Under the pieces are notes generated by a model, which was not told the origin of the DNA, did not search any database, and was given only the letters and a program-made list of their open reading frames with translations. The translations under genes and the position numbers were made by a program. A stretch of DNA of 64,000 bases from Escherichia phage ManiWeber_Bas99: sequence record PQ850618.1; one strand, written 5' to 3'. This document shows, piece after piece, positions 1 through 64,000 of the stretch; the first letter of the stretch is position 1; the number at the start of each line of letters is the position of its first letter.

Positions 1-267
1 GGTCCAAATCTGAAGTCGCCGAAAGTCTTTATCGTGAACCAAAACGATAACTACTCTGGCGAGTTTGATGAACACAAGTGTATGCTTGGATTCGATTCAG
101 CAGAAGAAGCGAAAGAAGCTTATCAAGCATCATTTGGTAACGGTTGGAACGGATTCGACTCAATCCACGAATTAGATGTGAACTCATTCAAGGAGTGGTT
201 GAAGGGTGATTGCTCTCAAGCATACGGAGCACTCAATAATCCTACTAATTCACCGAAGCAAGGTTGA
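1..267 (+). CDS. 3' end of a gene continuing upstream of the window (possibly portal, by position only)
   Basis: Frame is open from base 1 to the stop at 265-267; sits directly upstream of the head morphogenesis gene. Confidence 0.35.
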   Translation, partial: GPNLKSPKVFIVNQNDNYSGEFDEHKCMLGFDSAEEAKEAYQASFGNGWNGFDSIHELDVNSFKEWLKGDCSQAYGALNNPTNSPKQG

Positions 268-268
268 T

Positions 269-1120
269 ATGGCTTTTAAAGCTTCGAAAAAACGTGAACG
301 CCGCTCACCCGATAGAGTCGGGCGCGGCAGTCCGATAATCCCATCCAACGCTATTGCGATGGCCTATCGTCGTGAGATGAAAGGTCTTTGCTATGCGATG
401 ATTGACGACTATCAAGCAGGAATTGCTGAGTGGCTTGAAAAGAAGCAGGTTAAAAAGTTCTTTGCGCAAGACTCTGCTGATTCAACTTTTCAGACCTTGA
501 TGAAGCGACTGCAACTGAAATGGGCAAAAGCTTTCGCCCGTGTCGGGTCAAAGATTGCCGCAGATTTCATCAAGTCAGTTGAAAAGGGTGCCACTTCTGC
601 TACATTTGCAAGTCTTAAATCTGCAGGAATAGAAGCGCCAAAAGCCACATATAATAAATTCGTTGAGAACACTCTTAAAACAAGCGAGACGTTCAACACG
701 ACTTTAGTGACTAAGGTTGGCGAAGATATTCACAACAGGGTGTACGAAGCGGTGATGCTTTCGCTGACTTCGCCAGACCCAGCGCAACAAGGCACGTCAG
801 GCATTCAGGCGGCATTAAGAAATGTAAAACACTTCTCTGCAAAACGCGTAGACCTTATCGCTAAAGACCAAACGAGCAAACTTTATTGCGTATTAAGTGA
901 TGAAAGGATGCGACAGAATGGCGTTGAGGAATTTGAGTGGGCGCATTCAGGAGCAGGCAAAGAGCCGCGAATATCGCATGAGCATGTCGATGGAATGAGA
1001 TTCAAGCTTGATGACAAACGCTTATGGGAAGTAGGTGGAGAACTTAAGTTCAAAAAGGGTGACATCGGTCCTCCTGGATGGGCGATACACTGCAAGTGCA
1101 GAAAAATACCAATTATCTGA
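269..1120 (+). CDS. Head morphogenesis protein (Mu gpF / SPP1 gp7-like)
   Basis: ATG at 269 follows AAGG; about 284 aa; C-terminal W..G..HCKCR motif resembles the Mu F-like family; sits in the head module. Confidence 0.55.
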   Translation: MAFKASKKRERRSPDRVGRGSPIIPSNAIAMAYRREMKGLCYAMIDDYQAGIAEWLEKKQVKKFFAQDSADSTFQTLMKRLQLKWAKAFARVGSKIAADFIKSVEKGATSATFASLKSAGIEAPKATYNKFVENTLKTSETFNTTLVTKVGEDIHNRVYEAVMLSLTSPDPAQQGTSGIQAALRNVKHFSAKRVDLIAKDQTSKLYCVLSDERMRQNGVEEFEWAHSGAGKEPRISHEHVDGMRFKLDDKRLWEVGGELKFKKGDIGPPGWAIHCKCRKIPII

Positions 1121-1127
1121 GGTCATT

Positions 1128-2048
1128 ATGACGATACCAATCAACACATTCCCTCTATCTGGACAAACTCCAGTCTTGCCTGCGGTGTATGCTAATGGCT
1201 TGGCGATTGTCTCAGAATTCACTTCTGATAAAAACTTGATTGTTCCACTGAGCCCGCCGCTTGCATCGGGGTACAACTCAGTAGGTCAATTCTTTATGAT
1301 TGGCAATGATGGCGATTCGACCAGCAAGCCTAATCTGACATTGTCTGTACCTAAGATGAACATCACCGACGTTCAAACTGGCTTGACTGCATCAACAATC
1401 ACCATTGCTTTTGGAGAAGCAGTGATTATAGGAATGGAGTCTGGAGGGTCCAAGAATGCTGTCGCCGTTAAGGTAGTCAAATCCAGCGACAACCAATACA
1501 CTTTACCAGCTGCGACGGCTTCCGTTCTCGGCGGCGTCAAAATAGGAAGCGGAATAAGCGTCGCAGGTGACGGTACAATTAGCGTCACTCAATACTCATT
1601 GCCGATTGCGTCAGCATCTACTTTAGGCGGCGTAAAGGTCGGTACAACTCTATCAATTGATGGTTCCGGTGTGCTTAACGCAGCGGCAAGCACCGTCCAG
1701 AATGCCACGAACAGTGTTAGCAATCCTCCAACCACTTTGGTTAATCTGGCAACATTAAACCTTCCTGCAGGCAAGTGGCTGGTCACGGCAAGCCAATTGA
1801 CCGTTGCAACAGCAGGCGTTCAAGCGAATACCGGAATTACAGTCAAATTGTCAACAAGCAATTCAGATATTACGGATGATGCATTTACCATGTCAGCTGG
1901 CATTCGGGCTGCAGGTCGTTTCGGCGGCAACATCCCAACAAAAGTAATTACTCTTGCCGCGCCTGGTAATGTGTATTTAAACTATCAGTGCACCGACGCG
2001 TTGACATCTACCGTTTACGGACAGATCACCGCAATTAAGCTGAACTAA
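1128..2048 (+). CDS. Fibre-like repeat protein (virion-associated)
   Basis: Internal ATG after GAGG; repeated LGGVK(I/V)G..(I/L)S(V/I).G.G motifs as in phage fibre repeat domains. Confidence 0.4.
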   Translation: MTIPINTFPLSGQTPVLPAVYANGLAIVSEFTSDKNLIVPLSPPLASGYNSVGQFFMIGNDGDSTSKPNLTLSVPKMNITDVQTGLTASTITIAFGEAVIIGMESGGSKNAVAVKVVKSSDNQYTLPAATASVLGGVKIGSGISVAGDGTISVTQYSLPIASASTLGGVKVGTTLSIDGSGVLNAAASTVQNATNSVSNPPTTLVNLATLNLPAGKWLVTASQLTVATAGVQANTGITVKLSTSNSDITDDAFTMSAGIRAAGRFGGNIPTKVITLAAPGNVYLNYQCTDALTSTVYGQITAIKLN

Positions 2049-2222
2049 AGAGGAAGTTATGCAAAAGATTATTCAGTCACGTTATGTTAAAGTGCGAAAT
2101 ATTAATTGCAACTCTTTGCTTTCTTGGAAATGGGCTGTTTATGACTCGATGTTGATTGGCGTTTTAGTGGCAGGAGTGCTATTTAATATTCACTGAATTC
2201 ATCGGCAAAGGATTGCCGAGAG

Positions 2223-2505
2223 TTTTATACGTATAATGACGTATCATCCGTATCAAGTAAGTTGTTGTTTTCAAAAGAATCTTACGGATGATACGGATGA
2301 TACGCGTTGCCGCCGTACTATATAGGAATTCAAATAAATTAATTTAAAATTATATATCTAATTTAATTTTATTTTTTTATAAACTCTTATATGTGAAAAG
2401 TATCCGTATCATCCGTATCATCCGTATCACACCAGTGATAGCGCGGCTTATACACCGATACGGATAAAAATACGCCTCATTTTATCCGTATCATCCGTAT
2501 CACAC
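2223..2505. repeat. Iteron module A: inverted arrays of the 9-mer TCCGTATCA flanking an AT-rich core
   Basis: GTATCATCCGTATCA about 2241-2255; reverse copies about 2282-2304; about 70 bp of more than 85% AT at about 2325-2395; three tandem copies at about 2401-2430 and two at about 2482-2503. Confidence 0.7.
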
Positions 2506-2611
2506 TAATAAAGGCGCGGCTATATCGGTTGTTATACATATTCAAACCATAATTATTGTTTGCCTAAGTTTTTTTCATTAGATATAATACACAATACTTA
2601 TTTGAGGGTGG

Positions 2612-4030
2612 ATGCGAATGCAAACGGCACGCGAAATTGACAAAAATGGATTCTTGACGATTATGGGTTGTCCGATTTCGTCATTTGGCATTTTTGATTA
2701 TTCTGCTGGTCAAGTTGGTCTTGATGGTGATCCGAATCGCATCGTAAAAGTCTATCGCCCTGAGTCAGCGGTGAAAGACCCCGAAGCGATAGATTCATTC
2801 AAAAATATCCCTTTCATCGACAATCACGAAATGCTTTCTGGATTTGAAGGTGATGAGGATAACACAGCACCCGAAGAGTATGGCGTTGATGGCGTTCTAA
2901 CTGGCAATGTTTATTATGACAAGCCATGGATGCGCGGCGACCTTAAAGTGTTTAGCCGTCGTCTGAAGAAGGCCATTGATTCTGGAAAGGTTGACTTGTC
3001 TTTGGGCTATGACTGTGAATTCATCATACAGTCTGGAGAGTTTGACGGGCAGCCGTATGAAGTGGTACAGACAACTCTTCGCGGCAACCACATTGCTCTC
3101 GTGGACGTTGGTCGAGTACCAGGTGCACGGGTGCTGGATGGTCGTTGCTTTGACCATCTTTGTTTGACGACTGTAACACCATCCAACGAGGATTTAGACA
3201 TGCCAAAACCGTTAAAAGGTAAAGCGCGTGATAATGCTGTTGAACAGCTGAAATCACTGATCCCTGCGCTCGAACAATTTCTGAATGAAGAGAGCACCGA
3301 AGCGGCTCATCAGGACGAAGTTGAAGTGAAAGCAGAAGAGAAGGATTCAACCGAAGAACGTGAAGAAGTGATGGTTGATCCAGAAGTTAAAGCAGAAGCT
3401 GAAGAAACTCCAGAAGGTGAAGAGAAGTTTGAAGTTGAAACTGAATCTCACGCTGGCGGCGAGCTTCCGCAACTGATCAGCCAAATCGAAGCACTTATTG
3501 CAAAACTGAAAGGTGGCGCGGTAGGTGATGAAGAAGAAGTTGAAGCCGAAGTCAAAGACGAAGAAGTTGAAGTCAAGGCTGAAGATGTATCACCTTGCGA
3601 CAAAGCTGAAGATGTGGTTAGCGGCCTGCAAAACAGCAACGTAAAGGGGGCTTCGGTCGAAAAAGATGACAAACCGACAAAAGCGGCGAAAGCGTCGCCA
3701 GGTCCAGCAAAAGGGGAACACTCAATGGCATCTGATTCAGCAGTTGCTGCTTTCTACGCTGATTCTGCTCGTAAGAATAGCCTCTACCAGCGCCTGTCTA
3801 AAGTTGTTGGTGCCTTTGATCATGCAACTATGGACTCCAAGTCCGTAGCGAAATATGGCGCTAAAAAGTTAGGCTTGAAGTGCGTTGATGGTGCTGAGTT
3901 TGACGTGGTGGATAATTATCTGCGCGGCGTTGAACACGGTCAAAAACAGCGTGTAGTCGCAAAACAAAAGGCCGCTGCGGATTCTGCAGCGACTGACGAA
4001 GCATTTGAAGCTTGGTTGAAAGGGGAATAA
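2612..4030 (+). CDS. Putative prohead protease / scaffolding protein
   Basis: 472 aa; highly acidic E/V/K-rich central region typical of scaffolds; sits between morphogenesis and capsid genes; RBS GAGGG. Confidence 0.4.
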   Translation: MRMQTAREIDKNGFLTIMGCPISSFGIFDYSAGQVGLDGDPNRIVKVYRPESAVKDPEAIDSFKNIPFIDNHEMLSGFEGDEDNTAPEEYGVDGVLTGNVYYDKPWMRGDLKVFSRRLKKAIDSGKVDLSLGYDCEFIIQSGEFDGQPYEVVQTTLRGNHIALVDVGRVPGARVLDGRCFDHLCLTTVTPSNEDLDMPKPLKGKARDNAVEQLKSLIPALEQFLNEESTEAAHQDEVEVKAEEKDSTEEREEVMVDPEVKAEAEETPEGEEKFEVETESHAGGELPQLISQIEALIAKLKGGAVGDEEEVEAEVKDEEVEVKAEDVSPCDKAEDVVSGLQNSNVKGASVEKDDKPTKAAKASPGPAKGEHSMASDSAVAAFYADSARKNSLYQRLSKVVGAFDHATMDSKSVAKYGAKKLGLKCVDGAEFDVVDNYLRGVEHGQKQRVVAKQKAAADSAATDEAFEAWLKGE

Positions 4031-4032
4031 AC

Positions 4033-4650
4033 ATGACTTTCCAAACTAGTGTAGGCCGTCAATATACAACTGGCTTTCCTGGCGACATCGTTCGCGACGG
4101 CCCACAGCGTGGGAAGCCAGGCCGAATTGCCAACGCTAACGAAGGCGCAAACGTAAACGCCATCAGCCGTGTGTTCGGTTTTAAGACTGACGTATCCTTA
4201 ATGGGTACTGGTCAAACCAAAACTTTGGGCGCGCAGGACTTTGAAGTTGAGCTGGGCGGCACTAACTACTACGGCATCCTCGGCAATAGCAAGCGTTACG
4301 CGCTGTATGGCAACTCTACTGGTCCTTTGGGTGCCAGCATGGTCCTGCCTCAATATAGCGAAGGCGAGTTCTATGATATGTGCACGGGCCTCGTAGTTGA
4401 AGTATTCAACCCAAGCACCAGTCCGCAGACGCTTAACTATGGCGACCTGCTTGCTTATGTACCTAAAGGCATTTCCAGCGGTAACAACCCGAACAACTTG
4501 CCTATTGGTGCAATTATCGCCTATACTGGCTCATTGCCAACTGGCATGGTTGCCATCCCAGGCGGTATTGTGATTGACCCGACGACTATTGCCCTTTCCG
4601 GCCCAAGCGTCCAGTCTTCCACTTATACCATTGTACAATTGACTCGTTAA
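4033..4650 (+). CDS. Putative head decoration / structural protein
   Basis: Internal ATG after AAAGGGG; about 205 aa; Gly/Thr/Ser-rich; immediately upstream of the capsid gene. Confidence 0.3.
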   Translation: MTFQTSVGRQYTTGFPGDIVRDGPQRGKPGRIANANEGANVNAISRVFGFKTDVSLMGTGQTKTLGAQDFEVELGGTNYYGILGNSKRYALYGNSTGPLGASMVLPQYSEGEFYDMCTGLVVEVFNPSTSPQTLNYGDLLAYVPKGISSGNNPNNLPIGAIIAYTGSLPTGMVAIPGGIVIDPTTIALSGPSVQSSTYTIVQLTR

Positions 4651-4664
4651 TAGGCAGGTGAATA

Positions 4665-5804
4665 ATGACTCGCATTAGCCAAACACACTCTCGCCTCCCA
4701 GCGAGCAAGGTGCGCCCTTTTGATATGCAATCCGTGACCGACGCGGCTGTTTCCCAGCTTGCGCGTATCGGTATTGTGTTTGATTCCGCGATTGTGCGTG
4801 ATCAGATTGAGCACTTAAACCGTGCAGGCGCTTTCCGCGTAGGTGACGCCGCATTTACTGCGCCGCAGACCACGCCATCAATCCCGACCCCGCTGCAGTT
4901 CCTGCAACAGTGGCTGCCTGGCTTCGTCAAAATCATGACCGCTGCCCGTAAAATTGACGAGCTGGTTGGTATTGACACCGTTGGTCAGTGGGAAGATGCA
5001 GAAATCGTTCAGGGCATCGTTGAACCAGCTGGCACCGCAGTTGAATATGGTGATTTCACCTCTATTCCTCTGGCAAGCTGGAACGTGAACTTTGAACGCC
5101 GTTCCATCGTTCGCGGTGAAATGGGCATGGCAGTCGGCATGCTGGAAGAAGGCCGCGCGTCTGCGATGCGTCTGAACTCTGCAGAGACCAAGCGCCAGCA
5201 GGCTGCTGTATCTCTGGAAATCATGCGTAACGCAATCGGCTTCTATGGTTGGTATAACGGGAACAACCGCACGTTCGGCTTCCTGAATGATCCAAACCTG
5301 CCAGCGGCAATGACTTCAAACACCACTTCCGGCTGGGCTACTGCGACCTTCCAACAGGTGACTGCAGACATCCGTTTGATGGTTCGTCAAATCCGTGTCA
5401 ACTCTCAGGATCAGATTGATCCAGAGAAGGTTGATATGACTCTGGCGCTGCCGACCAACTCTATTGATTGGCTGTCAAACACCACCGACTTCGGTATTTC
5501 TGTACGTGACTGGATCACCCAGACTTATCCGAAGATGAAGATCAAATCCGCACCGGAACTCAACGGCGCACTTGGCAGTGACCCGACTTTCCTGAATGTG
5601 GCATATCTGTACGCTGATCACATCGATTCCTCAATTGATGGCTCAAGCGATGATGGTTCCGTATTCAGTCAGCTGGTCCAGACTAAGTTTATGACTCTGG
5701 GCGTTGAGAAACGCGCTAAGAGCTACGTTGAAGACTACGCAAACGCAACAGCAGGCGTTCTGCTCAAGCGTCCTTTCGCAGTCGTCCGTATGACTGGTAT
5801 CTAA
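4665..5804 (+). CDS. Major capsid protein (candidate)
   Basis: 379 aa ORF after the scaffold-like gene; RBS AGGTG; followed by a strong hairpin; size and position typical of an HK97-fold capsid protein. Confidence 0.55.
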
Positions 5805-5827
5805 TTGCTGTGATTACACAGTAAAAC

Positions 5828-5862
5828 ACATGGGGCGTGGTCGAAAGGCTTCGCCCCATATC
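5828..5862 (+). other. Strong stem-loop directly after the capsid gene (no clear T-run)
   Basis: ATGGGGCG-(14 nt)-CGCCCCAT, 8-bp GC-rich stem; may attenuate or stabilise the capsid transcript. Confidence 0.4.
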
Positions 5863-5919
5863 AATAGACCTCAAGGGCTGTAGGGGCTTATCTGAGGCTT
5901 ATATAAATAGGACTACAAA

Positions 5920-6384
5920 ATGCCAAAATACATCGTTTCAACTATGTCTATGTCAGTCAACTACACTTTCTATACGGAAGTGAAAGAAAACCCGAATGCA
6001 AAAGCTGGTTCAGGCGCTCTTCCAAATATTCGCAAACAGATTCTGATCAAGGGCGGTGCTGGTCTTACTTCGGCAACTTCCGGCTTTGGTGAAATGGCAA
6101 AAGGCGCTGATGGTGCACCTTTGTGGACTCCTGAAGGAATCGTCACCGTTGTAAGCGATGCTGATTTTGAACATTTAAAAGATCATCACGTATTCAAGCA
6201 GCACCTTGAAAAAGGTCTGGTTAAAGTGGTTAACCACGACATCGTTGGCAATCATAAAGCTGTCGCTAAAGAAGTGCGCGGCATGTCAGATGACCCGTTC
6301 GCGCCTATGACGCGTGAGACGGCTGACAAGCGCATCAAGGTTAAATTGAGCGGCGAACAAGAAGATGATTTGTTCCGCGTTTAA
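5920..6384 (+). CDS. Hypothetical head/neck protein
   Basis: 154 aa ORF in the structural operon; no recognisable motif. Confidence 0.3.
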   Translation: MPKYIVSTMSMSVNYTFYTEVKENPNAKAGSGALPNIRKQILIKGGAGLTSATSGFGEMAKGADGAPLWTPEGIVTVVSDADFEHLKDHHVFKQHLEKGLVKVVNHDIVGNHKAVAKEVRGMSDDPFAPMTRETADKRIKVKLSGEQEDDLFRV

Positions 6385-6398
6385 ATAAGGTGAATGCC

Positions 6399-6854
6399 AT
6401 GTCATTAGATTACGAAAAGTTCAGAATAAAATTTCCACAGTTTGCTGATCAGGTAAAATTCCATGATACAACGCTTCAAGTATTCTATGACATGGCATGT
6501 GAATTTATTGAATCACAAGACAGTCCTTGTCGTGTTTTAAATGGCAGTAAATTGGAGCTGGCATTGGAATATATGACGGCTCATCTTTTATGCATAGCCA
6601 CAGACCAACAGGTGTCTGTGTCTTCTGGTGACGGAGTTGAACAAGGCGGCTTCGTGACTGGCGCAACAATTGGTGACATCACAGTAAACAAAGTCGCGCC
6701 GCCTGCGAGTGATGGCTGGGAATACTGGCTATCAAGCACTCCATATGGAATGGCGCTGTGGGCGCTTCTTCAAGCACTGGCCGTTGGCGGCTTGTCATTC
6801 GGCGGTCTTCCAGAGCGTGAAGGATTCCGTAAAATTGGTGGGGTATTCTGGTGA
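6399..6854 (+). CDS. Hypothetical head-tail joining protein
   Basis: ATG after AAGGTGA; tightly packed with neighbours. Confidence 0.3.
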   Translation: MSLDYEKFRIKFPQFADQVKFHDTTLQVFYDMACEFIESQDSPCRVLNGSKLELALEYMTAHLLCIATDQQVSVSSGDGVEQGGFVTGATIGDITVNKVAPPASDGWEYWLSSTPYGMALWALLQALAVGGLSFGGLPEREGFRKIGGVFW

Positions 6855-7237
6855 GGATTCCTGGCGTAAACTTATATCGAGTGGCGACAAAGGTTATCGG
6901 TCGCCAACCGATTCAATATTACATGTACAAGGGGCGCACCCTTGATAAGATGCGCAACTATGTCACTACATATGAAAAACCAATCACCTTGCTTGCTTCG
7001 GTGCAGGCTGTACTTCGAAACCAATACGTTGAGCTTGGTTTAGAGCTTCAAAAGAACTATGTTAAAATCTGGGTGGACAAAGACGTTGTTGACCTTGACC
7101 GCGACGCTTCCGGCGACTATTTTGTGTTTGGTGGCAAAACGTACAAGATGGAAGATGAAACGACATGGTTTGACCAAGATGGTTGGACGACTTGCCTTGC
7201 CGTGGAAGTAAAACAAAGCTTTCCAGTGTCTACTTGA
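6851..7237 (+). CDS. Hypothetical neck protein
   Basis: 4-nt overlap with the upstream gene (translational coupling). Confidence 0.3.
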   Translation: MRIPGVNLYRVATKVIGRQPIQYYMYKGRTLDKMRNYVTTYEKPITLLASVQAVLRNQYVELGLELQKNYVKIWVDKDVVDLDRDASGDYFVFGGKTYKMEDETTWFDQDGWTTCLAVEVKQSFPVST

Positions 7238-7244
7238 GGTGTAT

Positions 7245-7820
7245 ATGACAGATGTCGACCTGATTGACATGCTGGCAACGCGAATTGAAGAAGGTCTGGC
7301 GACGTATAGTCGTGCAGACCTTTCTGCTGTTCCAGTCCAGAAAAAATACCAACCGACTCAACAGGGCATTCCGACTGGTGATCAGATTTGGTTTAACCTT
7401 TTATTCTCAGTCCCATTCGGTTGGTCAATGAGAAAGAATGAATTTGTCAATGATGAATCTCAATTTGTTAATGGCAAATTTAAAGATATTGAAGATCAGA
7501 TATACGCAACACGTTTTCAAATTAGCGGCTTATTTCCAGAAGTTCCTGGCAATCCAGAAAAGCCTACGGCTAATGACGTTTTGACTTATTTAGCAAGATT
7601 CATAACCCACAAGGCTAATTTGAGGGATTGGTTTAAAAGGCATCAAGCTTCAGTATATAGAGTCGACATGAACAACAATGAAAAGTTCTATGACGACATG
7701 TCTCAGTTTGAATCGTTTCCTTCTTTTGATTTGGTGATCCTTCACAGAAACGCAATTTCAATTGACACGCCTGCTGTTGCAAGAGCTGTTAATAACGATT
7801 TGGGCGATATTCCGGTGTGA
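7245..7820 (+). CDS. Hypothetical neck/tail completion protein
   Basis: ATG after GAGGTG; structural operon context. Confidence 0.3.
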   Translation: MTDVDLIDMLATRIEEGLATYSRADLSAVPVQKKYQPTQQGIPTGDQIWFNLLFSVPFGWSMRKNEFVNDESQFVNGKFKDIEDQIYATRFQISGLFPEVPGNPEKPTANDVLTYLARFITHKANLRDWFKRHQASVYRVDMNNNEKFYDDMSQFESFPSFDLVILHRNAISIDTPAVARAVNNDLGDIPV

Positions 7821-7821
7821 T

Positions 7822-8307
7822 ATGACAAAATCAAAAATGATAGAGAAACAGATAAAGGCGCTTCAATCAATGAAGGGTCTTACTGTTGAGGCAGGATGGT
7901 TTGACTCTACCAGATACCCTTCAGAAACTGGTGGAGAAGGTATTCTGGTGTCAGAAGTTGCGCGGCTTAATGAATTTGGTCACATAGCCGTTTTGAACTT
8001 TGGACAAGGACCAGTCAGGGTAGAAGTGCCACCCAGACCATTCATGAGATACGCCTATGAATTATTCGTTAGTGAGCGCAGTGAAATAGAGAATAAAATT
8101 GCTAAAAAAATTTTTTCCGGTAAAATAGACGCTAGACAGGCATTGGGTCAAATTGGGCTTGCGATGGAAGCAAAGATTGTCGAATCAATTAAAAACGGAC
8201 CGTGGCAGCCAAACGCCAGATATACTGTACGTGTGAAGGGATTCGACAAACCTTTGATTCACACCAGCCTCATGTGGCAATCTGTCAGCAGCCAAGTCAT
8301 TAAATAA
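7822..8307 (+). CDS. Hypothetical neck/tail completion protein
   Basis: ATG at 7822 directly after the upstream stop. Confidence 0.3.
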   Translation: MTKSKMIEKQIKALQSMKGLTVEAGWFDSTRYPSETGGEGILVSEVARLNEFGHIAVLNFGQGPVRVEVPPRPFMRYAYELFVSERSEIENKIAKKIFSGKIDARQALGQIGLAMEAKIVESIKNGPWQPNARYTVRVKGFDKPLIHTSLMWQSVSSQVIK

Positions 8308-8319
8308 GAGGACACCGAC

Positions 8320-9858
8320 GTGATCAGTCAATCTCGTTATATTAAAATTGTATCAGGGGTCGGAGCAGGCGCGGCTGTTGCAGTTCGCAAACTGTCGCTT
8401 CGCGTCATGACTTCTAATACAGTTCTGCCGCCGGGCATTGTAGCAGAATTTTCAACGGCTGATGCTGTTGGATCATATTTCGGTTATTCTTCCGAAGAAT
8501 ATAAGCGCGCAGCATTATATTTTGGATTCATCAGCAAGCAAATCAACTCGCCTGATTCAATCAGCTTCTCGCGTATTGTTTCAACTGCGATTCCAGCAAT
8601 GGTCATCGGTGATACTGAGCCTAAAGTGCTTGCTACGTTTCAAGCATTCACTGGCGCTATTTTAAGCATCACTTATGATGGCACAGACTACCTGACTGAC
8701 GCAATTAACCTTTCAGCGGCAACAAGTCTGGCGAATGTGGCTGAACTTCTGGAAACGGCAATCAATACTAAATTTGCAGCAGAAGGTGGCACGTCGGTGC
8801 CTGCACTTGCTGATGCAGAAGTGTATTGGAACGCTAATACTCAGCAGTTCACGCTGGAAGCAGCGCCGTCGACCGCTGGCGCAGGCAACCTGTCTATCAA
8901 CGTCACAGGCCAACCGACCGACCCGTCTCAAGCATTGGGTTGGACCACCACTGGCACCGTAACCGTTGCAGGCCAGGGCGTTTCAAGTCCGGTAGAAGCA
9001 ATCGCAGCATCTGTGGAAATCTCCAACAACTTCGGCTCATTCCTTTTTGCTGGGGCTGACCGAACTCTGGAAGAAATTACCGCTGTGGCAGCGTGGAATC
9101 ATTCGCAGAATAATATGTACATGTATTTATTCTCGACTTCGTTCGCTAATATCGGGTCATACTACACCGCTCTGAAAGGGTACTCAGGCGTTGGCATGAT
9201 GATTCGCGCCACTAACCTTGCAAACGATTACATCGACCAAGCGCCTGCTGAAATCCTCGCGGCGACGAACTATAATACTGTGAATGCGACTCAAAACTAC
9301 ATGTATTATCAGTTTGATACTCGCAACGTGACTGTTTCAACTGACTCTCGCGCAGATACTGCTGATCAAAACCGTGCTAACTACATCGGTGCAACTCAGC
9401 AGGCCGGACAAACCTTGGCATTCTTCCAGCGCGGCGTATTGATGGGCGGGTCTACCGCAGCAGTTGACATGAATACTTATGCCAACGAGATGTGGCTTAA
9501 ATCTGCTATCACTTCTCAGCTGTTCAGCATGTTCTTGAATCTTGGTCGCGTGCCTGCAAACGAAGAAGGTAAAGCTACTGTACAAGCCATGATTCAAGTT
9601 GCTGTTGACAATGCGAAGGTTAACGGCACCATCTCTGTTGGCAAGGCGCTGACTGAGATTCAGAAACAATACATCACGCAAACTTCCGGTGACAACACTG
9701 CTTGGCGGCAGGTTGAAACTATCGGTTACTGGCTGACTGTAGATTTTGATACTGAAACCACTTCCGATGGGCGCACCGAATACTATGCAACATACACGCT
9801 AATCTACTCTAAAGATGATGCTGTGCGTCGCGTTGAAGGTCGTGACGTCCTTATCTAA
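8320..9858 (+). CDS. Tail sheath protein (candidate)
   Basis: 512 aa; GTG start after AAGAGGA; immediately precedes the tube-like gene; baseplate J-like gene downstream. Confidence 0.5.
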   Translation: MISQSRYIKIVSGVGAGAAVAVRKLSLRVMTSNTVLPPGIVAEFSTADAVGSYFGYSSEEYKRAALYFGFISKQINSPDSISFSRIVSTAIPAMVIGDTEPKVLATFQAFTGAILSITYDGTDYLTDAINLSAATSLANVAELLETAINTKFAAEGGTSVPALADAEVYWNANTQQFTLEAAPSTAGAGNLSINVTGQPTDPSQALGWTTTGTVTVAGQGVSSPVEAIAASVEISNNFGSFLFAGADRTLEEITAVAAWNHSQNNMYMYLFSTSFANIGSYYTALKGYSGVGMMIRATNLANDYIDQAPAEILAATNYNTVNATQNYMYYQFDTRNVTVSTDSRADTADQNRANYIGATQQAGQTLAFFQRGVLMGGSTAAVDMNTYANEMWLKSAITSQLFSMFLNLGRVPANEEGKATVQAMIQVAVDNAKVNGTISVGKALTEIQKQYITQTSGDNTAWRQVETIGYWLTVDFDTETTSDGRTEYYATYTLIYSKDDAVRRVEGRDVLI

Positions 9859-9905
9859 ATAATTGCCGCCGTAACTGGCGGCCATCTCTCTGAGAGGAAT
9901 CTGTA

Positions 9906-10373
9906 ATGATTAACGTTTCCGGTTTTGGCGCTTCGATTCGTTTAGTGGCATCAAACACTTTTCCAAATGGTGTAACTCTTTCTGATTTCGCAGATGATGC
10001 TGATCCGATTGACGCGCCTGATCTTCAAATCTCTGAAGCGGCAATGGGATTGAACGGTGACTTGGTAGTCTGGAACCGTGCCAACCCTCTTGAAGTAGGC
10101 GTCAACATCATCCCTACTTCTGAAAGCGATGTAAACTTAGATGTTCTGGCAGCGGCTAACCGTGTAGGCAAGCGCAAGAACTCTGCGAAAGACGTGATCA
10201 CCCTTATTCTGACCTACCCTTCTGGCATGGTCATCACACTGAATAAGGGAACTTTGACGACTGGTTCAGTGATTCCTGGCATCCAGTCTCAGGGTCGTGT
10301 AAAAACACGTCAATATCGCTTTAAGTTTGAGAACGTAGTCAAAACTGGCGTGAGCAACCAAGAGATTTTATAA
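9906..10373 (+). CDS. Tail tube protein (candidate), paralog 1
   Basis: 155 aa; RBS GAGAGGAA; clear paralog of 11324-11821 (M(I/V)N(V/I)SGFG(A/T)SIR(L/I)VA...F(A/S)DD). Confidence 0.5.
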   Translation: MINVSGFGASIRLVASNTFPNGVTLSDFADDADPIDAPDLQISEAAMGLNGDLVVWNRANPLEVGVNIIPTSESDVNLDVLAAANRVGKRKNSAKDVITLILTYPSGMVITLNKGTLTTGSVIPGIQSQGRVKTRQYRFKFENVVKTGVSNQEIL

Positions 10374-10702
10374 TGTATCAAATACCACTTGACAGCGTAC
10401 CTAACCAGAATATCAGCTTTAACGTTGACGGTGCTTATTGGCAGCTGCACATATTCGCCGCAATTGAGCACATGTGCGCAGATGTTTACCGCAATGGCGA
10501 ATTGTTGATTCAGGGGGTACGTTGTTTTGGTGGTATACCAATGGTGCCTTATAAATATCTCATGATTGGGTACGGCAACTTTATTTTTGACAGCGTACCC
10601 GATTATGAGCATTTTAACTCTGGCGGCTGTAATTTATATTACATGTCAGAATCTGAGTTGGCTGAATTCCAGAAAACTGCTGAAGCGGAGTTTGCAATTT
10701 GA
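10373..10702 (+). CDS. Hypothetical tail protein
   Basis: 109 aa ORF coupled to the upstream gene. Confidence 0.3.
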   Translation: MYQIPLDSVPNQNISFNVDGAYWQLHIFAAIEHMCADVYRNGELLIQGVRCFGGIPMVPYKYLMIGYGNFIFDSVPDYEHFNSGGCNLYYMSESELAEFQKTAEAEFAI

Positions 10703-11055
10703 CAACTCTAACGATTGAAGTTAATGATAACAATGACCTGTTTCTGCCTGATGGAAGAAATTTGAATATTCTGTCAGGAGAAAAGGCCATGGTACAAGTT
10801 ATCAAGGCGGCGCATCAAATGCGACTTGGTGAAGACTTGTACGATGTTGAAAACGGAGTCGATTATTTAGGCACTGTTTTCAAATCGCCCGTTGATGAAG
10901 ACGGTGCGAGAAAGTCGATTGCAGATGCTATTCTGAAGAAAGCAGACGTTGCCGGAATCGACTCATTGACTGTCACCATCCAAAACGGTATTCTTGGATT
11001 CACCGCTGAAGTGGTGACTATTTATGGCGAACGTATAAAGGTGAGTAATCAATAA
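10699..11055 (+). CDS. Hypothetical tail protein
   Basis: 118 aa ORF with 4-nt overlap upstream. Confidence 0.3.
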   Translation: MTTLTIEVNDNNDLFLPDGRNLNILSGEKAMVQVIKAAHQMRLGEDLYDVENGVDYLGTVFKSPVDEDGARKSIADAILKKADVAGIDSLTVTIQNGILGFTAEVVTIYGERIKVSNQ

Positions 11056-11321
11056 TGGCACAAGTAATTCATTTTGCTAATGGCGTCATGAAATTTGGCG
11101 AAAAATTTGAAGACGCATCGGAATTATTCAAAAAGACTTCAAACCCTGTTGCGGAGAAGAAAGAACAGGTTGAAGAGAAGGCAGTAGAATCGAAAGTTGA
11201 TTTCGATTCAATGAGCGTCTCTGAATTGAAGGCTTATGCAAAGGAACATGAGATTGACATCAAGGGTCTTTCTTATAAGGATGAAATTCTTGCTGCAGTT
11301 AAATCTGCATCTGCGGAGTAA
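11055..11321 (+). CDS. Hypothetical protein with Rho-N/SAP-like C-terminal motif
   Basis: 88 aa; C-terminal ...SVSELKAYAKEHEIDIKGLSYKDEILAAV resembles Rho N-terminal / SAP helix-extended motifs. Confidence 0.3.
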   Translation: MAQVIHFANGVMKFGEKFEDASELFKKTSNPVAEKKEQVEEKAVESKVDFDSMSVSELKAYAKEHEIDIKGLSYKDEILAAVKSASAE

Positions 11322-11323
11322 AC

Positions 11324-11821
11324 ATGGTCAATATTAGTGGATTTGGCACAAGCATTAGAATTGTCGCTCTTCAATCTTTTCCTGTTGGGCTGAATATCAG
11401 TTCTTTTTCTGATGACCAGGATTCGCTAATTATTGAGGAAGTTGAATCAGTAGGTTATCAACTTACTTACGACGGCAGCATTTGCATATACGACAAAGCC
11501 GCCGTCGTTCGCGTATCCATTGCGGTCATTCCAAACACTGAAGATGACATAAATCTTAAGCTTTTATTATCTGCCCGTAAAGGTGGATTCAAGTGGTTGC
11601 CAATTCAGGATGTGACATCAATGCTTATTACATATCCTGACGGTGGAAGGGTGGCATTCTCTAACGGAACAATAATCAGCGGTCCGCTTGGTGACTCCAT
11701 AGAGCAATCAGGCCGTCGCAAGACAAACCGATACACATTTGTGTTTGCCAGCTACGGCGGCGCGCAGAGCACGTCTCAAATTGCCAAGGGCGTGGTGCAG
11801 AGCATATTGGGGTCCATTTAA
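11324..11821 (+). CDS. Tail tube protein paralog 2
   Basis: 165 aa; N-terminal and overall similarity to 9906-10373. Confidence 0.5.
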   Translation: MVNISGFGTSIRIVALQSFPVGLNISSFSDDQDSLIIEEVESVGYQLTYDGSICIYDKAAVVRVSIAVIPNTEDDINLKLLLSARKGGFKWLPIQDVTSMLITYPDGGRVAFSNGTIISGPLGDSIEQSGRRKTNRYTFVFASYGGAQSTSQIAKGVVQSILGSI

Positions 11822-12354
11822 TGGCTATCGATTTACTGTCATATAGTCTATCAAACAGAAGCTTCACGATAAAGAGCTTCAACCTTGGAGAAGTATCCAC
11901 GCTTGGATGGGCCATAGTCAACGTCAAAATAAGACTCCAAGCGAAGATATTCAAAAACCAAAGGGAAGACGGCAGCTATATTGTCGATGGCAGAGTAAAG
12001 ATGCCGCGAATACTCACTGTCACCGTGATAGCGCAAACGAAAAGTGCATCAGATGCAATAGCTAAAATGCTGCAAAACAGGTCGACTATATACACAATTA
12101 ATTCCCGTGGTCTAATATTCGAACGTATGGTGCTGCAAAATAACAACTTCAGCCAGGACGCTGACAATATAACGTCTCAGCCCATACAATTGGTCTTCCA
12201 TGAGATATTAACACAGCAGGATGTGTCTATTCAAACAGCGCAGGCAGGCGACTCAACAGTAATAGAGCGCGGCATTGCATACATAAAAGAAACTTCTGCC
12301 AGCGTCACTGGCGTCGCTACAAAGGTGATGAATGGTATCAAGGGGATGTTCTGA
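11821..12354 (+). CDS. Hypothetical tail protein
   Basis: 177 aa ORF in the tail operon. Confidence 0.3.
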   Translation: MAIDLLSYSLSNRSFTIKSFNLGEVSTLGWAIVNVKIRLQAKIFKNQREDGSYIVDGRVKMPRILTVTVIAQTKSASDAIAKMLQNRSTIYTINSRGLIFERMVLQNNNFSQDADNITSQPIQLVFHEILTQQDVSIQTAQAGDSTVIERGIAYIKETSASVTGVATKVMNGIKGMF

Positions 12355-12914
12355 TGGACTTCGTTTCGATTCTGCTTTCTGGTCAATCTTTGACCATAAC
12401 GAATGAGTCAACAGGTCTTCCTGTCTGGACAAGGCTTTCACCTGTTTCTGCAGAAATAACATCCCCAGCAGAAACAACTCAATTCCCTCTTGCTGGTACA
12501 GCCATGCAGGTTGTCGAAGTATCAAGCACGTCATCAGTAAGCAATTTACAGGCGGCAAAGGTTGTAATGCCAGCCCATATGGCGTTAAACGTAATTTGCA
12601 ATGACCAGTCTACAATTGAAAATATCATAAATTCATTTGATGATGACGAAGTCACATTTTCAATAACTTCACGAAGCATCATTGCCAGTAAAATGTCGAT
12701 GTCCGACGTTGAAATAACCCAGTCAGAAGAAAACTTGAATGGAGTCTCAATAGTAATAACCTTCGAGCAAACGTCATTTAGCATTCAAGGAAGCTTCGAC
12801 CCTAAACAATCTGCAGACGAATCATCAAATGGTGTTGCTATTAAAGAACCAGTCAGTTTGACTACAACTGTGAGTTCGTTATATAATAAAATAAAATCAA
12901 CAGTAGGAATATAA
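12354..12914 (+). CDS. Hypothetical tail protein
   Basis: 186 aa ORF in the tail operon. Confidence 0.3.
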   Translation: MDFVSILLSGQSLTITNESTGLPVWTRLSPVSAEITSPAETTQFPLAGTAMQVVEVSSTSSVSNLQAAKVVMPAHMALNVICNDQSTIENIINSFDDDEVTFSITSRSIIASKMSMSDVEITQSEENLNGVSIVITFEQTSFSIQGSFDPKQSADESSNGVAIKEPVSLTTTVSSLYNKIKSTVGI

Positions 12915-12915
12915 A

Positions 12916-13332
12916 ATGAAGATCACCAACAAACAAACTGGTCGTACAGTAGAAATTAAAATCAGCAAAATGACTGCGATGGAAGGCTGGAATATTCAGC
13001 GTCGCTTTGTCGAATTTGCAATGTCGAAAGACCCTGCTTTTCGTTCAGAGTATACGATGGAAGTGTTGAGCTTCGCAAAAGTCGAGCTTGATGTGGGCCA
13101 AGAAATCCCATTAAGTACTGGTGCACTAATTGACAACCATCTTGGTGACTGGGAAAACCTTAAAGAAGTCTTCGAAGCAGTCCTCATGGAGAACGGTATA
13201 AACCCAGATACTCACGCCGAGCGTGAAGGCTACTGGGAACAAGCTGGCGGCGAAATGGCTGCAGCATTCATCGGCGAATCGATGCGATTAATCGCGCCAT
13301 TCCTCAGCGGCGAGACTCCAAACAAGGGGTAA
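12916..13332 (+). CDS. Putative tail assembly chaperone
   Basis: 138 aa acidic protein immediately upstream of the tape measure gene; call is by position only. Confidence 0.35.
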   Translation: MKITNKQTGRTVEIKISKMTAMEGWNIQRRFVEFAMSKDPAFRSEYTMEVLSFAKVELDVGQEIPLSTGALIDNHLGDWENLKEVFEAVLMENGINPDTHAEREGYWEQAGGEMAAAFIGESMRLIAPFLSGETPNKG

Positions 13333-13335
13333 ACT

Positions 13336-15516
13336 GTGTCTGACTCATTAGAAAAATTTGTGCTTCAATATACGGTGGACTTGAAAGAGTCCATCAATCG
13401 TCTTGAGCAATTGCAAGATAAAGTTGATCAGACAAACAAAAAGGCGAAATCCGCTGGCAAAGATTTCTCTGGAGCATTCAAAGATGTTTTTGGCGAGCTA
13501 AAGCCGCTTACTGGTGAGCTAGGGTCAATTGACGGAATACTTGCGCGGCTGACATATCGTTTTGCCGCGCTCGTTCCTGTTGTCGCAGGATTGGCAGTCG
13601 TCGTCAAATCCATCGTTGATGTTCGAAAAGAATACGAAGCGCAAAGAAAGCTTGGTTTTGAAGCCGGACTCTCTCCAATGGGTGTCGAACAACTACAACG
13701 ACAGTTGAATGAAAGTTCAGGTGGCATCCTTGGCGCACAGGGGTCGCGAGACTTAATCAGCAAAGCTTCTAATCTGGCATTCAATGCATACACCAACCCC
13801 GATGTGATGAACAAGGACAACTTGTTGTTGAACAAGATGGGGACAAGTCCTTTCAACAGTAACGGCGGCATCAAAGACACGAATCAGCTGCTTGATGAAA
13901 TTGGAACAAAGCTGAGAAGTGTTAATGAGCAAACCGCTCGTGCCATTGGTGCTCTGGCAGGTTTTACCGCCGATGAAGTCCGCGCCCTTCGCGAGCGCAA
14001 CCAGTCTGTGAAAGAAAGCACACGCATAAGCGATGAGGAAACGGCAAAGCTGCAGCGCCAACAAGCTGCTCTTGAGACTATACGAAATAGTATGGGGCAA
14101 ATTCAAGAAGATTGGCGACGTATTGAATTGGTCATCGGTGAAAACGTTATGCCTGCATTCTCGACGCTTGTCAGCAAAACCGCCGATACAGTCGAAGGAT
14201 TCCAGATGATGTTCCAAAGAATGTCTGACGGATGGAGCGAATTTGTCGACAATTTCATTGCTGACTTGAAACACCCGTTTGATAAACAGGCGGCTGTTAA
14301 CGAGCGTCACGAGCGTGCCGTTGATAGATGGATCACGCAGATGGCCGAAGGCGATGTGAAACGCCAGAGGAACCAGGAGCAAAACGCAGCTGAACAACGT
14401 TCTGCGCAAGCACTTTTCACTCGCGATATAAACCTGTTTTCAAGCGCCGTTTCAACATTTGCTGGCGTCATTGATGAGCGACAAGCATGGGCTGCATGGG
14501 CTGGTGAAATAGGACGAAGCGCAGGTCAATCTGCCATGCCTGGAACACCAGCACTAAGTACTGGCGCGACCGTAGGCAACAACTTGGGATCAGGCAATCC
14601 GACCGCTTACGACTCAATCTATGAGGAAGCATCCAAGCGTTATGGAATCCCTGTTGCGATGATGAAGGCCGTAACAGAAGTCGAATCTGGATTCAACCCC
14701 AATGCCGTAAGCGGAGCAGGTGCGACCGGACTGATGCAAATCATGCCTTCCAACTTCAAGGGTCTTGGTATCACAGACGGCAACGACCCTAGACAAAACA
14801 TTATGGGCGGCGCTCAACTGTTGAAAGAGTATTTAAACGCTGCCAACGGCGATTGGAATCTTGCGCTGACGATGTATCACGGTGGCTACGACCGCAGCGG
14901 CTGGGGCAAGAATACACGCGCTTATCCTGGAAAGGTCATGGCCGCTCTCGACCGACAATCCAATGGTGAGTATGCCACGGCAGCGCCGCAAGGTGCACCA
15001 GTTACTCCAGTGCTTAGCGGTAGCGGAGCGGAAGCACCAAAGGGCAGCTATGCACCAGTACAAGGCCAATCGCGCCAAACGGTGCAATACAGGCAATTGC
15101 AAGAAGCCATTGCAGGATACCTGAACGTACCAGTTGAGCAGTTGATGCAGGGACAAGTCAACAAAGGCGATATTGACTTTGCTCAAACTTACCTTAAGCT
15201 TGGAACGCAAAGGGATTATATTAAAAACATGCAACTGGCTTCAACTCCAGGTGTAAGACCGAACATTCAAGCCGAAGCGATGAAAAACGCTCGTCTTGCT
15301 GCATTCCAACTTGAAGCATTCCAGAAATACGGCGGCGACCTTTCCGCGAATAGTCGACCTGGTGGGCGTGATATTACTATGGGTCAGAAAAACGTTGTCA
15401 TCAACGTCAACGGCGCTCAAGACCCACGCAGCACGGCATTCGAAACGAAACGAGTGCTTGAACAAGATGATATCAACGACATAAACAACCTTACTGCTAC
15501 ACCTTTGAAGTGGTGA
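13336..15516 (+). CDS. Tail tape measure protein with lytic transglycosylase (SLT) domain
   Basis: 726 aa; GTG start after AAGGGG; coiled-coil-like N-terminal half; SLT motif ...AMMKAVTEVESGFNPNAVSGAGATGLMQIMPSNF. Confidence 0.7.
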   Translation: MSDSLEKFVLQYTVDLKESINRLEQLQDKVDQTNKKAKSAGKDFSGAFKDVFGELKPLTGELGSIDGILARLTYRFAALVPVVAGLAVVVKSIVDVRKEYEAQRKLGFEAGLSPMGVEQLQRQLNESSGGILGAQGSRDLISKASNLAFNAYTNPDVMNKDNLLLNKMGTSPFNSNGGIKDTNQLLDEIGTKLRSVNEQTARAIGALAGFTADEVRALRERNQSVKESTRISDEETAKLQRQQAALETIRNSMGQIQEDWRRIELVIGENVMPAFSTLVSKTADTVEGFQMMFQRMSDGWSEFVDNFIADLKHPFDKQAAVNERHERAVDRWITQMAEGDVKRQRNQEQNAAEQRSAQALFTRDINLFSSAVSTFAGVIDERQAWAAWAGEIGRSAGQSAMPGTPALSTGATVGNNLGSGNPTAYDSIYEEASKRYGIPVAMMKAVTEVESGFNPNAVSGAGATGLMQIMPSNFKGLGITDGNDPRQNIMGGAQLLKEYLNAANGDWNLALTMYHGGYDRSGWGKNTRAYPGKVMAALDRQSNGEYATAAPQGAPVTPVLSGSGAEAPKGSYAPVQGQSRQTVQYRQLQEAIAGYLNVPVEQLMQGQVNKGDIDFAQTYLKLGTQRDYIKNMQLASTPGVRPNIQAEAMKNARLAAFQLEAFQKYGGDLSANSRPGGRDITMGQKNVVINVNGAQDPRSTAFETKRVLEQDDINDINNLTATPLKW

Positions 15517-15520
15517 TAAT

Positions 15521-16393
15521 TTGAAAAAGAGAATCCTTAAAGTCACCTTATCTATGCCGGATGGCACAAGCCAAGTGCTTGATGAAGGATTGATGCTTAG
15601 ATGCCGAATCAAAAAGGCAGCACTTTCCGTGCAAAATAAGGCCACAATCGAAGTCGCAGGATTGACAGGGTACTTGAGAGAGTACCTGCTTTCCAACTTC
15701 ACCGCATTCAACAAACGTCTGCGTGATCAAGGCCAATTGGCGGCGAATTACGTCAACGTAACAATTGAAGCTGGATATAGAGAAGGCAACGTTGTTAGCA
15801 GCAACTTGGTATACAAGGGACAGGTGACGACTGTCGAGATAACAGCGCCGCCGCCGAACATCGTCATACGCATCACTTGCTACACCAACCAGATAAACAG
15901 GACTAAGTTTATCACTCAAGCTGCACCGTCAAACCCAACCTTCAAAGAGTTTGTGGAGTGGTCAGCAAAGCAAATGGATATTGATACTGTTATATGCGAT
16001 ACGTCGATTAACAATCAGCGCCTTGTTAACCCAGGCCGCACAACATATGTTGCAGCAGCCTTGCTGCTTGAGATTCAGAACTATCAAAGGAACTCTATTG
16101 CGGCATATATCGATGATGATACGCTCATCGTCAAGGATAAAGACAAAATTCTGAATCCAGAACAGATAACGGTGATTGAGGAATTTGTCGGAATACCGAT
16201 GTGGAACGAGTGGGGCGCTGACTTCACTTGCATGTATAACGCGGATTTGAAGCTTGCCCAAGGTGTGAAATTCAAATCAGTCTTAAACCCAAGCTTGAAC
16301 GACACCACATTCGTCATCATGCAACTTGAATATGATTTAGCAAGTCGTGATGACATATTTACGGTGACGGGCGGCGTTGCACCATCGGCCTAA
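15521..16393 (+). CDS. Tail/baseplate protein
   Basis: 290 aa ORF directly after the tape measure gene; TTG start. Confidence 0.35.
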   Translation: MKKRILKVTLSMPDGTSQVLDEGLMLRCRIKKAALSVQNKATIEVAGLTGYLREYLLSNFTAFNKRLRDQGQLAANYVNVTIEAGYREGNVVSSNLVYKGQVTTVEITAPPPNIVIRITCYTNQINRTKFITQAAPSNPTFKEFVEWSAKQMDIDTVICDTSINNQRLVNPGRTTYVAAALLLEIQNYQRNSIAAYIDDDTLIVKDKDKILNPEQITVIEEFVGIPMWNEWGADFTCMYNADLKLAQGVKFKSVLNPSLNDTTFVIMQLEYDLASRDDIFTVTGGVAPSA

Positions 16394-16395
16394 AT

Positions 16396-16917
16396 ATGAG
16401 AAAGAATAAAGTAATTGAGTTGTTTGGAGTTACTTATGAAATACATCAATTCAGCGCAATAGATGCGTTTGAAATGGTTGATGCGATAAGCATATTAACT
16501 CCACTTGAATTATTAAGTGAATGTCATGTTATTAAATATGACGGAACTAAAGTCAGGTTGAATTCTGAGAAGGCCATCAGTGAAGAAGTGAAAAGTGTGC
16601 CAAATCACTTGCCGCCCAACCTTGTATTGAAAGTTCTAATGGAAGCGGTAAAGAAGCACAATTTTGGATTCCTCAGTGATTGGAAAGGCACTAAGATTCC
16701 AAATAGATTCTTGGCTGACGTTCCGACCGTGGAGCCTAATTATCTTGAGCCGATGGTTGCAAGCCTAATAAACAATGGTCTTGCTTCGTTAAAAGAATTG
16801 GAAGAATATTATTCATTGCGTGATGCATTCGCCATGTTTGATGGACTAATAGCAAAATCACTTAATGAAGCCTACTCAAACGAAGCTGCCATTAAAGAAT
16901 CAAAGTCAAATCGCTAA
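16396..16917 (+). CDS. Hypothetical baseplate-associated protein
   Basis: 173 aa ORF. Confidence 0.3.
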   Translation: MRKNKVIELFGVTYEIHQFSAIDAFEMVDAISILTPLELLSECHVIKYDGTKVRLNSEKAISEEVKSVPNHLPPNLVLKVLMEAVKKHNFGFLSDWKGTKIPNRFLADVPTVEPNYLEPMVASLINNGLASLKELEEYYSLRDAFAMFDGLIAKSLNEAYSNEAAIKESKSNR

Positions 16918-16974
16918 AATATTGCTTATAGACTCCTTATAGATTATAATTTGTTGATCAGATATAAGGAGTCT

Positions 16975-17703
16975 ATGATGGCAGAAAAGTTAACCCAACT
17001 TACAAGCCCCAACCAAACTGACAAATCAAGTATGTTTGCCGCGCTGCAGGGAATGCTGGACCGTGGCAAGTATACCACTGACGGCATGATTCCTGCACAA
17101 GTAATATCTTATGACCGCAAACAGAATTTAGCAGTCATAAAGCCTGTTATTCATTTCGTAAGTCTTGATGATAGACCAGTGGAGCGTCAACCACTGGTGT
17201 CAATTCCTGTATTGGCAATCGGCGGCGGCGGCTTCGTAATCAACTTTCCTCTGAAAGAGGGTGATTTGGGCTGGATATTCGCTGGCGACCGCGAGTTGTC
17301 GACATTCCTTGAAGAATTGAAGCCGACCGCGCCTACCAATGGCCGCGCGAAAACTTTCGCTGATGGACTGTTCATACCGGATGTATTTAGAAAATACACC
17401 ATAAGCGGAGAGGATGCAGGCTCAATGGTAATCCAGTCACTCAGCGGCGCTGTCCGCATTGCATTAAGTGATGACTCGATAAACATAACTGCATCGGCTG
17501 GAGTAAATGTGAAAACACCAATAACCACTATCGACCAACAATTGATAGTTAATGGAAAGGCAACGTTCAATGGTGGTATAGAAGGGAAAGAAGGAACGAC
17601 GGCAACGCTTCCGACTGGCACAACAATCGGCGGCACAAATGTATCCACTCACGGTCACATAGGTAACGGACCTGGAAACAGAACTGGGGATATGATAGAA
17701 TGA
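16975..17703 (+). CDS. Baseplate central spike (gpV-like) candidate
   Basis: ATG after AAGGAG; Gly-rich C-terminal region with THGH motif; immediately upstream of the J-like gene. Confidence 0.4.
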   Translation: MMAEKLTQLTSPNQTDKSSMFAALQGMLDRGKYTTDGMIPAQVISYDRKQNLAVIKPVIHFVSLDDRPVERQPLVSIPVLAIGGGGFVINFPLKEGDLGWIFAGDRELSTFLEELKPTAPTNGRAKTFADGLFIPDVFRKYTISGEDAGSMVIQSLSGAVRIALSDDSINITASAGVNVKTPITTIDQQLIVNGKATFNGGIEGKEGTTATLPTGTTIGGTNVSTHGHIGNGPGNRTGDMIE

Positions 17704-18971
17704 GTGCACAATATTCTTACATAGTAAGCACTGGTGTAATAACCATCGACACAGCCGATTTGCTGGCTGACGTTCAAAGTGAATGGATTGAGTCATTAGG
17801 GGTCGGGCTTGACGTTGATGCCTCGACACCGCAAGGCACCCTAATCGCGACAGAGACTTTGGCAAGAACTTCAGTCATGAAGAACAATGCCGAGCTGGGA
17901 AGTCTCATCAACCCTAATTATTCATATGGCGTATACCTTGATGCCATCGCGGCGTTGCTTGGTATTGAGCGAACGAAAAACATCAGCACGATGTTGAAAG
18001 GAATTACCGCAGAAGGAACGCCGCTGTTGGAAATTCCTGCTGGAAGTTTGCTGACGGATTCAAACGGTACATACTGGTATGTTCTTGAAGACGTTCAAAT
18101 CACTTCGACTGGCAAGACAGGCAATATGACTCTTGCATCAAAAGAGTATGGCTCATTTACTGTTGCGCCTGATGAAGAGTTTACCGTGGTGCAAGGATAT
18201 GACGTCATCGGATGGTCAAGAACGTATTCAACATCAGCAACGACGACCGTACCAGGTACGCAATACATGGGCGACGGAGCGTTAAAGGCCGCTCGCGTTA
18301 AGCGCCTTTACCAGCAGGGAATTGCATCGCTTGGTGCTATTCGCGCTCGCGCCATGTCGGTCGACGGCGTGGAATCGGTGATGGTCGTGGAGAACGACAC
18401 GGGATTGCCTGGAACGGTGCGCGGCATCACCTTTTCAACGCCTAACGGTGTCTGGGTGTGCGCAAGCGGAACGTTCGATAAGCAAGTTTTTGCTGAGACT
18501 ATTTTCAAGGCAAAGATGGGTGGCCAGCCGTGGGACTTTGGTGCTACCAACCAGGGTGATCCAGTCAACTCGCCTGATGGAATAGAAGTTGTCGACGAAG
18601 AATCGCAACTGTCTTATTTCGTAAAGTTCAACACTGCTGTCATATATGACTTGTATGTCGACATTACTGTTGTAAGAGGCACCGCAACCGCCGATGCCGA
18701 ATCTATTATTGCCGCTGTGTTGAATTACGGTAATGGAAATTTTAACGGCGAGCAAGGATATGCAGTGGGCCAATCTCAATCTTCTTTTGAGATTGCTTCA
18801 GCAGTGTCTTGCGAGTATCCAGGTCTGTACATTAAAGATTGCAAAATTGCAGCAGTAAAAAGCGGACAGGCAGCGCCAAATTATCCATCCGATTACGGCA
18901 GCGAGTGGATTGCCAATCCTTGGGATAAGGCTAATACTATGCGCGGCTTCATCAACGTTAAATTTGTGTGA
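17700..18971 (+). CDS. Baseplate J-like protein
   Basis: 423 aa; 4-nt overlap with the upstream gene; position and size typical of the gpJ/gp47 family. Confidence 0.45.
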   Translation: MSAQYSYIVSTGVITIDTADLLADVQSEWIESLGVGLDVDASTPQGTLIATETLARTSVMKNNAELGSLINPNYSYGVYLDAIAALLGIERTKNISTMLKGITAEGTPLLEIPAGSLLTDSNGTYWYVLEDVQITSTGKTGNMTLASKEYGSFTVAPDEEFTVVQGYDVIGWSRTYSTSATTTVPGTQYMGDGALKAARVKRLYQQGIASLGAIRARAMSVDGVESVMVVENDTGLPGTVRGITFSTPNGVWVCASGTFDKQVFAETIFKAKMGGQPWDFGATNQGDPVNSPDGIEVVDEESQLSYFVKFNTAVIYDLYVDITVVRGTATADAESIIAAVLNYGNGNFNGEQGYAVGQSQSSFEIASAVSCEYPGLYIKDCKIAAVKSGQAAPNYPSDYGSEWIANPWDKANTMRGFINVKFV

Positions 18972-18977
18972 GGAACT

Positions 18978-21716
18978 ATGCAAAAGTTTGACACAAACCT
19001 GTTGCAAAACCTTAAGTGGATGCAGAACAATGCGCCAAACATCACATCTTTGGTGCAAAAGAAAAGTGACTGGTATGAAAGATACCAAGATCAGTTTTGG
19101 ACTGACTGGTACAATAACATTTTTAACATTGACACTTGTGATGCAATGGGCATTTATATTTGGTGCGACATTCTTTGCATACCAAGAGACTTTGTGGACT
19201 TAAGCAATTATGAGCACAACTGGGCGTTTGGACCGACGCGCGACAACTTTGAAGGTGCGGACAACATCGGCGGCAACTTCTTTGGTGCTGGCGGGAAGGT
19301 TGTAAAGAATATCGAAGAAGCGCGCATACTTCTTAAGCTTCGTTATCTGACGCTTACAAGTGATGGCCGCATCGAAAGTATCAACCGCATGCTTAAGTGG
19401 ATTTTTAACCGTGGAGAGGCTTGGGATTACTCTTCATCACGCTACGCATATGTGACCGACAATACTCAAGGTGCGGTGTCTTCATCTGAATCAACAAATG
19501 GCTCATTCCTTCTGTACGACTGGCAAGGGTCAACTGAGATTCAGCATGATTATAAGCAGATACTTTTAAGCCATGGCAACAACGCCGGGCTGACCATCAG
19601 CGGAGTGTCAGGCACCGTGTCACGGATGGCGCACCCAGATTGGTACTCATGGGGAAATGGTTCCGGCACAGGGATTGTCGGCGGCGACACCAGACAGTAT
19701 GGTGGGCCTGATTACTATGGGCAGTTGTGTGGTGATTACCCAGGCGAGGCCATAGAGAATTTTGCCAACGCAGTAAGGGTCATCAAGACGGCTTCAAGCG
19801 GTGAGCCTGTGTATTCTTTGGCCAATAAACCAAGTGCCAAATCAATTTCGCTTCCTTCGCAGGCTGGCGTCAACGTTTGCTATAGCTTCTACATAAAGGT
19901 GCTTTCTGAAAATGTCGCTTCTGTTTCTGTTACAGAGAATAGTGATGCATCGAGTAATGGAAAGCTGTTTGACCCCGTCACTGGCCAGTTCAACTTGGAC
20001 CCGTCATTGAGCTATTTCATCAAAGGTAAATTCGATGGAGTAAGAAGGGAATCAAACCGTGGTGGCATAAAAGCAATTGGCGGCGATTGGTATCGAATCT
20101 GGATTGTAGAGCAGACGGCAACCGCTGCTTCTGGAGTAAGTACCAGCTTTTCAATAGAGTTGAAGGCGACTGCCGCTGGATCAACTCAAACTCGTGAATT
20201 GCCTGAAGGGTCTGATGCTCTTTTGTTTGGATACTCGATTTGCGTCTGCGACCCTGTTCAGAATCCAAATGGACCTGAGCCTTATTTTTATGGAACGCAA
20301 AACCCTCCTTCTGACGGAACAGCAATCCTGTCTGTAACGGCGGGAACGCTCAATAACATCTCCTGTGCAAACGGACCGCTGACGACAAGAAACGGTGTAG
20401 TTGGCGAGTCATTCATGCAACCTGGCTCATCACTTGCATACTCTGGCTCAATCGGCGGCTACCCGTACCCAGGGAACGCCACGCTGATTGCAGAGACTGA
20501 TGGAATCAGACGCTCATGGAACGTTAGCAGGCTGGATGGAGTACCGCCGCCGCCGACCGCCGACTATTACATGGAATACGTCATCGGACCTTATTTCGCC
20601 AACAACCTGTCTGACAACTTTAAGACGCTAGTTGGCGACAGGAATGAAGGATTCTTGCCAGCAAATGCCGGAATACGCTGGCAGCTTTACCAAGAAGTCG
20701 CAGACTTATCTGATATCGATTTGACTGTCAGCGACATAACAGACACGCGCGTAGGATTTGAAACGGAAGGTGTTGCGTGGATTAACACTGACGGTATCAT
20801 CAGAGTTGGCGGCATTAACGAGTGGCCACTGAACAACTTCAACGGTGTGATACGCCAGCTTGAATCTTTGAAAGGTGTAAACCAGGTCGTCGACGGCGCG
20901 CTTGTCAACGACTATTCAATCTCAAAAGCATCAAGAGATGACTTTGGTCGTGAAATACCACGCGCGGCAATCACTAACTATTGGCGCTACACACAGCCAA
21001 ATGACGGTACATCTTTTGGCAATATCATTGAGGATGGCGCAAACACTGTCACAGCGACGCCAATCAGCGGTGCGCCCAACCAGTTCCCATCATTCAAGCT
21101 TTCCGCTACAATAGGGACTGTGCCAGCATCCGGTTATGCACGCGCTGTACTTGCTACTAAATACACTGGCACCCTGACCGGCCCTTTGTCATTTATCGCG
21201 ATAGTCAAAAACAACACGGTTAACGGTCAAAAACTTTTTGTAACTGTACCGGACGGGATGGGCGACTATATCCCTAAATTCTACAACATAGGCGCAGGTG
21301 ATTTGCAACGTATCGAAATTGACCTTGCCGCTGAGATTGTTGAAGGCGCTACCTGGGATGGATCAACAGGTGGCATCAGCATCGGTTTGATATCAGGGAA
21401 AGACTTGCCGACCGAAGTTGGTACGACTCTTGAACTTGATATTTTAAGCTTGATGCTTGTGTCTGGTAATACGATGAATGCGCTTGCAATTTCAACAAGC
21501 GAAGATTTCGCAAAGAAAACTGCGACTTCTATATACATCAAAAACCCAGGATCACTTGCCACTGGAGTTCAATTGATTGCTTCTAATGGTGATGTTGTAG
21601 CAACAGTAAACTTTCCGAGAAGTGCTGCTGGTGGTTATGTTTCAAGCATGAACATAACTGACTTAACTGGTGATTGGGCATCAACCCTTTTATCAAAAAT
21701 TAAATACATCGTGTAG
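18978..21716 (+). CDS. Baseplate wedge / tail fibre protein
   Basis: 912 aa; Trp/Tyr-rich N-terminus followed by a long Gly/Ser/Thr-rich fibre-like region. Confidence 0.45.
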   Translation: MQKFDTNLLQNLKWMQNNAPNITSLVQKKSDWYERYQDQFWTDWYNNIFNIDTCDAMGIYIWCDILCIPRDFVDLSNYEHNWAFGPTRDNFEGADNIGGNFFGAGGKVVKNIEEARILLKLRYLTLTSDGRIESINRMLKWIFNRGEAWDYSSSRYAYVTDNTQGAVSSSESTNGSFLLYDWQGSTEIQHDYKQILLSHGNNAGLTISGVSGTVSRMAHPDWYSWGNGSGTGIVGGDTRQYGGPDYYGQLCGDYPGEAIENFANAVRVIKTASSGEPVYSLANKPSAKSISLPSQAGVNVCYSFYIKVLSENVASVSVTENSDASSNGKLFDPVTGQFNLDPSLSYFIKGKFDGVRRESNRGGIKAIGGDWYRIWIVEQTATAASGVSTSFSIELKATAAGSTQTRELPEGSDALLFGYSICVCDPVQNPNGPEPYFYGTQNPPSDGTAILSVTAGTLNNISCANGPLTTRNGVVGESFMQPGSSLAYSGSIGGYPYPGNATLIAETDGIRRSWNVSRLDGVPPPPTADYYMEYVIGPYFANNLSDNFKTLVGDRNEGFLPANAGIRWQLYQEVADLSDIDLTVSDITDTRVGFETEGVAWINTDGIIRVGGINEWPLNNFNGVIRQLESLKGVNQVVDGALVNDYSISKASRDDFGREIPRAAITNYWRYTQPNDGTSFGNIIEDGANTVTATPISGAPNQFPSFKLSATIGTVPASGYARAVLATKYTGTLTGPLSFIAIVKNNTVNGQKLFVTVPDGMGDYIPKFYNIGAGDLQRIEIDLAAEIVEGATWDGSTGGISIGLISGKDLPTEVGTTLELDILSLMLVSGNTMNALAISTSEDFAKKTATSIYIKNPGSLATGVQLIASNGDVVATVNFPRSAAGGYVSSMNITDLTGDWASTLLSKIKYIV

Positions 21717-21726
21717 AGGAACGGCA

Positions 21727-23511
21727 ATGCCAACACTTATTAACAGACCTTTCGCGCAAAGCGGTGATGTATCCGTGGTGCCGGATGCAAGTCCAAGCGG
21801 TTATGTGAACTTCCAGCGCGGCTACACCCCTGACTATGCACTTGCCCTGGAAGCCGGAAACGTCGCCGCGAAAGCGGTTGAACGTGAGTCGATGAACTGG
21901 TTGCTGAATCTGATCACCGACAACCTTATGTTCATCCAGGACCACGGCGCTCAACAGTATTTCTCGTCTGACTTGAAGCCAGATGGATACCCGAAAAATG
22001 CCATCGTTGTCAGCAACTCTGGCACCCCTTCAGCGCCTGAATGGCGCATTTTCCAGAGTGTGGTAGACGGCAACACCAGCGCAGTCCCAGCTAACGGCGA
22101 AACGGAATCTTGGCAGGAATTGACGCTGCCTAGCGAAGCGAGAAAATATATTCCTATGCCTGCTGGCGGCGATGCGCAAAACCCGTATTTTGTTCGCGGA
22201 CTGATTTCAAACTTTGTGGACTTTGATAATATCACGACTTCCACAACTATTGTCATCCAATCTGACGCCGTTGCCGCTCTCTGCTCTAACATCCCGAACG
22301 CGGTTGGTGCGACGAAGGTTGCAGGTCGTCTCCAGGTTTGCGCTTGGCAGGTTGATGCGCAAACTTTTGCCCTGCAGCAATACACATCAATGAACGGATA
22401 TGTTTTCACCCGCTCTTATACTTCTGGTGCTTGGAGTGCCTGGATTCAAAATGCTACTGTTCAAGACGTGCAAATTGGAACGCCGAATCTTGCATCAGGT
22501 AAAGGCGCACAAGATATAATCCTTACCGTTCCAGCAGGTTATTCATGGCCTCCGTCAGCAGGTAGTCGCCTGACAATCGTCAATGATGTGACGACTACCG
22601 GACCTGTCACCGTGACCATTGGTGTAAACAAAGTTGCCGTTCTTGGATTCGACGGCAGCGAGTTGCCAGCTGGCGCTATCGTAGGCCTGTTGCCATTCAC
22701 CATCATCTATGACGGCACTGTTTGGCGTCTTCTTCAGGCATTCGGCGCGGCGCAAATCGGCGTTGATGCTACGGAGCCGCAGCAGTTTGTTACCAAAAGG
22801 CAACTTGACGCGCTTGCCGCGAAGTTGATTACCATGGGCGACGTATTCGAAGTTGGTGAGACTCGATTCCTTACCAACGGGACCAACCCAAATACTAAAC
22901 TGGGCGCTTACGGTCAGGTATGGACAAGGTTGCCTGATAACATGGTGATTCGCACGTCTGGAACGGCGCGAAACGGTCTTGATACAGGCGGTGCAGACTC
23001 TGTTACTCTTACCGCCGCAATGCTTCCACTCCACAATCACAGTGTGAACATTACCACGCGACAAAGTGGTCCATGGTCCAATACCACTGGAGACGCAGGC
23101 AACCATAGCCACACAGGCGATACAAGCCAAAACGGTGCTCACTCTCACGGTATGGATGCAGCTGGTAACCACCATCACGACAGCGGATGGGGCGAGGCGT
23201 ATGCCGACCAAGCTCGATACGGAGTTTATGATGGAACAAACAACAACATTGGAAGCAGAAAGACGGATTATGATAACTACAAGTTCAACACTTCAACTAA
23301 CGGCAACCATGTCCACAATATTCAATCTTCTGGTTCACACACCCATGGCTTGAATATTCAATTTTCCGGCAATCACAGCCACGGCTATACACTTCCCGCT
23401 CACACTCACGATGTGGTCGGTAACACTGGCGATGCAGGGCAGTCGGTGCCAACGGCTGTTTCAACTCTGCCGCGATACGTTGTTTTGAATGGCTGGTACA
23501 GAAGCGCATAA
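21727..23511 (+). CDS. Tail fibre distal / receptor-binding protein with His-rich tip
   Basis: ATG after AGAGGAACGG; C-terminus carries seven HxH-type motifs (NHSH, AHSH, NHHH, NHVH, SHTH, NHSH, AHTH) like the metal-binding needle domains of T4 gp37/gp12-type fibres. Confidence 0.6.
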   Translation: MPTLINRPFAQSGDVSVVPDASPSGYVNFQRGYTPDYALALEAGNVAAKAVERESMNWLLNLITDNLMFIQDHGAQQYFSSDLKPDGYPKNAIVVSNSGTPSAPEWRIFQSVVDGNTSAVPANGETESWQELTLPSEARKYIPMPAGGDAQNPYFVRGLISNFVDFDNITTSTTIVIQSDAVAALCSNIPNAVGATKVAGRLQVCAWQVDAQTFALQQYTSMNGYVFTRSYTSGAWSAWIQNATVQDVQIGTPNLASGKGAQDIILTVPAGYSWPPSAGSRLTIVNDVTTTGPVTVTIGVNKVAVLGFDGSELPAGAIVGLLPFTIIYDGTVWRLLQAFGAAQIGVDATEPQQFVTKRQLDALAAKLITMGDVFEVGETRFLTNGTNPNTKLGAYGQVWTRLPDNMVIRTSGTARNGLDTGGADSVTLTAAMLPLHNHSVNITTRQSGPWSNTTGDAGNHSHTGDTSQNGAHSHGMDAAGNHHHDSGWGEAYADQARYGVYDGTNNNIGSRKTDYDNYKFNTSTNGNHVHNIQSSGSHTHGLNIQFSGNHSHGYTLPAHTHDVVGNTGDAGQSVPTAVSTLPRYVVLNGWYRSA

Positions 23512-23519
23512 GGTGATTT

Positions 23520-24164
23520 ATGATTAATGCAAACGTAATATCTAAAGGGACCGGATGCAGCATGGATGTTGCTGAAAAATGGGTCGACCCCTTCAAGCAG
23601 GCTTGTGAGCACTACGGAATCAAAAGCAAGAATGCCATCGCGGCGCTGCTTGCAAACGTAGGAGTGGAAACAGGCAGTCTGAAGACCTTTGTGGAAAACC
23701 TGAATTATTCCGCTCAAGGTCTTGCTAATACGTGGCCTAGCCGTTACAGCGCCAGCGGTCGTTTCGGTGGCGCACCAAACTCCTTGGCATTGTCGATTGC
23801 CCGTAAACCAATGGAAATCGCCAATAATACATATGCAAACCGAATGGGAAATGATTCGGTAGCATCTGGCGACGGTTGGAAGTACCGTGGCCGTGGTGCC
23901 ATTCAGCTGACTGGAAAGGCTAACTATGCAGAGTATTCAAAACAATCAGGGTATGACGCATTGAATAACCCTGACATTTTGACTGAGCCGAAATACATCG
24001 CTGACAGCGCGGCGTGGTTCTTCAAGAACAGCGGTTGCATTCCACTTGCCGATGCGGGTGCATTTGATTCGACCGTGAAGCGGATTAACGGGGCCGCGCC
24101 GAATACGGCCAACCACGGGGATTTGCGACGGAAGCGTTACAAGGATGCACTAGCAGTTATGTAA
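23520..24164 (+). CDS. Endolysin, glycoside hydrolase family 19 (chitinase-like)
   Basis: 214 aa; motifs ...VGVETGSL... and ...YRGRGAIQLTGKANY... match GH19 lysozyme-like endolysins. Confidence 0.6.
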   Translation: MINANVISKGTGCSMDVAEKWVDPFKQACEHYGIKSKNAIAALLANVGVETGSLKTFVENLNYSAQGLANTWPSRYSASGRFGGAPNSLALSIARKPMEIANNTYANRMGNDSVASGDGWKYRGRGAIQLTGKANYAEYSKQSGYDALNNPDILTEPKYIADSAAWFFKNSGCIPLADAGAFDSTVKRINGAAPNTANHGDLRRKRYKDALAVM

Positions 24165-24167
24165 GAA

Positions 24168-24192
24168 AAAGGCCCATATGGGCCTTTGTTTA
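24168..24192. terminator. Bidirectional rho-independent terminator
   Basis: AAAAAGGCCCATATGGGCCTTTGTTTATTTT: palindromic GC stem with A-run upstream and T-run downstream, between convergent genes. Confidence 0.6.
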
Positions 24193-24420
24193 TTTTACGG
24201 CTTCAACCTGGACGGGTGGCGCGGAACTTGTATCAATGTCTGGCAAGTCGAAGTAATACCCCGCCATGCCAATCACGCCAACAATCGCGGCCCGTGCCAC
24301 CTTGTTGCTAATTGACTCCCCAATAAGCTTTACCAACAGGGACAAGATTTGAGACGTCAAAGCCTTTTTCAGCCTTTTGTTTTCTTCCAAATCTTTCTGC
24401 ATAACTACCACCCATGTCAA
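24190..24420 (-). CDS. Small membrane protein (weak holin candidate)
   Basis: 76 aa; TTG start; one hydrophobic segment AAIVGVIGMAGYYF; convergent with the endolysin gene. Confidence 0.3.
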   Translation of the reverse strand: MTWVVVMQKDLEENKRLKKALTSQILSLLVKLIGESISNKVARAAIVGVIGMAGYYFDLPDIDTSSAPPVQVEAVK

Positions 24421-24959
24421 CGCACATCCTGTGTCTTAACATTACCTGAAGCATCTCTTAAGGGCAGTGGATAGTAGGCCATTTGGTAGTCTGATACGCC
24501 TTCAACATGATAAAACACGATTACGTCTTTGCTGTTGATGAGCATGTTAACGACATCTGATTTATCTTCTGGAGTGAGTATGAGTGCGCCGCCTGTCCTG
24601 CTGTCTACTGCAACAGGGTATGTCTTGTCGACAAGGCCGCTGTCCAATGTATTATACCTGACAACGATTTCAGCGGCATCAACTTTTGCAATTGACATTC
24701 CGAACACAAACGAAACGACTTGGCGACCGCGATCATTCATTACGCACATCTTTTCCTTATCAAACCTTTCCTTTATCACATCATATTTGTTCCAGCAAAA
24801 TTCGAACGATTGGCCGTTGTTAAAATATCTCGTTAACACTTTGGCATTACTATTTGGTGGCGTAAACATACTTTCAGCCGCTGCACTTTTGGTGAAGAAC
24901 AAGACTGTCAGCATAGCCATGATGGTGATCAAAACAATCTTTAAAGTTTTCGATTTCAT
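24417..24959 (-). CDS. Secreted/periplasmic protein
   Basis: 180 aa; N-terminal signal peptide MKSKTLKIVLITIMAMLTVLFFTKSAAA. Confidence 0.4.
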   Translation of the reverse strand: MKSKTLKIVLITIMAMLTVLFFTKSAAAESMFTPPNSNAKVLTRYFNNGQSFEFCWNKYDVIKERFDKEKMCVMNDRGRQVVSFVFGMSIAKVDAAEIVVRYNTLDSGLVDKTYPVAVDSRTGGALILTPEDKSDVVNMLINSKDVIVFYHVEGVSDYQMAYYPLPLRDASGNVKTQDVR

Positions 24960-25039
24960 TATAATTCACCTTTTGATTACGAATATTAATAGTATAGGCC
25001 GAAGGTTTTGAAAGTAAATAAGGCGAAAGGTAAATAAAA

Positions 25040-25064
25040 GAAAAGCCGGAGATTTCCGGCTTTA
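25040..25064 (-). terminator. Rho-independent terminator (likely bidirectional)
   Basis: AAAAGCCGGAGATTTCCGGCTTTAT hairpin with flanking A/T runs, downstream of the ligase gene. Confidence 0.55.
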
Positions 25065-25135
25065 TGTATACACTGTATATTAAATTCTATAAAACGACGA
25101 GATAGATTATCCGCACCAATTATTTATCTAGTGTC

Positions 25136-26098
25136 TTAAAAATACTCCATATCGGTAATATCACGGAAGCATTTATACAAAGCAGAGCGCGGCACGTCGA
25201 CGATGCCAAAGTTAAAGAATTTATACGTTAGGTATTTATCGCGATAGTTCTCGCGATTCTCCCAAAGCATTTTACGCTCTGCCATAGGCATTGAACCAGC
25301 GGAGACGCGGAAAGGAATCATTTCACCTTTCTCATCCACATATTTTGGATTGACGACTACGAATGAGCCAAGGCATCCTTTCGCAACTAAACCTTCAGCC
25401 TCTTTTGAACGTTTGGTGCGACCCAATTCGTCAATGAATGCTTCGTTGTTGTTCTCCATCATCTCAACGAAGTCTATGATCAACCCTTCTTCATCGGTCC
25501 ACGGCTTGTCCTTCCACACATCACGTGACTTCGGCGTCGCGCGCCCATGCTTATATTTGCCCGTCCAAGACTTGCCATACAAGCCTTCATATCCAAGCTG
25601 GTCTGCTTCGATTTGCATCGCCGCGTACTGTTCCATATTTTCGATGTTTCGATATTCGAGAGCGCGAAGGAATGGGCGTCGACCATGGTTGATGAGATGT
25701 TGATTAACTTCAGCAACTCTAGCTCGATAGTTTGCATAACGCTTTTCAAAAGGCAGATCAGGGTCGCTGAAGTCATCAAACACCCACCATGTAAAGTTAG
25801 TGATTGCATCAGTATTCATGCATGCAGTATAGGCCTGTTGCATGACGTTCTTATCATTTGGATTGCCGTCGATTAGCTCTCCATCAAGTCCGTGAATTAG
25901 TTCACCCAAAAAGAGGAACTCTTTTTTGATTTGAACGTTGCGCAACGGCATGCCGGAAGTGCCCATTGGCAAGTTGTCATACGCCATTGCACGTATGCCA
26001 TCGACCTTGAATGACAGTCCGCAAGGCAGCGGCACGTCCTCGCCGCGCTCGATAATCTGCTTACGTTGGCAACCCTTCATTGGTTTTAATGCTGTCAT
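25136..26098 (-). CDS. ATP-dependent DNA ligase
   Basis: 320 aa; nucleotidyltransferase motif I KVDGIR, motif III LDGELI, motif IV-like EGLYGK. Confidence 0.7.
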   Translation of the reverse strand: MTALKPMKGCQRKQIIERGEDVPLPCGLSFKVDGIRAMAYDNLPMGTSGMPLRNVQIKKEFLFLGELIHGLDGELIDGNPNDKNVMQQAYTACMNTDAITNFTWWVFDDFSDPDLPFEKRYANYRARVAEVNQHLINHGRRPFLRALEYRNIENMEQYAAMQIEADQLGYEGLYGKSWTGKYKHGRATPKSRDVWKDKPWTDEEGLIIDFVEMMENNNEAFIDELGRTKRSKEAEGLVAKGCLGSFVVVNPKYVDEKGEMIPFRVSAGSMPMAERKMLWENRENYRDKYLTYKFFNFGIVDVPRSALYKCFRDITDMEYF

Positions 26099-26100
26099 AA

Positions 26101-26724
26101 TTATTGTCCTGTAACTTCTCTGATCACACGGTCTTCAAGTTCCAGCTTCTTTACCATTTTGCAGGAGTGCTCATAAGCCTGATCAGTCGATTTGATGAAT
26201 GTGCCGTTGTACATGACACCTTTTCGGTCTTTAATGTCTTCGTAGGCAGCTTGCGCACAGTCGGATAAGCGAAGGCCATAATCATGAGCTACGCCGGAAA
26301 GGTAATCGACTGCGGCCATGATGGTCACGTCAATATCCATGGTCTGATTCTTAGCGATTGCATCACCAAGTCGTCCAAGGGTCTTTGCCAGGCGAAGGAT
26401 AAATGAATGAGGGTGAGCACCTTTATCAGCGCAACCGCCGCCATTAATGTTTTCGATTTCAGTACCGTTTTGCGCTGCCAGGATGGTCAACACAACAAGG
26501 CAATCGCCGATGTCATCCTTAATTGCGGCCTGCAAGTCACAGATGGCCTGCTCTGTATATCCAATTTCAGGGTCAAAGAACACAAGGTCATGTAATTGAT
26601 CAACGTGGTCTGTCAACTCCCCAAACTCGCTAATAAGCTTCGGGTATTGGTCCTTAAGGTCGCAGCCTTGGATGATGTTACGGTCAGAAGCCCACTGGCG
26701 AATGTTTGCATAAATCTGGTTCAT
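26101..26724 (-). CDS. MazG-like nucleoside triphosphate pyrophosphohydrolase
   Basis: 207 aa; EFGELTDH and DIGDCLVVLTILA motifs typical of all-alpha MazG-family NTP-PPases. Confidence 0.5.
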   Translation of the reverse strand: MNQIYANIRQWASDRNIIQGCDLKDQYPKLISEFGELTDHVDQLHDLVFFDPEIGYTEQAICDLQAAIKDDIGDCLVVLTILAAQNGTEIENINGGGCADKGAHPHSFILRLAKTLGRLGDAIAKNQTMDIDVTIMAAVDYLSGVAHDYGLRLSDCAQAAYEDIKDRKGVMYNGTFIKSTDQAYEHSCKMVKKLELEDRVIREVTGQ

Positions 26725-27239
26725 TTATTTTCCTTTGATGCATTGAATTGATCGATTTTAATTTTAGCCTGATTATAAGTATCAATCAAGCTATTAACTT
26801 TCTCTTTTAATCGATTTGTTTCTGCGGCGAACTGAACAAGAAATCTGACATCCTCTTCTGATAGTCCACAGTTTCCTTCTGGGATAGAGAGGCGTCCAGT
26901 GGTCGCAGAGTCGGGCACACTCCTGAGTAACTCACGGGAGCAGCTGAGTTGCTCGCGCAACTTGACATTCCCAGACTTGTAACGAGCAATAGTGCCATCA
27001 GCAACCAGTTGCGCTTCCTGGCGACCCTTCTCATATGCCGATGCCGATTCAACCTGTAAAGTTGCAATTTGCTCTTCGAGTGCATTTATCTTGTCCTTAC
27101 GCTCATTAAGCGATGTCAGATATTGATTATACTTGGCCAGTGATGCGTTGGTTTGCTGCAGGTCTTCAACGTATGATCCAGCGGCAAACGCGCCAACAAG
27201 GGCCAGAATCTTCAGGAGCGGTACAATTCTTTCTATCAT
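26721..27239 (-). CDS. i-spanin (Rz-like)
   Basis: 172 aa; N-terminal transmembrane helix, central coiled coil, Rz-like C-terminal region; contains an embedded out-of-frame ORF. Confidence 0.55.
   Translation of the reverse strand: MIERIVPLLKILALVGAFAAGSYVEDLQQTNASLAKYNQYLTSLNERKDKINALEEQIATLQVESASAYEKGRQEAQLVADGTIARYKSGNVKLREQLSCSRELLRSVPDSATTGRLSIPEGNCGLSEEDVRFLVQFAAETNRLKEKVNSLIDTYNQAKIKIDQFNASKENK
26807..27034 (-). CDS. o-spanin (Rz1-like) embedded in the i-spanin gene
   Basis: Alternate frame wholly inside 26721-27239; from an internal Met: MRRVARKRNWLLMALLLVTSLGMSSC..., a signal-like helix with Cys (imperfect lipobox), Pro-containing mature part. Confidence 0.4.
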   Translation of the reverse strand: MRRVARKRNWLLMALLLVTSLGMSSCASNSAAPVSYSGVCPTLRPLDASLSQKETVDYQKRMSDFLFSSPQKQID

Positions 27240-27254
27240 GATGCACCAGATAAA

Positions 27255-27283
27255 TAAAAGGCCGCCAATCGGCAGCCTTGTTG
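27255..27283 (-). terminator. Rho-independent terminator (minus strand)
   Basis: Minus-strand reading AAGGCTGCCGATTGGCGGCCTTTTATTT: hairpin plus T-run after the SSB-like gene. Confidence 0.5.
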
Positions 27284-27296
27284 ATTTGATTGTCGA

Positions 27297-28157
27297 TTAA
27301 AACTCTTCTGCGTCGGTCGGAGTTTCATTGACAGGACCAGCGGCACCGCTTGCTTCTTCCTGCTTGCTGCGGTCAATGTTAACATTGCCGCCAACTACGT
27401 CGTTGTGGAATGCCTTGGCGACTTCGTACAGGCCTTTGTCCTGCACCAGACCTTCCAGCTCAAACTTCAGAACAGACCAGGTGTTGCCGTCTTTGGACTG
27501 GGATGCAGTGCCCATGCGAACGATGTTCATAAAGGTCGGCGGCGTTTTCAGACCCTGCGGAGTCTGAACTTTCTTCTGCTGCAGAGCGGTCATCAGCATG
27601 CGAGACGGCTTGATCATGGAAGAAGTCAGAGACAGCATTGCGCTACCAAATTCACCAGTTTCTTCGTTCAACAGAATTACGAAGTGGTTGCGTGTATCTG
27701 CGTAGTAAGGAGATTTCTTCTCGTGCACCTTGCCGTTTTCGTCCGGCACGAATACCTTACCGTTGATCTCAACAGCGCGGCCTGCTGCGACTTCTGCATC
27801 AACGTGCTCTTTGGTGAATTCACCTTTAAAGCCTTTATCGTCGGACTCGCGACCGCCCCAAAGAATGAAGGTGCGTTTGAATGCGCAAGGGATGATCTGC
27901 ACGCCTTTCTTGCCGTCATACAACTCACCAGTAACGGTGTTGTAAAGCATGCCAGCTTTTGCGCCAGGAACGTGTTTCGGATCATCTTCGTCGACCATAG
28001 GAGACATCTTCTGCAGTACGACGATAAAAGGAATGGCATACGCATCGGCATCGGCACCTTCAAAACCAGCGCCAAAATCGGTCATGTCGACAAAATCAGC
28101 CATAGCGGACATCTGGGTGTTTTTCACTGCAACTTCGGTGGTTTCTTTCTTAGACAT
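27297..28157 (-). CDS. ssDNA-binding protein (gp2.5-like) candidate
   Basis: 286 aa; acidic C-terminal tail ending ...TDAEEF, a hallmark of phage/bacterial SSB C-termini; sits in the replication operon. Confidence 0.4.
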   Translation of the reverse strand: MSKKETTEVAVKNTQMSAMADFVDMTDFGAGFEGADADAYAIPFIVVLQKMSPMVDEDDPKHVPGAKAGMLYNTVTGELYDGKKGVQIIPCAFKRTFILWGGRESDDKGFKGEFTKEHVDAEVAAGRAVEINGKVFVPDENGKVHEKKSPYYADTRNHFVILLNEETGEFGSAMLSLTSSMIKPSRMLMTALQQKKVQTPQGLKTPPTFMNIVRMGTASQSKDGNTWSVLKFELEGLVQDKGLYEVAKAFHNDVVGGNVNIDRSKQEEASGAAGPVNETPTDAEEF

Positions 28158-28216
28158 TTGATATTTTCCTATAGTATCAAGTTTCGTGGCAACCTGATTT
28201 CAAGATAAAGGTTAAA

Positions 28217-28774
28217 TTACTTTTTGCTTTTAGGCAAGGTTATTTTAGCTTCTTTGTATTCAAAAACGCTAATATCTTCACTAACTGGATTGCCCGCTTC
28301 CAGCTGTTCTTTTACAAACGACTTCAGTGTAGCAGAATGAACGCCTTGTTTCAACGTGGCTTCAACACCATCTTCACGCAGCGCGGCAACAATCTCTTGC
28401 GCCTGTTCGATTTCTTCGCGACCGAACTCAGCCGTGACGCTGGACTTGATCAAGCCGCCGTAACCGTTGTTGACAAGCCAATCGAAAACTTTTAATTCGT
28501 TTTCTTTCTTGATTGAAGCGTTCACCTTGGACTCGACCTTGATTTTGGTCTTGTCCTCAAGCTTGATTTCGGACACGCCAAGCTCATCCATAACGCCAGG
28601 AAGCAGAACAGTTTTGATTTCACTGATTCGCTGCTTTTGCATATCAGCTTCATCTTCAAGCTCTGTCAAAGCTTCTTGGCGTTCTGCCAGTTCAGATACT
28701 AAGCGCGCAAGGCGCTCTTGAATGCTCTCAGGAGCGACCTGCGGCAAATCATCTTCCCAATTAATATTGCTCAT
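28217..28774 (-). CDS. Hypothetical replication/recombination-associated protein
   Basis: 185 aa, coiled-coil-rich; coupled to neighbours. Confidence 0.3.
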   Translation of the reverse strand: MSNINWEDDLPQVAPESIQERLARLVSELAERQEALTELEDEADMQKQRISEIKTVLLPGVMDELGVSEIKLEDKTKIKVESKVNASIKKENELKVFDWLVNNGYGGLIKSSVTAEFGREEIEQAQEIVAALREDGVEATLKQGVHSATLKSFVKEQLEAGNPVSEDISVFEYKEAKITLPKSKK

Positions 28775-29091
28775 ATTTTACCTTCTTGCATTAGCCCTTC
28801 AACACGGGTCATTTGATAACGTTCAGGTTTCCAAGCCGCCAAAGCCTTCTCAGCGCCTTTCAATGTTTTATATGCCTTGATGCCAGGCATAATAACGGTA
28901 TTCACCCCAGCACCGTTGCCATAATCAAACTCTTTAACAACGCGGAACATCCCGTCAATTTCTTTGACCAAAAGACGTTTGAAAGCGATTGCACCAGTAG
29001 CTTCATTTTTTGTAACGTTCAAGGATGCGTACCATTTTGTATTCCTCTGTTTCGTTTCGATGAAGTAATTATGACTCATCTTCCGTGACAA
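28771..29091 (-). CDS. Hypothetical protein
   Basis: 106 aa ORF with 4-nt overlap. Confidence 0.3.
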   Translation of the reverse strand: MSRKMSHNYFIETKQRNTKWYASLNVTKNEATGAIAFKRLLVKEIDGMFRVVKEFDYGNGAGVNTVIMPGIKAYKTLKGAEKALAAWKPERYQMTRVEGLMQEGKI

Positions 29092-29109
29092 GTCAAATTA
29101 TTTTTGATA

Positions 29110-30633
29110 TTAATTCATCTTTTTGCCGTCGAGGATGTGATCAGCAAGCATAGACTTCATACTTAATGAACGCTGAATTTCTTCGTCGATGGTATCAACA
29201 CCAATAAAATCAACATACAACACGCTTGATTTTGTGCCGATTCGGTGATTTCGGTCTTCAGATTGCTTGCGCAACTCGTTGTCATAGTTGCAAGAATAAT
29301 AGATTGCCAAGTCGGCGGCGGTAAGCGTGATACCGATTCCTGCCGCTGCAGCGTGACAAACAAGCACTTGCGTCCCACCGTTCTCGACTGTGTTCTTCTG
29401 GAAGTCATCAATCAAGAACTCGCGCTGCTCTTTTGACGTCTCACCGTTATATACACCAGTGACCACTCCTTCAGACTCAAGCCAATCCTTAATCTGGTTC
29501 ATCTCTTCCTTAAAGATGGCCCAAACAATGAATTTGCGCTCTGGGTCGTCTTCCAGCACCCCTTCCACATAGTCCTTAAAGGCCGTGAATCGTGGGTTGT
29601 CTTCCATGTAGACCATCTCATCATACACCTTAACAAAGCCTGATGTAACCTGCTTCATCTTAGTGCGAGATGCGATCATCTCAAACTTAACGTTTTCTTC
29701 TTCGCCCTTGTATTCCATCAAATAGTTGTACTCATTCTTGAGTTCATCGTAGACATCGCGTTGTTTAGGCGACAGCTCGAAGTCGATAAACTTATACACC
29801 TTCTCTGGAAGGTCAGGCAAGTATTCCGCTTTTGTCGCACGAAAATAGTGCGGTTCCATCAGCCGGATAAGCTTGTCAAGGTTTTTGTACATCGGTCGGC
29901 CAAACTGGTCTTTGCGCGGCACTTGCGGAATCCCATAGCCATTGCCGCCGATTTTCTTGAGGATGGCTTGCATTTCTGGGTCGTGCGCTTCAAGTAGCAC
30001 AGTGAATTCAGAGTTGAAGGCGCGGAAAGATTTGGTGCCGAGCAAGCCTGCTTCAAGGAAGTGATATTGCATGTAAATATCCGCAGGCGAGCGCGGCAGC
30101 GGCGTGCCAGAAAGGATTCGACGGGCCTTTGCCAGCCGACCCAATTCCACGACCTTGATGGAGCGTTTTGCTGTGTTATTTTTGATGCGAGTCGATTCAT
30201 CAATGATCATCAGGCAGCGGTATTTCTTCAAGACCGACTCGATGTGTTGATAACCTACTGGTGTGTTGACGGTATCGATGTTGAATGAGAAGATGCGCGC
30301 AGGCACTTCGCCTTCAGGGTAGTGATCAGCAAACATCTTCTCCCAAAGCGCCTTGCCCTTTTTAGTCTTCATCTTGTCGTTGCCGCGCCAGTAGTGCCCA
30401 ATCCACTTGATGGAAAGGTGTTCTGGTGCTTCACGACGAATCCAGTTGGAGTGGACACCGTTTGGAGCGATGACGACCATGGCATCGAACGCGCCAGCAG
30501 TGAAGTGCTTTTCAAACTCTGCCAAAGCGGTCCAAGTTTTACCAAGACCCTGTTCCATGAAATAGGCAAAGTATTTTCTGCGGCCTGCTTTATCAAGCGC
30601 CAGAAGCTGGTGGCGCATCCCTTGTGTTTTCAT
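29110..30633 (-). CDS. SNF2-family DNA helicase/ATPase
   Basis: 507 aa; Walker A GLGKT, SNF2-type DESTRIKN box, C-terminal helicase domain. Confidence 0.75.
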   Translation of the reverse strand: MKTQGMRHQLLALDKAGRRKYFAYFMEQGLGKTWTALAEFEKHFTAGAFDAMVVIAPNGVHSNWIRREAPEHLSIKWIGHYWRGNDKMKTKKGKALWEKMFADHYPEGEVPARIFSFNIDTVNTPVGYQHIESVLKKYRCLMIIDESTRIKNNTAKRSIKVVELGRLAKARRILSGTPLPRSPADIYMQYHFLEAGLLGTKSFRAFNSEFTVLLEAHDPEMQAILKKIGGNGYGIPQVPRKDQFGRPMYKNLDKLIRLMEPHYFRATKAEYLPDLPEKVYKFIDFELSPKQRDVYDELKNEYNYLMEYKGEEENVKFEMIASRTKMKQVTSGFVKVYDEMVYMEDNPRFTAFKDYVEGVLEDDPERKFIVWAIFKEEMNQIKDWLESEGVVTGVYNGETSKEQREFLIDDFQKNTVENGGTQVLVCHAAAAGIGITLTAADLAIYYSCNYDNELRKQSEDRNHRIGTKSSVLYVDFIGVDTIDEEIQRSLSMKSMLADHILDGKKMN

Positions 30634-31052
30634 GACAATTCCTCTAAATACTTGATGATGTGATGGATGGACCCGCTCGCGGCGACCATAGCCAGAATCT
30701 CATGCTTAGTATATTCTTTTAATCGCAATGAAGGGTGAACTAAATAATAAGCCTTTTCAGAGTCCACCTTCAGCAACACGAATGACGAGAATTTCCAATC
30801 ACTCCAAGAAGTCAAAAAGCTTTGTTGACCTTTCTCAAATGCGCTCTTGAAAGGAAGAGTGGTGGCCCTTGCAGGCCACGATTCAAAGAACTTCATTTCA
30901 AGCCAAAAGCCGCGCCCTTTCCGGTTGGTGCCGATTACGTCCGGCACACCATCACCCGTCATTGATTCGATTCTTTGAAGCTTCAAGATTGATTCTGAAT
31001 GCTTCTTCAAAGGCACGAATATGTATTTCTGTTCACGGTTATTTGTTGCCAT
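30630..31052 (-). CDS. PD-(D/E)xK nuclease (VRR-NUC-like)
   Basis: Internal start MATNN...; motif GVPDVIG...GRGFWLEMK fits PD...ExK. Confidence 0.5.
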   Translation of the reverse strand: MATNNREQKYIFVPLKKHSESILKLQRIESMTGDGVPDVIGTNRKGRGFWLEMKFFESWPARATTLPFKSAFEKGQQSFLTSWSDWKFSSFVLLKVDSEKAYYLVHPSLRLKEYTKHEILAMVAASGSIHHIIKYLEELS

Positions 31053-33936
31053 CTGGATACACCTGTTTGATAACGTCGACGATGAACATGTCAATGCCTT
31101 CAAGTTTGCGGCCTTTCATCAGGAAGAATGCGCCGTTCCCGACGTTCTCTGCAATGTATTTCCCGTATTTCTGGAACTTCTCTGGACGAATCCTGAAGCG
31201 CATTGGCGAGTCGGTCGAATCGTCCTTGCACATAAGGTCAATGAACTGAGTCTCAAGCTTGTTTCCATACTGGTCAAACTCTGCGTAGCGGCCATCAGCT
31301 TGAAGACCCTTTTTAAGTTTGCCGTGCTTTGTATAAATGCCGCGCTCAAGACGTTTACGGATGCGTGTCGCTTCGTTCTCGTCAGCCAGCACTTTCTTGG
31401 TCAACTTGCCGATCACTATTGCACGCTCGTCATCGCCGACTTCCTTCATCTGGCGTATTGAAGCACCGGAAGTAACGCCAATCAGATAGGGGTCATTATA
31501 TGCCCATCCGAACTTTGTGTGCATCTCTGTAAGGTCGCCGTATTTGACTTCAGCATTGGCCAATGCATCCTTTTGCTTTTGCGTTAAGGTTCCGGCTTCA
31601 CGTGCTTCGATATACTTCATTGCCTTCACCATGCCATATCCTTTTGCGTTCATGATGCCGCCGATTAGCTTTCCGTTAGCGATGGTCCAGTTCATTGAAG
31701 AGTGGTCAGGGTCGATTGGCACATAATCCACGCCTTCCTTCGCAAGTTCACGTAATATCGCAATCGTCTGGTCTTCGTCCTTAGCAGCGCGTAAGCAGGC
31801 AGCGGCAAATTCCAACGGGTAGTGTCGCTTAAGCCACAAGGTCCAGTAGGTCACGACCGCGTATGATACGGAGTGTGACTTGTTAAAGCCCCATGACCCG
31901 AACGTCGCCATCGCTTGCCAAAGCTTTCTTGCATCCGCTTCCGGTACGCCGTTATTTATTGCTCCTGCAACGAAGTCTTCGCCAAGCTTGTTAAAGTATT
32001 CCTCACCCTTACGACCTGACATCGCCTTACGTACAGCGGATGTTTTCGCCCAGTCAAATGAACCAATCTCTTTAACCACGGCCATGATTTGCTCTTGGTA
32101 AAGAAACACGCCGTAAGTCTCTTTTAAGTACGGCTCAAGCTGCGGCACGTCGTACTCAATCGGCGCACGTCCTGCCGCGCGTTCAATGTATTTCTGGGCC
32201 ATACCGGACGACAACGGGCCAGGTCGGCCAAGTGCTGTCAGGTTATCGATTTTGTTAAAGTTATCAACGTGCACAAAGTTGGTTACTGAGCGTACAGCGT
32301 CGCCTTCAAACTGGAAGATGCCTGACATCTTGTTTTCGTTAAGGATGTCAAGGACGCTTTGGTCATCAAGCTTGATTCCGTACAGCGTTTCAGCATCTAT
32401 CACGCCAGTATCAGAAATGATTCCGAGAGTACGAAGGCCCAGCGCATCAAGCTTCAAAAGGTTTAGGTATTCGCTGTCAGGCTTATCGATTTGCGCAATA
32501 CCTTCTGCAGTTACAGTACAGTAATCAGAGATTGGGTCATTACACACAATGATTCCCGCTGCGTGAACACCTGTGTGAGACGGGTGAATCTCAAGGTCAC
32601 CCATGCAACGCGCGGCGTCAGGATATTTCGCCACAAACTCTTGGCCCGTGGTCGTTGTTGCAAAGGTATCCTCCAGGCCGTGACCATAACGGGCGTCACC
32701 GGATGAGTATTCAAGCAGTGCGTTTTTAATGTTGGCCGTTTCGTGGTATCCAATGTTGAACTTCTTACCAACCTGCGCCATTACTGAGTTGGCCTTAAGC
32801 GTGTTGATGTTGCCAAGCTTTGCAACGTTCATTTCGCCATATTTCTCTTTAAGATAATCAAACACCATGTAGCGTTTGGTATCTTCAAAGTCGATGTCGA
32901 TGTCAGGAAGGTCGGCGCGGCTTACGTCGATGAATCGGGCAAACAGCAGCTTATACGGGATTGGGTCCACTTCCGTGATGCCGAGGCAATAGCAAACAAG
33001 TGAACCAGCCGATGAGCCGCGCGCAGGACCGACGAGCATTTTTGTTTTTGCGAATCGCACAAGGTCCGCTACCACCAGAAAGTATGAGTCGAAATCTTTC
33101 AGCTGAATCTGGTGAATCTCTTCGTTGAAGCGGTCCTCATATTCCTGAGTCCATTCTTTGATGTGACCTGCTTTTAGACGGTACTCCATCCCCTCACGAG
33201 CAAGCTTTACCATGTCACCAGCAAGGTGAATAATCGGTGCCTTACGCAATTTCAAGTCAAGTCCGACTATGCCGTTTGCTATGTCAACAGCATTGGCCGT
33301 TGCCTGATCAAGTTCATCTTCAGTCAAGATGCCTTTAAGCTGTTTGCGCAAATCTTCCACGTCAACGATGCAATGCGGCTTGACCGTGTCGCGCACTTCC
33401 CAAGCATAAGCAAAGTCAACGTGCTCAGGTGAAGGCATGTGGTTGTATCCGGTTAAAACCAGCGGCCTTCCACCGCTACGATGAGCCAATGCCTGGCGCT
33501 TTGCCAAAAGGAACGATGATGGGTTGACGTCTATATAGTCGTAGTCCTCTGGCCGCAGCAACTCCACGGCACCGCCACAGAATTTAACGACGCCATCGAG
33601 CGCACCGAACTCTGCACGGGTAAGCCCACCGCGCTGCGTTGAAAGTGTTGTAGCGTTGTAAAAAGATTTTAAGTCAAGGGCCAATATCCAAGCCTTCGGT
33701 TTGAATCCCTTTTTCGGGTCCGCATCAGGGTCGATGATTGGAATCTCCATCCCAAACATAGGCTTAATATCATTTTTCTGGCATTCCTTTTCCCAGCGAA
33801 CGTGACCCCATGTGTTGTTATCAACTAATGCCGCGACTTCGCAGCCCAACTCTTTGAGCCGTGCTATAATTTCAGGATGCCGTCCATAAACTTCTTTGAA
33901 CGTGTAACCGCTGCGAACTCTCAATTGTGGAAACAT
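31039..33936 (-). CDS. dnaE: DNA polymerase III alpha-subunit homolog (DnaE-type)
   Basis: 965 aa; NKSHSVSYAVVTYWTLWLKRHYPLEFAAACL matches the conserved DnaE palm motif; N-terminal PHP region lacks the usual His pair. Confidence 0.85.
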   Translation of the reverse strand: MFPQLRVRSGYTFKEVYGRHPEIIARLKELGCEVAALVDNNTWGHVRWEKECQKNDIKPMFGMEIPIIDPDADPKKGFKPKAWILALDLKSFYNATTLSTQRGGLTRAEFGALDGVVKFCGGAVELLRPEDYDYIDVNPSSFLLAKRQALAHRSGGRPLVLTGYNHMPSPEHVDFAYAWEVRDTVKPHCIVDVEDLRKQLKGILTEDELDQATANAVDIANGIVGLDLKLRKAPIIHLAGDMVKLAREGMEYRLKAGHIKEWTQEYEDRFNEEIHQIQLKDFDSYFLVVADLVRFAKTKMLVGPARGSSAGSLVCYCLGITEVDPIPYKLLFARFIDVSRADLPDIDIDFEDTKRYMVFDYLKEKYGEMNVAKLGNINTLKANSVMAQVGKKFNIGYHETANIKNALLEYSSGDARYGHGLEDTFATTTTGQEFVAKYPDAARCMGDLEIHPSHTGVHAAGIIVCNDPISDYCTVTAEGIAQIDKPDSEYLNLLKLDALGLRTLGIISDTGVIDAETLYGIKLDDQSVLDILNENKMSGIFQFEGDAVRSVTNFVHVDNFNKIDNLTALGRPGPLSSGMAQKYIERAAGRAPIEYDVPQLEPYLKETYGVFLYQEQIMAVVKEIGSFDWAKTSAVRKAMSGRKGEEYFNKLGEDFVAGAINNGVPEADARKLWQAMATFGSWGFNKSHSVSYAVVTYWTLWLKRHYPLEFAAACLRAAKDEDQTIAILRELAKEGVDYVPIDPDHSSMNWTIANGKLIGGIMNAKGYGMVKAMKYIEAREAGTLTQKQKDALANAEVKYGDLTEMHTKFGWAYNDPYLIGVTSGASIRQMKEVGDDERAIVIGKLTKKVLADENEATRIRKRLERGIYTKHGKLKKGLQADGRYAEFDQYGNKLETQFIDLMCKDDSTDSPMRFRIRPEKFQKYGKYIAENVGNGAFFLMKGRKLEGIDMFIVDVIKQVYPDGNK

Positions 33937-34478
33937 TATTTACTCCAGATGTCATATACGCCAATTTGTTGGCAGACTTTGTGCAGTAATATTACGTCGT
34001 CTAATGCACGGTGTTTCTGTTCATATTTTCCGAAATATAATTCATACAGCTCTTGAAGCTTAACTCTTCGGCCAAAAATAGGCAAGGTTTGCTCAACTGT
34101 ACAAATGTTTATTTCTGGAAAATTAACATCATCAAGCGTAAGTCCTTCGCGCTGTAGTGCATAATCAAGAATGTTTTTATCGAACGCATGGTTGTGCGCG
34201 ATAGTGGCATCCGTCTTCTTGAAGATTTCTTTTAGCTGCGGGACAAAATTGATGAATGGTGGATTGCACTCAAGGTCTTCATTTGTTAATCCGGTAATCT
34301 TTGTGATAATTTCTTCAATCACGATTTCAGGATTAATTATGAATTCAAACGTTTCAAGAATCTCTTTGCCGTCTGTCAACAGACCTGCAAATTCAATAGG
34401 GCGCGGCTGCATCCCAAGCGGCGCTTTCGGGTGCACGGTCAATCCGGTTGTTTCGAAGTCATAAGGGAGAAATAACAC
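33936..34478 (-). CDS. DEDDh 3'-5' exonuclease (DnaQ/epsilon-like proofreading subunit)
   Basis: 180 aa; Exo I YDFETTG, Exo II HNHAFDKNIL, Exo III HRALDDV; 1-nt overlap with the polymerase gene. Confidence 0.8.
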   Translation of the reverse strand: MLFLPYDFETTGLTVHPKAPLGMQPRPIEFAGLLTDGKEILETFEFIINPEIVIEEIITKITGLTNEDLECNPPFINFVPQLKEIFKKTDATIAHNHAFDKNILDYALQREGLTLDDVNFPEINICTVEQTLPIFGRRVKLQELYELYFGKYEQKHRALDDVILLHKVCQQIGVYDIWSK

Positions 34479-34491
34479 ATTAGCCTCCTAC

Positions 34492-34522
34492 AAAAAGGCC
34501 GCCCATTAGGACGGCCACAGAT
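34492..34522 (-). terminator. Hairpin with T-run between the VOC gene and the exonuclease gene (minus strand)
   Basis: Minus-strand reading GGCCGTCCTAATGGGCGGCCTTTTTGTAGGAGG: stem GGCCG/CGGCC then T5, followed by AGGAGG RBS. Confidence 0.4.
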
Positions 34523-34532
34523 TCACGATTTG

Positions 34533-35084
34533 TTATACAGTGTACGGAGTACCGTCTTGATTCAACCGCACGATGAATTTAAGGTCGACACCGATGATTT
34601 CACGAGTATCAAAGATTACATAGTTGTAACGACGCTGACCAGCAATGTTTGGGTTGGTGTGAGAGTCGGTCACAACTTCCTGCGCAACCTGAATGCCTTC
34701 TTCTTTAAAGAACTTGCGCCATTCAGCAAGTTCAGCGGCAGTCACGTGCATACCAAGATGGCTAACCTGATTGTCGTGCGCATCGATGTATTCGATGTTT
34801 TCGTGAATCCAGTTGCAACCTTTTGTATAGTCAAGAATTTCAAGCTCAAGAGGCTTACCAGCGCCGCCATCGGTGCCGTTGCCAGCCTGATAGTTGAAGC
34901 GCAAGTCAGCTTCGTTGGTGCAATCGCCGCGCTGACCCTTAAAGACATCAGCTTCAAATACGCGACCAGTAGCAACAACGTGATCATGGAACCATTCTGT
35001 CAGGCCGATTTTAGCCAGGAAATTCTGTGCGCGCTGAGCACCTGGAATTGACAGGGCGATTTGTTCAATTTTAAAATGTGGCAT
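34533..35084 (-). CDS. VOC (glyoxalase/bleomycin-resistance/dioxygenase) family protein
   Basis: 183 aa; N-terminal MPHFKIEQIALSIPG...F.AKIGL... and ...HLGMHV... resemble VOC beta-alpha-beta-beta-beta modules. Confidence 0.4.
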   Translation of the reverse strand: MPHFKIEQIALSIPGAQRAQNFLAKIGLTEWFHDHVVATGRVFEADVFKGQRGDCTNEADLRFNYQAGNGTDGGAGKPLELEILDYTKGCNWIHENIEYIDAHDNQVSHLGMHVTAAELAEWRKFFKEEGIQVAQEVVTDSHTNPNIAGQRRYNYVIFDTREIIGVDLKFIVRLNQDGTPYTV

Positions 35085-35104
35085 TTTGTTTCCTTAATTA
35101 AATA

Positions 35105-35275
35105 TTATTGATTAATTACTGTGTTGCCTTCGATGGAATAAGTCTCAATGGAACCGACGCGCTCGTGGTTAATCTTTGCGTTTTCGATTCTTATTACTTC
35201 AAATCCAACACCTTCTTGATCAATCTTCACTTCTGCTACGTCGCCAATCACTTCTACAACAACTTTGATAGTCAT
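35105..35275 (-). CDS. Small ORF (about 56 aa) not in the ORF track
   Basis: ATG three bases after the SDR stop (TAA-ATC-ATG); translation MTIKVVVEVIGDVAEVKIDQEGVGFEVIRIENAKINHERVGSIETYSIEGNTVINQ. Confidence 0.3.
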   Translation of the reverse strand: MTIKVVVEVIGDVAEVKIDQEGVGFEVIRIENAKINHERVGSIETYSIEGNTVINQ

Positions 35276-35278
35276 GAT

Positions 35279-35962
35279 TTATTTCCCAAATGGAATATCA
35301 GTACCAGACATAAAGCGCCATGCGCCCGTAATTAAGATATGGCGAATGAAGTCAGCAATTACTTGCGGCTCAGTCTCCAATCCATTCATCAGCGCCTTTT
35401 TCTGGTATTCAGCAGCATACTCAGGAGTCCAGCCGCGAGTCGCGCAAACAGCATCTTCAATCTGTTTGGACATGCCAGTACCACGTAGCTTATTAGGACT
35501 AATAGAAAATACCGTGATCCCGTATTTAGGCGTAAGCTCGTGAGCCATCTGCTTGCTAATCATGAGCGCAGCAGCCTTGGAAGCATTATAACACAAGCTG
35601 GATGTCATAGGAATATGCGCAGCGTTGGAAACGATATTGATCACAAAACCTTTGTTGTCGATAAGACTTTTCAGCGCGGCTTGAGTCGTGTTGACGAAAG
35701 AGAAGGCGTTGGTGTGCATAACGCGATTGAACTCTTCGTAGTTAACATCTTCAAACCAGTTGTTGGAGTTGACGCCAGCACAGTTGATCAAGCCTTCTAC
35801 ATCATATGGGCTTAAAATTTCTTTCATCTGTTTCGCGTCGCGGACGTCATATCCGTATGCTGAATCGATTCCAAGCACGTTATGACCGTAAGCGCCAAGG
35901 GTGTCAAAAATAGATTTACCAAGACCGGAATTGGAACCTGTTACAACAATTACTTTTTTCAT
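35279..35962 (-). CDS. Short-chain dehydrogenase/reductase (SDR)
   Basis: 227 aa; cofactor motif VTGSNSGLGKS, catalytic YNASK. Confidence 0.75.
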   Translation of the reverse strand: MKKVIVVTGSNSGLGKSIFDTLGAYGHNVLGIDSAYGYDVRDAKQMKEILSPYDVEGLINCAGVNSNNWFEDVNYEEFNRVMHTNAFSFVNTTQAALKSLIDNKGFVINIVSNAAHIPMTSSLCYNASKAAALMISKQMAHELTPKYGITVFSISPNKLRGTGMSKQIEDAVCATRGWTPEYAAEYQKKALMNGLETEPQVIADFIRHILITGAWRFMSGTDIPFGK

Positions 35963-36027
35963 TTATTTATCCTTTTTGGACTTCGTTTCAATGAGATAAA
36001 TATAACTCATCGAAACGCACAAGTAAA

Positions 36028-36900
36028 CTATTTATTGAAATTAATATTGTGGGTGTTGACGAGACGTTCACACATGGCGCTGTAAACACCATCGTCGTGT
36101 ATAGAGTCTTCGTGCTTCAGGCCGCTGATTGCAAAGCGTGTAAGCTTGACAATCTTAAGCTCGAACAGATGCCACATGTGGTAGTCTTCCGGCGTTTTCA
36201 ACGTTACGCCATTAGGGAAAAGCACCTGCATAACCTGGCCAACCATCACGGCATTATCGCCATAGACAGCGTTGCGCTCACGGAAGGTTGCTGCCATTGC
36301 ATCAAGAATATCGGCGGCAGTTGCCGGAGATTGTTCAACTTCCACAGCCTTAGTCTCTTCTTGCCCTGTTGCGCTTGGATCAATTGCTAATTGTTGCACC
36401 ACTTCACCTGCCTTGCAAAGATTAAATGTAAAAGCGATTTTATTTTGAGCAACGGAATTATAATACAATGCTTCATCTTGCATCCGCGCGAGCACGTCTT
36501 GTCGGTCGTCGAATACATTGATGATTCGATAATCGCCGTGCCGCAATGCGTGCGATAGCCATGCAGATTTCATAATAGTTGATGGACGTTTGTCGCCATA
36601 GTCTCTCATCTTGATTGTAAATTCATCAAAAGGAAAAACATTGTCCAGACGTTCAAAAGTCACTTGTCTGTATTTTTCTGGCCTTGCAGTCCAATATTCA
36701 ACCGCCTCACCGCGAAGAGATGCCGACTCTACTGCTGATGCAATGTGAGGATAGAACTGATCATAACCAATACCGCTGTGATAGTCATCATAGTCTGACA
36801 ACGGACCTGCCACCTTGATGCGGTCTAAGCGCCAACGGTCATCAAACAGCGTTCCGTCAAGGTCGAATACGTTTAATATTTGGTTATTTTTAATACTCAT
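36028..36900 (-). CDS. HAD-superfamily phosphatase-like protein with C-terminal all-alpha domain
   Basis: 290 aa; HAD motif I FDLDGTL near the N-terminus, later VFDDRQDV; C-terminal half helical, possibly MazG-like. Confidence 0.45.
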   Translation of the reverse strand: MSIKNNQILNVFDLDGTLFDDRWRLDRIKVAGPLSDYDDYHSGIGYDQFYPHIASAVESASLRGEAVEYWTARPEKYRQVTFERLDNVFPFDEFTIKMRDYGDKRPSTIMKSAWLSHALRHGDYRIINVFDDRQDVLARMQDEALYYNSVAQNKIAFTFNLCKAGEVVQQLAIDPSATGQEETKAVEVEQSPATAADILDAMAATFRERNAVYGDNAVMVGQVMQVLFPNGVTLKTPEDYHMWHLFELKIVKLTRFAISGLKHEDSIHDDGVYSAMCERLVNTHNINFNK

Positions 36901-37706
36901 CCCTTTGACACTCCATCTTTAGCAACTGGATTGTTTGTGATTGGCGCGGCATCCCAAAACTGGATGCGCAACTCTTCTTGCTGTGCCGTGGTATCCATCC
37001 AATCACGATACCACGGGCAATGGGCTTTGCCATGACGAGGAAACGCGCATTTACCCATACCGATGCATTGCGGCTGTAGTAAAGGATTAGCCCATGGGTG
37101 CACCTTGAGGACTTCCGCAACCATTGCGCGAAATACTTCTTGATACTCACCTTGTGTGCGCGTGCACAAGCGGTTTGACGCCATCTGCTGCAGCGTGCGC
37201 AAGTTGAACTTTGCCATGATATGCGTTTGCATATTAGAAGGCAACACGGCACGTGCATCCTGAATCTCTGCGCCAGCCGCGCGAAGTTCTTGATACAAAG
37301 CATCGATAGTCGCCATTGCATCATCCCATTTCTCTGCCAATGAGTGATGTCTTATGTGCACATCATCAAATGCATTTTCATCATTGCAGTCAGAAGGGTG
37401 CTCGAATGCCTTCGGACGAATCGCATCAAATGCAGAAGATTCCTGAGCGCGGCTGGTGCGTTCTTGGTATGCACCTGTGCGTGTGCGTACCATCTGATGA
37501 GTCATATTCTTTGATACAGCGGTGATGTCAAAGATATAGTCCACAAAGTCAAAAGGCGACTTGATGGTGTCAAGCATGTAGCGCCAATGCTCTTGCTTCT
37601 CTGATTCCGTCATCTCAGAGACAGGCTTACCAGTCATGCGCGTGTTCTTTGTTTCCAGCAAAAGGTCAAGTGCATCTTGGGTGTATCGAATTAATTCAAC
37701 TTTCAT
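36897..37706 (-). CDS. ThyX-like (flavin-dependent thymidylate synthase homolog), divergent
   Basis: 269 aa; ...SPFDFVDYIFDITAVSKNMTHQMVRTRTGAYQERTSRAQ... aligns with the ThyX RHR...S.RY block but reads RTR; ...AVLPSNMQTHIMAKFNLRTLQQM... matches the second ThyX block. Confidence 0.55.
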   Translation of the reverse strand: MKVELIRYTQDALDLLLETKNTRMTGKPVSEMTESEKQEHWRYMLDTIKSPFDFVDYIFDITAVSKNMTHQMVRTRTGAYQERTSRAQESSAFDAIRPKAFEHPSDCNDENAFDDVHIRHHSLAEKWDDAMATIDALYQELRAAGAEIQDARAVLPSNMQTHIMAKFNLRTLQQMASNRLCTRTQGEYQEVFRAMVAEVLKVHPWANPLLQPQCIGMGKCAFPRHGKAHCPWYRDWMDTTAQQEELRIQFWDAAPITNNPVAKDGVSKG

Positions 37707-37719
37707 TTTAATTATCCTA

Positions 37720-38166
37720 TTAACGGTAATTTACTAGTTGCTGATCACCAGAGAAGGTGCAATGATAAACGAATTGTGCGTTATAAAGCAACTGAAAACT
37801 TTTCTTTGGTTCATTATTAGAACTCATTGATGTAAAGATTTCTGCACCAGAACGATTTTCACCAATCAGGTTGATAAAGCCGCCAGTTGAACGAGGCTGA
37901 ACGAAAGTGAAACGTTGCATCCACGGAGTGCGGTTGGCACCTTTCCCTGTGAATCCTTGAATCTGAATATTCAGGCCTTCTTGCTCGTTCACACCGATGT
38001 AAGTGGTAATTGTTGCGCCAGTCGTTGCTGCGGTCTTGCCGTCCATCGCTTCGCAATCGTAAACAGCGATTGAATCTGAAGTACGGACAGCGGCTTCAGT
38101 CGCTTCCATATACATGGTTCCGAGAATAGCAGTTGCGGCAAGCGCGATTCCAGTGATTCGTTTCAT
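37720..38166 (-). CDS. Secreted protein
   Basis: 148 aa; signal peptide MKRITGIALAATAILGTMYMEATEAA. Confidence 0.4.
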   Translation of the reverse strand: MKRITGIALAATAILGTMYMEATEAAVRTSDSIAVYDCEAMDGKTAATTGATITTYIGVNEQEGLNIQIQGFTGKGANRTPWMQRFTFVQPRSTGGFINLIGENRSGAEIFTSMSSNNEPKKSFQLLYNAQFVYHCTFSGDQQLVNYR

Positions 38167-38231
38167 TTTCGTTTCCTCTATGAGTTCTGCTTCAATGATT
38201 AAAGTATACGCCCATTGAAGCAGAAAGCAAA

Positions 38232-39227
38232 TTATTTATTAGCAATATAAGCAAATTTTTGATAGTTATTTGCTTTGATGAGTTTTTCAACTTCAACAAG
38301 GTCATGAGCAACGTCATCAAGCAAAATGTTTCGCCAAGTAGCGAATCGACCGACACTAAATACGTTCAAATCCATGGTCAGCTGTAGGAGTAGAGCGTGT
38401 CGCAAGTCTTTCGGAATGTCGACAATCTTGCCATACTTCTGGTCGACCTTTTCAACTTCTTCGAGAGCGATGTCACTCCATGAGAGGCCAAAGGCCGTCA
38501 ACACTTCGTCGACTTCTGCGCGCAGCTTGATGTCACGGTAACGAGTAATGCCGCCAGCGGCTTCAACTGCGGCTTCACTTACGCTAACCAAAGGAATTGT
38601 TTCAATGATCAGCGTGTCACCAGTGATTGATGCGCGGTAAGTTCTGACGGAGTAGTCAGGAAAGTAAATGGTTTGATACAGTTCACACTTGCGTTTAATC
38701 TTAAAGCGGTAAACACGAATGTTTGCCTTGTCGAATGAGAAATCAATCTTTTGATCAATCCCAGCAAGCTTCATTATGACTGGCAGCGGCGATGTGTTGA
38801 TGATTGGCGTCTCGCTATAGCCGCAAAGAGTATCAACAGGAGTATTAAAGAATATGCGGTCACCCAGTTTGTCGACAAGCTGATCATAAAAGTCATCAGG
38901 CGCAATATAACGCGTTGCAGTTTTAAGCTTCATGATTGAACGGCTGCCAAACTGATTGGTGACCTTCATGGAATACATATTGGCAAGGTTGATTGGGCAA
39001 TGGTCGTGGTAGTAGTTGCCGCGAAAATACACAGCCTTGTCAACTGTCACGGCTTTAAAAGGGATTCCGGTAATACGGCTTACTTCTTCGCTGCGAAAGC
39101 GTAGCAATGCCTTGTGCTGTGGCGCTCGCTCCCCTGCTTCGTACACAATAGAGTTCGGGAAGTGACACGCGGTAATAAGTCCTGCCAAACCGCCGCCGAT
39201 AATCATTACAGGTTGTTTCATGTTCAT
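38232..39227 (-). CDS. FAD/NAD(P)-binding oxidoreductase (possibly Glf-like)
   Basis: 331 aa; N-terminal Rossmann motif VMIIGGGLAGL; C-terminal ...GRFATWRNILLDDV... resembles UDP-galactopyranose mutase-type flavoenzymes. Confidence 0.5.
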   Translation of the reverse strand: MNMKQPVMIIGGGLAGLITACHFPNSIVYEAGERAPQHKALLRFRSEEVSRITGIPFKAVTVDKAVYFRGNYYHDHCPINLANMYSMKVTNQFGSRSIMKLKTATRYIAPDDFYDQLVDKLGDRIFFNTPVDTLCGYSETPIINTSPLPVIMKLAGIDQKIDFSFDKANIRVYRFKIKRKCELYQTIYFPDYSVRTYRASITGDTLIIETIPLVSVSEAAVEAAGGITRYRDIKLRAEVDEVLTAFGLSWSDIALEEVEKVDQKYGKIVDIPKDLRHALLLQLTMDLNVFSVGRFATWRNILLDDVAHDLVEVEKLIKANNYQKFAYIANK

Positions 39228-39311
39228 TTGTCCTTTGTGGGTGATATGAGAAGTATAATAGCTAAATTATTTTACAGCAACAAGTCATTTCTATTTAGTA
39301 CAGACGAAAAA

Positions 39312-39338
39312 AAGACCCACAACAAGTGTGGGTCAATT
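39312..39338 (-). terminator. Rho-independent terminator (minus strand)
   Basis: Minus-strand reading GACCCACACTTGTTGTGGGTCTTTTTTTC: 8-bp stem plus T7. Confidence 0.6.
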
Positions 39339-39362
39339 ACCGCTATATAACCGTCCTACAGG

Positions 39363-40208
39363 TTATTCCGCTTGATCACCGTCTTCAGCATCGTCGTTGG
39401 ATTCAACATCGACAAACTCGATGTGACCCATCTCTTCCAGCTTGCTCAGGTAGGAGCGAACGGAAGCGCCAAACAGTTGATCTTTAACTTTTTCGCCCAG
39501 CTCATCGATAGACTGTGCCACACCAACTTCGCCTTCTTTGATCGCCGCCAGAACGCGTCCACGGGTGGAATGCTCTTGCGGCTGGCTCAGGCCGTTGCCA
39601 GTGTAGATGAAGTGAGTGGCTTTTGCACGACGCTGACCGTTTGCCTTTTTAGCAGCCTTACGTTCTGCGATGGCTTTGCGACGTTCTTCAGCTTCTTTCT
39701 TACGCTGTTCTTTCTGCTGTTCTGCAGCTTCTTTAGCCGCAATCTTAGCAGCTTCACGCTCTGCCTTGCGTTTCGCTTTAGCTTCTTCTTTGGCCTTTTC
39801 TTTTTCGGCCTTCGCTGCAGCACGGGCTTGATCACGCTCTGCTTTCTTGGCCGCAGCCTGCTCAGCTTTCAGGCGCTTGGCTTCTTCTTTAGCCTTTGCC
39901 TTTTCGATTTCTTTTGCTGCTTTAGCGGCTTCACGCTCTGCTTTCTTAGCAGCAGCCTTTTCTGCACGCTCTTTAGCTTTCTTAGCTGCTTCTTCAGCAC
40001 GCTTCTGAGCCTTCTCATCAGCAGCCTGCTTGCGTTTCAACGCAGCTTCTTCACGCTTGGCTTGTTTTTCCTGCTCACGCTTCTGGCGTTTTTCTTCGGC
40101 TTCTTTCTTTTTAGCCAGGCGTTTTTCTTCAGCCACGCGACGACGTTCTGCTGCGGCTGCTTGTTTTTCTTCTTTAGATAATACTTTGATTGCTTCGGCC
40201 ATATTCAC
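39363..40208 (-). CDS. K/E/A-rich charged helical protein with small C-terminal globular domain
   Basis: 281 aa; about 190 aa of (A/E/K/R)-only repeats consistent with a single long alpha helix or TolA/histone-H1-like tail. Confidence 0.5.
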   Translation of the reverse strand: MNMAEAIKVLSKEEKQAAAAERRRVAEEKRLAKKKEAEEKRQKREQEKQAKREEAALKRKQAADEKAQKRAEEAAKKAKERAEKAAAKKAEREAAKAAKEIEKAKAKEEAKRLKAEQAAAKKAERDQARAAAKAEKEKAKEEAKAKRKAEREAAKIAAKEAAEQQKEQRKKEAEERRKAIAERKAAKKANGQRRAKATHFIYTGNGLSQPQEHSTRGRVLAAIKEGEVGVAQSIDELGEKVKDQLFGASVRSYLSKLEEMGHIEFVDVESNDDAEDGDQAE

Positions 40209-40269
40209 AGTCCTTAAATAAATTAGTTTATTTTATATTCCCCGTTTGGGATAACTTAATTATGCCTTC

Positions 40270-40308
40270 AGTTGCCGCCAGTAGCAACTAAAAACTATGG
40301 CGGCAATG
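40270..40308. promoter_or_regulatory. Inverted repeat TTGCCGCCA-(17)-TGGCGGCAA (operator or terminator candidate)
   Basis: Perfect 9-bp inverted repeat between the helicase gene and the K/E-rich gene. Confidence 0.3.
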
Positions 40309-40361
40309 CCACTTTAATTAAACTGATTTTCAGTTTTATTTTTCGTAAATTTACGTCAACA

Positions 40362-41546
40362 TTAACGCGCTTTCAAATCACGGTACACGGTCAGATTCTT
40401 CTTAGCACGGGTGATAGCGGTGTACATCATCTTGGAGTACGGAACGCCGCGCAAGATTTCTTCCAGCACGCACACATTGTCCCACTCGCTGCCTTGCGAT
40501 TTGTGCACCGTGATGACATAGCCGTAGTCCATCCCGCCAACAGCACGTTGCGCTTCTTTGCGCACTTCCTGATCAGTAGAGAAGGAAAGAGGATTAATCT
40601 TTACCTTTATATCTTTACCATCAGTCAATGAACGCAAGTTGACATACATTATTTCATTCGACTCATCTTCATCCCTTTCAAAGTCCGGCACTGGCTCATA
40701 GCTAATAACAATCCCTTGCTCGCCATTACAGAATCCTGGCCCGTGCTGGTTGAAGGTGCAAATAACTTTCTCGCCGATTCCTGGCATTGGCGTTATACGT
40801 CCGCTCACTTGCCGTAATAATGAATTCCATTTATCTTTGGTGCTATTATAGGAGCAAATAATTTGATCATCTTCGCCCATGAATTTCTTCAATGCAGTAA
40901 CGCGCGGCGATTCTGCCAATACTTTGACGTCATCGTATTCACGCGGAGGAAGGCGGTTGCCTTGGCGCACGAAGAAGGAGGCGCGGATTATATTGGACTC
41001 TTTCCCTTGCCGCATGATTTCTGTTAACAGTACGTCAACGGCATCTTCAGTAAAGTAGGCGGCGGCTTTTACCGGAGGGACTTGTCCAATGTCGCCTAAT
41101 GCCAGGACAGGGATGCGGTGATCAAGAAGGCGCTCTGTGTCCCACTCGCCAACCATCGACGCTTCATCGAGTACAACAAGGTGCGGCCTTTCATCCAGCT
41201 TTGACTTTCTCGAAAAGATTGGCTCATTGTCGTCATTTACGCCGCGCACGTTATAGATGAACTGGTGAAGGGTCTTAGCGCCACGACAGCCTTTTTGCTT
41301 TAATCGGCTTGCAGCCTTTCCGGTCGGCGCAATATAGATAGCTCCATACTCACCGACACAACGGCGCACAATCTCGCGAGCAATAGAGGTTTTACCAGTT
41401 CCTGCATAGCCAGCGATGAAAAACACGCGCTTCGTCGTTTTACCGTCCTGCAATCGCTTGTACCATGCAACGGCTTTCTCGATGGCGTCGATTTGTTGCG
41501 CGTTAAACTGAATCACTGGCTCATCATTAAATTCTGGAATGTTCAT
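40362..41546 (-). CDS. Dda/RecD-like SF1 DNA helicase
   Basis: 394 aa; Walker A GYAGTGKTS, Walker B VVLDEASMV, C-terminal VITVHKSQGSEWD motif. Confidence 0.75.
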   Translation of the reverse strand: MNIPEFNDEPVIQFNAQQIDAIEKAVAWYKRLQDGKTTKRVFFIAGYAGTGKTSIAREIVRRCVGEYGAIYIAPTGKAASRLKQKGCRGAKTLHQFIYNVRGVNDDNEPIFSRKSKLDERPHLVVLDEASMVGEWDTERLLDHRIPVLALGDIGQVPPVKAAAYFTEDAVDVLLTEIMRQGKESNIIRASFFVRQGNRLPPREYDDVKVLAESPRVTALKKFMGEDDQIICSYNSTKDKWNSLLRQVSGRITPMPGIGEKVICTFNQHGPGFCNGEQGIVISYEPVPDFERDEDESNEIMYVNLRSLTDGKDIKVKINPLSFSTDQEVRKEAQRAVGGMDYGYVITVHKSQGSEWDNVCVLEEILRGVPYSKMMYTAITRAKKNLTVYRDLKAR

Positions 41547-41872
41547 TATAACTCCACTACGCTTTCAAGGTCCAGATATACTGGAATAAAATGGCAATCT
41601 TCTTTTCGTTCAAACATCTCACCATCAACATGGCTGAAGAAAACAGTCGTGTTTGGTATCTTCCATCCTTTCTCGTCGCGCACTAAGTACGCCATGGATT
41701 CAACAGGGATGTACAGCGATACCGGATTTGCGGCAAAAATAAATTTGATTCTGTCTGGCTGACCCAGGAATCGCATGATTGTTAGGCTTGAGTTCATTCG
41801 GGTATTAAGGAAGGACTCAACGATGCCGACGTGTGTTGCACGTTCGCGTTGCTTCGTATCTTTTTCGTTCAT
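41546..41872 (-). CDS. Hypothetical protein
   Basis: 108 aa; coupled to the helicase gene. Confidence 0.3.
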   Translation of the reverse strand: MNEKDTKQRERATHVGIVESFLNTRMNSSLTIMRFLGQPDRIKFIFAANPVSLYIPVESMAYLVRDEKGWKIPNTTVFFSHVDGEMFERKEDCHFIPVYLDLESVVEL

Positions 41873-41973
41873 TTCAGGCGACCTTTGTTAGTGCGGAAAT
41901 ATTTTCTGATAGTATAATTGCAGATATAGTATAAAGCAAAGTAAATCGAAATTGTGAACTAAATGGTAAATAT

Positions 41974-42006
41974 TGTTGACTTTGTATCACTCAATATTAT
42001 ACTGCA
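41974..42006 (+). promoter_or_regulatory. Sigma70-like promoter for the primase operon
   Basis: TTGACT-(16)-TATACT in the divergent intergenic region upstream of 42033. Confidence 0.45.
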
Positions 42007-42032
42007 GGTATTGATCACCGAAGGAAAGAAAG

Positions 42033-43115
42033 ATGGCTAGTTTAAGAGAAGAAGCAAAAATAATCGAAGAGTTTTTAACAGAACTCCAAAGAGGCATTCC
42101 AGAAGATGAGCGCGTCATGACGGTGTTTGCGCCTGAAGCAACGGTGCAGACTGACGAGCGCGGCAAGAAGATTAACAGCAGCTTCTGGCCTAAGCCTTGG
42201 AAGTTGGGCAAGCCGCTCATGCAGCACCAAAACGGCTATGCCTGCATCAGTTCAATGCGTAAGTCTCCCAACCCGAAGACGGGTGAGATGCGATACTGGC
42301 GTACAGAGTCAGCCTTTGGTCACGGTATGGCGATGATGGTCGACGACATCGGTCACGGTAAAGGGTCCAAAGGCGATTTAGATTTGGAATTCTTTTTCGA
42401 GCGACTGAAGCCGACTGTCATTGTCGAGACGTCACCGAACAACCACCAGCTGTGGTACTTCTTTAAAGAACCAATTGACCATCTTATTCAGTTCAAAGCA
42501 TTCCTTGGGTCTTTCGTAAACATGGTACTCAAGAAGGGCGGCGACAACACGATTAAAGACGTAACGCGCGTGGGCCGTGTTCCTGGGTGCATCAACAACA
42601 AGCGCGTGACTCACGACGGCCCCTATAAATATGTCGATGAGAACGGCGACCCGTTCCGCTGCCGACTTGTCCATGCAGATTACTCCTTGCGCTACACCAT
42701 CGAAGACATTTGTCAGGCATTCGGCTTTCACGTTGTAATGCCGCAAAAGCGTGAGATTCAAATTGACGTCGATGAATACAAATACGATGCTGTTTGGTAT
42801 AAGATAGCCCAGCAGATTCTAGCGCGCAACAAGATGGGTGAAGGGTCTGATGGCGACGTTATCGAGAATATGTCAGGTAAGTGTCGCATAATCTGTCCTT
42901 GGGGTGAAGAGCACACCAACGGCGACCCGTATGGCGCTTACTTTCGCGGCCCTATCCCTGGTGCAGAACATGAATTTGTGTTCGGTTGCGCCCACGACTG
43001 TCACCGGAAAGGGGAAGGCAAGAAAGGTTGGACCGCTTTTGTTGAAGCAATCGTCATGCCTTATATTGAGAATCAACTTGACATGATAAATCGTCGTGCA
43101 GGTGGCATAAAATAG
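42033..43115 (+). CDS. Primase, archaeo-eukaryotic (AEP/PrimPol-like) type
   Basis: 360 aa; acidic MMVDDIGHG motif, ETSPNNHQLWYFF motif, C-terminal Cys/His cluster CPWGEEH...CAHDCH. Confidence 0.5.
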   Translation: MASLREEAKIIEEFLTELQRGIPEDERVMTVFAPEATVQTDERGKKINSSFWPKPWKLGKPLMQHQNGYACISSMRKSPNPKTGEMRYWRTESAFGHGMAMMVDDIGHGKGSKGDLDLEFFFERLKPTVIVETSPNNHQLWYFFKEPIDHLIQFKAFLGSFVNMVLKKGGDNTIKDVTRVGRVPGCINNKRVTHDGPYKYVDENGDPFRCRLVHADYSLRYTIEDICQAFGFHVVMPQKREIQIDVDEYKYDAVWYKIAQQILARNKMGEGSDGDVIENMSGKCRIICPWGEEHTNGDPYGAYFRGPIPGAEHEFVFGCAHDCHRKGEGKKGWTAFVEAIVMPYIENQLDMINRRAGGIK

Positions 43116-43173
43116 TTTGCTTTTATTTTTATAGCAACTATAATCATTTTATGAACTGAAGCAGAGGTGGTTT

Positions 43174-43320
43174 ATGCAAAGCGAAGAATTGAACATCGAG
43201 GTTGAAGGTCTGTTAAAGGCGTTAGAACCTAAACCAGTAGAGCTTCCGACCCTTCAAGGCGTCATGGCTCACCATCAAGCGGCTGCGGCCCAATACTACT
43301 CTGAATTTGTTAAGGAATAA
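43174..43320 (+). CDS. Small ORF (about 48 aa) not in the ORF track
   Basis: ATG after AGAGGTGG; fills the gap before 43324; coordinates approximate. Confidence 0.25.
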   Translation: MQSEELNIEVEGLLKALEPKPVELPTLQGVMAHHQAAAAQYYSEFVKE

Positions 43321-43323
43321 AAG

Positions 43324-43614
43324 ATGAACGAACCAAAAATGATGACTGTTGAAGAAGCGCAAAAGCTTCGTGTTGAAAACGAGCTTAAGCTTGTCAACCA
43401 GATTCTTCCCTTGTTTGCAGGCTACGCAGTGGAAGAAGTTGTTGGTGCAATCCTTAACGTATCCACGCATGTAGCTATGAATCTCCAGGCCGAACGATTC
43501 AACACGCTGCTGACTATTAAAAACCTTACGGTCAGTGCAACATTCACCGTTGAGCCAGTCAATTTTGACGAAGCTTCAGCCGCGATTCAACAGCAAAGAG
43601 ATCAAGAGGTGTAG
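43324..43614 (+). CDS. Hypothetical protein
   Basis: 96 aa ORF. Confidence 0.3.
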   Translation: MNEPKMMTVEEAQKLRVENELKLVNQILPLFAGYAVEEVVGAILNVSTHVAMNLQAERFNTLLTIKNLTVSATFTVEPVNFDEASAAIQQQRDQEV

Positions 43615-43615
43615 C

Positions 43616-43879
43616 ATGGGCGCTTTCCGTAACGAGTTCATCTGGAACGTTACCAGCAATCTCTCGACTTGTCCTAACTGTGCGAGCGATGTTATCAAGG
43701 TGCGGCAGCATCGCAACGCGGAGGAAGGTGCCTGGGAAGATGGCGACCTTGTAGAGTGCCAGTGCTGCTCTCATGAAGGTGTTGTTGAGCTTCAAGCTGG
43801 TGAAGGTTGCCCACCAGCAGAACGCACGGCACGCGTTGAATGGGATGCGACAGACTCCATTGGTGATCCTCAACAGTAA
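43616..43879 (+). CDS. Zinc-ribbon protein
   Basis: ATG after AGAGGTG; CPNC...CQCC Cys pairs. Confidence 0.35.
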   Translation: MGAFRNEFIWNVTSNLSTCPNCASDVIKVRQHRNAEEGAWEDGDLVECQCCSHEGVVELQAGEGCPPAERTARVEWDATDSIGDPQQ

Positions 43880-43998
43880 ATTTAGGTATAGATACTTATG
43901 AAAGCCGTAAAGAAATACACATTAATCATTTCCCTTGTCATCATCCTGGGGCTATTATATGTATTGGATATGGCATATTATTTGGCAGGGGTGAGTGG

Positions 43999-44289
43999 AT
44001 GAATATTGTAATTCTTTATGGTGAAAATATCAGCGATGACGACATCGAAGTTGCCGTTGATGTTTACGGTATCGATGAGGTGAAACGTGTTGAAGAAATT
44101 AGTGGCGCAAATCTCAATGAGATTGTCAAAGAAACTGGCTGCCCTTCGGAAGAGATTCTGGTGGTTACTAACGATGACCTGTCTTCTATGGATCATTTGC
44201 GCCGCATCTTCACCGATTGCCAATACCTTCATGCTGTTCAATCAGTAAACAAATTGAGAAAGGCATACGCCAACCAATTTCCTTGCTGA
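43999..44289 (+). CDS. Hypothetical protein
   Basis: 96 aa ORF. Confidence 0.3.
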   Translation: MNIVILYGENISDDDIEVAVDVYGIDEVKRVEEISGANLNEIVKETGCPSEEILVVTNDDLSSMDHLRRIFTDCQYLHAVQSVNKLRKAYANQFPC

Positions 44290-44425
44290 TAGTTCACCAG
44301 TTATATTGCTTTAAATTGAGTTTTACTATATTAATATACAACGCCAGATTTCTGGCGTTTATTTACCGCACCCTGAAAGGATATATCCATGCAACAATAT
44401 AACAAAGCCGTATCAGGAGGATTAA

Positions 44426-46096
44426 ATGTCAATTAATAATGACAATCTTCCAGAGGATACAGGTGATGAATTTGGTGCAATCTTTGACGAAATTCAAGAT
44501 GCAGGCGTTTCGGAAGAAATGCAGGCAGCAGAGCAGCAAGGCACCAGAGCTAAAATCAGCCTTCAACATAAAGCCGTTGAAAAAGATTCAGAGCGCATGG
44601 AATGCTACGGTGAAGAAGACTTGGTTGAAAGAGCACGCTTGCTCGCCTCACTTCAGGTAATCAAGTTCCCTCACTACAAGCCTACCAAAGATGACTTCGT
44701 TCTACAGGCAGACCGGACGAGTGACATGAACCGTTATGCGGTTTTCGACGCGTTGTTTGATAAGGGAAGTGGCATTGTTCCATTCCCTCACAAAGATACT
44801 TTTCGTGGGCGCTTAGTCGACCATCGCGGCGAAACATTCACTGACCGTACCTTGGAAGTCACAGAGATAGTTGCCGCTGTCGACGCAGCAGGGCTGTCCA
44901 ACCCAAACTCACGTCAGGTCGCTCAATCCTATAAGGAATGGGCCATGCGTTATCAGCGCGACGACCTGATGGACTTCTTCTACAAGAAGCTGCCTGAATG
45001 GGACGGTACTGCGCGCATCGAGAAATACCTTATCGAGCTATTCCGACCGTTCGATACAGAGTTAAACCGACGAATCGGTGTGTATTTTTGGCTATCGCTC
45101 TATAACCGCCTGACCAACCCTGGCTGTCAAGCGCCAATCTCCATCGCGCTCATCGGCGGCCAGAACGCAGGGAAGAGTTATTTTAGCAAGCTGCTTTGCG
45201 AAGCTATTATGAACGACCGCCACGCAACACCGATTCCGTTGAACTTAGCCGCGCAAAACTTCAACCCGTTCTTGCGCGCCATCACGGGTCGCTCCATTAT
45301 CGCGAACGTTGGCGAGATGACAGGCTTTAAAAAGGCTGACATCGAAAACATGAAAGCATTCCTGACTAAGACGGAAGACGACCTGGACTTCAAATTTGAA
45401 GATACACAGGTTAAACCACGCCAGTGGATTGCTATTATGGACGGCAACGAATACGCAGGCATGCAGCGTGATGACACGGGCAACCGTCGTGTGTATCCTA
45501 TCTTTGTTGGCCAACTTGCCGACAAGGACGGGCAGCCGAACTGGTCGAAAGACTTCCAAGCTGACCTTTCCACTTTGAAAGAAGACGTTTGGCAGTTGAT
45601 GGCTGAGTGCGCTGCGTGGATGGAGAAGCACGGCGAAGCAGGCTATAACGCGTTTGTTGGTGAAACATCTCGCATGCTTACTGAGTTCAGTAAAAACGAA
45701 ATGGAACGCGCTCGCGGCGTTATCCGTGATGAGATGGTTGACAACGACCTTGTTGAAGTCGTCATCACCGCGCCTTATGACCGACATCACAGCGGACGCT
45801 GGCACATCACCAGTGGTGCTATTGCTATGGGATTCAGAGCGAAGTGTGGCAAGTCGCCTTTCTCTCGTACCCTTGCGCCACACATGTCGAAGCTTGGTTT
45901 TGAGCCTGCAACCTATCGCAACCAGCGCGGTTACTTTACGCCGCTGATTAAGAATGAAGCAGGAGAATACATTTCTGATTTGATGACCATCTTAGCGTAT
46001 CTTATTCGCGATGAGTCTGACCCTGAAGATATTGAATTCTTGAAGAAGGTTATCGAGCGTAAACGTTCTTTGGGAAGAGATAAGGATGAATTCTGA
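44426..46096 (+). CDS. VirE-like / primase-associated P-loop NTPase
   Basis: 556 aa; Walker A LIGGQNAGKS; size and architecture resemble VirE/D5-type helicases. Confidence 0.5.
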   Translation: MSINNDNLPEDTGDEFGAIFDEIQDAGVSEEMQAAEQQGTRAKISLQHKAVEKDSERMECYGEEDLVERARLLASLQVIKFPHYKPTKDDFVLQADRTSDMNRYAVFDALFDKGSGIVPFPHKDTFRGRLVDHRGETFTDRTLEVTEIVAAVDAAGLSNPNSRQVAQSYKEWAMRYQRDDLMDFFYKKLPEWDGTARIEKYLIELFRPFDTELNRRIGVYFWLSLYNRLTNPGCQAPISIALIGGQNAGKSYFSKLLCEAIMNDRHATPIPLNLAAQNFNPFLRAITGRSIIANVGEMTGFKKADIENMKAFLTKTEDDLDFKFEDTQVKPRQWIAIMDGNEYAGMQRDDTGNRRVYPIFVGQLADKDGQPNWSKDFQADLSTLKEDVWQLMAECAAWMEKHGEAGYNAFVGETSRMLTEFSKNEMERARGVIRDEMVDNDLVEVVITAPYDRHHSGRWHITSGAIAMGFRAKCGKSPFSRTLAPHMSKLGFEPATYRNQRGYFTPLIKNEAGEYISDLMTILAYLIRDESDPEDIEFLKKVIERKRSLGRDKDEF

Positions 46097-46743
46097 TGAA
46101 TAAAGCAATCAACATCGCTAAATTCTTTCAACATCTTGGTGAACTGAACAAAGAAAGTGATGTTCATGGCGAAGAAATGAACCGGATGATTTCAACCGTG
46201 TTGCGTGGCTTTGGTTATGATAAGGACTCAATCACTTGCAAGCGCACAAAGCTTGTCGATGAGTCTTATCTTTACTACGTAGAGTTGCGCATCGGGAAAG
46301 ATGTGATGATCATTGACCCTAAACTGGAAGGGGCGCACTGTTTTGGCGCTCACCCTCGTGCGAGTGAATTCAAGGGTCGCGGTCGCAACCGAATCCAAAA
46401 GCTTGATGATGCAGGCGACTTGAACATTGCTATGTTCCTTAAAGAGTTCCTTGCGCTACCGAAGGTTGCATCATCCACTGGTCGTGATGACCCTTGCAAG
46501 ATTGGATTCCGAACTAAAGATTTGCGCAATGCGCTACGCAAGAAGGGATTTGTGCCTTCTTATGACAATGTCGCCGCGCTGATGGCTTCAATGGAGGAAG
46601 CTGAAGCGATGGACAAGGTGCGCGGCTATTTCCTGAATACAGGCTTCACCATGTATGAATGGCACACGAAGGGATTGACTGTCGCCGACTTCATCTATTC
46701 ATTAGAGCAGAAGTATGTACGCAATATGCAGGCCACAGGATAA
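46096..46743 (+). CDS. Hypothetical protein
   Basis: 215 aa ORF coupled to the upstream gene. Confidence 0.3.
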   Translation: MNKAINIAKFFQHLGELNKESDVHGEEMNRMISTVLRGFGYDKDSITCKRTKLVDESYLYYVELRIGKDVMIIDPKLEGAHCFGAHPRASEFKGRGRNRIQKLDDAGDLNIAMFLKEFLALPKVASSTGRDDPCKIGFRTKDLRNALRKKGFVPSYDNVAALMASMEEAEAMDKVRGYFLNTGFTMYEWHTKGLTVADFIYSLEQKYVRNMQATG

Positions 46744-46782
46744 TTATCATCAAAATATTTGCTTTTCTGACGAGGTGATATT

Positions 46783-47007
46783 ATGATTAATTTAGACAGG
46801 ATTGAGTTAGCACTTAGTACCTTAATCAAATATTACCAGTTTGCTTTTAAGGCTAGTTTGTTTGGCTTGTTCAATCCTCATCAAGCAGCAAAGGCGCGAA
46901 GCAATGCCAACCGCCTGCGCTGCACTGGTATAGTCATCCATGACCGGATATTGACAGAGGGTAGATTCAGCCATGAATACACAGGGGAGAATAACAAATC
47001 AACGTAG
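46783..47007 (+). CDS. Hypothetical small protein
   Basis: 74 aa ORF; overlaps the next ORF by 35 nt in another frame. Confidence 0.25.
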   Translation: MINLDRIELALSTLIKYYQFAFKASLFGLFNPHQAAKARSNANRLRCTGIVIHDRILTEGRFSHEYTGENNKST

Positions 47008-47182
47008 GGCTTTACAAGTCCTCATCCACTACCTGTCACGCCTTTATCCAACGGCGCACGAGCAGAATCCAGAAACTGGTCATCTGTTTAAGCGCCGTAA
47101 CCTTTCGCTAAAAACATTCGCTTTAATCCAATATGACCGCTACCTGGACGGGCGCTACTGCGGCCCGAAGGATTCTCTATGA
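46973..47182 (+). CDS. Hypothetical small protein
   Basis: 69 aa ORF; RBS-like GAGGG upstream. Confidence 0.25.
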   Translation: MNTQGRITNQRRALQVLIHYLSRLYPTAHEQNPETGHLFKRRNLSLKTFALIQYDRYLDGRYCGPKDSL

Positions 47183-47457
47183 TTACTACATACAAAGTAT
47201 TCTTTGTCAAGTGCACATCATCTATTGATGACCAATTTACTGCTGGCAAGAATTATCCCGTGATTTCTGAGTCAAAGCTAGATATAATCTTGAACGATCA
47301 TGAAATCTATGAGCCGATGCCAGCGACTGCGTTTGATGTTATCGGTCACGTTCGGATTAAGACTAATGTTGATACGATGCATGATCCGTTGTTCAAGAAG
47401 CAAATCAAGAATGCCATGCAAGACTTTTGCGCGGCCATGTTTAAATATTATAAGTGA
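47179..47457 (+). CDS. Hypothetical early protein
   Basis: 92 aa ORF. Confidence 0.3.
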   Translation: MITTYKVFFVKCTSSIDDQFTAGKNYPVISESKLDIILNDHEIYEPMPATAFDVIGHVRIKTNVDTMHDPLFKKQIKNAMQDFCAAMFKYYK

Positions 47458-47464
47458 GTTGAAG

Positions 47465-47686
47465 ATGAGCAAGAAAACCCTTAAGGCTGGCGACCGTATC
47501 CGTTGGGTGTCAGGACAGCACATGCGTGCCGGCACCATCCTTGAGCTGGATGAATACCTTACCGATTCTCGCGGTCGCAATCATTACCGTGTAAGAATCG
47601 ATACAGTAAAAGAAGATGACAAATCAATGGTTGGTGAAGTGGTCATCGTTACTCCACGTCAAATTAAGGCGGCTTGTGAAGCATGA
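47465..47686 (+). CDS. Hypothetical early protein
   Basis: Internal ATG of track ORF 47300-47686; about 73 aa. Confidence 0.35.
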   Translation: MSKKTLKAGDRIRWVSGQHMRAGTILELDEYLTDSRGRNHYRVRIDTVKEDDKSMVGEVVIVTPRQIKAACEA

Positions 47687-47835
47687 ATAAATATCAATTT
47701 AGCGATAATAAAATCAGTAAGGCAGATGCAATCAAGCAGCTTCGCCGCGTACTTGAAGCCAGCGGACATACGAAAGAGCGTGCACGCGTCCTGGCCAAAG
47801 AGCATTATAAACGTTTTGTGTCACAAATCAGAGGT
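47683..47835 (+). CDS. Small ORF (about 50 aa) not in the ORF track
   Basis: ATGA overlap with the upstream stop; ends just before the 47841 start. Confidence 0.3.
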
Positions 47836-47840
47836 TAATT

Positions 47841-48332
47841 ATGATCATTCATCGCCCTTTAATGTTAAACAAAGAAGAGTGTGAAGAAATTTTACACGCA
47901 TTGAGACGTGCAGAGGCAGATGTCAACATTCGTGTAAAGGTAAGAAACTTTATCATGAATGAGTTTAAAAGTTTTGATGTTGACTATGCCATCGATGAAT
48001 TACTGAAGCGAAACGTCAAGGGTGCAACAAGACCTATTCACCATCAATCACGTTGCGTAAGAGTTCCTATTAAAACTTATGTTGATAAAAAGCCGCGCCT
48101 TAAGCCAATTGACATATTTGACATAAAGAACGGCGACTCAATCATAAGCAAGGACGCGGAAGAGGGTGCAATTCCTGTCAATGGCCGAGTGATTCACGTG
48201 TCGCACGATGCTGATCAGACTTTAATTCAATGGGTAAGGTTTGATAACACTGGCGGCGGCAAATATCGCTACTATGGCGACGAGCGATTCACCACTAAAT
48301 TCTATAAGGTACTCGACCATGGCTCATGTTAA
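47841..48332 (+). CDS. Hypothetical early protein
   Basis: 163 aa; RBS GAGG. Confidence 0.3.
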   Translation: MIIHRPLMLNKEECEEILHALRRAEADVNIRVKVRNFIMNEFKSFDVDYAIDELLKRNVKGATRPIHHQSRCVRVPIKTYVDKKPRLKPIDIFDIKNGDSIISKDAEEGAIPVNGRVIHVSHDADQTLIQWVRFDNTGGGKYRYYGDERFTTKFYKVLDHGSC

Positions 48333-48666
48333 AGACGAAGTGTTGTTTGGCGCAGAGATTAAGAAACGTGTCAGAGAAATGGCAGGAGAAGAAAGAATGA
48401 AGTTGCTGCGAAAAGGTTTTGATCACATCAATGGCGTATCCGGCACGAAGGAGATGGGCGTGTTGGTAAAAGACATTCGCATTGGCGATGTCATGGTCAT
48501 CGACCGACAAGCGCGCGTCGTTATCCAGGTACAGCCGAACGATGATGAAGGTTGTGTCCTATTGAAGTTGAAGAAGCTTTCATCAAGCCCAGCGAAGGCC
48601 GTCATCAAGAAGGTATGGCCCGAAGGATTGCGCAAACTCATTCGTCGACCAGTGGAGAATGTATAA
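48322..48666 (+). CDS. Hypothetical early protein
   Basis: Internal ATG overlapping the upstream stop. Confidence 0.3.
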   Translation, partial: AHVKDEVLFGAEIKKRVREMAGEERMKLLRKGFDHINGVSGTKEMGVLVKDIRIGDVMVIDRQARVVIQVQPNDDEGCVLLKLKKLSSSPAKAVIKKVWPEGLRKLIRRPVENV

Positions 48667-48902
48667 TGGAAGATTATATCAACGCTATGTATATGGCATT
48701 CTATGTCGTGCAACTTCCGAATGGCGCGGTATTCTATGGCGAGTATACCTTTGACGTTCAATATGACGTTTCAGAGCGTACAGTGTTAACAAGGGAGTTG
48801 ATTGCGGACCTTAAGGACGACATCAAACGCGTCGCGCGGCAGCAGTTCAATTTGGATGACACGGTCATCGTTCGAATTACCGGAATAACAGAGGTGCAGT
48901 GA
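48666..48902 (+). CDS. Hypothetical early protein
   Basis: Internal ATG of track ORF 48552-48902. Confidence 0.3.
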   Translation: MEDYINAMYMAFYVVQLPNGAVFYGEYTFDVQYDVSERTVLTRELIADLKDDIKRVARQQFNLDDTVIVRITGITEVQ

Positions 48903-49231
48903 TGACCCGTGATCAGATACTCGCCGCGCATGAGCGTGAAAAGGTGAAAGAAATCTGGAAAAGACACAACGCCTTTGCCGAGTCCTATTACTTCTTAAAG
49001 AGGTGCATAAAAGAGAATGTGAGGATGGGCGATACCGTTTTGACATTTAACATTTTGTCTTATGGTAATAAGCTTAATGCAATATATGCTTGTCGACTAG
49101 CCAACATGAAGTTCGATAGAGGAGGTGACGGAGAGTTGACCATCTATCGATTCTCTCACCGGACGGGTGATACAAAGATAACAAGGACACGTGACCAGAT
49201 AGAGATTGACCTACTCCACTATGTAAAATGA
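48899..49231 (+). CDS. Hypothetical early protein
   Basis: 110 aa ORF. Confidence 0.3.
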   Translation: MMTRDQILAAHEREKVKEIWKRHNAFAESYYFLKRCIKENVRMGDTVLTFNILSYGNKLNAIYACRLANMKFDRGGDGELTIYRFSHRTGDTKITRTRDQIEIDLLHYVK

Positions 49232-49236
49232 ATATC

Positions 49237-49290
49237 AAAAAAGGTGAGCTAAATGCTTGCCTTTTCTTTTATCAATACTTATACTCTTTT
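49237..49290 (+). promoter_or_regulatory. Early promoter copy 1 (conserved upstream block, -35 TTGCCT, -10 TATACT)
   Basis: AAAAAGGTGAGCTAAATGCTTGCC then 17-bp spacer and TATACT, followed by TCATCAAG and an RBS; near-identical block at 50487-50540. Confidence 0.5.
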
Positions 49291-49316
49291 CATCAAGATG
49301 AAAAGCGAGGTGAATT

Positions 49317-49634
49317 ATGATTTACTTAGGAATGGACGAAGATGCGCACAAAGACCTTTCAAGGGTGCCAAACGTTAAGTTAGACACAGCTGTACACATC
49401 AAGCCTTGGCCAATCGCCCACCCTGACGTAGTTGTACCAGTCGCGCCTGGCACGCGTTACGTGGCCATTGATGACGACGGAGTGATTCACTGTTATTCGG
49501 AAAAACCAAAGTATATAAAGCAATATCACGGTTGGTTTTTGGACGAGCGTGCAATGGCGCGTTACTGCGGCGAAGTCGGACTGGAAGGCTGGAGCTTCGA
49601 GGCTAGTGAATCGTGTGTCGAGGTGCAATTATGA
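49317..49634 (+). CDS. Hypothetical early protein
   Basis: 105 aa; first gene after promoter copy 1. Confidence 0.35.
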   Translation: MIYLGMDEDAHKDLSRVPNVKLDTAVHIKPWPIAHPDVVVPVAPGTRYVAIDDDGVIHCYSEKPKYIKQYHGWFLDERAMARYCGEVGLEGWSFEASESCVEVQL

Positions 49635-49849
49635 ATGCCGCGCTGGGTAAGTTGTCTTTCAATAAACGCAACGAGTTGCGCATGGTGTCGGCTTTTCAGC
49701 GCACCCTTAATGCCATGTCAAGCGTTGCCATCACGATGCTTCGCGCTGATTGCCCTGCTGAAAAGCGTGAGACTTTATTCGAACGTCACCAACAATTACA
49801 AAAGGCGGCATTTAAGCTGCAGCAATATGCCATGGAGTATGCAAAATGA
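49631..49849 (+). CDS. Hypothetical early protein
   Basis: ATG after GAGGTG. Confidence 0.3.
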   Translation: MNAALGKLSFNKRNELRMVSAFQRTLNAMSSVAITMLRADCPAEKRETLFERHQQLQKAAFKLQQYAMEYAK

Positions 49850-50229
49850 GAATGAAGCGTTGCCCTTACTGCCACGATGTAATGCACCTTCCACACGAAG
49901 AGTTTGTGCAGCACATGACTAACTGTGATAAGAATCCTAATAGCGAAAGCCAACTTGAAGAAAGAATGTTCTTGGTGTCATTCAAAGCTTCTGCTTATGA
50001 AGTGCAACGTTCTTACGGCGCACCAAGTACGATTTACTGTCCAACAACATTGAGAAGCGACATCGACTCAATTCAGCTTGCGGCCTGGATTAACGTTAAG
50101 GAAGGAATCACGCCGCACTTTATTGCGCGCATCCAATCTCAGATTCTACAAATCAAGCGCGAATACAACCGTGACATCACTGAAGTGAAGGTGTTGTCTA
50201 TCACGCCTATGAATAAGGAGTTGCCGTGA
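49846..50229 (+). CDS. Hypothetical Cys/His-containing protein
   Basis: 127 aa; N-terminal CPYCHD...H...H...C. Confidence 0.3.
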   Translation: MRMKRCPYCHDVMHLPHEEFVQHMTNCDKNPNSESQLEERMFLVSFKASAYEVQRSYGAPSTIYCPTTLRSDIDSIQLAAWINVKEGITPHFIARIQSQILQIKREYNRDITEVKVLSITPMNKELP

Positions 50230-50486
50230 ACAAGGGTCCGATGACTAAGTTAGCCGTTGCCGCGCGGAAGCTTCGACAAGCCGTTAATGGGTCACGGCCC
50301 GTGGTGTTAACACTCGACGACGCAAAGGAACTGGTAGAGCTACTCGACGAGCACAACCGACGCAAGAATAGAGAGCGCACATTAAAGTACCGCGTCACGC
50401 CAGCCGGACGCGAGTGTGAAAAGAAAGCTTACTTGCGGCGGAAGTTAAGGTCGGTCGGTCTACACGAAGAAGCCGATCAGATTTAA
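50226..50486 (+). CDS. Hypothetical basic protein
   Basis: 86 aa, Arg/Lys-rich. Confidence 0.3.
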   Translation: MNKGPMTKLAVAARKLRQAVNGSRPVVLTLDDAKELVELLDEHNRRKNRERTLKYRVTPAGRECEKKAYLRRKLRSVGLHEEADQI

Positions 50487-50540
50487 TTCAAAAAGGTGAG
50501 CTAAGTGCTTGCCTTTTTATTTGTCTGTATTATACTTAAT
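50487..50540 (+). promoter_or_regulatory. Early promoter copy 2
   Basis: AAAAAGGTGAGCTAAGTGCTTGCC then 16-bp spacer and TATACT, followed by TCATCAAG and RBS AAAGGAGAGG. Confidence 0.5.
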
Positions 50541-50564
50541 TCATCAAGCAAAGGAGAGGTTATT

Positions 50565-50870
50565 ATGAGTACCGAAGCGATGAAGAGCAAGTTGTTGAAG
50601 GTTATGCAAGCCGCTGTCGAGTGCGGTGCTATTCAGGAGTTCAAAGAGACGCAAGAAGGCGGTGAGCCAGTATTCTTCTTTAAGAACAAGAAAGGTGCGG
50701 CAGCTGCTGTTATGCTCTTGAAGAACAGCGACATGACCTTTATTCTTTGCGCAGGCGGTTATGACCTTGTTGCCGATGACGCTTACATCACCTGCGCGAC
50801 GGGCCTTAATCCTATGTTAACGTTTGAGCGTCGCGGTATTCGTGTTGCGACATTTGGAGGCGTTTTATGA
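50565..50870 (+). CDS. Hypothetical early protein
   Basis: Internal ATG after AAAGGAGAGG; shares an LKVMQAAVECGAIQEF-like motif with the N-terminus of 51562-52062. Confidence 0.35.
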   Translation: MSTEAMKSKLLKVMQAAVECGAIQEFKETQEGGEPVFFFKNKKGAAAAVMLLKNSDMTFILCAGGYDLVADDAYITCATGLNPMLTFERRGIRVATFGGVL

Positions 50871-51052
50871 GTACCGAAGTCCACAACGCATCAGCACTGG
50901 TAAGCTTTTACCGCAACAAAGGCGTGTCTCTCGTTAAAACGTCGCAAGGCATGCTGTTCTTTGGCACGCGATTCCTTAAAGCTTCGGAGCGTGAAACGCT
51001 GTCCAAGTTTGATCAGAAAACATTACAAGCAGTTTGGAGACGACAACAATGA
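50867..51052 (+). CDS. Hypothetical early protein
   Basis: 61 aa ORF. Confidence 0.3.
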   Translation: MSTEVHNASALVSFYRNKGVSLVKTSQGMLFFGTRFLKASERETLSKFDQKTLQAVWRRQQ

Positions 51053-51345
51053 AACTAAGTTTAGCACAAGTCCAAACATTATACCGTATGGAAGACGGGA
51101 CGCGATATATGTTGCGTGGCGATTGCAAGAAGGCTCATGAGAAGCGCCCATCGCTGTTTCATGACGTCAATGCACCATCAATCCCTGTTTTGTTTCGCCT
51201 TGGGCTTGTTGATTGGGCGGTTCAAGGAGAAAAAGACCCAAGGCTATATTCATTTGTGGTGATGACAAAGAAGGGTCGCGAGGCATTACAAGGAATTAAA
51301 GAGAATATGAGAGGAGGAAAATACTATTATGACATCCAATCTTAA
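51049..51345 (+). CDS. Hypothetical early protein
   Basis: Internal ATG of track ORF 51034-51345. Confidence 0.3.
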   Translation: MKLSLAQVQTLYRMEDGTRYMLRGDCKKAHEKRPSLFHDVNAPSIPVLFRLGLVDWAVQGEKDPRLYSFVVMTKKGREALQGIKENMRGGKYYYDIQS

Positions 51346-51565
51346 AGCCCGTTTATTATTCATCAAGCCGCATGTGCCGTATAAGATTAGTAAGCGCACC
51401 TGGCTTAACATTTACAACCGCAGCGGCGACCGTTGTTTGTACAAGGCAAAGCGGCGCAAGAAGGTATATTTAAAGGCGGTGATGTCCCAGCCCGTCGATG
51501 CATTCAACATCGGCGAAAATGAATTGTCAATCGGCTATCAAATTGAACTAGGAGCAAAGAAATGA
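51329..51565 (+). CDS. Hypothetical early protein
   Basis: 78 aa; RBS GAGGAGG. Confidence 0.3.
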   Translation: MTSNLKARLLFIKPHVPYKISKRTWLNIYNRSGDRCLYKAKRRKKVYLKAVMSQPVDAFNIGENELSIGYQIELGAKK

Positions 51566-52062
51566 AAATCGAACAACTCGAAGCAGTATTGGAAATGGCT
51601 GTAAAGGCAGGCGCAATCAGAAGCTATAGCCGCGAGAAGTCGGATGATGCTGCGCACTTTTGTCGCAACTTCTATATTGTCGGCAACCTTAACGACCACT
51701 ACACCATCGAGTGGTATACTAATATGATGACGCTTAAGTCGCGCACCATGGAGCTTTGGTGCAATGACATTTGCTTATCCAACACTCATCCATCCTACGA
51801 CGTGGCATTGGCATTCTATTACGGAAGTCATCAACCAGTAGCCCACATTGGTGAGAAGCATGAGCACTTGAAGAAGCCAGAAGAATCTCATGAAGGTTGG
51901 ATTGAATGGTCTGGCGGCAAGAATCCGGTGCCTGGTAAAAAGGTCATGTTGATGTGGAGGAATGAAGAGAAGTCTTCTTATTCATCCAATTCAGAAGGAT
52001 GGCTATGGCAGCACAACGGAAGCATTTATGACATTATCGCTTATCGCGTCGTGGAGGAATAA
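51562..52062 (+). CDS. Hypothetical two-domain early protein
   Basis: 166 aa; C-terminal W.EW.GG.NPVPGK.V module shared with 52944-53369. Confidence 0.35.
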   Translation: MKIEQLEAVLEMAVKAGAIRSYSREKSDDAAHFCRNFYIVGNLNDHYTIEWYTNMMTLKSRTMELWCNDICLSNTHPSYDVALAFYYGSHQPVAHIGEKHEHLKKPEESHEGWIEWSGGKNPVPGKKVMLMWRNEEKSSYSSNSEGWLWQHNGSIYDIIAYRVVEE

Positions 52063-52403
52063 TGGAAGAGCAAGAAGGCCGTGAGCTAACGTTCGACGAG
52101 CAAATGCAAGAGCTTCAGCGCACATCGCCGCTGCGCGGTAAGGTTGTTGACATCGAGGCGAGCGAATCCAATCTCACCCAGTGGCGGCTTAAGTGCACCA
52201 GCACAAGCAAGGATATGTTAAGCTTCAAGGTCGGTCAGACCTATTTGCTTTATGAGGCAAAAGGACTTATTATTGATGGAAGGCAAATTGTCTTCACGGT
52301 AGTCAGCGGAATGCGTTGGTTTGTGAAGCGTGATGTCGAGGGCCGTGACATGTTTGTCGCAGGCTTTCCAGAAACAAGATTCCAATTGGAGAAGGTTAAA
52401 TGA
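52062..52403 (+). CDS. Hypothetical early protein
   Basis: 113 aa ORF. Confidence 0.3.
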   Translation: MEEQEGRELTFDEQMQELQRTSPLRGKVVDIEASESNLTQWRLKCTSTSKDMLSFKVGQTYLLYEAKGLIIDGRQIVFTVVSGMRWFVKRDVEGRDMFVAGFPETRFQLEKVK

Positions 52404-52732
52404 AATTGAAATGGTATGTGGACCCTGAGCCGACAGGCTCATACAGGTCATTCCAACGTCGCGGCTGGCCGATTTGTTACAGCGGCAATCCCGATAAAGA
52501 AGACTGCGAGGTGCTTGCCGCGATAGTAAGTCTTAATCATGACGGCTATGAAGGCCACTACGCGAGAGCAACCAACCTTCGTCTCAAGGTGCGCATCCAT
52601 TTCAAGGTCGCAGGCGAGGACCGCACCGGACTCTCCAAGGAAGAGTTCAGCAGCATTGCCGAAGCAAAGGCATGGCTCAAGGCGTTCTACAAGAACAATC
52701 CTAAATTTTATCCAACTAAGGGTGCATTATGA
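52400..52732 (+). CDS. Hypothetical early protein
   Basis: 110 aa ORF. Confidence 0.3.
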   Translation: MKLKWYVDPEPTGSYRSFQRRGWPICYSGNPDKEDCEVLAAIVSLNHDGYEGHYARATNLRLKVRIHFKVAGEDRTGLSKEEFSSIAEAKAWLKAFYKNNPKFYPTKGAL

Positions 52733-52947
52733 CCGATAATCAATACGCAGTCGGGCAACGTGACATCGAGCAACTCGACGAGGGCGGCTATTATACGCGC
52801 CACATCTATGCCATGACTCATGAAGGACTTTACAGCAAGTCGGACATCGCCGCTGAACTGGCCCATCGTGACTTGCAAATTGACCTTCTCAAGATAGAAA
52901 TTCAAAACTTACGCAACACCCTGTTAAACACCTGGAGCTTAAAATGA
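52729..52947 (+). CDS. Hypothetical early protein
   Basis: 72 aa ORF. Confidence 0.3.
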   Translation: MTDNQYAVGQRDIEQLDEGGYYTRHIYAMTHEGLYSKSDIAAELAHRDLQIDLLKIEIQNLRNTLLNTWSLK

Positions 52948-53369
52948 TACAGCGTTACGACCTGACATATGACGTGGCATCAGACGATTTCGCCGTCACT
53001 CCCGTTCCAGAAAGTCATGAAGGACGTTTTGTTGCATATGAGGACTATGAATCACTACTCAAGCTTAATGAGTCGCTAACAAAAGAGATTGAGCAATACC
53101 GCGAGCGCATCAAAGCCGCTGAAGATGTTATCAAGCTTTTTAGCGAGGCTGTTGAGAAATACAAGGAGCGAAACGTACCGATTAAGGAGGAAGCGTGGAC
53201 CGTGTGGTTTGGTGGCGTGAATCCGGTGCCTGGGAAGATGGTTGAGTTTGAATTACTCAACGGTTATAAGTCAAAAGGTGCTGTTCCTTCGGATAGTTTG
53301 ACATGGGATAAAGTCACAAGCCCGACTGGTGCAAAGATTGTTGCTTATCGGGTCGTTAAGGAGGGGTGA
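52944..53369 (+). CDS. Hypothetical two-domain early protein
   Basis: 141 aa; C-terminal WTVWFGGVNPVPGKMV...IVAYRVVKEG module shared with 51562-52062. Confidence 0.35.
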   Translation: MIQRYDLTYDVASDDFAVTPVPESHEGRFVAYEDYESLLKLNESLTKEIEQYRERIKAAEDVIKLFSEAVEKYKERNVPIKEEAWTVWFGGVNPVPGKMVEFELLNGYKSKGAVPSDSLTWDKVTSPTGAKIVAYRVVKEG

Positions 53370-53818
53370 TGGGTAACAAGCTTATCGCCGCTGGTTGGGC
53401 CATACCGAAGTGGGCTCATCGTGCGCACTACTTTGATGAAGGAGAAGTGCAAAGCCTTTGCGGTCGCGCAACGTATTTCGGTGATGAGCGCGTCAGCGGC
53501 GATTACATTGACTCGCTTTTAGGTAAAGGTGATTGCAAGAAATGTCAGGATATATTAAGAGATATTCTGACGCAAAAAGGATTGCTTGAGCTTGATGAGT
53601 CGGAGGAAGTAATAGAGCTTAAGCTTGAAGCCAATCACCTTATTAATATGTTCAAGAATTATTACTTAACGAATATGCGCTCAAAGATGCGTGAGGAAGT
53701 AATAAAAGAGGTGCTCACTTACAATCCGTTAAGGATGAATAAAACTAAACTGAAGAAGTTTAATGCAATGGTAAGAAAGGAATTTAGACGGCTTGGAGTG
53801 AAGAATTTTATATTTTAA
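53366..53818 (+). CDS. Hypothetical early protein
   Basis: 150 aa; last gene of the + early operon. Confidence 0.3.
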   Translation: MMGNKLIAAGWAIPKWAHRAHYFDEGEVQSLCGRATYFGDERVSGDYIDSLLGKGDCKKCQDILRDILTQKGLLELDESEEVIELKLEANHLINMFKNYYLTNMRSKMREEVIKEVLTYNPLRMNKTKLKKFNAMVRKEFRRLGVKNFIF

Positions 53819-53833
53819 TTATGATTAATGTTA

Positions 53834-53860
53834 AGAGGGCCAATCGGCCCTTTTTATTTG
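53834..53860 (+). terminator. Rho-independent terminator ending the early operon
   Basis: AGGGCCAATCGGCCCTTTTTATTTG: 6-bp stem, 4-nt loop, T-run. Confidence 0.6.
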
Positions 53861-54349
53861 CCTGTGTAATGGGAGGCTTTTGTGGTTATTTACGATTCAA
53901 GGCTGTAATTTAAGAGAGCGAAAATATTATAATAATTTATCAAGATTATTGCATATTGTGGCAATCAACGTTTATACGTATTTATGACAGTTTAATCCAC
54001 TAAATAATACGGATAGAACAGTGAGGAAAATACAGCGGTGTATTTTAGTGTAAATATTGAATCAAAAATAAATAATTATGGTGCTATTATATACGCAGAT
54101 TGTTTGTAATTTATAGGATATTTTATCGTGGAGTATTGGCTAACGGTGCGTTAGCCGTGGGTCTTGGTGCTTGTGGTGTTGATGCTCAGAATTTTAATAA
54201 TGTTTTTAGTTTTAGTAATCGTAGTCAATGATGATACGTATAAGAAAATGAGAGTCACCCCTTCACAGGATATTGTACCGTGGCCCTGTGGCGCGCCGCG
54301 CCTGGGATTGCTGGTATACACTGGTGCTATTTTGCCGCGAAGGCAGTCA

Positions 54350-54685
54350 TTCATACGTATCATGACGTATCATTGGGCTATTGATTTATAAGGAAAAATA
54401 CGCTGATACGGATGATACGGATGCAAACATAATATATATAGAATTCCAGAAAATTAATTAACTCCATTTTGAATTAATTTAAATTAATTTTTTTCTACAT
54501 CCTCATACTTATACTAAACTTATATTTATACGTATTATCCGTAAGATATAAGTAAAAACAAAGACTTGCGGCAATACGGATGATACGTCATGATACGCTT
54601 CAACCAGCCAGCAGCGGCTAAGTCATTGATTTGCATAGCAAGCGGCGAAAGGGATGGATTTCTTTTATACGTATCAAACAGTACA
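54350..54685. repeat. Iteron module B: same repeat family and architecture as module A
   Basis: ACGTATCATGACGTATCAT about 54354-54373; reverse copies about 54404-54423 and 54574-54597; AT-rich core about 54424-54530; TTTTATACGTAT shared with module A. Confidence 0.7.
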
Positions 54686-54826
54686 CCACGCACCACGGTC
54701 CGTTATCCATTCAGCAATATGATTTGTGTACGTTTATAGCCATAATGAACATCAATCTGCACTTGAATATAATGTTCATCCATTGTATAATTCACACTAT
54801 TAATTTGCACTATGGGATTTTGCACT

Positions 54827-55300
54827 ATGAGTCAAGATTATGTAGCGATGCCTGAAGACTTTGAAGACCCGCGATTTGCAGAGCACAATCAGGCTTTATT
54901 CGATGAGTTCATTGACCTTGTTATTCAGGGCCATGACATGCGCGCAGCTTTTGCACTAGTATTTGGAATGGAAGTTGCAACGGATAACTACACTGGCCAG
55001 CGAATCCTTTGCACGCAACGCAATCCATACTACAAGATGCGCTTCAAAAAGCGTATGGAAGAGATGCCACTCAAGGATTTGTGGAGCGTAAAAGGTGCAA
55101 TTCACAATTTGGTTAAGCTTGTGCGTGATCCAGAAGTCGCAGCGTCAGCCAAGCTTAATGCTATTCGTGAACTGAATATCATCTACGGCATCACGATGAT
55201 TGATGAAAACGGCAATAGTAAAATGGGCCGTTCCATGGACGATTTCTACAAGGATTTTGGAGAGGCGGCCAAAGAAGGTGAGCAATTCTCCCGCCACTAG
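54827..55300 (+). CDS. Putative DNA-binding protein (possible terminase small subunit)
   Basis: ATG overlapping an 11-mer copy; about 157 aa; helix-turn-helix-like N-terminus; adjacent to iteron module B; assignment tentative. Confidence 0.3.
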   Translation: MSQDYVAMPEDFEDPRFAEHNQALFDEFIDLVIQGHDMRAAFALVFGMEVATDNYTGQRILCTQRNPYYKMRFKKRMEEMPLKDLWSVKGAIHNLVKLVRDPEVAASAKLNAIRELNIIYGITMIDENGNSKMGRSMDDFYKDFGEAAKEGEQFSRH

Positions 55301-55317
55301 CCAATTTGCACTATAAA

Positions 55318-55355
55318 ACGGCCCTAGAACACATCTTCTCCACTTCTAGGGCCAT
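55318..55355. other. Strong hairpin GGCCCTAGAA-(14)-TTCTAGGGCC
   Basis: Perfect 10-bp stem directly downstream of 54827-55300; weak T-tract on the minus strand. Confidence 0.4.
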
Positions 55356-55728
55356 CGGTAATACGACGGGGAAGGTTACAACCATAAACGCGTTAGAAAG
55401 TGTATTATTATAAGTCATCTTTTAGTCACTTTACGTAACAATTTACGACCTTCAGCCGTCCAATCGAACGACTCCACCAGCAGATTCGCACTATAACCTA
55501 AGATGATGCGCCCTTTCTCGTTATCGACCCGCCAACAAGTCTCGAATAGCATTCGATTTGCACTATTAACTATCGCCGCAACGCGCGTAGGGTAAACGCA
55601 ATTTGCACTATGGTCATAAAGGGATAAGGTGCGACCACTTCCGATGGACAACGTAGCGATGAGAATGAGCGTATTCATAAGCCACCAATTTGCACTATGA
55701 AAAGCGACCCCGAAGGGCCGCCATTCGA

Positions 55729-56355
55729 TTAGATAATCTGGAAGGTGTAGGACTTGTTGCCGAACTCGAAGTTCAAGCGCCCAGCTTCCTTAAGCTTCAT
55801 GCGGAAGCGAATGTGCTTGCTATCCGGTAATCCCAGCGCGGCGAACGCTACGCGGACCGATTTGAACTCGCCTACACCCTCGACCATGACACCGTTACGG
55901 GTAAGACGCTTTTGCGCCACTTCCTTATTATCCCAGCTTTTTGCAATACCTTCGCTATTCGAACGGCGATGGGAAGGAGTTCCATTTTGCACTACGCAAT
56001 TTGCACTATCGTTTAAACCGCTCTTAACGAAGGCTTCATATTCTTCGTCGGTCATCGCGTCGAGTTCTTCCTGGGTCGGCTCAGCCTTTTTAACGACCGC
56101 ACGCGCCTTATGCGTTTTTACATCGCTGGACACTTCCTCGCGCGACTTCGCGTCTGGGATGGGCGATTCGTTGGACGGCTCATCTAGCGCGTTTAAGGAC
56201 TCGATTAACGCGATGACGCGAGTCTCAGCGGTCCGGCGGTCCGAAAATTTCTTAATCGGCTTCGAACCGGAATTTGCATTATAAAATGCAACGAGGTCGG
56301 CGGTCTTAGTTGCGATAACGTCGCCGCTAGTCGAGAAACGATTTAAGCTAACCAT
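55729..56355 (-). CDS. Hypothetical protein in the CG-rich island
   Basis: 208 aa; strong RBS TAGGAG; codon and dinucleotide usage differ from the rest of the window; contains 11-mer copies. Confidence 0.4.
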   Translation of the reverse strand: MVSLNRFSTSGDVIATKTADLVAFYNANSGSKPIKKFSDRRTAETRVIALIESLNALDEPSNESPIPDAKSREEVSSDVKTHKARAVVKKAEPTQEELDAMTDEEYEAFVKSGLNDSANCVVQNGTPSHRRSNSEGIAKSWDNKEVAQKRLTRNGVMVEGVGEFKSVRVAFAALGLPDSKHIRFRMKLKEAGRLNFEFGNKSYTFQII

Positions 56356-56435
56356 AATAAACTCCTATTTGTTAGGGCGCTAGGCGCGAAAGAATTTTAT
56401 TAAAGCGCCGCGCACGACGCTCTAAAAATCCTCTC

Positions 56436-56720
56436 TTACGCTTCGACGAGGGAGAAGGTCTCAAATTCTTCTTCGCCCATAACGAGTAAGATATTACCGA
56501 TTTCGACCGCTTCGAAGAAATATCCGTTAACGTTTACTTCGAAGGCTTCGCGGTCCGATTCCGGTAGCGCCGCGTAAAGTTTAAAAGCCTCGGCGACCGT
56601 TACCCCACCCGCCTCGATAGTTTGGCCTACGTTCGCGGCGTAGACTTCGGATAAAATTTGTTTTACGCCGTAGTTCTCGACGATAGCGTTACGAATAGAA
56701 GAAACGTTAAGAATAGCCAT
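56436..56720 (-). CDS. Small acidic protein, island paralog A
   Basis: 94 aa; RBS AGGAG; paralog of 57355-57645 (NVNGYFFEAVEIGNILLV vs TINGFVYTITEIGGEYLAV). Confidence 0.45.
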   Translation of the reverse strand: MAILNVSSIRNAIVENYGVKQILSEVYAANVGQTIEAGGVTVAEAFKLYAALPESDREAFEVNVNGYFFEAVEIGNILLVMGEEEFETFSLVEA

Positions 56721-56744
56721 TTTAAACTCCTAGTTGGGAGAGGC

Positions 56745-56818
56745 GTTAACGACCTATTCGTTAACTCATCCCGTCCCGATATGAGTACATTATAATATAG
56801 TGTAGAAAAAAGTAAAGC
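56745..56818 (-). promoter_or_regulatory. Promoter and structured leader of paralog A (minus strand)
   Basis: Minus-strand -35 TTTACT (plus about 56811-56816), -10 TATAAT (plus about 56789-56794); leader hairpin TTAACGA-ATAGG-TCGTTAA (plus about 56746-56764). Confidence 0.5.
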
Positions 56819-56858
56819 ACTTTTTCGATAAAAATGCGATAAATTATTTTATCTTTTT

Positions 56859-56890
56859 TCTTTACTTCTTCGTACACTCGCGTATACTTG
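56859..56890 (+). promoter_or_regulatory. Promoter of paralog B
   Basis: CTTTACTTCTTCGTACACT block: -35 TTTACT, 16-bp spacer, -10 TATACT; back to back with the paralog A promoter. Confidence 0.45.
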
Positions 56891-56944
56891 TTTATATCGA
56901 GACGGGCGATGGCCCTTTCTTCTACTAGCATCGGGAGCTTTATT

Positions 56945-57247
56945 ATGACTACTTTAATCTCTTCCATCCTTACTTACGACGAAGACCGCTTAACCGTTCG
57001 CTCTCTTATCGCCGCCGTTAACGCGGAACTAGAATCTAGCGCCATTAAGGTCCGCGCGGTCGCCTTCATCGGCCTTTCCTTCGACGATATGAAGTATGCC
57101 GAACGTAGCGCCATCCGCTTCGCGAAGACCGACGACGAAGCCGTTACCCTTATCGAGACGGTTACGCCGCGCGGCGAAGCGTTAATTATCGTCGAGTATA
57201 TCGACGTAGAAGGCGATAAATCTTATAAACATTTTATCGCAGAATAA
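56945..57247 (+). CDS. Small acidic protein, island paralog B (distant)
   Basis: Internal ATG after GGGAG; about 100 aa; weaker similarity to A and C. Confidence 0.4.
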   Translation: MTTLISSILTYDEDRLTVRSLIAAVNAELESSAIKVRAVAFIGLSFDDMKYAERSAIRFAKTDDEAVTLIETVTPRGEALIIVEYIDVEGDKSYKHFIAE

Positions 57248-57256
57248 CGAAAAAGT

Positions 57257-57331
57257 GCTTTACTTCTTCGTACACTAAGACTATAATGTTTTATATCGAG
57301 AGGGGATGAGGTAGCGAATAGGTCGCTGCCC
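57257..57331 (+). promoter_or_regulatory. Promoter and structured leader of paralog C
   Basis: -35 TTTACT (about 57259-57264), 17-bp spacer, -10 TATAAT (about 57282-57287); leader hairpin GTAGCGA-ATAGG-TCGCTGC (about 57311-57329); about 80% identical to the paralog A leader. Confidence 0.5.
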
Positions 57332-57354
57332 TCCCGACCAACTAGGAGATTATT

Positions 57355-57645
57355 ATGATTACTTTAGCCGCTATCCGTTCCGCTCGCGTCGAGACTTCCG
57401 AAAACTCTAACGTATTTGGCGAAACCTTAGAGAGCGTTTATCTCTCTAACGTAGACGCAACTATCGAATCCATTTATGAGCCGATCAACTTCCTCGACCT
57501 TTACAAGTATCGCGATGAGGACATCGTGTCTTGCCGCGTAACGATCAACGGCTTCGTCTATACGATTACCGAAATCGGCGGCGAATATCTCGCGGTCCCG
57601 CAACTCGGCGGCGAAGTAACTTATTTTAAAATCGTCTCCTTATAA
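57355..57645 (+). CDS. Small acidic protein, island paralog C
   Basis: 96 aa; RBS AGGAG; paralog of 56436-56720. Confidence 0.45.
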   Translation: MITLAAIRSARVETSENSNVFGETLESVYLSNVDATIESIYEPINFLDLYKYRDEDIVSCRVTINGFVYTITEIGGEYLAVPQLGGEVTYFKIVSL

Positions 57646-57663
57646 TACCCTTCCGTTACTAAT

Positions 57664-57692
57664 AGGCCGCGCTTAGTCGCGGCTTTTCTTCG
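57664..57692 (+). terminator. Rho-independent terminator after paralog C
   Basis: GGCCGCGCTTAGTCGCGGCTTTTCTT: GC stem plus T-run. Confidence 0.55.
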
Positions 57693-57810
57693 CCCCTATC
57701 TCGGTGCGCTCCTACGCGAAAACTCCTTTATCCTTACCTTCGTCGTCGCATAATCTTCGTCGAGATGCTCCTTAGTTCGCATAACAGGTATTACGTTAAA
57801 TGGAGAACAT

Positions 57811-58095
57811 CGCGTAAGTCGTTGTTTTATATAGACACCTATATCGGACCGTTAGCGAGGGTCGCGTAAGTCGTTGTTTTATAAAGGCGCAAAACTTTCC
57901 CTTCGTTCCGAACTAAAACGAGGAATATGCCGACCCTTCGCCCGAAAATAGTACGCATGCGATATTACCGACATCTAGAATAATCCCTCCCGATATTATT
58001 ACGCGCTCAATCATTAGCTTTCGAATCATTATGCTGCATACTATTATGCGCCAAATCATTAGCCTTCGAATTGTAACGCTGGAAACTGTAACGTC
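57811..58095. repeat. Noncoding stretch dense in direct repeats
   Basis: 21-bp CGCGTAAGTCGTTGTTTTATA twice (about 57811-57831 and 57863-57883, 52 bp apart); AATCATTAGC(T/C)TTCGAAT twice (about 58008-58026 and 58053-58071); TGTAACG twice; no convincing ORF. Confidence 0.6.
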
Positions 58096-58351
58096 GATTG
58101 ATTATTGCGTTCGTGTGGTTTTTAGGACATGGGTCTTTTGGTGCGTTTTGCTACTTGATGGAATTTGCAGTACACTAATCAAAATACGACACATTTGGTC
58201 CACTAACTTTTCAAAGAAAAAGTCCTAGACAGTACCGTACTATTTTGTACCCACAGGAAATTTGCCGTACACTCCTGCGCGGCAGGCAAAAATAAAGGGC
58301 CGCACTAAGCGACCCACAACCCACGATTCACGGTTAAATCAGCAACACCCA

Positions 58352-58798
58352 CTATTCACTCTTATGGGCATCACCAAAGCCATCAGCAATCTGGCTGATC
58401 AACGACTCAATGGACACGGTTTTACCAATTGATCGAGCGGTAATAGCAAGCATATTATCAATCAAACCACGATTGACTTCACATGTTCCAGGCTTTGACT
58501 CATCTTTAGGACCACCAAAAAGCTGGTCGCGCAGACTTTCAAGAGAACGCTCAATATTTTCCAACTTCTCTTCTAAATCGGATTGGCGACGTAAAACCCA
58601 CGTCAAGTCACGGTTGCCAACTTCCAATCCATCAGAATAGCAAGGTGGAGCGTCAATTTTGATGCTGGAACCAAAAGCAATGCCGCTGCCTTTAGTATAT
58701 GTGTGGCTAATAGAATCATTTTTATTTGACATATCATTACCTTTAATATTTGGGTGATTAACAATAACTATAATAAAGCCGCATAGCGCGGCATTCAA
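58352..58798 (-). CDS. Hypothetical protein
   Basis: 148 aa ORF (possibly starting at internal MSNKND...); coiled-coil-like middle. Confidence 0.3.
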   Translation of the reverse strand: MNAALCGFIIVIVNHPNIKGNDMSNKNDSISHTYTKGSGIAFGSSIKIDAPPCYSDGLEVGNRDLTWVLRRQSDLEEKLENIERSLESLRDQLFGGPKDESKPGTCEVNRGLIDNMLAITARSIGKTVSIESLISQIADGFGDAHKSE

Positions 58799-58911
58799 AT
58801 CGGTTTGTTAATTGTAACGATTGAATTTACTTATCCAACCAATCAATAAGCGCAATCATGGCTACAACAAATACTGCACTTATTGCTAATATGATCAAAA
58901 ACATCACGAAA

Positions 58912-59148
58912 TCAACGTTCATCAATCGATACCAATTGTGCAGGGTCGCCGGATACAGTTGCGCCGATGATACCCATCTGAGAGAAAAATTCTGAATAAA
59001 CTTCCTTCCAGTACTTGCGCGCAGCTTTCTGGGCTTGACCTTTTCGCTTGTAGCTTTTACCTTGAAAGATGAAACGGTCGCTTGTCGCGCGATACTCCAC
59101 CACGCCTTCCAGCCATTGCAAGAATGCTGCTGATTCATTTTTATTCAT
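58912..59148 (-). CDS. Hypothetical protein
   Basis: 78 aa ORF. Confidence 0.3.
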   Translation of the reverse strand: MNKNESAAFLQWLEGVVEYRATSDRFIFQGKSYKRKGQAQKAARKYWKEVYSEFFSQMGIIGATVSGDPAQLVSIDER

Positions 59149-59155
59149 GTTAACC

Positions 59156-59551
59156 TCAATATTTTAATAAGAAAGCACCCAACCAACTTTCCTCAATCTC
59201 GCGGCCAGTAGCCACACGGTCGGTCTTGGCTATGGGTCTGGATTCGCCGCAGGGCAATCCGTATTGTAGTTGTGTACTATTGCCAATTCTCACCATGACC
59301 TTTCCATCAGGGTCGATATAAGCGCGACAACCCATGATTTCGAGTCGTTGTAGACACTGGCGAATCGTTTTCAGCCTTTCACCGGACCGGATTGAGCGCG
59401 GTCGCGACCGCTGACCGTTCTTGTTCACTGTCCGCTTAACGACCGGAATATCATTGCTGCGCTGCGACTTGGGTCGATAATAGGCTTCTTCGCCAGGAGT
59501 CGCACCTGGCGTCAATTCGCGCTTAAGCGCCTTTTCAATATCGATGATCAT
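59156..59551 (-). CDS. Hypothetical basic protein
   Basis: 131 aa ORF. Confidence 0.3.
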   Translation of the reverse strand: MIIDIEKALKRELTPGATPGEEAYYRPKSQRSNDIPVVKRTVNKNGQRSRPRSIRSGERLKTIRQCLQRLEIMGCRAYIDPDGKVMVRIGNSTQLQYGLPCGESRPIAKTDRVATGREIEESWLGAFLLKY

Positions 59552-59645
59552 GATTCATGCCGCTGCAGCGTAAACAATTGCATAAGCAATTCCAAACAGC
59601 GCGGCAATACATACCGTGCCCCAAAATGCAAAGCGTCGTGACTCT

Positions 59646-59855
59646 TTATCCATTGTCCACCGCCCCAATATCCTTCAAGAACTTGTGCAAGTCGCCTTTC
59701 TTATTAAGCTTTTGCATAGTTTTGATATCATCAAGTGATATGCCTTGATCGCTTTGTTGTTTGTCAATGCAGACAATGCCGCCTTTCTTAGCCTTGATTG
59801 TCATGCCTTTGGCTTCAATACTTTTTACGAAATCAGACAATAATTTAATTTCCAT
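59646..59855 (-). CDS. Hypothetical protein
   Basis: 69 aa ORF. Confidence 0.3.
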   Translation of the reverse strand: MEIKLLSDFVKSIEAKGMTIKAKKGGIVCIDKQQSDQGISLDDIKTMQKLNKKGDLHKFLKDIGAVDNG

Positions 59856-60145
59856 TAGAATCTTCTCCCATATCCATAAAAATTAAACACTAATTTTGCC
59901 ATGTCATCTTGTGAAACGACACTGTAGTGTTTAGGTAAATTGCTTTCTGACAATACCTTCTGGGCTTCTTCTGCTGTCTCAAACAAAGGGATGCACCAAT
60001 TAGCTGCGTCGCCAGATTCATTGCTATCAACTTGCTTTAAGAAAACCAAGCGGTTATCTTCAGGGTCAATACCACAGATGACATATTTAGGCAGCGCCTT
60101 TGCTTTTTGGGCCTTATCAATGTCTTCAAATTTCATTTCATTCAC
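59855..60145 (-). CDS. Hypothetical protein
   Basis: 96 aa ORF. Confidence 0.3.
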   Translation of the reverse strand: MNEMKFEDIDKAQKAKALPKYVICGIDPEDNRLVFLKQVDSNESGDAANWCIPLFETAEEAQKVLSESNLPKHYSVVSQDDMAKLVFNFYGYGRRF

Positions 60146-60219
60146 CTCACTTGTTAACGTATAATGAGTATAACTTAATAGTGCATAAAGTAAAGGCGCT
60201 TTTCAGCGCCTTGAGTGAA

Positions 60220-62553
60220 TTATTTCGCTGCTTTTAGCGCGGCTATCTCTGCCTCTAGTGACTCGACCTTCTTCATCAACTCCTGCACCACGTGCATCGT
60301 ATCCAAAAGCATAGGTGTTGTGTCAAGTTCTTTTTGTTCAACAATTTCTCCTGGATTGCTGCCAATATACTTACGCGTCTTAACATATAAAGGCTCAACG
60401 ACCTCTGCTTGCTGTGCAATAATGCCATGCCGAACTCGATTTTGTTCGTCATTGTCATAAATGAACTCTACAAATTCCAGTCCTTTAATATTAGAGTATG
60501 ATTTATCAACTCCAACAGGGGCGATGCCGTGTTTTACACGTGAGTCAGAAGTGCCATTTTTTGTATAACTGAAGTTACCGTAATCGGTTGAACCATATAT
60601 TTGACCATCAATGTCAAAAAAGTAACGGCAAAATTTTCCGTTATCTCCACCGATTACCACGCAAGCTATGCCGAATGCATCATTACCTGGTAAATACATA
60701 TGGTATCCAACCTTGGTTGGGTATCCATTAGGTTTGGTGGCACCGATAGAATAGCCGCGCACCAGCGTATCTGATCCACTCGCGATTGCCACCCTGTCCA
60801 TTCCGTTAGTGGTCAAGTTAGATACAGCGGCATCCGTTATTCCATTCCATGTGCCTAAAGGCGTATACATGCGGAATGGGTTGGTCTTCCCTGACTGTCG
60901 AAAGTCAACGGTGCCATCTTCATAGAATTTATAAGCGTGCTTGGAAGAACCCTCCGCCTCTACGACGGCAAAACTAGAAGAACCCCATGAAGAACTTGAG
61001 TACAGACGTGCAAACTGTGATGAACTAGGATTGCTATATTTTGACTCTACTTTGCCGCCGACAACCAATGTGCCTGCCACTGGTGCGCTTGAGTCTGCAT
61101 TTATTACGCTCCAAGACGTATTCGCAGCAACAAATCCACCCGATGCACGAATCACCCAAACGCCAACGAAGTTACGCGGAACAATTTCCGCTGCTGAACG
61201 GCCATAAACAGGACTGCAGCGAGAGGCGTCAAAGTTTGTTTGTATGAATCTTGACCCAGAGCCTGCTGCCGCAGGAGAGTCACCCGAAGTTATTGACTGA
61301 AAAGCACCATTAGTTGCCACTTGGCTTGGCAAAGAAGCCAATGTCACCATTGTGTGCGGCGCTGTGTAAGTTATATTTGGAGCGCCTGATTCAGACACAA
61401 CCCCGTTGGATGATGAATTCCCACCGTCACCCCTGCCGAATAAGGCCTGTATGGAACCAGTCTGCACCCCGTTGCGGTCTGGCACACGGAATGTCGTTGT
61501 TCCGTTACCCAGAGAATACTTGCCGCGTTTTGCTGGGTTGGCAAGCCAGTCAGCATCGGCAATAGGGGAAAGCATTTGCGCATAAGCCCACAGTTCAGGC
61601 CAGTCCGCACGGTTGAGTAACTGTCCGTCGGAGACAACTTCATACGGCTGAATGTATGCGCGACTGTCGCGCAGGTGAAAATCACCAACGCCATAGTTCA
61701 TAACACCGTTCATGCTTGGGCCAACGGTGCCTGTGTTAACTAAGTTTTCGACCCAACGCTTAGTTGCAGCATCGTAATCATTCACAGGGTCGCCAGCCAG
61801 CGGAGTTGACCCTTGTGGACGAATATTTAGCCAAGCTTGAGCATTGTCTGCTGAGCCAGTACCGCCCATGGAAGTCGGGACAATGTTTTGATCAGCGACT
61901 GCGCCAAATCCAAAAGCGGACTTCATACCCTGAATGGTAGTTTGCCCTGTGCCGCCGTTGGCGACTGGAATTATATCGCCACTCGTGAAAAACTTGCGCC
62001 ATTCTGTCCATCCACTTACAGAATCATATGTCCTGGTATAGTGAAATGGGAGGTTGTACGCTCTGTATATTTGCACGCAACCTTCTATCGAGTTAGCCTT
62101 TGTTTGCTGGACTTCCAACACGCCTGCACTATCAACAGGATAATTCAGGGCCGTGCTTGCCGCTGAGCTTATCGGTTGGGAATACTGTCCAAACCATGAA
62201 CCAGTCAAGGCATTAAGGTTGATGCCTGAAGGAATCTCTCCAAAATTTCGCACAGTATTGGTCAAGGATGCGGCAGTAGTTCGAATGGAAAGCATGTCAC
62301 CAGCCGCCCATGCACGCGCTGCAGTCCCTTCCTGTGCACGCTGAACGGTCAGGACATCACCAACGACAGCTGTTACTGTGACGATTTCGAATTGGAGGCC
62401 TGTTGCAGCGTCGACGATTGTCGCCACTACACGCTCGTTTGCGCCCAAGGTCGGAAAGCCTGACCCTGAGCGAATTGTGATTGTGGTGTCTGAAGTCGTC
62501 GTTGGTTGAGCCAGCGCGACCTCAAAGTTGTTTTTGAATATTAGCCTTGGCAT
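60220..62553 (-). CDS. Tail fibre/spike with C-terminal intramolecular chaperone (S74-like) domain
   Basis: 777 aa; fibre-like N-terminus; C-terminal ...GTSDSRVKHGIAPV... resembles the autoproteolytic Ser-Asp-x-Arg-x-Lys site of S74 chaperone domains, then a coiled-coil tail. Confidence 0.6.
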   Translation of the reverse strand: MPRLIFKNNFEVALAQPTTTSDTTITIRSGSGFPTLGANERVVATIVDAATGLQFEIVTVTAVVGDVLTVQRAQEGTAARAWAAGDMLSIRTTAASLTNTVRNFGEIPSGINLNALTGSWFGQYSQPISSAASTALNYPVDSAGVLEVQQTKANSIEGCVQIYRAYNLPFHYTRTYDSVSGWTEWRKFFTSGDIIPVANGGTGQTTIQGMKSAFGFGAVADQNIVPTSMGGTGSADNAQAWLNIRPQGSTPLAGDPVNDYDAATKRWVENLVNTGTVGPSMNGVMNYGVGDFHLRDSRAYIQPYEVVSDGQLLNRADWPELWAYAQMLSPIADADWLANPAKRGKYSLGNGTTTFRVPDRNGVQTGSIQALFGRGDGGNSSSNGVVSESGAPNITYTAPHTMVTLASLPSQVATNGAFQSITSGDSPAAAGSGSRFIQTNFDASRCSPVYGRSAAEIVPRNFVGVWVIRASGGFVAANTSWSVINADSSAPVAGTLVVGGKVESKYSNPSSSQFARLYSSSSWGSSSFAVVEAEGSSKHAYKFYEDGTVDFRQSGKTNPFRMYTPLGTWNGITDAAVSNLTTNGMDRVAIASGSDTLVRGYSIGATKPNGYPTKVGYHMYLPGNDAFGIACVVIGGDNGKFCRYFFDIDGQIYGSTDYGNFSYTKNGTSDSRVKHGIAPVGVDKSYSNIKGLEFVEFIYDNDEQNRVRHGIIAQQAEVVEPLYVKTRKYIGSNPGEIVEQKELDTTPMLLDTMHVVQELMKKVESLEAEIAALKAAK

Positions 62554-62591
62554 TTTACGGTCCTCGTTTTGTCGACAACCGTATTATAGCC

Positions 62592-63140
62592 TTAATTTCT
62601 TTTGAGAGGAATATGACGGTTGCTGTCATTATTTGGTTTAATAATGAGCATAAAAACGATTAGAAAGATGATGGCTGATATACTTAATTCAATCAGCGCG
62701 CCTTGAGATATAGATTGATCTTCATGATATTGCTTTTGCATTTCCGCTTTCTTCTGAGCGCAAACTTCAGGCGATATATAATCGCCTTTTGAGTTGCCAT
62801 AATAAATCTCGCCATTCTCAGAAATCAGCCTGCCGCAAATATCCGTTTCAGCCTTTGCACTTGACATCATAATAACGGTGCCGATGATAGCGGCGATAGT
62901 CCAGATTAACAGTTGTGATAAAGTGTTGTTCATGATAACCTCTTTAAATTCCCTTCCCATTTCGGGAAGGGTGATAATTATTTTACGCGAAAGAATAGGC
63001 GCGTGCCACACAGCGAGTCCCAACGGCCTTCGCCATCCCATACCGACCCAATGCCAGCGGTGATGACACCAGCAGAATTGGCGGCATTGGCCCAGGCGAG
63101 TCGTTTCAGCTTCCAACTGCACCAACGATTCACAGTTCAT
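62592..63140 (-). CDS. Membrane-anchored/secreted small protein (start probably internal)
   Basis: Internal MNNTLSQLLIWTIAAIIGTVIMMSSAKA signal/anchor sequence. Confidence 0.3.
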   Translation of the reverse strand: MNCESLVQLEAETTRLGQCRQFCWCHHRWHWVGMGWRRPLGLAVWHAPILSRKIIITLPEMGREFKEVIMNNTLSQLLIWTIAAIIGTVIMMSSAKAETDICGRLISENGEIYYGNSKGDYISPEVCAQKKAEMQKQYHEDQSISQGALIELSISAIIFLIVFMLIIKPNNDSNRHIPLKRN

Positions 63141-63393
63141 CTCCAGACTTCAAAATTAATCCCGCATAGATTATTGCCAAAGCTAAAGGCGCACCGCCGC
63201 CAGCCTCTCTATTCTCTTTGATTTGAAGAGTATCTTTTAGGAATTGAAGCTGAACGTTGAATTCATTTTCAATTCCAAGCACTCCGGCTAATTCTTTTAC
63301 AGAATCTGCATATGCCTTGTCTAGCACTTCTTTTGGCACCGTTAAGGTTAATTCATTTGCCATTTTCTTTCCACTCCACAAATGTGCTGTCAC
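63130..63393 (-). CDS. Hypothetical protein
   Basis: 87 aa ORF. Confidence 0.3.
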   Translation of the reverse strand: MTAHLWSGKKMANELTLTVPKEVLDKAYADSVKELAGVLGIENEFNVQLQFLKDTLQIKENREAGGGAPLALAIIYAGLILKSGDEL

Positions 63394-63574
63394 TTGTTTC
63401 TCTATTTAGCAGGTATCTGCCGCGCATTCCACGAAGGCTGAACTCAACCGTCGATGGATTAGATTTTGAAAGCCACATCACTTGACCGTCGAACGGTCCG
63501 CCAACGCATGTGTATTTGGCCTTTGGCTCACTCCTTTTGGGCCGTTTTGGCCGCTCTTTGATTGATAGTCTCAT
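63353..63574 (-). CDS. Hypothetical basic protein
   Basis: 73 aa ORF. Confidence 0.25.
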   Translation of the reverse strand: MRLSIKERPKRPKRSEPKAKYTCVGGPFDGQVMWLSKSNPSTVEFSLRGMRGRYLLNRETSDSTFVEWKENGK

Positions 63575-63789
63575 CAGTCTTCACCTTGAGATTCCAGACA
63601 AGTAAGGACAAGCCAAGTCATCGGAAGAATCAAAACCAGAGAAATGAGGGACCAGATAGACCAACACAAGATGACAGACTTGAATGTGTGAACGTCGCCA
63701 AACGCAGCAGCGAAACAAAATCCCATTACGAAAGCAATCGCTGTGGAGTGATTATCAATGGCTTTGATGGCGCGGTCGATGAGTTTCAT
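63574..63789 (-). CDS. Small two-transmembrane protein (holin-like)
   Basis: 71 aa; two hydrophobic segments (TAIAFVMGFCFAAAF; ILCWSIWSLISLVLILPMTWLVL) and a charged C-terminus. Confidence 0.3.
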   Translation of the reverse strand: MKLIDRAIKAIDNHSTAIAFVMGFCFAAAFGDVHTFKSVILCWSIWSLISLVLILPMTWLVLTCLESQGED

Positions 63790-64000
63790 ATTACCTCCGG
63801 TTTTGAGTTAATATGATTATAATGCAGAATTTCAGAAAGGCAAACTTTTTGTGAATTTAAATTAAAAAAATGGCCAGAAATAATCTGGCCAAAAAGATCA
63901 CCCTTTATCCACTAATAAGCTGGAATCACAATTTTACTTGATATAGCTGTCTCAAGCAAACTATAATATGAATAAAATATTAACACATAATTGGAAAGTC

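What the first reader, a model, noticed from the sequence alone, without database searches (positions are those of the whole stretch)
56436..57692. Three small-protein cassettes sharing a promoter and a covarying leader hairpin in a CG-rich island
Three genes (56436-56720 minus, 56945-57247 plus, 57355-57645 plus) encode 94-100 aa acidic proteins. A and C are clear paralogs; B is more distant. Each sits behind the same promoter block (CTTTACTT..TACACT; -35 TTTACT, 16-17 bp, -10 TATAAT or TATACT). A and C also share about 110 bp of leader at roughly 80% identity. Inside it is a hairpin whose stem differs by compensatory changes (TTAACGA/TCGTTAA versus GTAGCGA/TCGCTGC) while the loop ATAGG is unchanged. 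That pattern is what a selected RNA structure looks like. A and B are transcribed divergently from back-to-back promoter copies. The surrounding 55.3-58.3 kb has CG-rich codon and dinucleotide usage unlike the rest of the window, which suggests a horizontally acquired module. A duplicated promoter-leader-small-protein unit of this kind may be an uncharacterised regulatory or anti-defence system; function cannot be read from the sequence.
Basis: seen in the sequence. Interest (0 to 1): 0.8.

Follow-up and report, generated by a model that had tools for sequence, protein, structure and literature searches.

The report
Phage early-gene island purged of TG/CA
The three small-gene cassettes are real and form the likely first-expressed module in the terminal repeat of an E. 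coli Wifcevirus phage, in a 2 kb tract almost stripped of the dinucleotides TG and CA, a feature I found described nowhere and which may help the incoming DNA escape host restriction enzymes.

Summary
There are three copies of a 19-nt promoter block (3 found, 0.04 expected). A and C share a 111-nt promoter and leader at 78% identity, although the proteins are only 29% identical. The leader hairpin has compensatory and G.U changes.

Three corrections apply:
- The window is a Wifcevirus, and the region lies inside its ~3.7 kb direct terminal repeat.
- The island is not G+C-rich. TG/CA is depleted 3.5-fold, and most of the CG and TA excess follows from that.
- B has no detectable similarity to A or C.

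The purged island recurs in four related phage lineages. In each it carries the same CTTTACT -35 block and small acidic orphan proteins poor in Met, Cys, Trp, His and Gln. This points to maintained selection, not recent import.

The best reading is an immediate-early host-takeover or anti-restriction module on first-entering DNA, comparable to the T5 first-step-transfer region. In BASEL phage Bas100 the repeat has no sites for the five restriction systems it resists, and seven for EcoP1, the only one that restricts it.

Protein functions, the hairpin's role and the agent behind the purge are still inferred.

The parts
54452..58124 (.). Direct terminal repeat (DTR) of the Wifcevirus genome, collapsed to one copy in this window
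   Evidence: Mapped from the PhageTerm-annotated DTR 1-3673 of phage Mansfield; its terS 361-834 corresponds to window 54812-55300. WFC and WFH are reported with a terminal repeat of about 3.7 kb (PMC6563267).
56000..58000 (.). TG/CA-purged island. This is the core; partial depletion extends left to about 55300.
   Evidence: TG+CA = 85 per 2 kb against a median of 292. Rho TG/CA is 0.34 against 1.18. Per-100-bp counts are 0-6 against 14.6 in background. The island is conserved in all Wifcevirus loci, rho 0.20-0.45.
56789..56817 (-). Promoter P_A (CTTTACTTTTTTCTACACT block; -35 TTTACT, 16 nt spacer, -10 TATAAT)
56721..56782 (-). A leader (5' UTR) with a two-tier hairpin. The apical stem-loop GUUAACGA-AUAGG-UCGUUAAC lies at 56745-56765. 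The Shine-Dalgarno sequence is GGAG.
   Evidence: MFE -19.9 kcal/mol, z -2.1. Covariation. The leader is unchanged in front of A, of A' (WFC), and directly in front of g208 (ECML-117).
56436..56720 (-). Gene A, 94 aa, acidic (pI 4.05). Orphan family shared with C.
55729..56355 (-). g208, a conserved 208-aa protein (phrog_4730), downstream of A and probably in the same leftward operon
   Evidence: phrog_4730, E 3e-89. Homologs in Pbunavirus, Myosmarvirus and others. Fused directly to the P_A leader in ECML-117.
55415..55678 (-). g87, a small ORF at the end of the leftward operon
   Evidence: annotated CDS in Mansfield and WFC
56860..56888 (+). Promoter P_B (CTTTACTTCTTCGTACACT; -10 TATACT), back to back with P_A
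56889..56944 (+). B leader. It has a short hairpin GGGC-GAUG-GCCC at 56904-56915 and lacks the apical AUAGG stem-loop.
   Evidence: the hairpin sequence varies among Wifceviruses, but a G/C hairpin persists at the same place
56945..57247 (+). Gene B, 100 aa, acidic (pI 4.65). Orphan found only in Wifcevirus-like phages.
   Evidence: A B-like 125-aa protein in L167 is judged by eye from its N-terminus.
57258..57287 (+). Promoter P_C (CTTTACTTCTTCGTACACT; 17 nt spacer; -10 TATAAT)
57288..57354 (+). C leader. The apical stem-loop GGUAGCGA-AUAGG-UCGCUGCC lies at 57310-57330. The lower stem GGGG/CCCUCCC spans 57303-57335. The Shine-Dalgarno sequence is GGAG.
   Evidence: Hairpin MFE -20.1 kcal/mol, z -4.2, 0 of 200 shuffles as stable. 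Covariation.
57355..57645 (+). Gene C, 96 aa, acidic (pI 4.23), paralog of A
57666..57690 (+). Intrinsic terminator after C (GCCGCG-CUUAGU-CGCGGC followed by UUUUCUU)
   Evidence: Read from the sequence. Annotated as a terminator at the homologous place in Mansfield and WFC.
57691..58000 (.). Non-coding tail of the island, also TG/CA-poor, holding a 22-bp direct repeat (57812-57833 and 57862-57884)
   Evidence: 4.2 TG/CA per 100 bp; sequence
54803..56281 (+). Array of 11 same-strand ATTTGCACTA repeats across terS, g87 and g208
   Evidence: 12 of 13 matches in the window fall within 54803-58172. The same array lies next to terS in L147 and L167.
58009..58063 (+). AATCATTAGC repeats at the inner boundary of the DTR
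   Evidence: similar repeats at the same place in L147 and L167

Best explanation
This is the likely immediate-early expression module of a Wifcevirus, an E. coli myophage distantly related to Pseudomonas PB1-like phages. It lies in the ~3.7 kb direct terminal repeat.

Shown:
- Three near-identical promoters matching the sigma-70 consensus (-35 TTTACT, -10 TATAAT or TATACT) are present. The phage encodes no RNA polymerase of its own.
- Each promoter is followed by a ~60-nt leader with a stem-loop and a GGAG ribosome-binding site.
- The promoters drive small acidic orphan proteins: leftward A, then g208 and g87; rightward B and C, ending at a terminator.
- The promoter and leader act as a conserved expression platform behind which ORFs are exchanged. 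Different Wifceviruses carry A, the unrelated-looking A', or g208 directly.
- The module sits in a ~2 kb tract from which TG and its complement CA have been removed on both strands, in coding and non-coding DNA. The purge extends to the -35 hexamer: TTTACT is free of TG and CA, whereas the consensus TTGACA is not. It also extends to protein composition.

Inferred:
- The repeat is the first DNA to enter and be expressed.
- Its proteins are host-takeover or anti-restriction factors that protect the rest of the genome.
- The entering DNA must therefore itself be invisible to sequence-specific nucleases. The TG/CA purge is selection for that invisibility.
- The hairpin is an RNA element in the 5' UTR. 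It probably stabilises the mRNA or keeps the ribosome-binding site open, and its invariant loop may bind a protein.
For: Identity and context:
- 28 Wifcevirus records match at 90-99% identity.
- The DTR is annotated in Mansfield and reported in the literature.
- The genome has its own DNA polymerase, primases and helicases but no RNA polymerase.

Promoters.

Platform with swappable ORFs.

Hairpin:
- 99% of cells are paired and 5 of 8 pairs change on both sides.
- 5 G.U cells fit only the sense strand.
- The same CGA-AUAGG-UCG top sits on a different stem in Myosmarvirus.
- About 35 unrelated occurrences of the 11-mer lack a stem.

Purge:
- Searches give the measurements.
- A model constrained only on TG/CA predicts CG rho 1.74 and TA rho 1.07, against 2.04 and 1.22 observed.
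- Met+Cys+Trp+His+Gln make up 2.9% of island proteins against 10.3% in background.
- The island is conserved in four lineages: Wifcevirus; Myosmarvirus; a 73-kb phage, L147; and L167, where 1 kb holds about 5 TG/CA, 3 of them start codons.
- Unrelated viral contigs never fall below rho 0.72.

Restriction link:
- I identified EcoCFT_II as CACAG by matching site counts in two genomes.
- In Bas100 the DTR has no sites for the five resisted systems (4.7 CACAG expected) and 7 AGACC sites in both orientations.
- The window shows 0 CACAG and 5 AGACC.

Precedents:
- T5 resistance to restriction is ascribed to functions in its early-injected region (PMC8594841).
- In Murciavirus, restriction motifs in the leading region decide sensitivity (PMC12455610).
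Against: - No transcript, timing or DNA-entry data exist for these phages. 'Immediate-early' and 'first to enter' are inferred.
- For four of the five resisted systems, the expected number of sites in 3.7 kb is 1.0 or less. Only the CACAG versus AGACC contrast is informative.
- The window's island holds one EcoKI site, at 57246.
- The gain in motif avoidance is modest: 18% of 5-mers are absent against 8% in controls. The enriched CG, TCGA, CGCG and CTAG motifs add palindromic sites. A near-absolute purge therefore looks stronger than generic restriction evasion would require.
- Only the inner ~2.1 kb of the DTR is purged, not all of it.
- T5's first-step-transfer DNA shows no such purge.
- A, B and C have no detectable relative of known function and only low-confidence structure models.
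- The hairpin is absent from B and from most cassettes of L147 and L167.
- One Wifcevirus variant has a stem mismatch and the loop AUGGG.
Confidence: 0.5

Rival explanations
1. One reading: the island is a horizontally acquired module from a donor with CG-rich codon and dinucleotide usage.
For: Dinucleotide and codon usage differ sharply from the rest of the genome. A, B and C are orphans without relatives outside this clade.
Against: - G+C is the same as background.
- The signature reduces to one constraint, no TG/CA.
- It reaches rho 0.2-0.35, far outside about 60 unrelated viral contigs.
- It even shapes the -35 hexamer and the amino-acid content.
- The island lies at the same place in four diverged lineages whose island proteins are only about 30% identical or unrelated. 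The signature has therefore been maintained, not imported.
Confidence: 0.05
2. The purge protects the early module from the phage's own early nuclease, or from a host-shutoff RNase, that cuts at TG/CA-containing short motifs. The rest of the genome would enter or be expressed only afterwards, as in a T5-like two-step transfer.
For: - The avoidance is near-absolute in L167, where 3 of about 5 remaining TG/CA in 1 kb are start codons. This suggests a very short recognition element.
- Repeat arrays flank the island, as the injection stop signal flanks T5 first-step-transfer DNA.
- From my own knowledge: T4 endonuclease IV cuts at TCA and spares T4's modified DNA.
Against: - No nuclease is recognisable among the island proteins.
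- There is no evidence of two-step entry.
- The outer 1.5 kb of the repeat is not purged.
- T5's own first-step-transfer DNA is not purged.
Confidence: 0.15
3. The hairpin is a protein-binding antitermination or regulatory site comparable to lambda boxB/nut: a conserved pentaloop on a covarying stem in early leaders, read by a phage or host protein.
For: - The loop AUAGG and the top 3 bp are invariant. These sequences were collected through that 11-mer, so this is partly by construction. The rest of the stem covaries.
- The hairpin is located just after early promoters.
- It is conserved between two genera.
Against: - No N-like arginine-rich protein and no boxA-like element were identified.
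- B lacks the hairpin.
- The C operon ends at a good terminator 20 nt after the stop codon.
- There is no Rfam match.
- One natural variant changes the loop to AUGGG.
Confidence: 0.1
4. The inverted repeat acts as DNA, as an operator for a dimeric repressor that shuts off the early promoters, and not as RNA.
For: It is a perfect or near-perfect 8-bp inverted repeat at +22 to +42, and early promoters need a shut-off. A CA-containing block, TACACT, is also conserved in the promoter spacers.
Against: - Five G.U cells would be C.A mismatches in DNA symmetry.
- The arms differ between A and C while the centre is conserved. Palindromic operators show the opposite pattern.
Confidence: 0.07
5. The purge is mutational, a context-specific transition process at CA/TG comparable to fungal RIP, acting on the duplicated terminal repeat.
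For: CA/TG is replaced almost only by CG and TA, that is, by transitions. The region is present twice per genome.
Against: - G+C is unchanged.
- Only part of the repeat is affected.
- Replacement by transitions is also what synonymous change at codon boundaries gives.
- Amino-acid usage and the -35 hexamer are adapted to the constraint.
- No such mutational process is known in bacteria or phages (from my own knowledge).
Confidence: 0.04

Closest known systems
Phage T5 first-step-transfer (pre-early) region in the left terminal repeat
   Same: - Early genes lie inside a long direct terminal repeat, and repeat arrays sit at the inner end (T5 annotation).
- T5 is largely insensitive to restriction, which is ascribed to functions of the early-injected region (PMC8594841).
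- From my own knowledge (Davison and Brunel 1979): T5 becomes EcoRI-sensitive only when a site arises in the first-step-transfer DNA. The site pattern in the Wifcevirus repeat follows the same logic.
   Different: - No protein homology to T5 pre-early genes was found.
- The repeat is 3.7 kb, not 10 kb.
- Two-step entry has not been shown.
- T5 first-step-transfer DNA has normal TG/CA (rho 0.8-1.07) and only a raised CpG.
SPO1 host-takeover module and T7 class I early region (strong host-RNAP promoters driving small early proteins such as Ocr)
   Same: There are several near-identical strong sigma-70-type promoters near a genome end, and small acidic proteins of about 100 aa. Ocr is an acidic DNA mimic that blocks type I restriction (from my own knowledge).
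   Different: - There is no sequence or fold match to Ocr, ArdA or any solved structure.
- The promoters are TG/CA-free variants.
- The conserved structured leader and the dinucleotide purge have no counterpart that I know of.
Leading-region motif avoidance in Autographiviridae (Murciavirus/Mme2I)
   Same: Only restriction motifs in the first-injected region decide sensitivity, and leading regions carry variable anti-defence genes (PMC12455610).
   Different: There, one specific type I motif is lost. Here, a whole dinucleotide pair is removed over 2 kb, in four lineages.
5'-UTR stem-loops of bacterial and phage mRNAs (ompA-type stabilisers; lambda boxB)
   Same: A hairpin starts about 5 nt from the predicted 5' end. 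It has a covarying stem and a conserved loop.
   Different: No function was tested, there is no Rfam family, and the loop sequence AUAGG matches no family I know.

Membership tests
Sigma-70-type promoter | -35 and -10 hexamers close to TTGACA and TATAAT with a 16-18 nt spacer | tested here: met
   TTTACT-16/17-TATAAT or TATACT, 9-10 of 12 matches, at three sites. The scan as a whole is not above chance (13 found, 8.4 expected), but the triplicated 19-nt block is (3 found, 0.04 expected).
Sigma-70-type promoter | Transcripts start 6-8 nt downstream of the -10 hexamer in vivo | not testable with these tools
   Needs 5' RACE or dRNA-seq.
T5-like first-step-transfer / pre-early region | Located in a long direct terminal repeat | tested here: met
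   DTR 1-3673 in Mansfield covers the module. A 3.7 kb repeat is reported for WFC and WFH.
T5-like first-step-transfer / pre-early region | Homologs of the T5 pre-early genes A1, A2 or dmp | tested here: not met
   No Pfam, PHROG or NCBIfam match for A, B, C or g87. g208 matches only phrog_4730, of unknown function.
T5-like first-step-transfer / pre-early region | Two-step DNA entry that depends on pre-early proteins | not testable with these tools
   Needs interrupted-infection experiments.
T5-like first-step-transfer / pre-early region | Restriction sensitivity set by sites in the early-entering DNA only | tested here: inconclusive
   Site counts in the Bas100 repeat match the published phenotypes for all 6 systems, but only the CACAG (0 found, 4.7 expected) versus AGACC (7 found) contrast is informative.
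DNA-mimic anti-restriction proteins (Ocr, ArdA, Arn) | Sequence or fold similarity to a known mimic | tested here: not met
DNA-mimic anti-restriction proteins (Ocr, ArdA, Arn) | Small and strongly acidic | tested here: met
   94-100 aa, pI 4.05-4.65, net charge -7 to -12. This is necessary but far from sufficient.
Lambda nut/boxB-type antitermination site | Short hairpin with a conserved pentaloop in an early leader | tested here: met
   8-bp covarying stem with loop AUAGG.
Lambda nut/boxB-type antitermination site | BoxA element and a cognate N-like protein | tested here: not met
   No boxA-like sequence is visible in the leaders (by eye). No N-like protein is annotated in the genome. There is no Rfam hit.
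Conserved structured RNA (generic) | Base pairs kept through compensatory changes in homologs | tested here: met
   99% of cells paired; 5 of 8 pairs change on both sides; 0 of 500 shuffles reach the score; slid controls 18-50%. Caveats: few independent lineages, and the sequences were collected through the invariant 11-mer.
A/C protein family including B | Detectable sequence or profile similarity of B to A or C | tested here: not met
   BLASTP finds no alignment. hhalign probability is 0.2%. Only the order of predicted secondary-structure elements is alike, in low-confidence models.

The most novel reading that the evidence does not exclude
The near-complete removal of one dinucleotide pair (TG/CA) from the first-expressed 2 kb of a phage genome is an intrinsic-immunity strategy. 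It would be aimed at an unidentified nuclease, of the host or of the phage itself, that recognises the CA:TG step or very short motifs containing it. The constraint is strong enough to dictate the promoter -35 hexamer and to exclude Met, Cys, Trp, His and Gln from the encoded proteins. The acidic orphan proteins made from this 'invisible' DNA would then be a new set of broad anti-restriction or host-takeover factors.
Probability: 0.3. Interest if true: 0.9.

Novelty: new variant of a known kind. Interest (0 to 1): 0.75.

Why it matters
- **An explanation for a published puzzle.** Wifceviruses resist every tested restriction system except EcoP1, with no known genome protection (PMC11990801). 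The module offers a concrete, cheaply testable explanation: sites in the terminal repeat decide sensitivity, and its small proteins protect the rest of the genome.
- **A possibly new signature.** A local purge of one dinucleotide pair, conserved in four phage lineages, appeared in no paper found by two full-text searches. It could serve as a sequence-only marker of first-entering or first-expressed phage DNA and of the anti-defence genes it carries. It may also point to a nuclease specificity that has not been recognised.
- **A compact expression part.** The conserved promoter and leader platform is a strong early expression unit that tolerates ORF exchange.

Tried and rejected
**Protein annotation**
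- Pfam, PHROGs and NCBIfam scans of A, B, C and g87 found nothing above threshold.
- PDB sequence search found nothing.
- hhalign of the A/C profile against the B profile found no relation.
- The exhaustive profile search of 1.84 billion representatives found only A, C, one further 103-aa relative, and spurious Ig-repeat hits.

**RNA and sequence searches**
- The Rfam scan of 54400-58400 gave no match at E <= 1.
- The IMG/VR scan for the degenerate promoter block returned mostly single chance hits.
- The IMG/VR scan for TATAAT followed by the hairpin 11-mer returned about 60 chance hits. They served as a negative control for stem pairing.
- One extra hairpin, in L075, has a 13-bp stem but lies outside any purged island. 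Its homology is undecided.
- The metagenome scan for the 19-mer found only further Wifcevirus contigs and 2 chance hits.

**Hypotheses tested and set aside**
- DNA hypermodification as the cause of the purge or of restriction resistance. The 'thymidylate synthase' is an ordinary ThyX, and the neighbouring genes encode a PNKP-type phosphatase and a short-chain dehydrogenase. Nothing indicates a thymidine-modification pathway. A TG-context modification would also not cover EcoRI or EcoRV sites.
- T5 first-step-transfer DNA as a second example of the purge. It is not purged.
- Generic avoidance of palindromic type II sites. This is rejected because CG-, TA- and CTAG-containing palindromes are enriched.
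- Host primase (CTG) site avoidance, transcription-pause avoidance and codon optimisation were considered only by reasoning. They were set aside because both TG and CA are depleted on the same strand, in non-coding DNA too, and because E. coli's favoured codons CTG and CAG are the most avoided.

**Literature**
- Two searches for dinucleotide depletion in phage terminal or early regions found no description.
Full report
**What the window is.** The 3 kb around the finding matches 28 phage records at 90-99% identity. All are Wifcevirus: E. coli and Shigella myophages of 66-72 kb such as WFC, WFH, ECML-117, Mansfield and BASEL Bas98-101. Every gene in the region is annotated 'hypothetical protein'. 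In phage Mansfield, a direct terminal repeat (DTR) predicted by PhageTerm spans record positions 1-3673. Using the small terminase gene as anchor (Mansfield 361-834 corresponds to window 54812-55300), the repeat is window ~54452-58124. Korf et al. report a terminal repeat of about 3.7 kb for WFC and WFH (PMC6563267). The finding therefore lies in the right-hand half of the terminal repeat. The genome encodes its own DNA polymerase, two primases and helicases but no RNA polymerase, so transcription depends on the host enzyme.

**Checking the observation: ORFs and promoters.** The three ORFs are present and acidic, with pI 4.05, 4.65 and 4.23. The block CTTTACTTnTTnnTACACT occurs exactly three times in 64 kb against 0.04 expected. 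Each copy forms a sigma-70-like promoter, TTTACT-16/17-TATAAT (A, C) or TATACT (B). A and B are back to back.

**Checking the observation: relatedness of A, B and C.** The A and C upstream regions are 87/111 identical (78%) from upstream of -35 to the ATG. The A and C proteins are only 29% identical (E 7e-5). B shows no similarity to either by BLASTP or by profile comparison (probability 0.2%). Only the order of predicted helices and strands is alike, in low-confidence models (pLDDT 59 and 68). 'A and C paralogs' stands. 'B a distant paralog' is not shown.

**The leader hairpin.** Both hairpins fold as described. A is GUUAACGA-AUAGG-UCGUUAAC. C is GGUAGCGA-AUAGG-UCGCUGCC, at -20.1 kcal/mol, z -4.2, with no shuffle as stable. 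Other Wifceviruses supply intermediates:
- TTAGCGA/TCGTTAA, a G.U pair, in ECML-117.
- UCGCUACC, with A-U in place of the window's G.U, in most C leaders.
- GCUAACGA/UCGUUAGC, a further double change, in one Logan assembly.

Erwinia phage TropicalSun (Myosmarvirus) has the same top, CGA-AUAGG-UCG, on yet another stem, GUCGGGCGA/UCGCCCGGC. It lies in the leader of a small acidic ORF.

**Covariation statistics.** On 12 distinct sequences, 95 of 96 cells pair and 5 of 8 pairs change on both sides. No shuffle of 500 reaches the covariation score, and sliding the partner drops pairing to 18-50%. Five G.U cells fit only the transcribed strand, which argues for RNA and against a DNA palindrome. About 35 unrelated occurrences of the 11-mer in viral contigs have no stem. 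Four caveats apply:
- Few independent lineages are represented.
- The top three pairs are fixed by the way sequences were found.
- One variant has an A.A mismatch and the loop AUGGG.
- B leaders lack the apical stem-loop and keep only a short G/C hairpin that corresponds to the lower stem of A and C.

There is no Rfam match.

**A platform with exchangeable ORFs.** In WFC-type phages the same P_A promoter and leader precede a different 104-aa gene, A'. A' is related to a 94-aa island protein of another phage lineage (32% identity, E 1e-4). In ECML-117 the leader is fused directly to g208. The A/C family has only three clusters among 1.84 billion representative proteins. B occurs only in Wifcevirus-like contigs. 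No family, solved structure or fold match was obtained for A, B or C. g208 (phrog_4730) is conserved in Pbunavirus and relatives.

**What the 'CG-rich island' really is.** G+C is 0.46-0.47, as in the rest of the window. The anomaly is a 3.5-fold depletion of TG and of its complement CA:
- Rho is 0.34 against 1.18.
- There are 85 TG+CA in 56001-58000 against a median of 292 per 2 kb.
- CG rho is 2.05, and TA rho is 1.22 against 0.67.

A minimal-change model that fixes only TG/CA and the base composition predicts CG rho 1.74 and TA rho 1.07. Most of the CG and TA excess is therefore a by-product of the purge. All eight TG-containing trinucleotides are depleted, CTG/CAG most of all at 0.12. Both TG and CA are low on the sense strand of each gene, at all codon positions, and in promoters, leaders and the non-coding tail. 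This points to a double-strand DNA-level constraint.

**How far the constraint reaches.** TTTACT is a -35 hexamer free of TG and CA, whereas the consensus TTGACA contains both. Island proteins of four lineages contain 2.9% Met+Cys+Trp+His+Gln against 10.3% in background ORFs. These are the residues whose codons need TG or CA. CTAG, almost absent from the rest of the genome, is 12-fold enriched.

**The island is conserved, not imported.** All Wifcevirus loci show it, with rho 0.20-0.45. Sharply bounded islands of the same kind occur in three further lineages:
- Myosmarvirus: TropicalSun record 61.8-63.5 kb has 3-9 TG/CA per 200 bp against about 30.
- A 73-kb IMG/VR phage, L147 positions 6600-8250.
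- A Logan assembly, L167 positions 4400-6200. There, 1 kb holds about 5 TG/CA, three of them ATG start codons.

Each carries CTTTACT(T)-N17-TATAAT promoters. L167 has the identical 19-mer block. Each also carries small acidic ORFs next to a g208 homolog and terS. Pbunavirus and several other relatives have no island within 8 kb of g208. About 60 unrelated viral contigs never fall below rho 0.72 in 1.5 kb. T5's first-step-transfer DNA is not purged (rho 0.8-1.07), though its CpG is raised.

[quoted passage not shown] They are very sensitive to EcoP1_I while 'highly resistant' to EcoCFT_II, which has a similar number of sites (PMC11990801; site counts in its S2 table). I identified EcoCFT_II as CACAG. 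It is the only 5-mer giving 87 sites in Bas100 and 58 in Bas02, and the control AGACC gives 90 and 49 as tabulated.

In Bas100, the repeat has 0 sites for EcoKI, the EcoAI type (EcoCFT_I), EcoRI, EcoRV and CACAG. For CACAG, 4.7 are expected (Poisson P about 0.009). It has 7 AGACC sites in both orientations. The window has 0 CACAG, 5 AGACC and a single EcoKI site. Sensitivity therefore tracks sites in the repeat for 6 of 6 systems, although only the type III contrast is statistically informative. The same logic applies in two known cases:
- T5, whose restriction insensitivity is ascribed to its early-injected region (PMC8594841).
- Murciavirus, where only motifs in the leading region matter (PMC12455610).

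The ThyX, PNKP-like and dehydrogenase genes give no sign of a DNA hypermodification pathway.

**Most likely mechanism.**
- Shown: repeated consensus-like host promoters; structured leaders with a covarying RNA hairpin; exchangeable small acidic ORFs; location in the terminal repeat; and a conserved DNA-level purge of TG/CA.
- Inferred: the repeat is the first DNA to enter and be expressed. Its proteins take over the host or block restriction for the rest of the genome. The module must itself escape sequence-specific attack, which selects against TG/CA.
- The hairpin begins about 5 nt from the predicted 5' end and pairs a G-rich strand with an anti-Shine-Dalgarno-like CCUCCC strand. It would therefore stabilise the mRNA or keep the real ribosome-binding site free. 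The conserved loop suggests a bound factor.

**Weak points.** There are no expression or entry data. The gain in motif avoidance is modest, with 18% of 5-mers absent against 8%. Palindromic CG and TA sites are enriched. Only part of the repeat is purged. The near-absolute purge in L167 hints at a more specific, unknown agent. That agent could be a phage early nuclease or RNase from which the module must be immune, or an unrecognised host defence. I keep these as rivals.

**Novelty and verdict.** As an early, promoter-dense module of small proteins in a terminal repeat, this is a new variant of a known kind (T5 pre-early region, SPO1 host-takeover module, T7 class I genes). None of the papers returned by my two full-text searches describes a dinucleotide-pair purge like this one. 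The purge is conserved across four lineages and is strong enough to shape promoters and protein composition. It gives a testable explanation of a published puzzle. Its 'CG-rich horizontally acquired island' reading, and the kinship of B to A and C, are not supported.

Noticed in passing
window 54803-56281 (+ strand); also L147 8520-9180 and L167 3172-4162: Eleven same-strand copies of ATTTGCACTA (up to 1 mismatch) run through terS, g87, g208 and the spacers. A twelfth lies at 58163, and only one copy lies elsewhere in 64 kb. The same array sits next to terS in two other lineages. It may be terminase (pac-type) binding sites, an injection-stop signal or regulator sites.
   Followed up: partly
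window 58009-58063; L147 6400-6560; L167 6200-6450: AATCATTAGC-like repeats lie exactly at the inner boundary of the terminal repeat, and in the same position in two other lineages. They are candidate end-formation signals.
   Followed up: partly
window 57812-57833 and 57862-57884: A 22-bp direct repeat (CGCGTAAGTCGTTGTTTTATA) occurs in the non-coding, TG/CA-poor tail after the C terminator.
   Followed up: no
window 56799-56817(-), 56860-56878(+), 57258-57276(+), 60194(-): The promoter spacers keep a CA-containing block, (G)TACACT, in DNA otherwise purged of CA. It resembles the array motif TGCACTA. A fourth CTTTACT-type promoter at 60194(-), outside the island, has TGCACTAT in its spacer. 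This may be an operator for shutting off the early promoters.
   Followed up: partly
window 56000-58000: CTAG occurs 18 times in the island, against 1.5 expected from the rest of the genome, where it is strongly avoided.
   Followed up: partly
L169 (phage T5) 1-10219: T5's first-step-transfer terminal repeat has raised CpG (rho 1.25-1.5) compared with the adjacent genome (0.5-0.9), without TG/CA depletion. This is a weaker compositional peculiarity of early-entering DNA.
   Followed up: no
L075 6408-6440 (IMGVR_UViG_3300034198_002835): An unrelated-looking viral contig has TATAAT, then a 13-bp hairpin with the same CGA-AUAGG-UCG top, then GGAGCTTTAAAATG. It is not in a TG/CA-poor region. Homology or coincidence is undecided.
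   Followed up: partly
L072 5906-6409 (TropicalSun gp93) and L069 661-1731 (gp103): Myosmarvirus carries two g208-family paralogs. One is a short copy inside the purged island behind a CTTTACTT promoter. The other is a long copy with an N-terminal extension in normally composed DNA.
   Followed up: no
window 57246-57258: The only EcoKI site of the repeat (AACGAAAAAGTGC) overlaps the conserved upstream element of promoter P_C. It is absent from the Bas100 repeat.
   Followed up: no

What the first reader, a model, noticed from the sequence alone, without database searches (positions are those of the whole stretch)
57811..58095. Repeat-dense noncoding stretch at the edge of the CG-rich island
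About 700 bp (roughly 57.65-58.35 kb) has no convincing ORF but carries a perfect 21-bp direct repeat spaced 52 bp apart, a second 19-bp repeat pair spaced 45 bp apart and further short repeats. Spacing near multiples of the helical repeat suggests binding sites phased on one DNA face. It could also be a noncoding RNA locus or a recombination site marking the island boundary.
Basis: seen in the sequence. Interest (0 to 1): 0.5.

Follow-up and report, generated by a model that had tools for sequence, protein, structure and literature searches.

The report
Untranslated end of phage terminal repeat
The repeat-rich gene-free stretch is the last ~490 bp of this E. coli phage's 3.7-kb direct terminal repeat, ending at the physical end of the packaged DNA. 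It is most likely a protein-binding control region for cutting and packaging the genome, which is a known kind of element that has not been studied in this phage group.

Summary
A perfect 22-nt direct repeat lies at 57810/57862, 52 bp apart. A 45-bp tandem pair lies at 57993-58082 (78% identical) and is built of ~15-bp sub-units. No ORF in the stretch is conserved as coding.

The window is a Wifcevirus, an E. coli myophage related to PB1. Four related records place the right end of the direct terminal repeat (DTR) at window 58138. The WFC record places it at 58219. The DTR spans 54466-58138, so the stretch is the untranslated inner end of the DTR. It lies between two convergent terminators, and the 'CG-rich island' lies inside the DTR.

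- **Constrained parts:** the 22-nt repeat zone and the last 70 bp before the end diverge 3-5 times less than third codon positions.
- **Unconstrained part:** the 45-bp tandem area evolves at a neutral-like rate, and one phage lacks one unit.
- **Structured RNA:** no evidence (Rfam, fold z-scores).
- **Origin:** no DnaA boxes or AT-rich unwinding element.

Best reading (inferred, not shown): a duplex-DNA protein-binding region for terminase cutting and end formation, with two phased IHF-like bending sites. The closest analogues are T5 terminal-repeat 'repeat region 3' and lambda cosB.

The DTR is already annotated in relatives. The element's function is unstudied. Interest is modest.

The parts
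54466..58138 (.). Direct terminal repeat (DTR) of the phage, about 3.67 kb, mapped onto the window. The finding lies in its last ~490 bp.
   Evidence: The Mansfield record annotates a PhageTerm-predicted DTR at 1-3673 (PMC6753283). Its left end aligns to window 54466. Its right end...GGGTCTTT|TGGTGCG, aligns to 58138. The WFH, Ro157lw and SP13 records, which carry both DTR copies, end at the same base. The WFC record ends 81 bp later, at 58219.
56006..58008 (.). Core of the compositional island. CpG o/e is about 2.1, TpA about 1.3 and CA/TG about 0.3. The broader CpG-rich zone is ~55400-58112. The 22-nt repeats lie inside it, and the 15-bp array sits on its right edge.
   Evidence: The maximum-scoring dinucleotide-model segment is 56006-58008. 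CA+TG counts are 1-6 per 100 bp in the noncoding part 57601-58000, against 10-20 per 100 bp in 58001-59000.
57666..57690 (+). Rho-independent terminator closing the plus-strand DTR genes (GCCGCG-CTTAGT-CGCGGC-TTTTCTT). It is the left limit of the gene-free stretch.
   Evidence: Read from the sequence. A terminator is annotated at the homologous position in Mansfield (3200-3224) and WFC (3230-3250). pi = 0.007 over 57670-57699.
57810..57834 (+). Repeat R1a, copy 1 of the 22/25-nt direct repeat. Its core read on the minus strand is AAACAA-NNNN-TTA, an IHF-like match (8 of 9 consensus positions).
   Evidence: pi = 0.025.
57862..57886 (+). Repeat R1b, copy 2, 52 bp from copy 1.
   Evidence: pi = 0.012. 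The 52-bp spacing is unchanged in all aligned genomes and in the metagenomic contigs.
57993..58113 (+). Array of about 8 degenerate 14-16-bp units (AATCATTAKC...CG type). It includes the 45-bp tandem pair 57993-58082. The upstream five units are variable; the last three (58069-58113) are nearly invariant.
   Evidence: Divergence over 57985-58068 is 0.155-0.167, similar to third codon positions. Bas100 lacks exactly 45 bp.
58069..58138 (.). Nearly invariant last 70 bp of the DTR, ending at the mapped right genome end (cut between 58138 and 58139).
   Evidence: Divergence is 0.03-0.04, against 0.09-0.16 at third codon positions. pi = 0.015-0.022 over 58090-58149. End position.
58139..58296 (.). 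Conserved gene-free DNA on the unique side of the DTR end. It holds a 13-nt direct repeat TTTGC(A/C)GTACACT at 58164 and 58261. It also holds a near-palindrome ACTTTTC-AAA-GAAAAAGT around 58207-58226, which contains the alternative WFC end at 58219.
   Evidence: (divergence 0.03-0.05).
58297..58315 (-). Rho-independent terminator closing the minus-strand genes of the unique region. It is the right limit of the gene-free stretch. Its stem resembles the 57666 terminator in inverted orientation.
   Evidence: searches (7-pair stem plus T run; inverted repeat I1), and the WFC annotation at 3862-3880.

Best explanation
The stretch is the untranslated inner end of the phage's 3.67-kb direct terminal repeat. 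It works as double-stranded DNA that proteins bind, not as a gene or an RNA.

**Proposed mechanism (inferred).** During packaging from concatemers, the terminase forms the right genome end by cutting at 58138|58139. The terminase consists of the small subunit encoded 3 kb to the left in the same repeat, plus the large subunit. The nearly invariant 70 bp before the cut and the conserved ~150 bp after it carry the cutting and recognition signal. The degenerate 15-bp array (57993-58113) offers repeated low-specificity contacts for the ring-shaped small terminase. The two conserved 22-nt repeats, five helical turns apart, are bending sites for an architectural protein, most likely host IHF, that shape the complex.

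**Shown.**
- The position of the stretch relative to the mapped end.
- The absence of conserved coding or structured RNA.
- The pattern of sequence constraint.

**Inferred.**
- Which proteins bind.
- That binding serves end formation.
- The direction of packaging.
For: **Position.**
- The window is a Wifcevirus, 91-95% identical to 28 phage records.
- The right DTR end maps to 58138 in four records from different laboratories (Mansfield, WFH, Ro157lw, SP13).
- That is 25 bp beyond the 15-bp array and 255-330 bp beyond the 22-nt repeats.
- The WFC record's two terminal copies are identical over 3784 bp, so the repeat is real.
- The DTR is reported in the literature (PMC6753283; PMC6563267).

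**Constraint.**
- Against five relatives, divergence is 0.017-0.04 in the repeat zone 57790-57910.
- It is 0.03-0.04 in the last 70 bp of the DTR.
- It is 0.09-0.16 at third codon positions of DTR genes.
- Across 19 genomes, pi is 0.047 for the gene-free stretch against 0.16-0.20 at third positions of the two flanking genes.
- There are no indels over ~500 bp in 22 genomes, apart from one 45-bp unit in Bas100 and a 1-bp deletion in RCIP0319.

**Not a gene, not an RNA.**

**Small terminase.** It is encoded in the same DTR at 54812-55300. It matches the solved decameric small terminase of Pbunavirus E217 (PDB 7UXE, E = 6e-34; PMC9611059).

**The 22-nt repeat core.**
- AAGTCGTTGTTTT recurs, at up to 1 mismatch, only at 2259 and 54555. 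Four sites are seen against 0.23 expected.
- Both extra sites lie in iteron/AT-rich regulatory modules, and one of those modules contains the left DTR end.
- Read on the other strand, all four sites are AAACAA-NNNN-TTR.
- Every difference among the four sites and among phages falls on an N or R position.
Against: - No binding, cutting or packaging data exist for any Wifcevirus.
- E217 small terminase showed no appreciable DNA binding in vitro (PMC9611059).
- 8-of-9 matches to the IHF consensus are common: 98 in the window, 1.5 per kb. The T at consensus position 3 is an A in all four sites.
It may be dispensable.
- The left and right cut sites share no motif, and the iterons at the left boundary are absent here.
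- The WFC record places the end 81 bp further right.
- All comparison genomes are 88-98% identical, so the constraint estimates rest on few substitutions. The two flanking genes are mosaic, which inflates the contrast.
Confidence: 0.45

Rival explanations
1. **T5-like DNA-entry control.** The stretch would be a cis-acting pause or stop signal. It would hold the terminal repeat with its early genes in the cell before the rest of the genome enters, like the proposed injection stop signal in the untranslated 'repeat region 3' of the phage T5 terminal repeat. This could coexist with a packaging role.
For: **Same layout as the T5 left terminal repeat.**
- Small orphan genes transcribed in both directions from sigma-70-type promoters.
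- Terminators, then an untranslated repeat region lying mostly inside the repeat and overrunning its end.
- The overrun is 270 bp in T5 and ~210 bp here.
- Minus-strand genes of the unique region follow.

**Other parallels.**
- T5 also has 13-15-bp direct repeats (DRD) and elements spaced 52 bp apart.
- T5 repeat regions are reported as more conserved than neighbouring ORFs, as seen here.
- The T5 terminal repeat is CpG-enriched relative to the next 20 kb (o/e 1.0-1.6 against 0.4-1.0). The island here shows a similar enrichment.
Against: - There are no DnaA boxes at up to 1 mismatch in 57646-58351, whereas paired DnaA boxes are the conserved hallmark proposed for T5.
- The many palindromes and long inverted repeats of T5 are absent. 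Only a few short inverted repeats are present, and no single-strand fold is better than shuffles.
- There is no sequence similarity to T5.
- Two-step transfer is known only for T5-like siphoviruses, and its cis site is itself unproven.
- The compositional island covers only the right 2-2.7 kb of the repeat, not the left 0.9 kb that would enter first if the left end leads.
Confidence: 0.12
2. **Transcriptional or regulatory spacer.** The 22-nt repeats would be operator or architectural sites for a phage or host regulator that also acts at the two iteron modules. The stretch would insulate the convergent early (DTR) and unique-region transcription units. Its proximity to the DNA end would be incidental.
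For: - The stretch lies exactly between two convergent terminators with related stems.
- The repeat core recurs only in two modules upstream of operons. One is at 2220-2520, before the DUF2213 protein and major capsid genes. The other is at 54340-54600, before the small terminase gene.
- Some relatives carry an extra 210-nt gene, annotated as a transcriptional regulator in F13, immediately upstream at 57636-57640.
Against: - There is no gene start or credible promoter within the stretch for such sites to regulate.
- The TACGGATGATACG iterons that accompany the core in the other two modules are absent here.
- This reading does not explain the near-invariance of the 70 bp abutting the mapped DNA end.
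Confidence: 0.18
3. **Replication origin.** The direct repeats would be iterons for an initiator protein.
For: Direct repeats lie in conserved gene-free DNA, and 52-bp phasing is typical of cooperative binding.
Against: - There are only two copies of the 22-nt repeat.
- There is no AT-rich unwinding element: GC is 0.42-0.47 across the stretch.
- There are no DnaA boxes.
- No replication gene is adjacent.
- The modules at 2220-2520 and 54340-54600 are much better origin candidates, with multiple 9-bp-phased iterons flanking ~100 bp of AT-rich DNA.
Confidence: 0.07
4. **A small RNA or micro-protein gene.**
For: - Mansfield and kaset annotators called 31-39-codon ORFs here.
- ORF 57879-57974 (minus strand, 31 aa) is intact in all 19 genomes.
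Against: - The Mansfield ORF (57839-57958) loses its start codon in three phages.
- The ORFs at 57913-58059 and 58031-58228 carry stops or frameshifts in relatives.
- Nearly all substitutions are non-synonymous.
- There is no Rfam family, and fold z-scores are +1.33 and +0.30.
- Only weak promoter-like matches are present.
Confidence: 0.06
5. **Function-less leftover.** Local duplications would have arisen in spacer DNA carried along with the acquired island.
For: The 45-bp tandem area evolves about as fast as third codon positions, and one unit is lost in Bas100.
Against: - The rest of the stretch is 3-5 times more conserved than third codon positions.
- It is indel-free apart from the 45-bp unit lost in Bas100 and a 1-bp deletion in RCIP0319.
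- It is retained full-length in all 28 records, while neighbouring genes are swapped for other alleles.
Confidence: 0.08

Closest known systems
Untranslated 'repeat region 3' at the inner end of the phage T5 terminal repeat (candidate injection stop signal; Davison, bioRxiv 10.1101/866236; GenBank AY587007 annotation)
   Same: - Gene-free and repeat-dense.
- Lies mostly inside a long direct terminal repeat and overruns its end by a couple of hundred bp.
- Preceded by terminators of small early genes and followed by minus-strand genes of the unique region.
- Contains ~15-bp direct repeats and elements spaced 52 bp apart.
- Better conserved than neighbouring ORFs.
- The terminal repeat is CpG-enriched.
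   Different: - 0.7 kb here against 1.2 kb in T5.
- No DnaA boxes, and no nest of palindromes or long inverted repeats.
- No sequence similarity.
- The host phage is a PB1-like myovirus with no evidence of two-step DNA transfer.
- The T5 element's own function is still a hypothesis.
Phage lambda cos region (cosQ-cosN-cosB: three 16-bp small-terminase sites R1-R3 with an IHF bending site I1). This comparison rests on my own knowledge of lambda; it was not checked here.
   Same: - An array of ~15-16-bp repeated elements lies within ~150 bp of the terminase cutting site.
- It is accompanied by an IHF-type bending motif.
- It acts as duplex DNA.
   Different: - Lambda makes 12-nt cohesive ends, not a 3.7-kb terminal repeat.
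- The units here are degenerate and partly unconstrained.
- The IHF-like sites are 255-330 bp from the cut and match only 8 of 9 consensus positions.
- The small terminase is of the E217 decamer type and unrelated to gpNu1.
- Binding was not tested.
T7-type concatemer junction (short-repeat arrays flanking the 160-bp terminal repeat; pac elements). This comparison rests on my own knowledge; it was not checked here.
   Same: - Exact, non-permuted terminal repeats with sequence-specific ends.
- Arrays of short direct repeats lie next to the repeat boundary.
   Different: - The repeat is 3.7 kb against 160 bp.
- There is no phage RNA polymerase promoter here.
- The arrays lie inside the repeat, not on both flanks.

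Membership tests
Boundary of a phage direct terminal repeat (fixed genome end) | The same sequence is present at both ends of the linear virion genome | tested here: met
   The two terminal copies in the WFC record are identical over 3784 bp. The WFH, Ro157lw and SP13 records also carry two places for this region.
Boundary of a phage direct terminal repeat (fixed genome end) | A reproducible end position at single-base resolution | tested here: met
   Four records end at the base homologous to window 58138. One record, WFC, ends at 58219.
Boundary of a phage direct terminal repeat (fixed genome end) | Read-start peaks and doubled coverage in sequencing reads of this very phage | not testable with these tools
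   No reads are available. This rests on the PhageTerm result for Mansfield (PMC6753283).
cosB-like small-terminase binding array | Repeated elements of one family next to the cutting site | tested here: inconclusive
   About 8 degenerate 14-16-bp units lie 25-145 bp from the end. TRF scores them weakly, and five of the units evolve at a neutral-like rate.
cosB-like small-terminase binding array | Sequence-specific binding by the small terminase | not testable with these tools
   A small terminase homologue is present (7UXE, E = 6e-34). The E217 protein bound DNA poorly in vitro.
IHF binding site | Match to WATCAANNNNTTR with an A/T-rich 5' flank | tested here: inconclusive
   Both copies match 8 of 9 positions (AAACAACGACTTA) with an A/T-rich 5' flank. 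Variation falls only at N or R positions. Such matches occur 1.5 times per kb by chance.
T5-type injection stop region | Untranslated repeat region at the inner end of the terminal repeat, straddling its boundary | tested here: met
   compared.
T5-type injection stop region | Paired DnaA boxes in long inverted repeats | tested here: not met
   No TTWTNCACA match at up to 1 mismatch in 57646-58351. No long inverted repeats.
T5-type injection stop region | Two-step DNA transfer | not testable with these tools
   Requires infection experiments.
Iteron-type replication origin | Three or more iterons beside an AT-rich unwinding element, usually near a replication gene | tested here: not met
   Two copies only. 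GC is 0.42-0.47. Neighbouring proteins have no known family.
Structured noncoding RNA | Rfam match, or folding energy or covariation beyond chance, with promoter and terminator | tested here: not met
   No hit at gathering threshold. The best weak hit has E = 0.45 and lies on the terminator. Fold z-scores are +1.33 and +0.30.

The most novel reading that the evidence does not exclude
The terminal repeat of these PB1-like coliphages would be a miniature T5-style 'pre-early' module. A ~2-kb block of DNA is almost purged of CA/TG steps and loaded with CpG and TpA, in coding and noncoding parts alike. It ends in a conserved repeat region that both marks the genome end and stages DNA entry or protects the first-entering DNA. 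The odd composition would then be a DNA-level adaptation, for example avoidance of a nuclease active at the start of infection. The repeat stretch would be the cis site where that stage ends.
Probability: 0.1. Interest if true: 0.7.

Novelty: new member of a known kind. Interest (0 to 1): 0.33.

Why it matters
Wifceviruses are candidate therapeutic and biocontrol phages, reported to replicate unusually fast, and their biology is largely unexplored (PMC11990801).

- **Practical use.** Knowing that this conserved gene-free stretch sits at the genome end gives a defined target for several tasks. These are engineering and rebooting the genome, correct genome orientation in annotation, and testing how a decameric E217-type small terminase recognises DNA. 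That recognition question is open, because the E217 protein bound DNA poorly in vitro.
- **Comparative value.** The T5 parallel suggests that long terminal repeats of unrelated phages converge on one layout. That layout is early genes, then terminators, then an untranslated repeat region that straddles the repeat end. They also share a CpG enrichment. This would make the poorly understood T5 element comparable in a second, smaller system.

Tried and rejected
- **More distant relatives.**
  - Protein-seeded scans of IMG/VR with both flanking genes returned only Wifcevirus contigs.
  - Exact-pattern scans of IMG/VR and the metagenome collection with the repeat motif returned about 140 hits. Only known or 94-95% identical Wifcevirus contigs carried the 52-bp pair. 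The rest were single chance matches.
  - Covariation-grade comparison was therefore not possible.
- **Function of neighbouring DTR proteins.** Pfam gave nothing. PHROGs gave only two families of unknown function.
- **Related genera.** The region after the small terminase gene in Serratia phage Spe5P4 has different repeats and probably small membrane-protein genes, so it is not an analogue. E217 has only ~170 bp there.
- **Literature.** The E217 terminase paper (PMC10026623) is not held.
- **Sigma-70 promoter reading of the 22-nt repeat.** No -10 element lies at 16-18 bp from TTGTTT in either copy, and the scan found none.
- **Hairpin or cruciform at the end, as in T7-type models.** No single-strand DNA fold is better than shuffles.
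- **Shared motif at the left and right cut sites.** None was seen.
- **Flanking-gene contrast.** I first read the low diversity relative to the flanking genes as strong selection. That contrast is partly inflated by allele mosaicism in those genes. I replaced it with third-position divergence across nine genes.

Full report
**What is in the sequence.**
The perfect direct repeat is real. TCGCGTAAGTCGTTGTTTTATA lies at 57810-57831 and 57862-57883, 52 bp apart, and extends to 25 nt at 96% identity. It has no other match in the 64-kb window at up to three mismatches, with none expected from shuffles.

The second pair is a 45-bp tandem duplication, 57993-58037 and 58038-58082, 78% identical. Its best-matching core is 18 nt with one mismatch. 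It is built of roughly 15-bp sub-units (TRF period 15, weak). By eye these continue to about 58113, giving about eight degenerate units.

The stretch is repeat-dense relative to the window. It holds 64-106 nt of repeated 10-mers against a mean of 17, but several other places score higher.

Only the 52-bp spacing fits the helical repeat (4.95 turns). 45 bp and 15 bp do not.

**Where the window comes from, and what the stretch abuts.**
The region is 91-95% identical to 28 phage records of the genus Wifcevirus, which are PB1-like E. coli and Shigella myophages.

The Mansfield record annotates a PhageTerm-predicted direct terminal repeat (DTR) at 1-3673 (PMC6753283). Korf et al. report a ~3.7-kb terminal repeat for WFC and WFH (PMC6563267).

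Mapping these onto the window gives the following.
- The left DTR end is at 54466.
- The right end is at 58138 (...GGGTCTTT|TGGTGCG) in Mansfield, and at the ends of the WFH, Ro157lw and SP13 records.
- The WFC record carries two identical 3784-bp copies and ends 81 bp further on, at 58219.

The finding (57811-58095) is therefore the untranslated inner end of the DTR, that is, the last few hundred bases of packaged DNA at the right genome end. It lies between a plus-strand terminator (57666-57690) and a minus-strand terminator (58297-58315) with related stems.

**The island.**
CpG observed/expected is about 2.1 over ~55.4-58.1 kb, against 1.1 for the window.

It is more than CpG richness. CA/TG steps fall to about 0.3 of expectation and TpA rises to 1.3. 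CTAG is 8.6-fold and TTCGAA 10-fold over-represented relative to the rest of the window.

The best-scoring segment under a dinucleotide model is 56006-58008. The bias is as strong in the gene-free part 57601-58000 as in the genes on both strands. It is therefore a property of the DNA, not of codon usage. The 22-nt repeats lie inside the island, and the 15-bp array sits on its right edge.

**Not a gene, not a structured RNA.**
Across 19 genomes:
- the ORF that Mansfield annotates (57839-57958) loses its start codon in three;
- the ORFs at 57913-58059 and 58031-58228 acquire stops or frameshifts;
- substitutions are almost all non-synonymous.

No Rfam family reaches threshold. RNA folds of either strand are no better than shuffles (z +1.33 and +0.30). 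Single-strand DNA folds around the repeats and the end are unremarkable. Promoter-like matches in the stretch are weak and not above chance.

**Constraint.**
The stretch is present full-length in all 28 records. It is free of indels over ~500 bp in 22 aligned genomes, apart from a 1-bp deletion in RCIP0319 and one exact 45-bp unit missing in Bas100.

Diversity across 19 genomes is 0.047 in the gene-free stretch, against 0.16-0.20 at third codon positions of the two flanking genes. Those genes are mosaic, which inflates the contrast. I therefore compared five genomes over nine genes.

| Segment | Divergence |
|---|---|
| Third codon positions of DTR genes | mostly 0.09-0.16 |
| 22-nt repeat zone, 57790-57910 | 0.017-0.04 |
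| Last 70 bp of the DTR | 0.03-0.04 |
| Unique-side gene-free DNA | 0.03-0.05 |
| Variable part of the array, 57985-58068 | 0.155-0.167 |

The 22-nt repeats and the DNA around the end are therefore constrained. The 45-bp tandem area is not. The perfect identity of the two 22-nt copies is not general, because most relatives have a C at 57821 in copy 1.

**What the 22-nt repeat resembles.**
Its core AAGTCGTTGTTTT recurs, at up to one mismatch, only at 2259 (+) and 54555 (-). That is four sites against 0.23 expected.

Both extra sites sit in paralogous, quasi-palindromic modules. Each module is made of TACGGATGATACG iterons around ~100 bp of AT-rich DNA. One module lies upstream of the head operon (DUF2213 protein and major capsid protein). 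The other contains the left DTR end and lies upstream of the small terminase gene.

Read on the other strand, all four sites are AAACAA-NNNN-TTR. That matches 8 of 9 positions of the IHF consensus, with an A/T-rich 5' flank. Every difference among sites and phages falls on an N or R position.

This is a lead, not proof. Such matches occur 1.5 times per kb. There are no DnaA boxes in the stretch.

**Mechanism.**
The small terminase is encoded in the same DTR (54812-55300). It is homologous to the decameric small terminase of Pbunavirus E217 (7UXE, E = 6e-34; PMC9611059).

I infer that the stretch is a duplex-DNA assembly site for end formation.
- The invariant DNA spanning 58069-58300 carries the cutting signal.
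- The degenerate 15-bp array offers repeated contacts for the terminase ring.
- The two phased IHF-like sites bend the DNA.

Position and constraint are shown. Binding, cutting and packaging direction are inferred.

The main caveats are these.
- The E217 protein bound DNA poorly in vitro.
- The two cut sites share no motif.
- One record places the end 81 bp away.
- Comparative depth is limited to one genus.

**Comparison with known systems.**
The closest layout is the T5 left terminal repeat.
- Small early genes and terminators come first.
- An untranslated 1.2-kb repeat region follows. It overruns the repeat end by 270 bp and has ~15-bp direct repeats and 52-bp-spaced elements.
- Minus-strand unique genes come next.

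The T5 terminal repeat is also CpG-enriched relative to the next 20 kb. However, the T5 hallmarks of paired DnaA boxes in long inverted repeats and many palindromes are absent here. The stretch may work like the T5 element, but it is not a member of that family.

Lambda cosB (terminase sites plus an IHF site beside the cut) is the functional analogue for the packaging reading. That comparison rests on my own knowledge of lambda and was not checked here.

**Verdict.**
The RNA idea is not supported. The 'island boundary' is really the terminal-repeat end.

The DTR is already annotated in relatives, but the function of its untranslated end has not been studied. I rate it a new member of a known kind, of modest interest. 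The unexplained CA/TG-poor composition of the DTR is the more surprising feature and deserves its own follow-up.

Noticed in passing
window 56006-58008 (broader 55400-58112): The 'CG-rich island' is depleted about 3-fold in CA/TG steps (o/e ~0.3). It is enriched in CpG (~2.1) and TpA (~1.3), and CTAG is 8.6-fold and TTCGAA 10-fold over-represented. The bias is equal in genes on both strands and in noncoding DNA, so it is a DNA-level bias. Even the predicted -35 boxes there are TTTACT rather than TTGACA. No explanation was found.
   Followed up: partly
L034 (phage T5, AY587007) 1-10139 against 10140-30000: The T5 left terminal repeat is also CpG-enriched (o/e 1.0-1.6 per kb) relative to the adjacent unique region (0.4-1.0), without the CA/TG depletion. 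This may be a shared property of terminal repeats that carry the earliest genes.
   Followed up: partly
window 2220-2520 and 54340-54600: These are two paralogous, quasi-palindromic modules. Each has clusters of TACGGATGATACG (10 matches against 1.0 expected) at 9-bp phasing, flanking ~100 bp of AT-rich DNA, and each holds one copy of the AAGTYKTTGTTTT core. One lies upstream of the head operon. The other contains the left DTR end (54465|54466) in its AT-rich centre and lies upstream of the small terminase gene. They are candidates for late promoter/operator regions, an origin, or the left packaging signal.
   Followed up: partly
window 56727-56849 against 57227-57350: An inverted duplication at ~77-78% identity contains the divergent sigma-70-like promoters TTTACT-N16/17-TATAAT (56816-56789 minus strand; 57259-57287 plus strand). 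These drive the two DTR gene sets.
   Followed up: no
window 57636-57640; 56400-56700; 57400-57600; 58800-58900; 59600-59900: These are mosaic hot spots among Wifceviruses. A ~230-bp insertion carrying a 210-nt gene, annotated as a transcriptional regulator in F13, is present in Ro157lw, SP13, FEC19, F13, ECML-117 and Eco4M-7. Whole-gene allele replacements occur at the other intervals. The gene-free stretch between them is never replaced.
   Followed up: partly
window 58164-58176 and 58261-58273; 58207-58226: On the unique side of the DTR end there is a 13-nt direct repeat TTTGC(A/C)GTACACT, 97 bp apart. There is also a near-palindrome ACTTTTC-AAA-GAAAAAGT, which contains the alternative DTR end used in the WFC record. 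Both are conserved in relatives.
   Followed up: no
window 39300-39900: This is the most repeat-dense 700-bp interval of the window by exact 10-mer reuse (up to 296 nt covered). It was not examined and is probably a coding repeat.
   Followed up: no
window 54812-55300: The small terminase gene lies inside the terminal repeat, 346 bp from the left genome end and far from the head genes. This mirrors E217, where the small and large terminase genes are ~58 kb apart. Pbunaviruses are described as terminally redundant and circularly permuted, whereas Wifceviruses have fixed ends. Related terminases apparently support different end types.
   Followed up: partly
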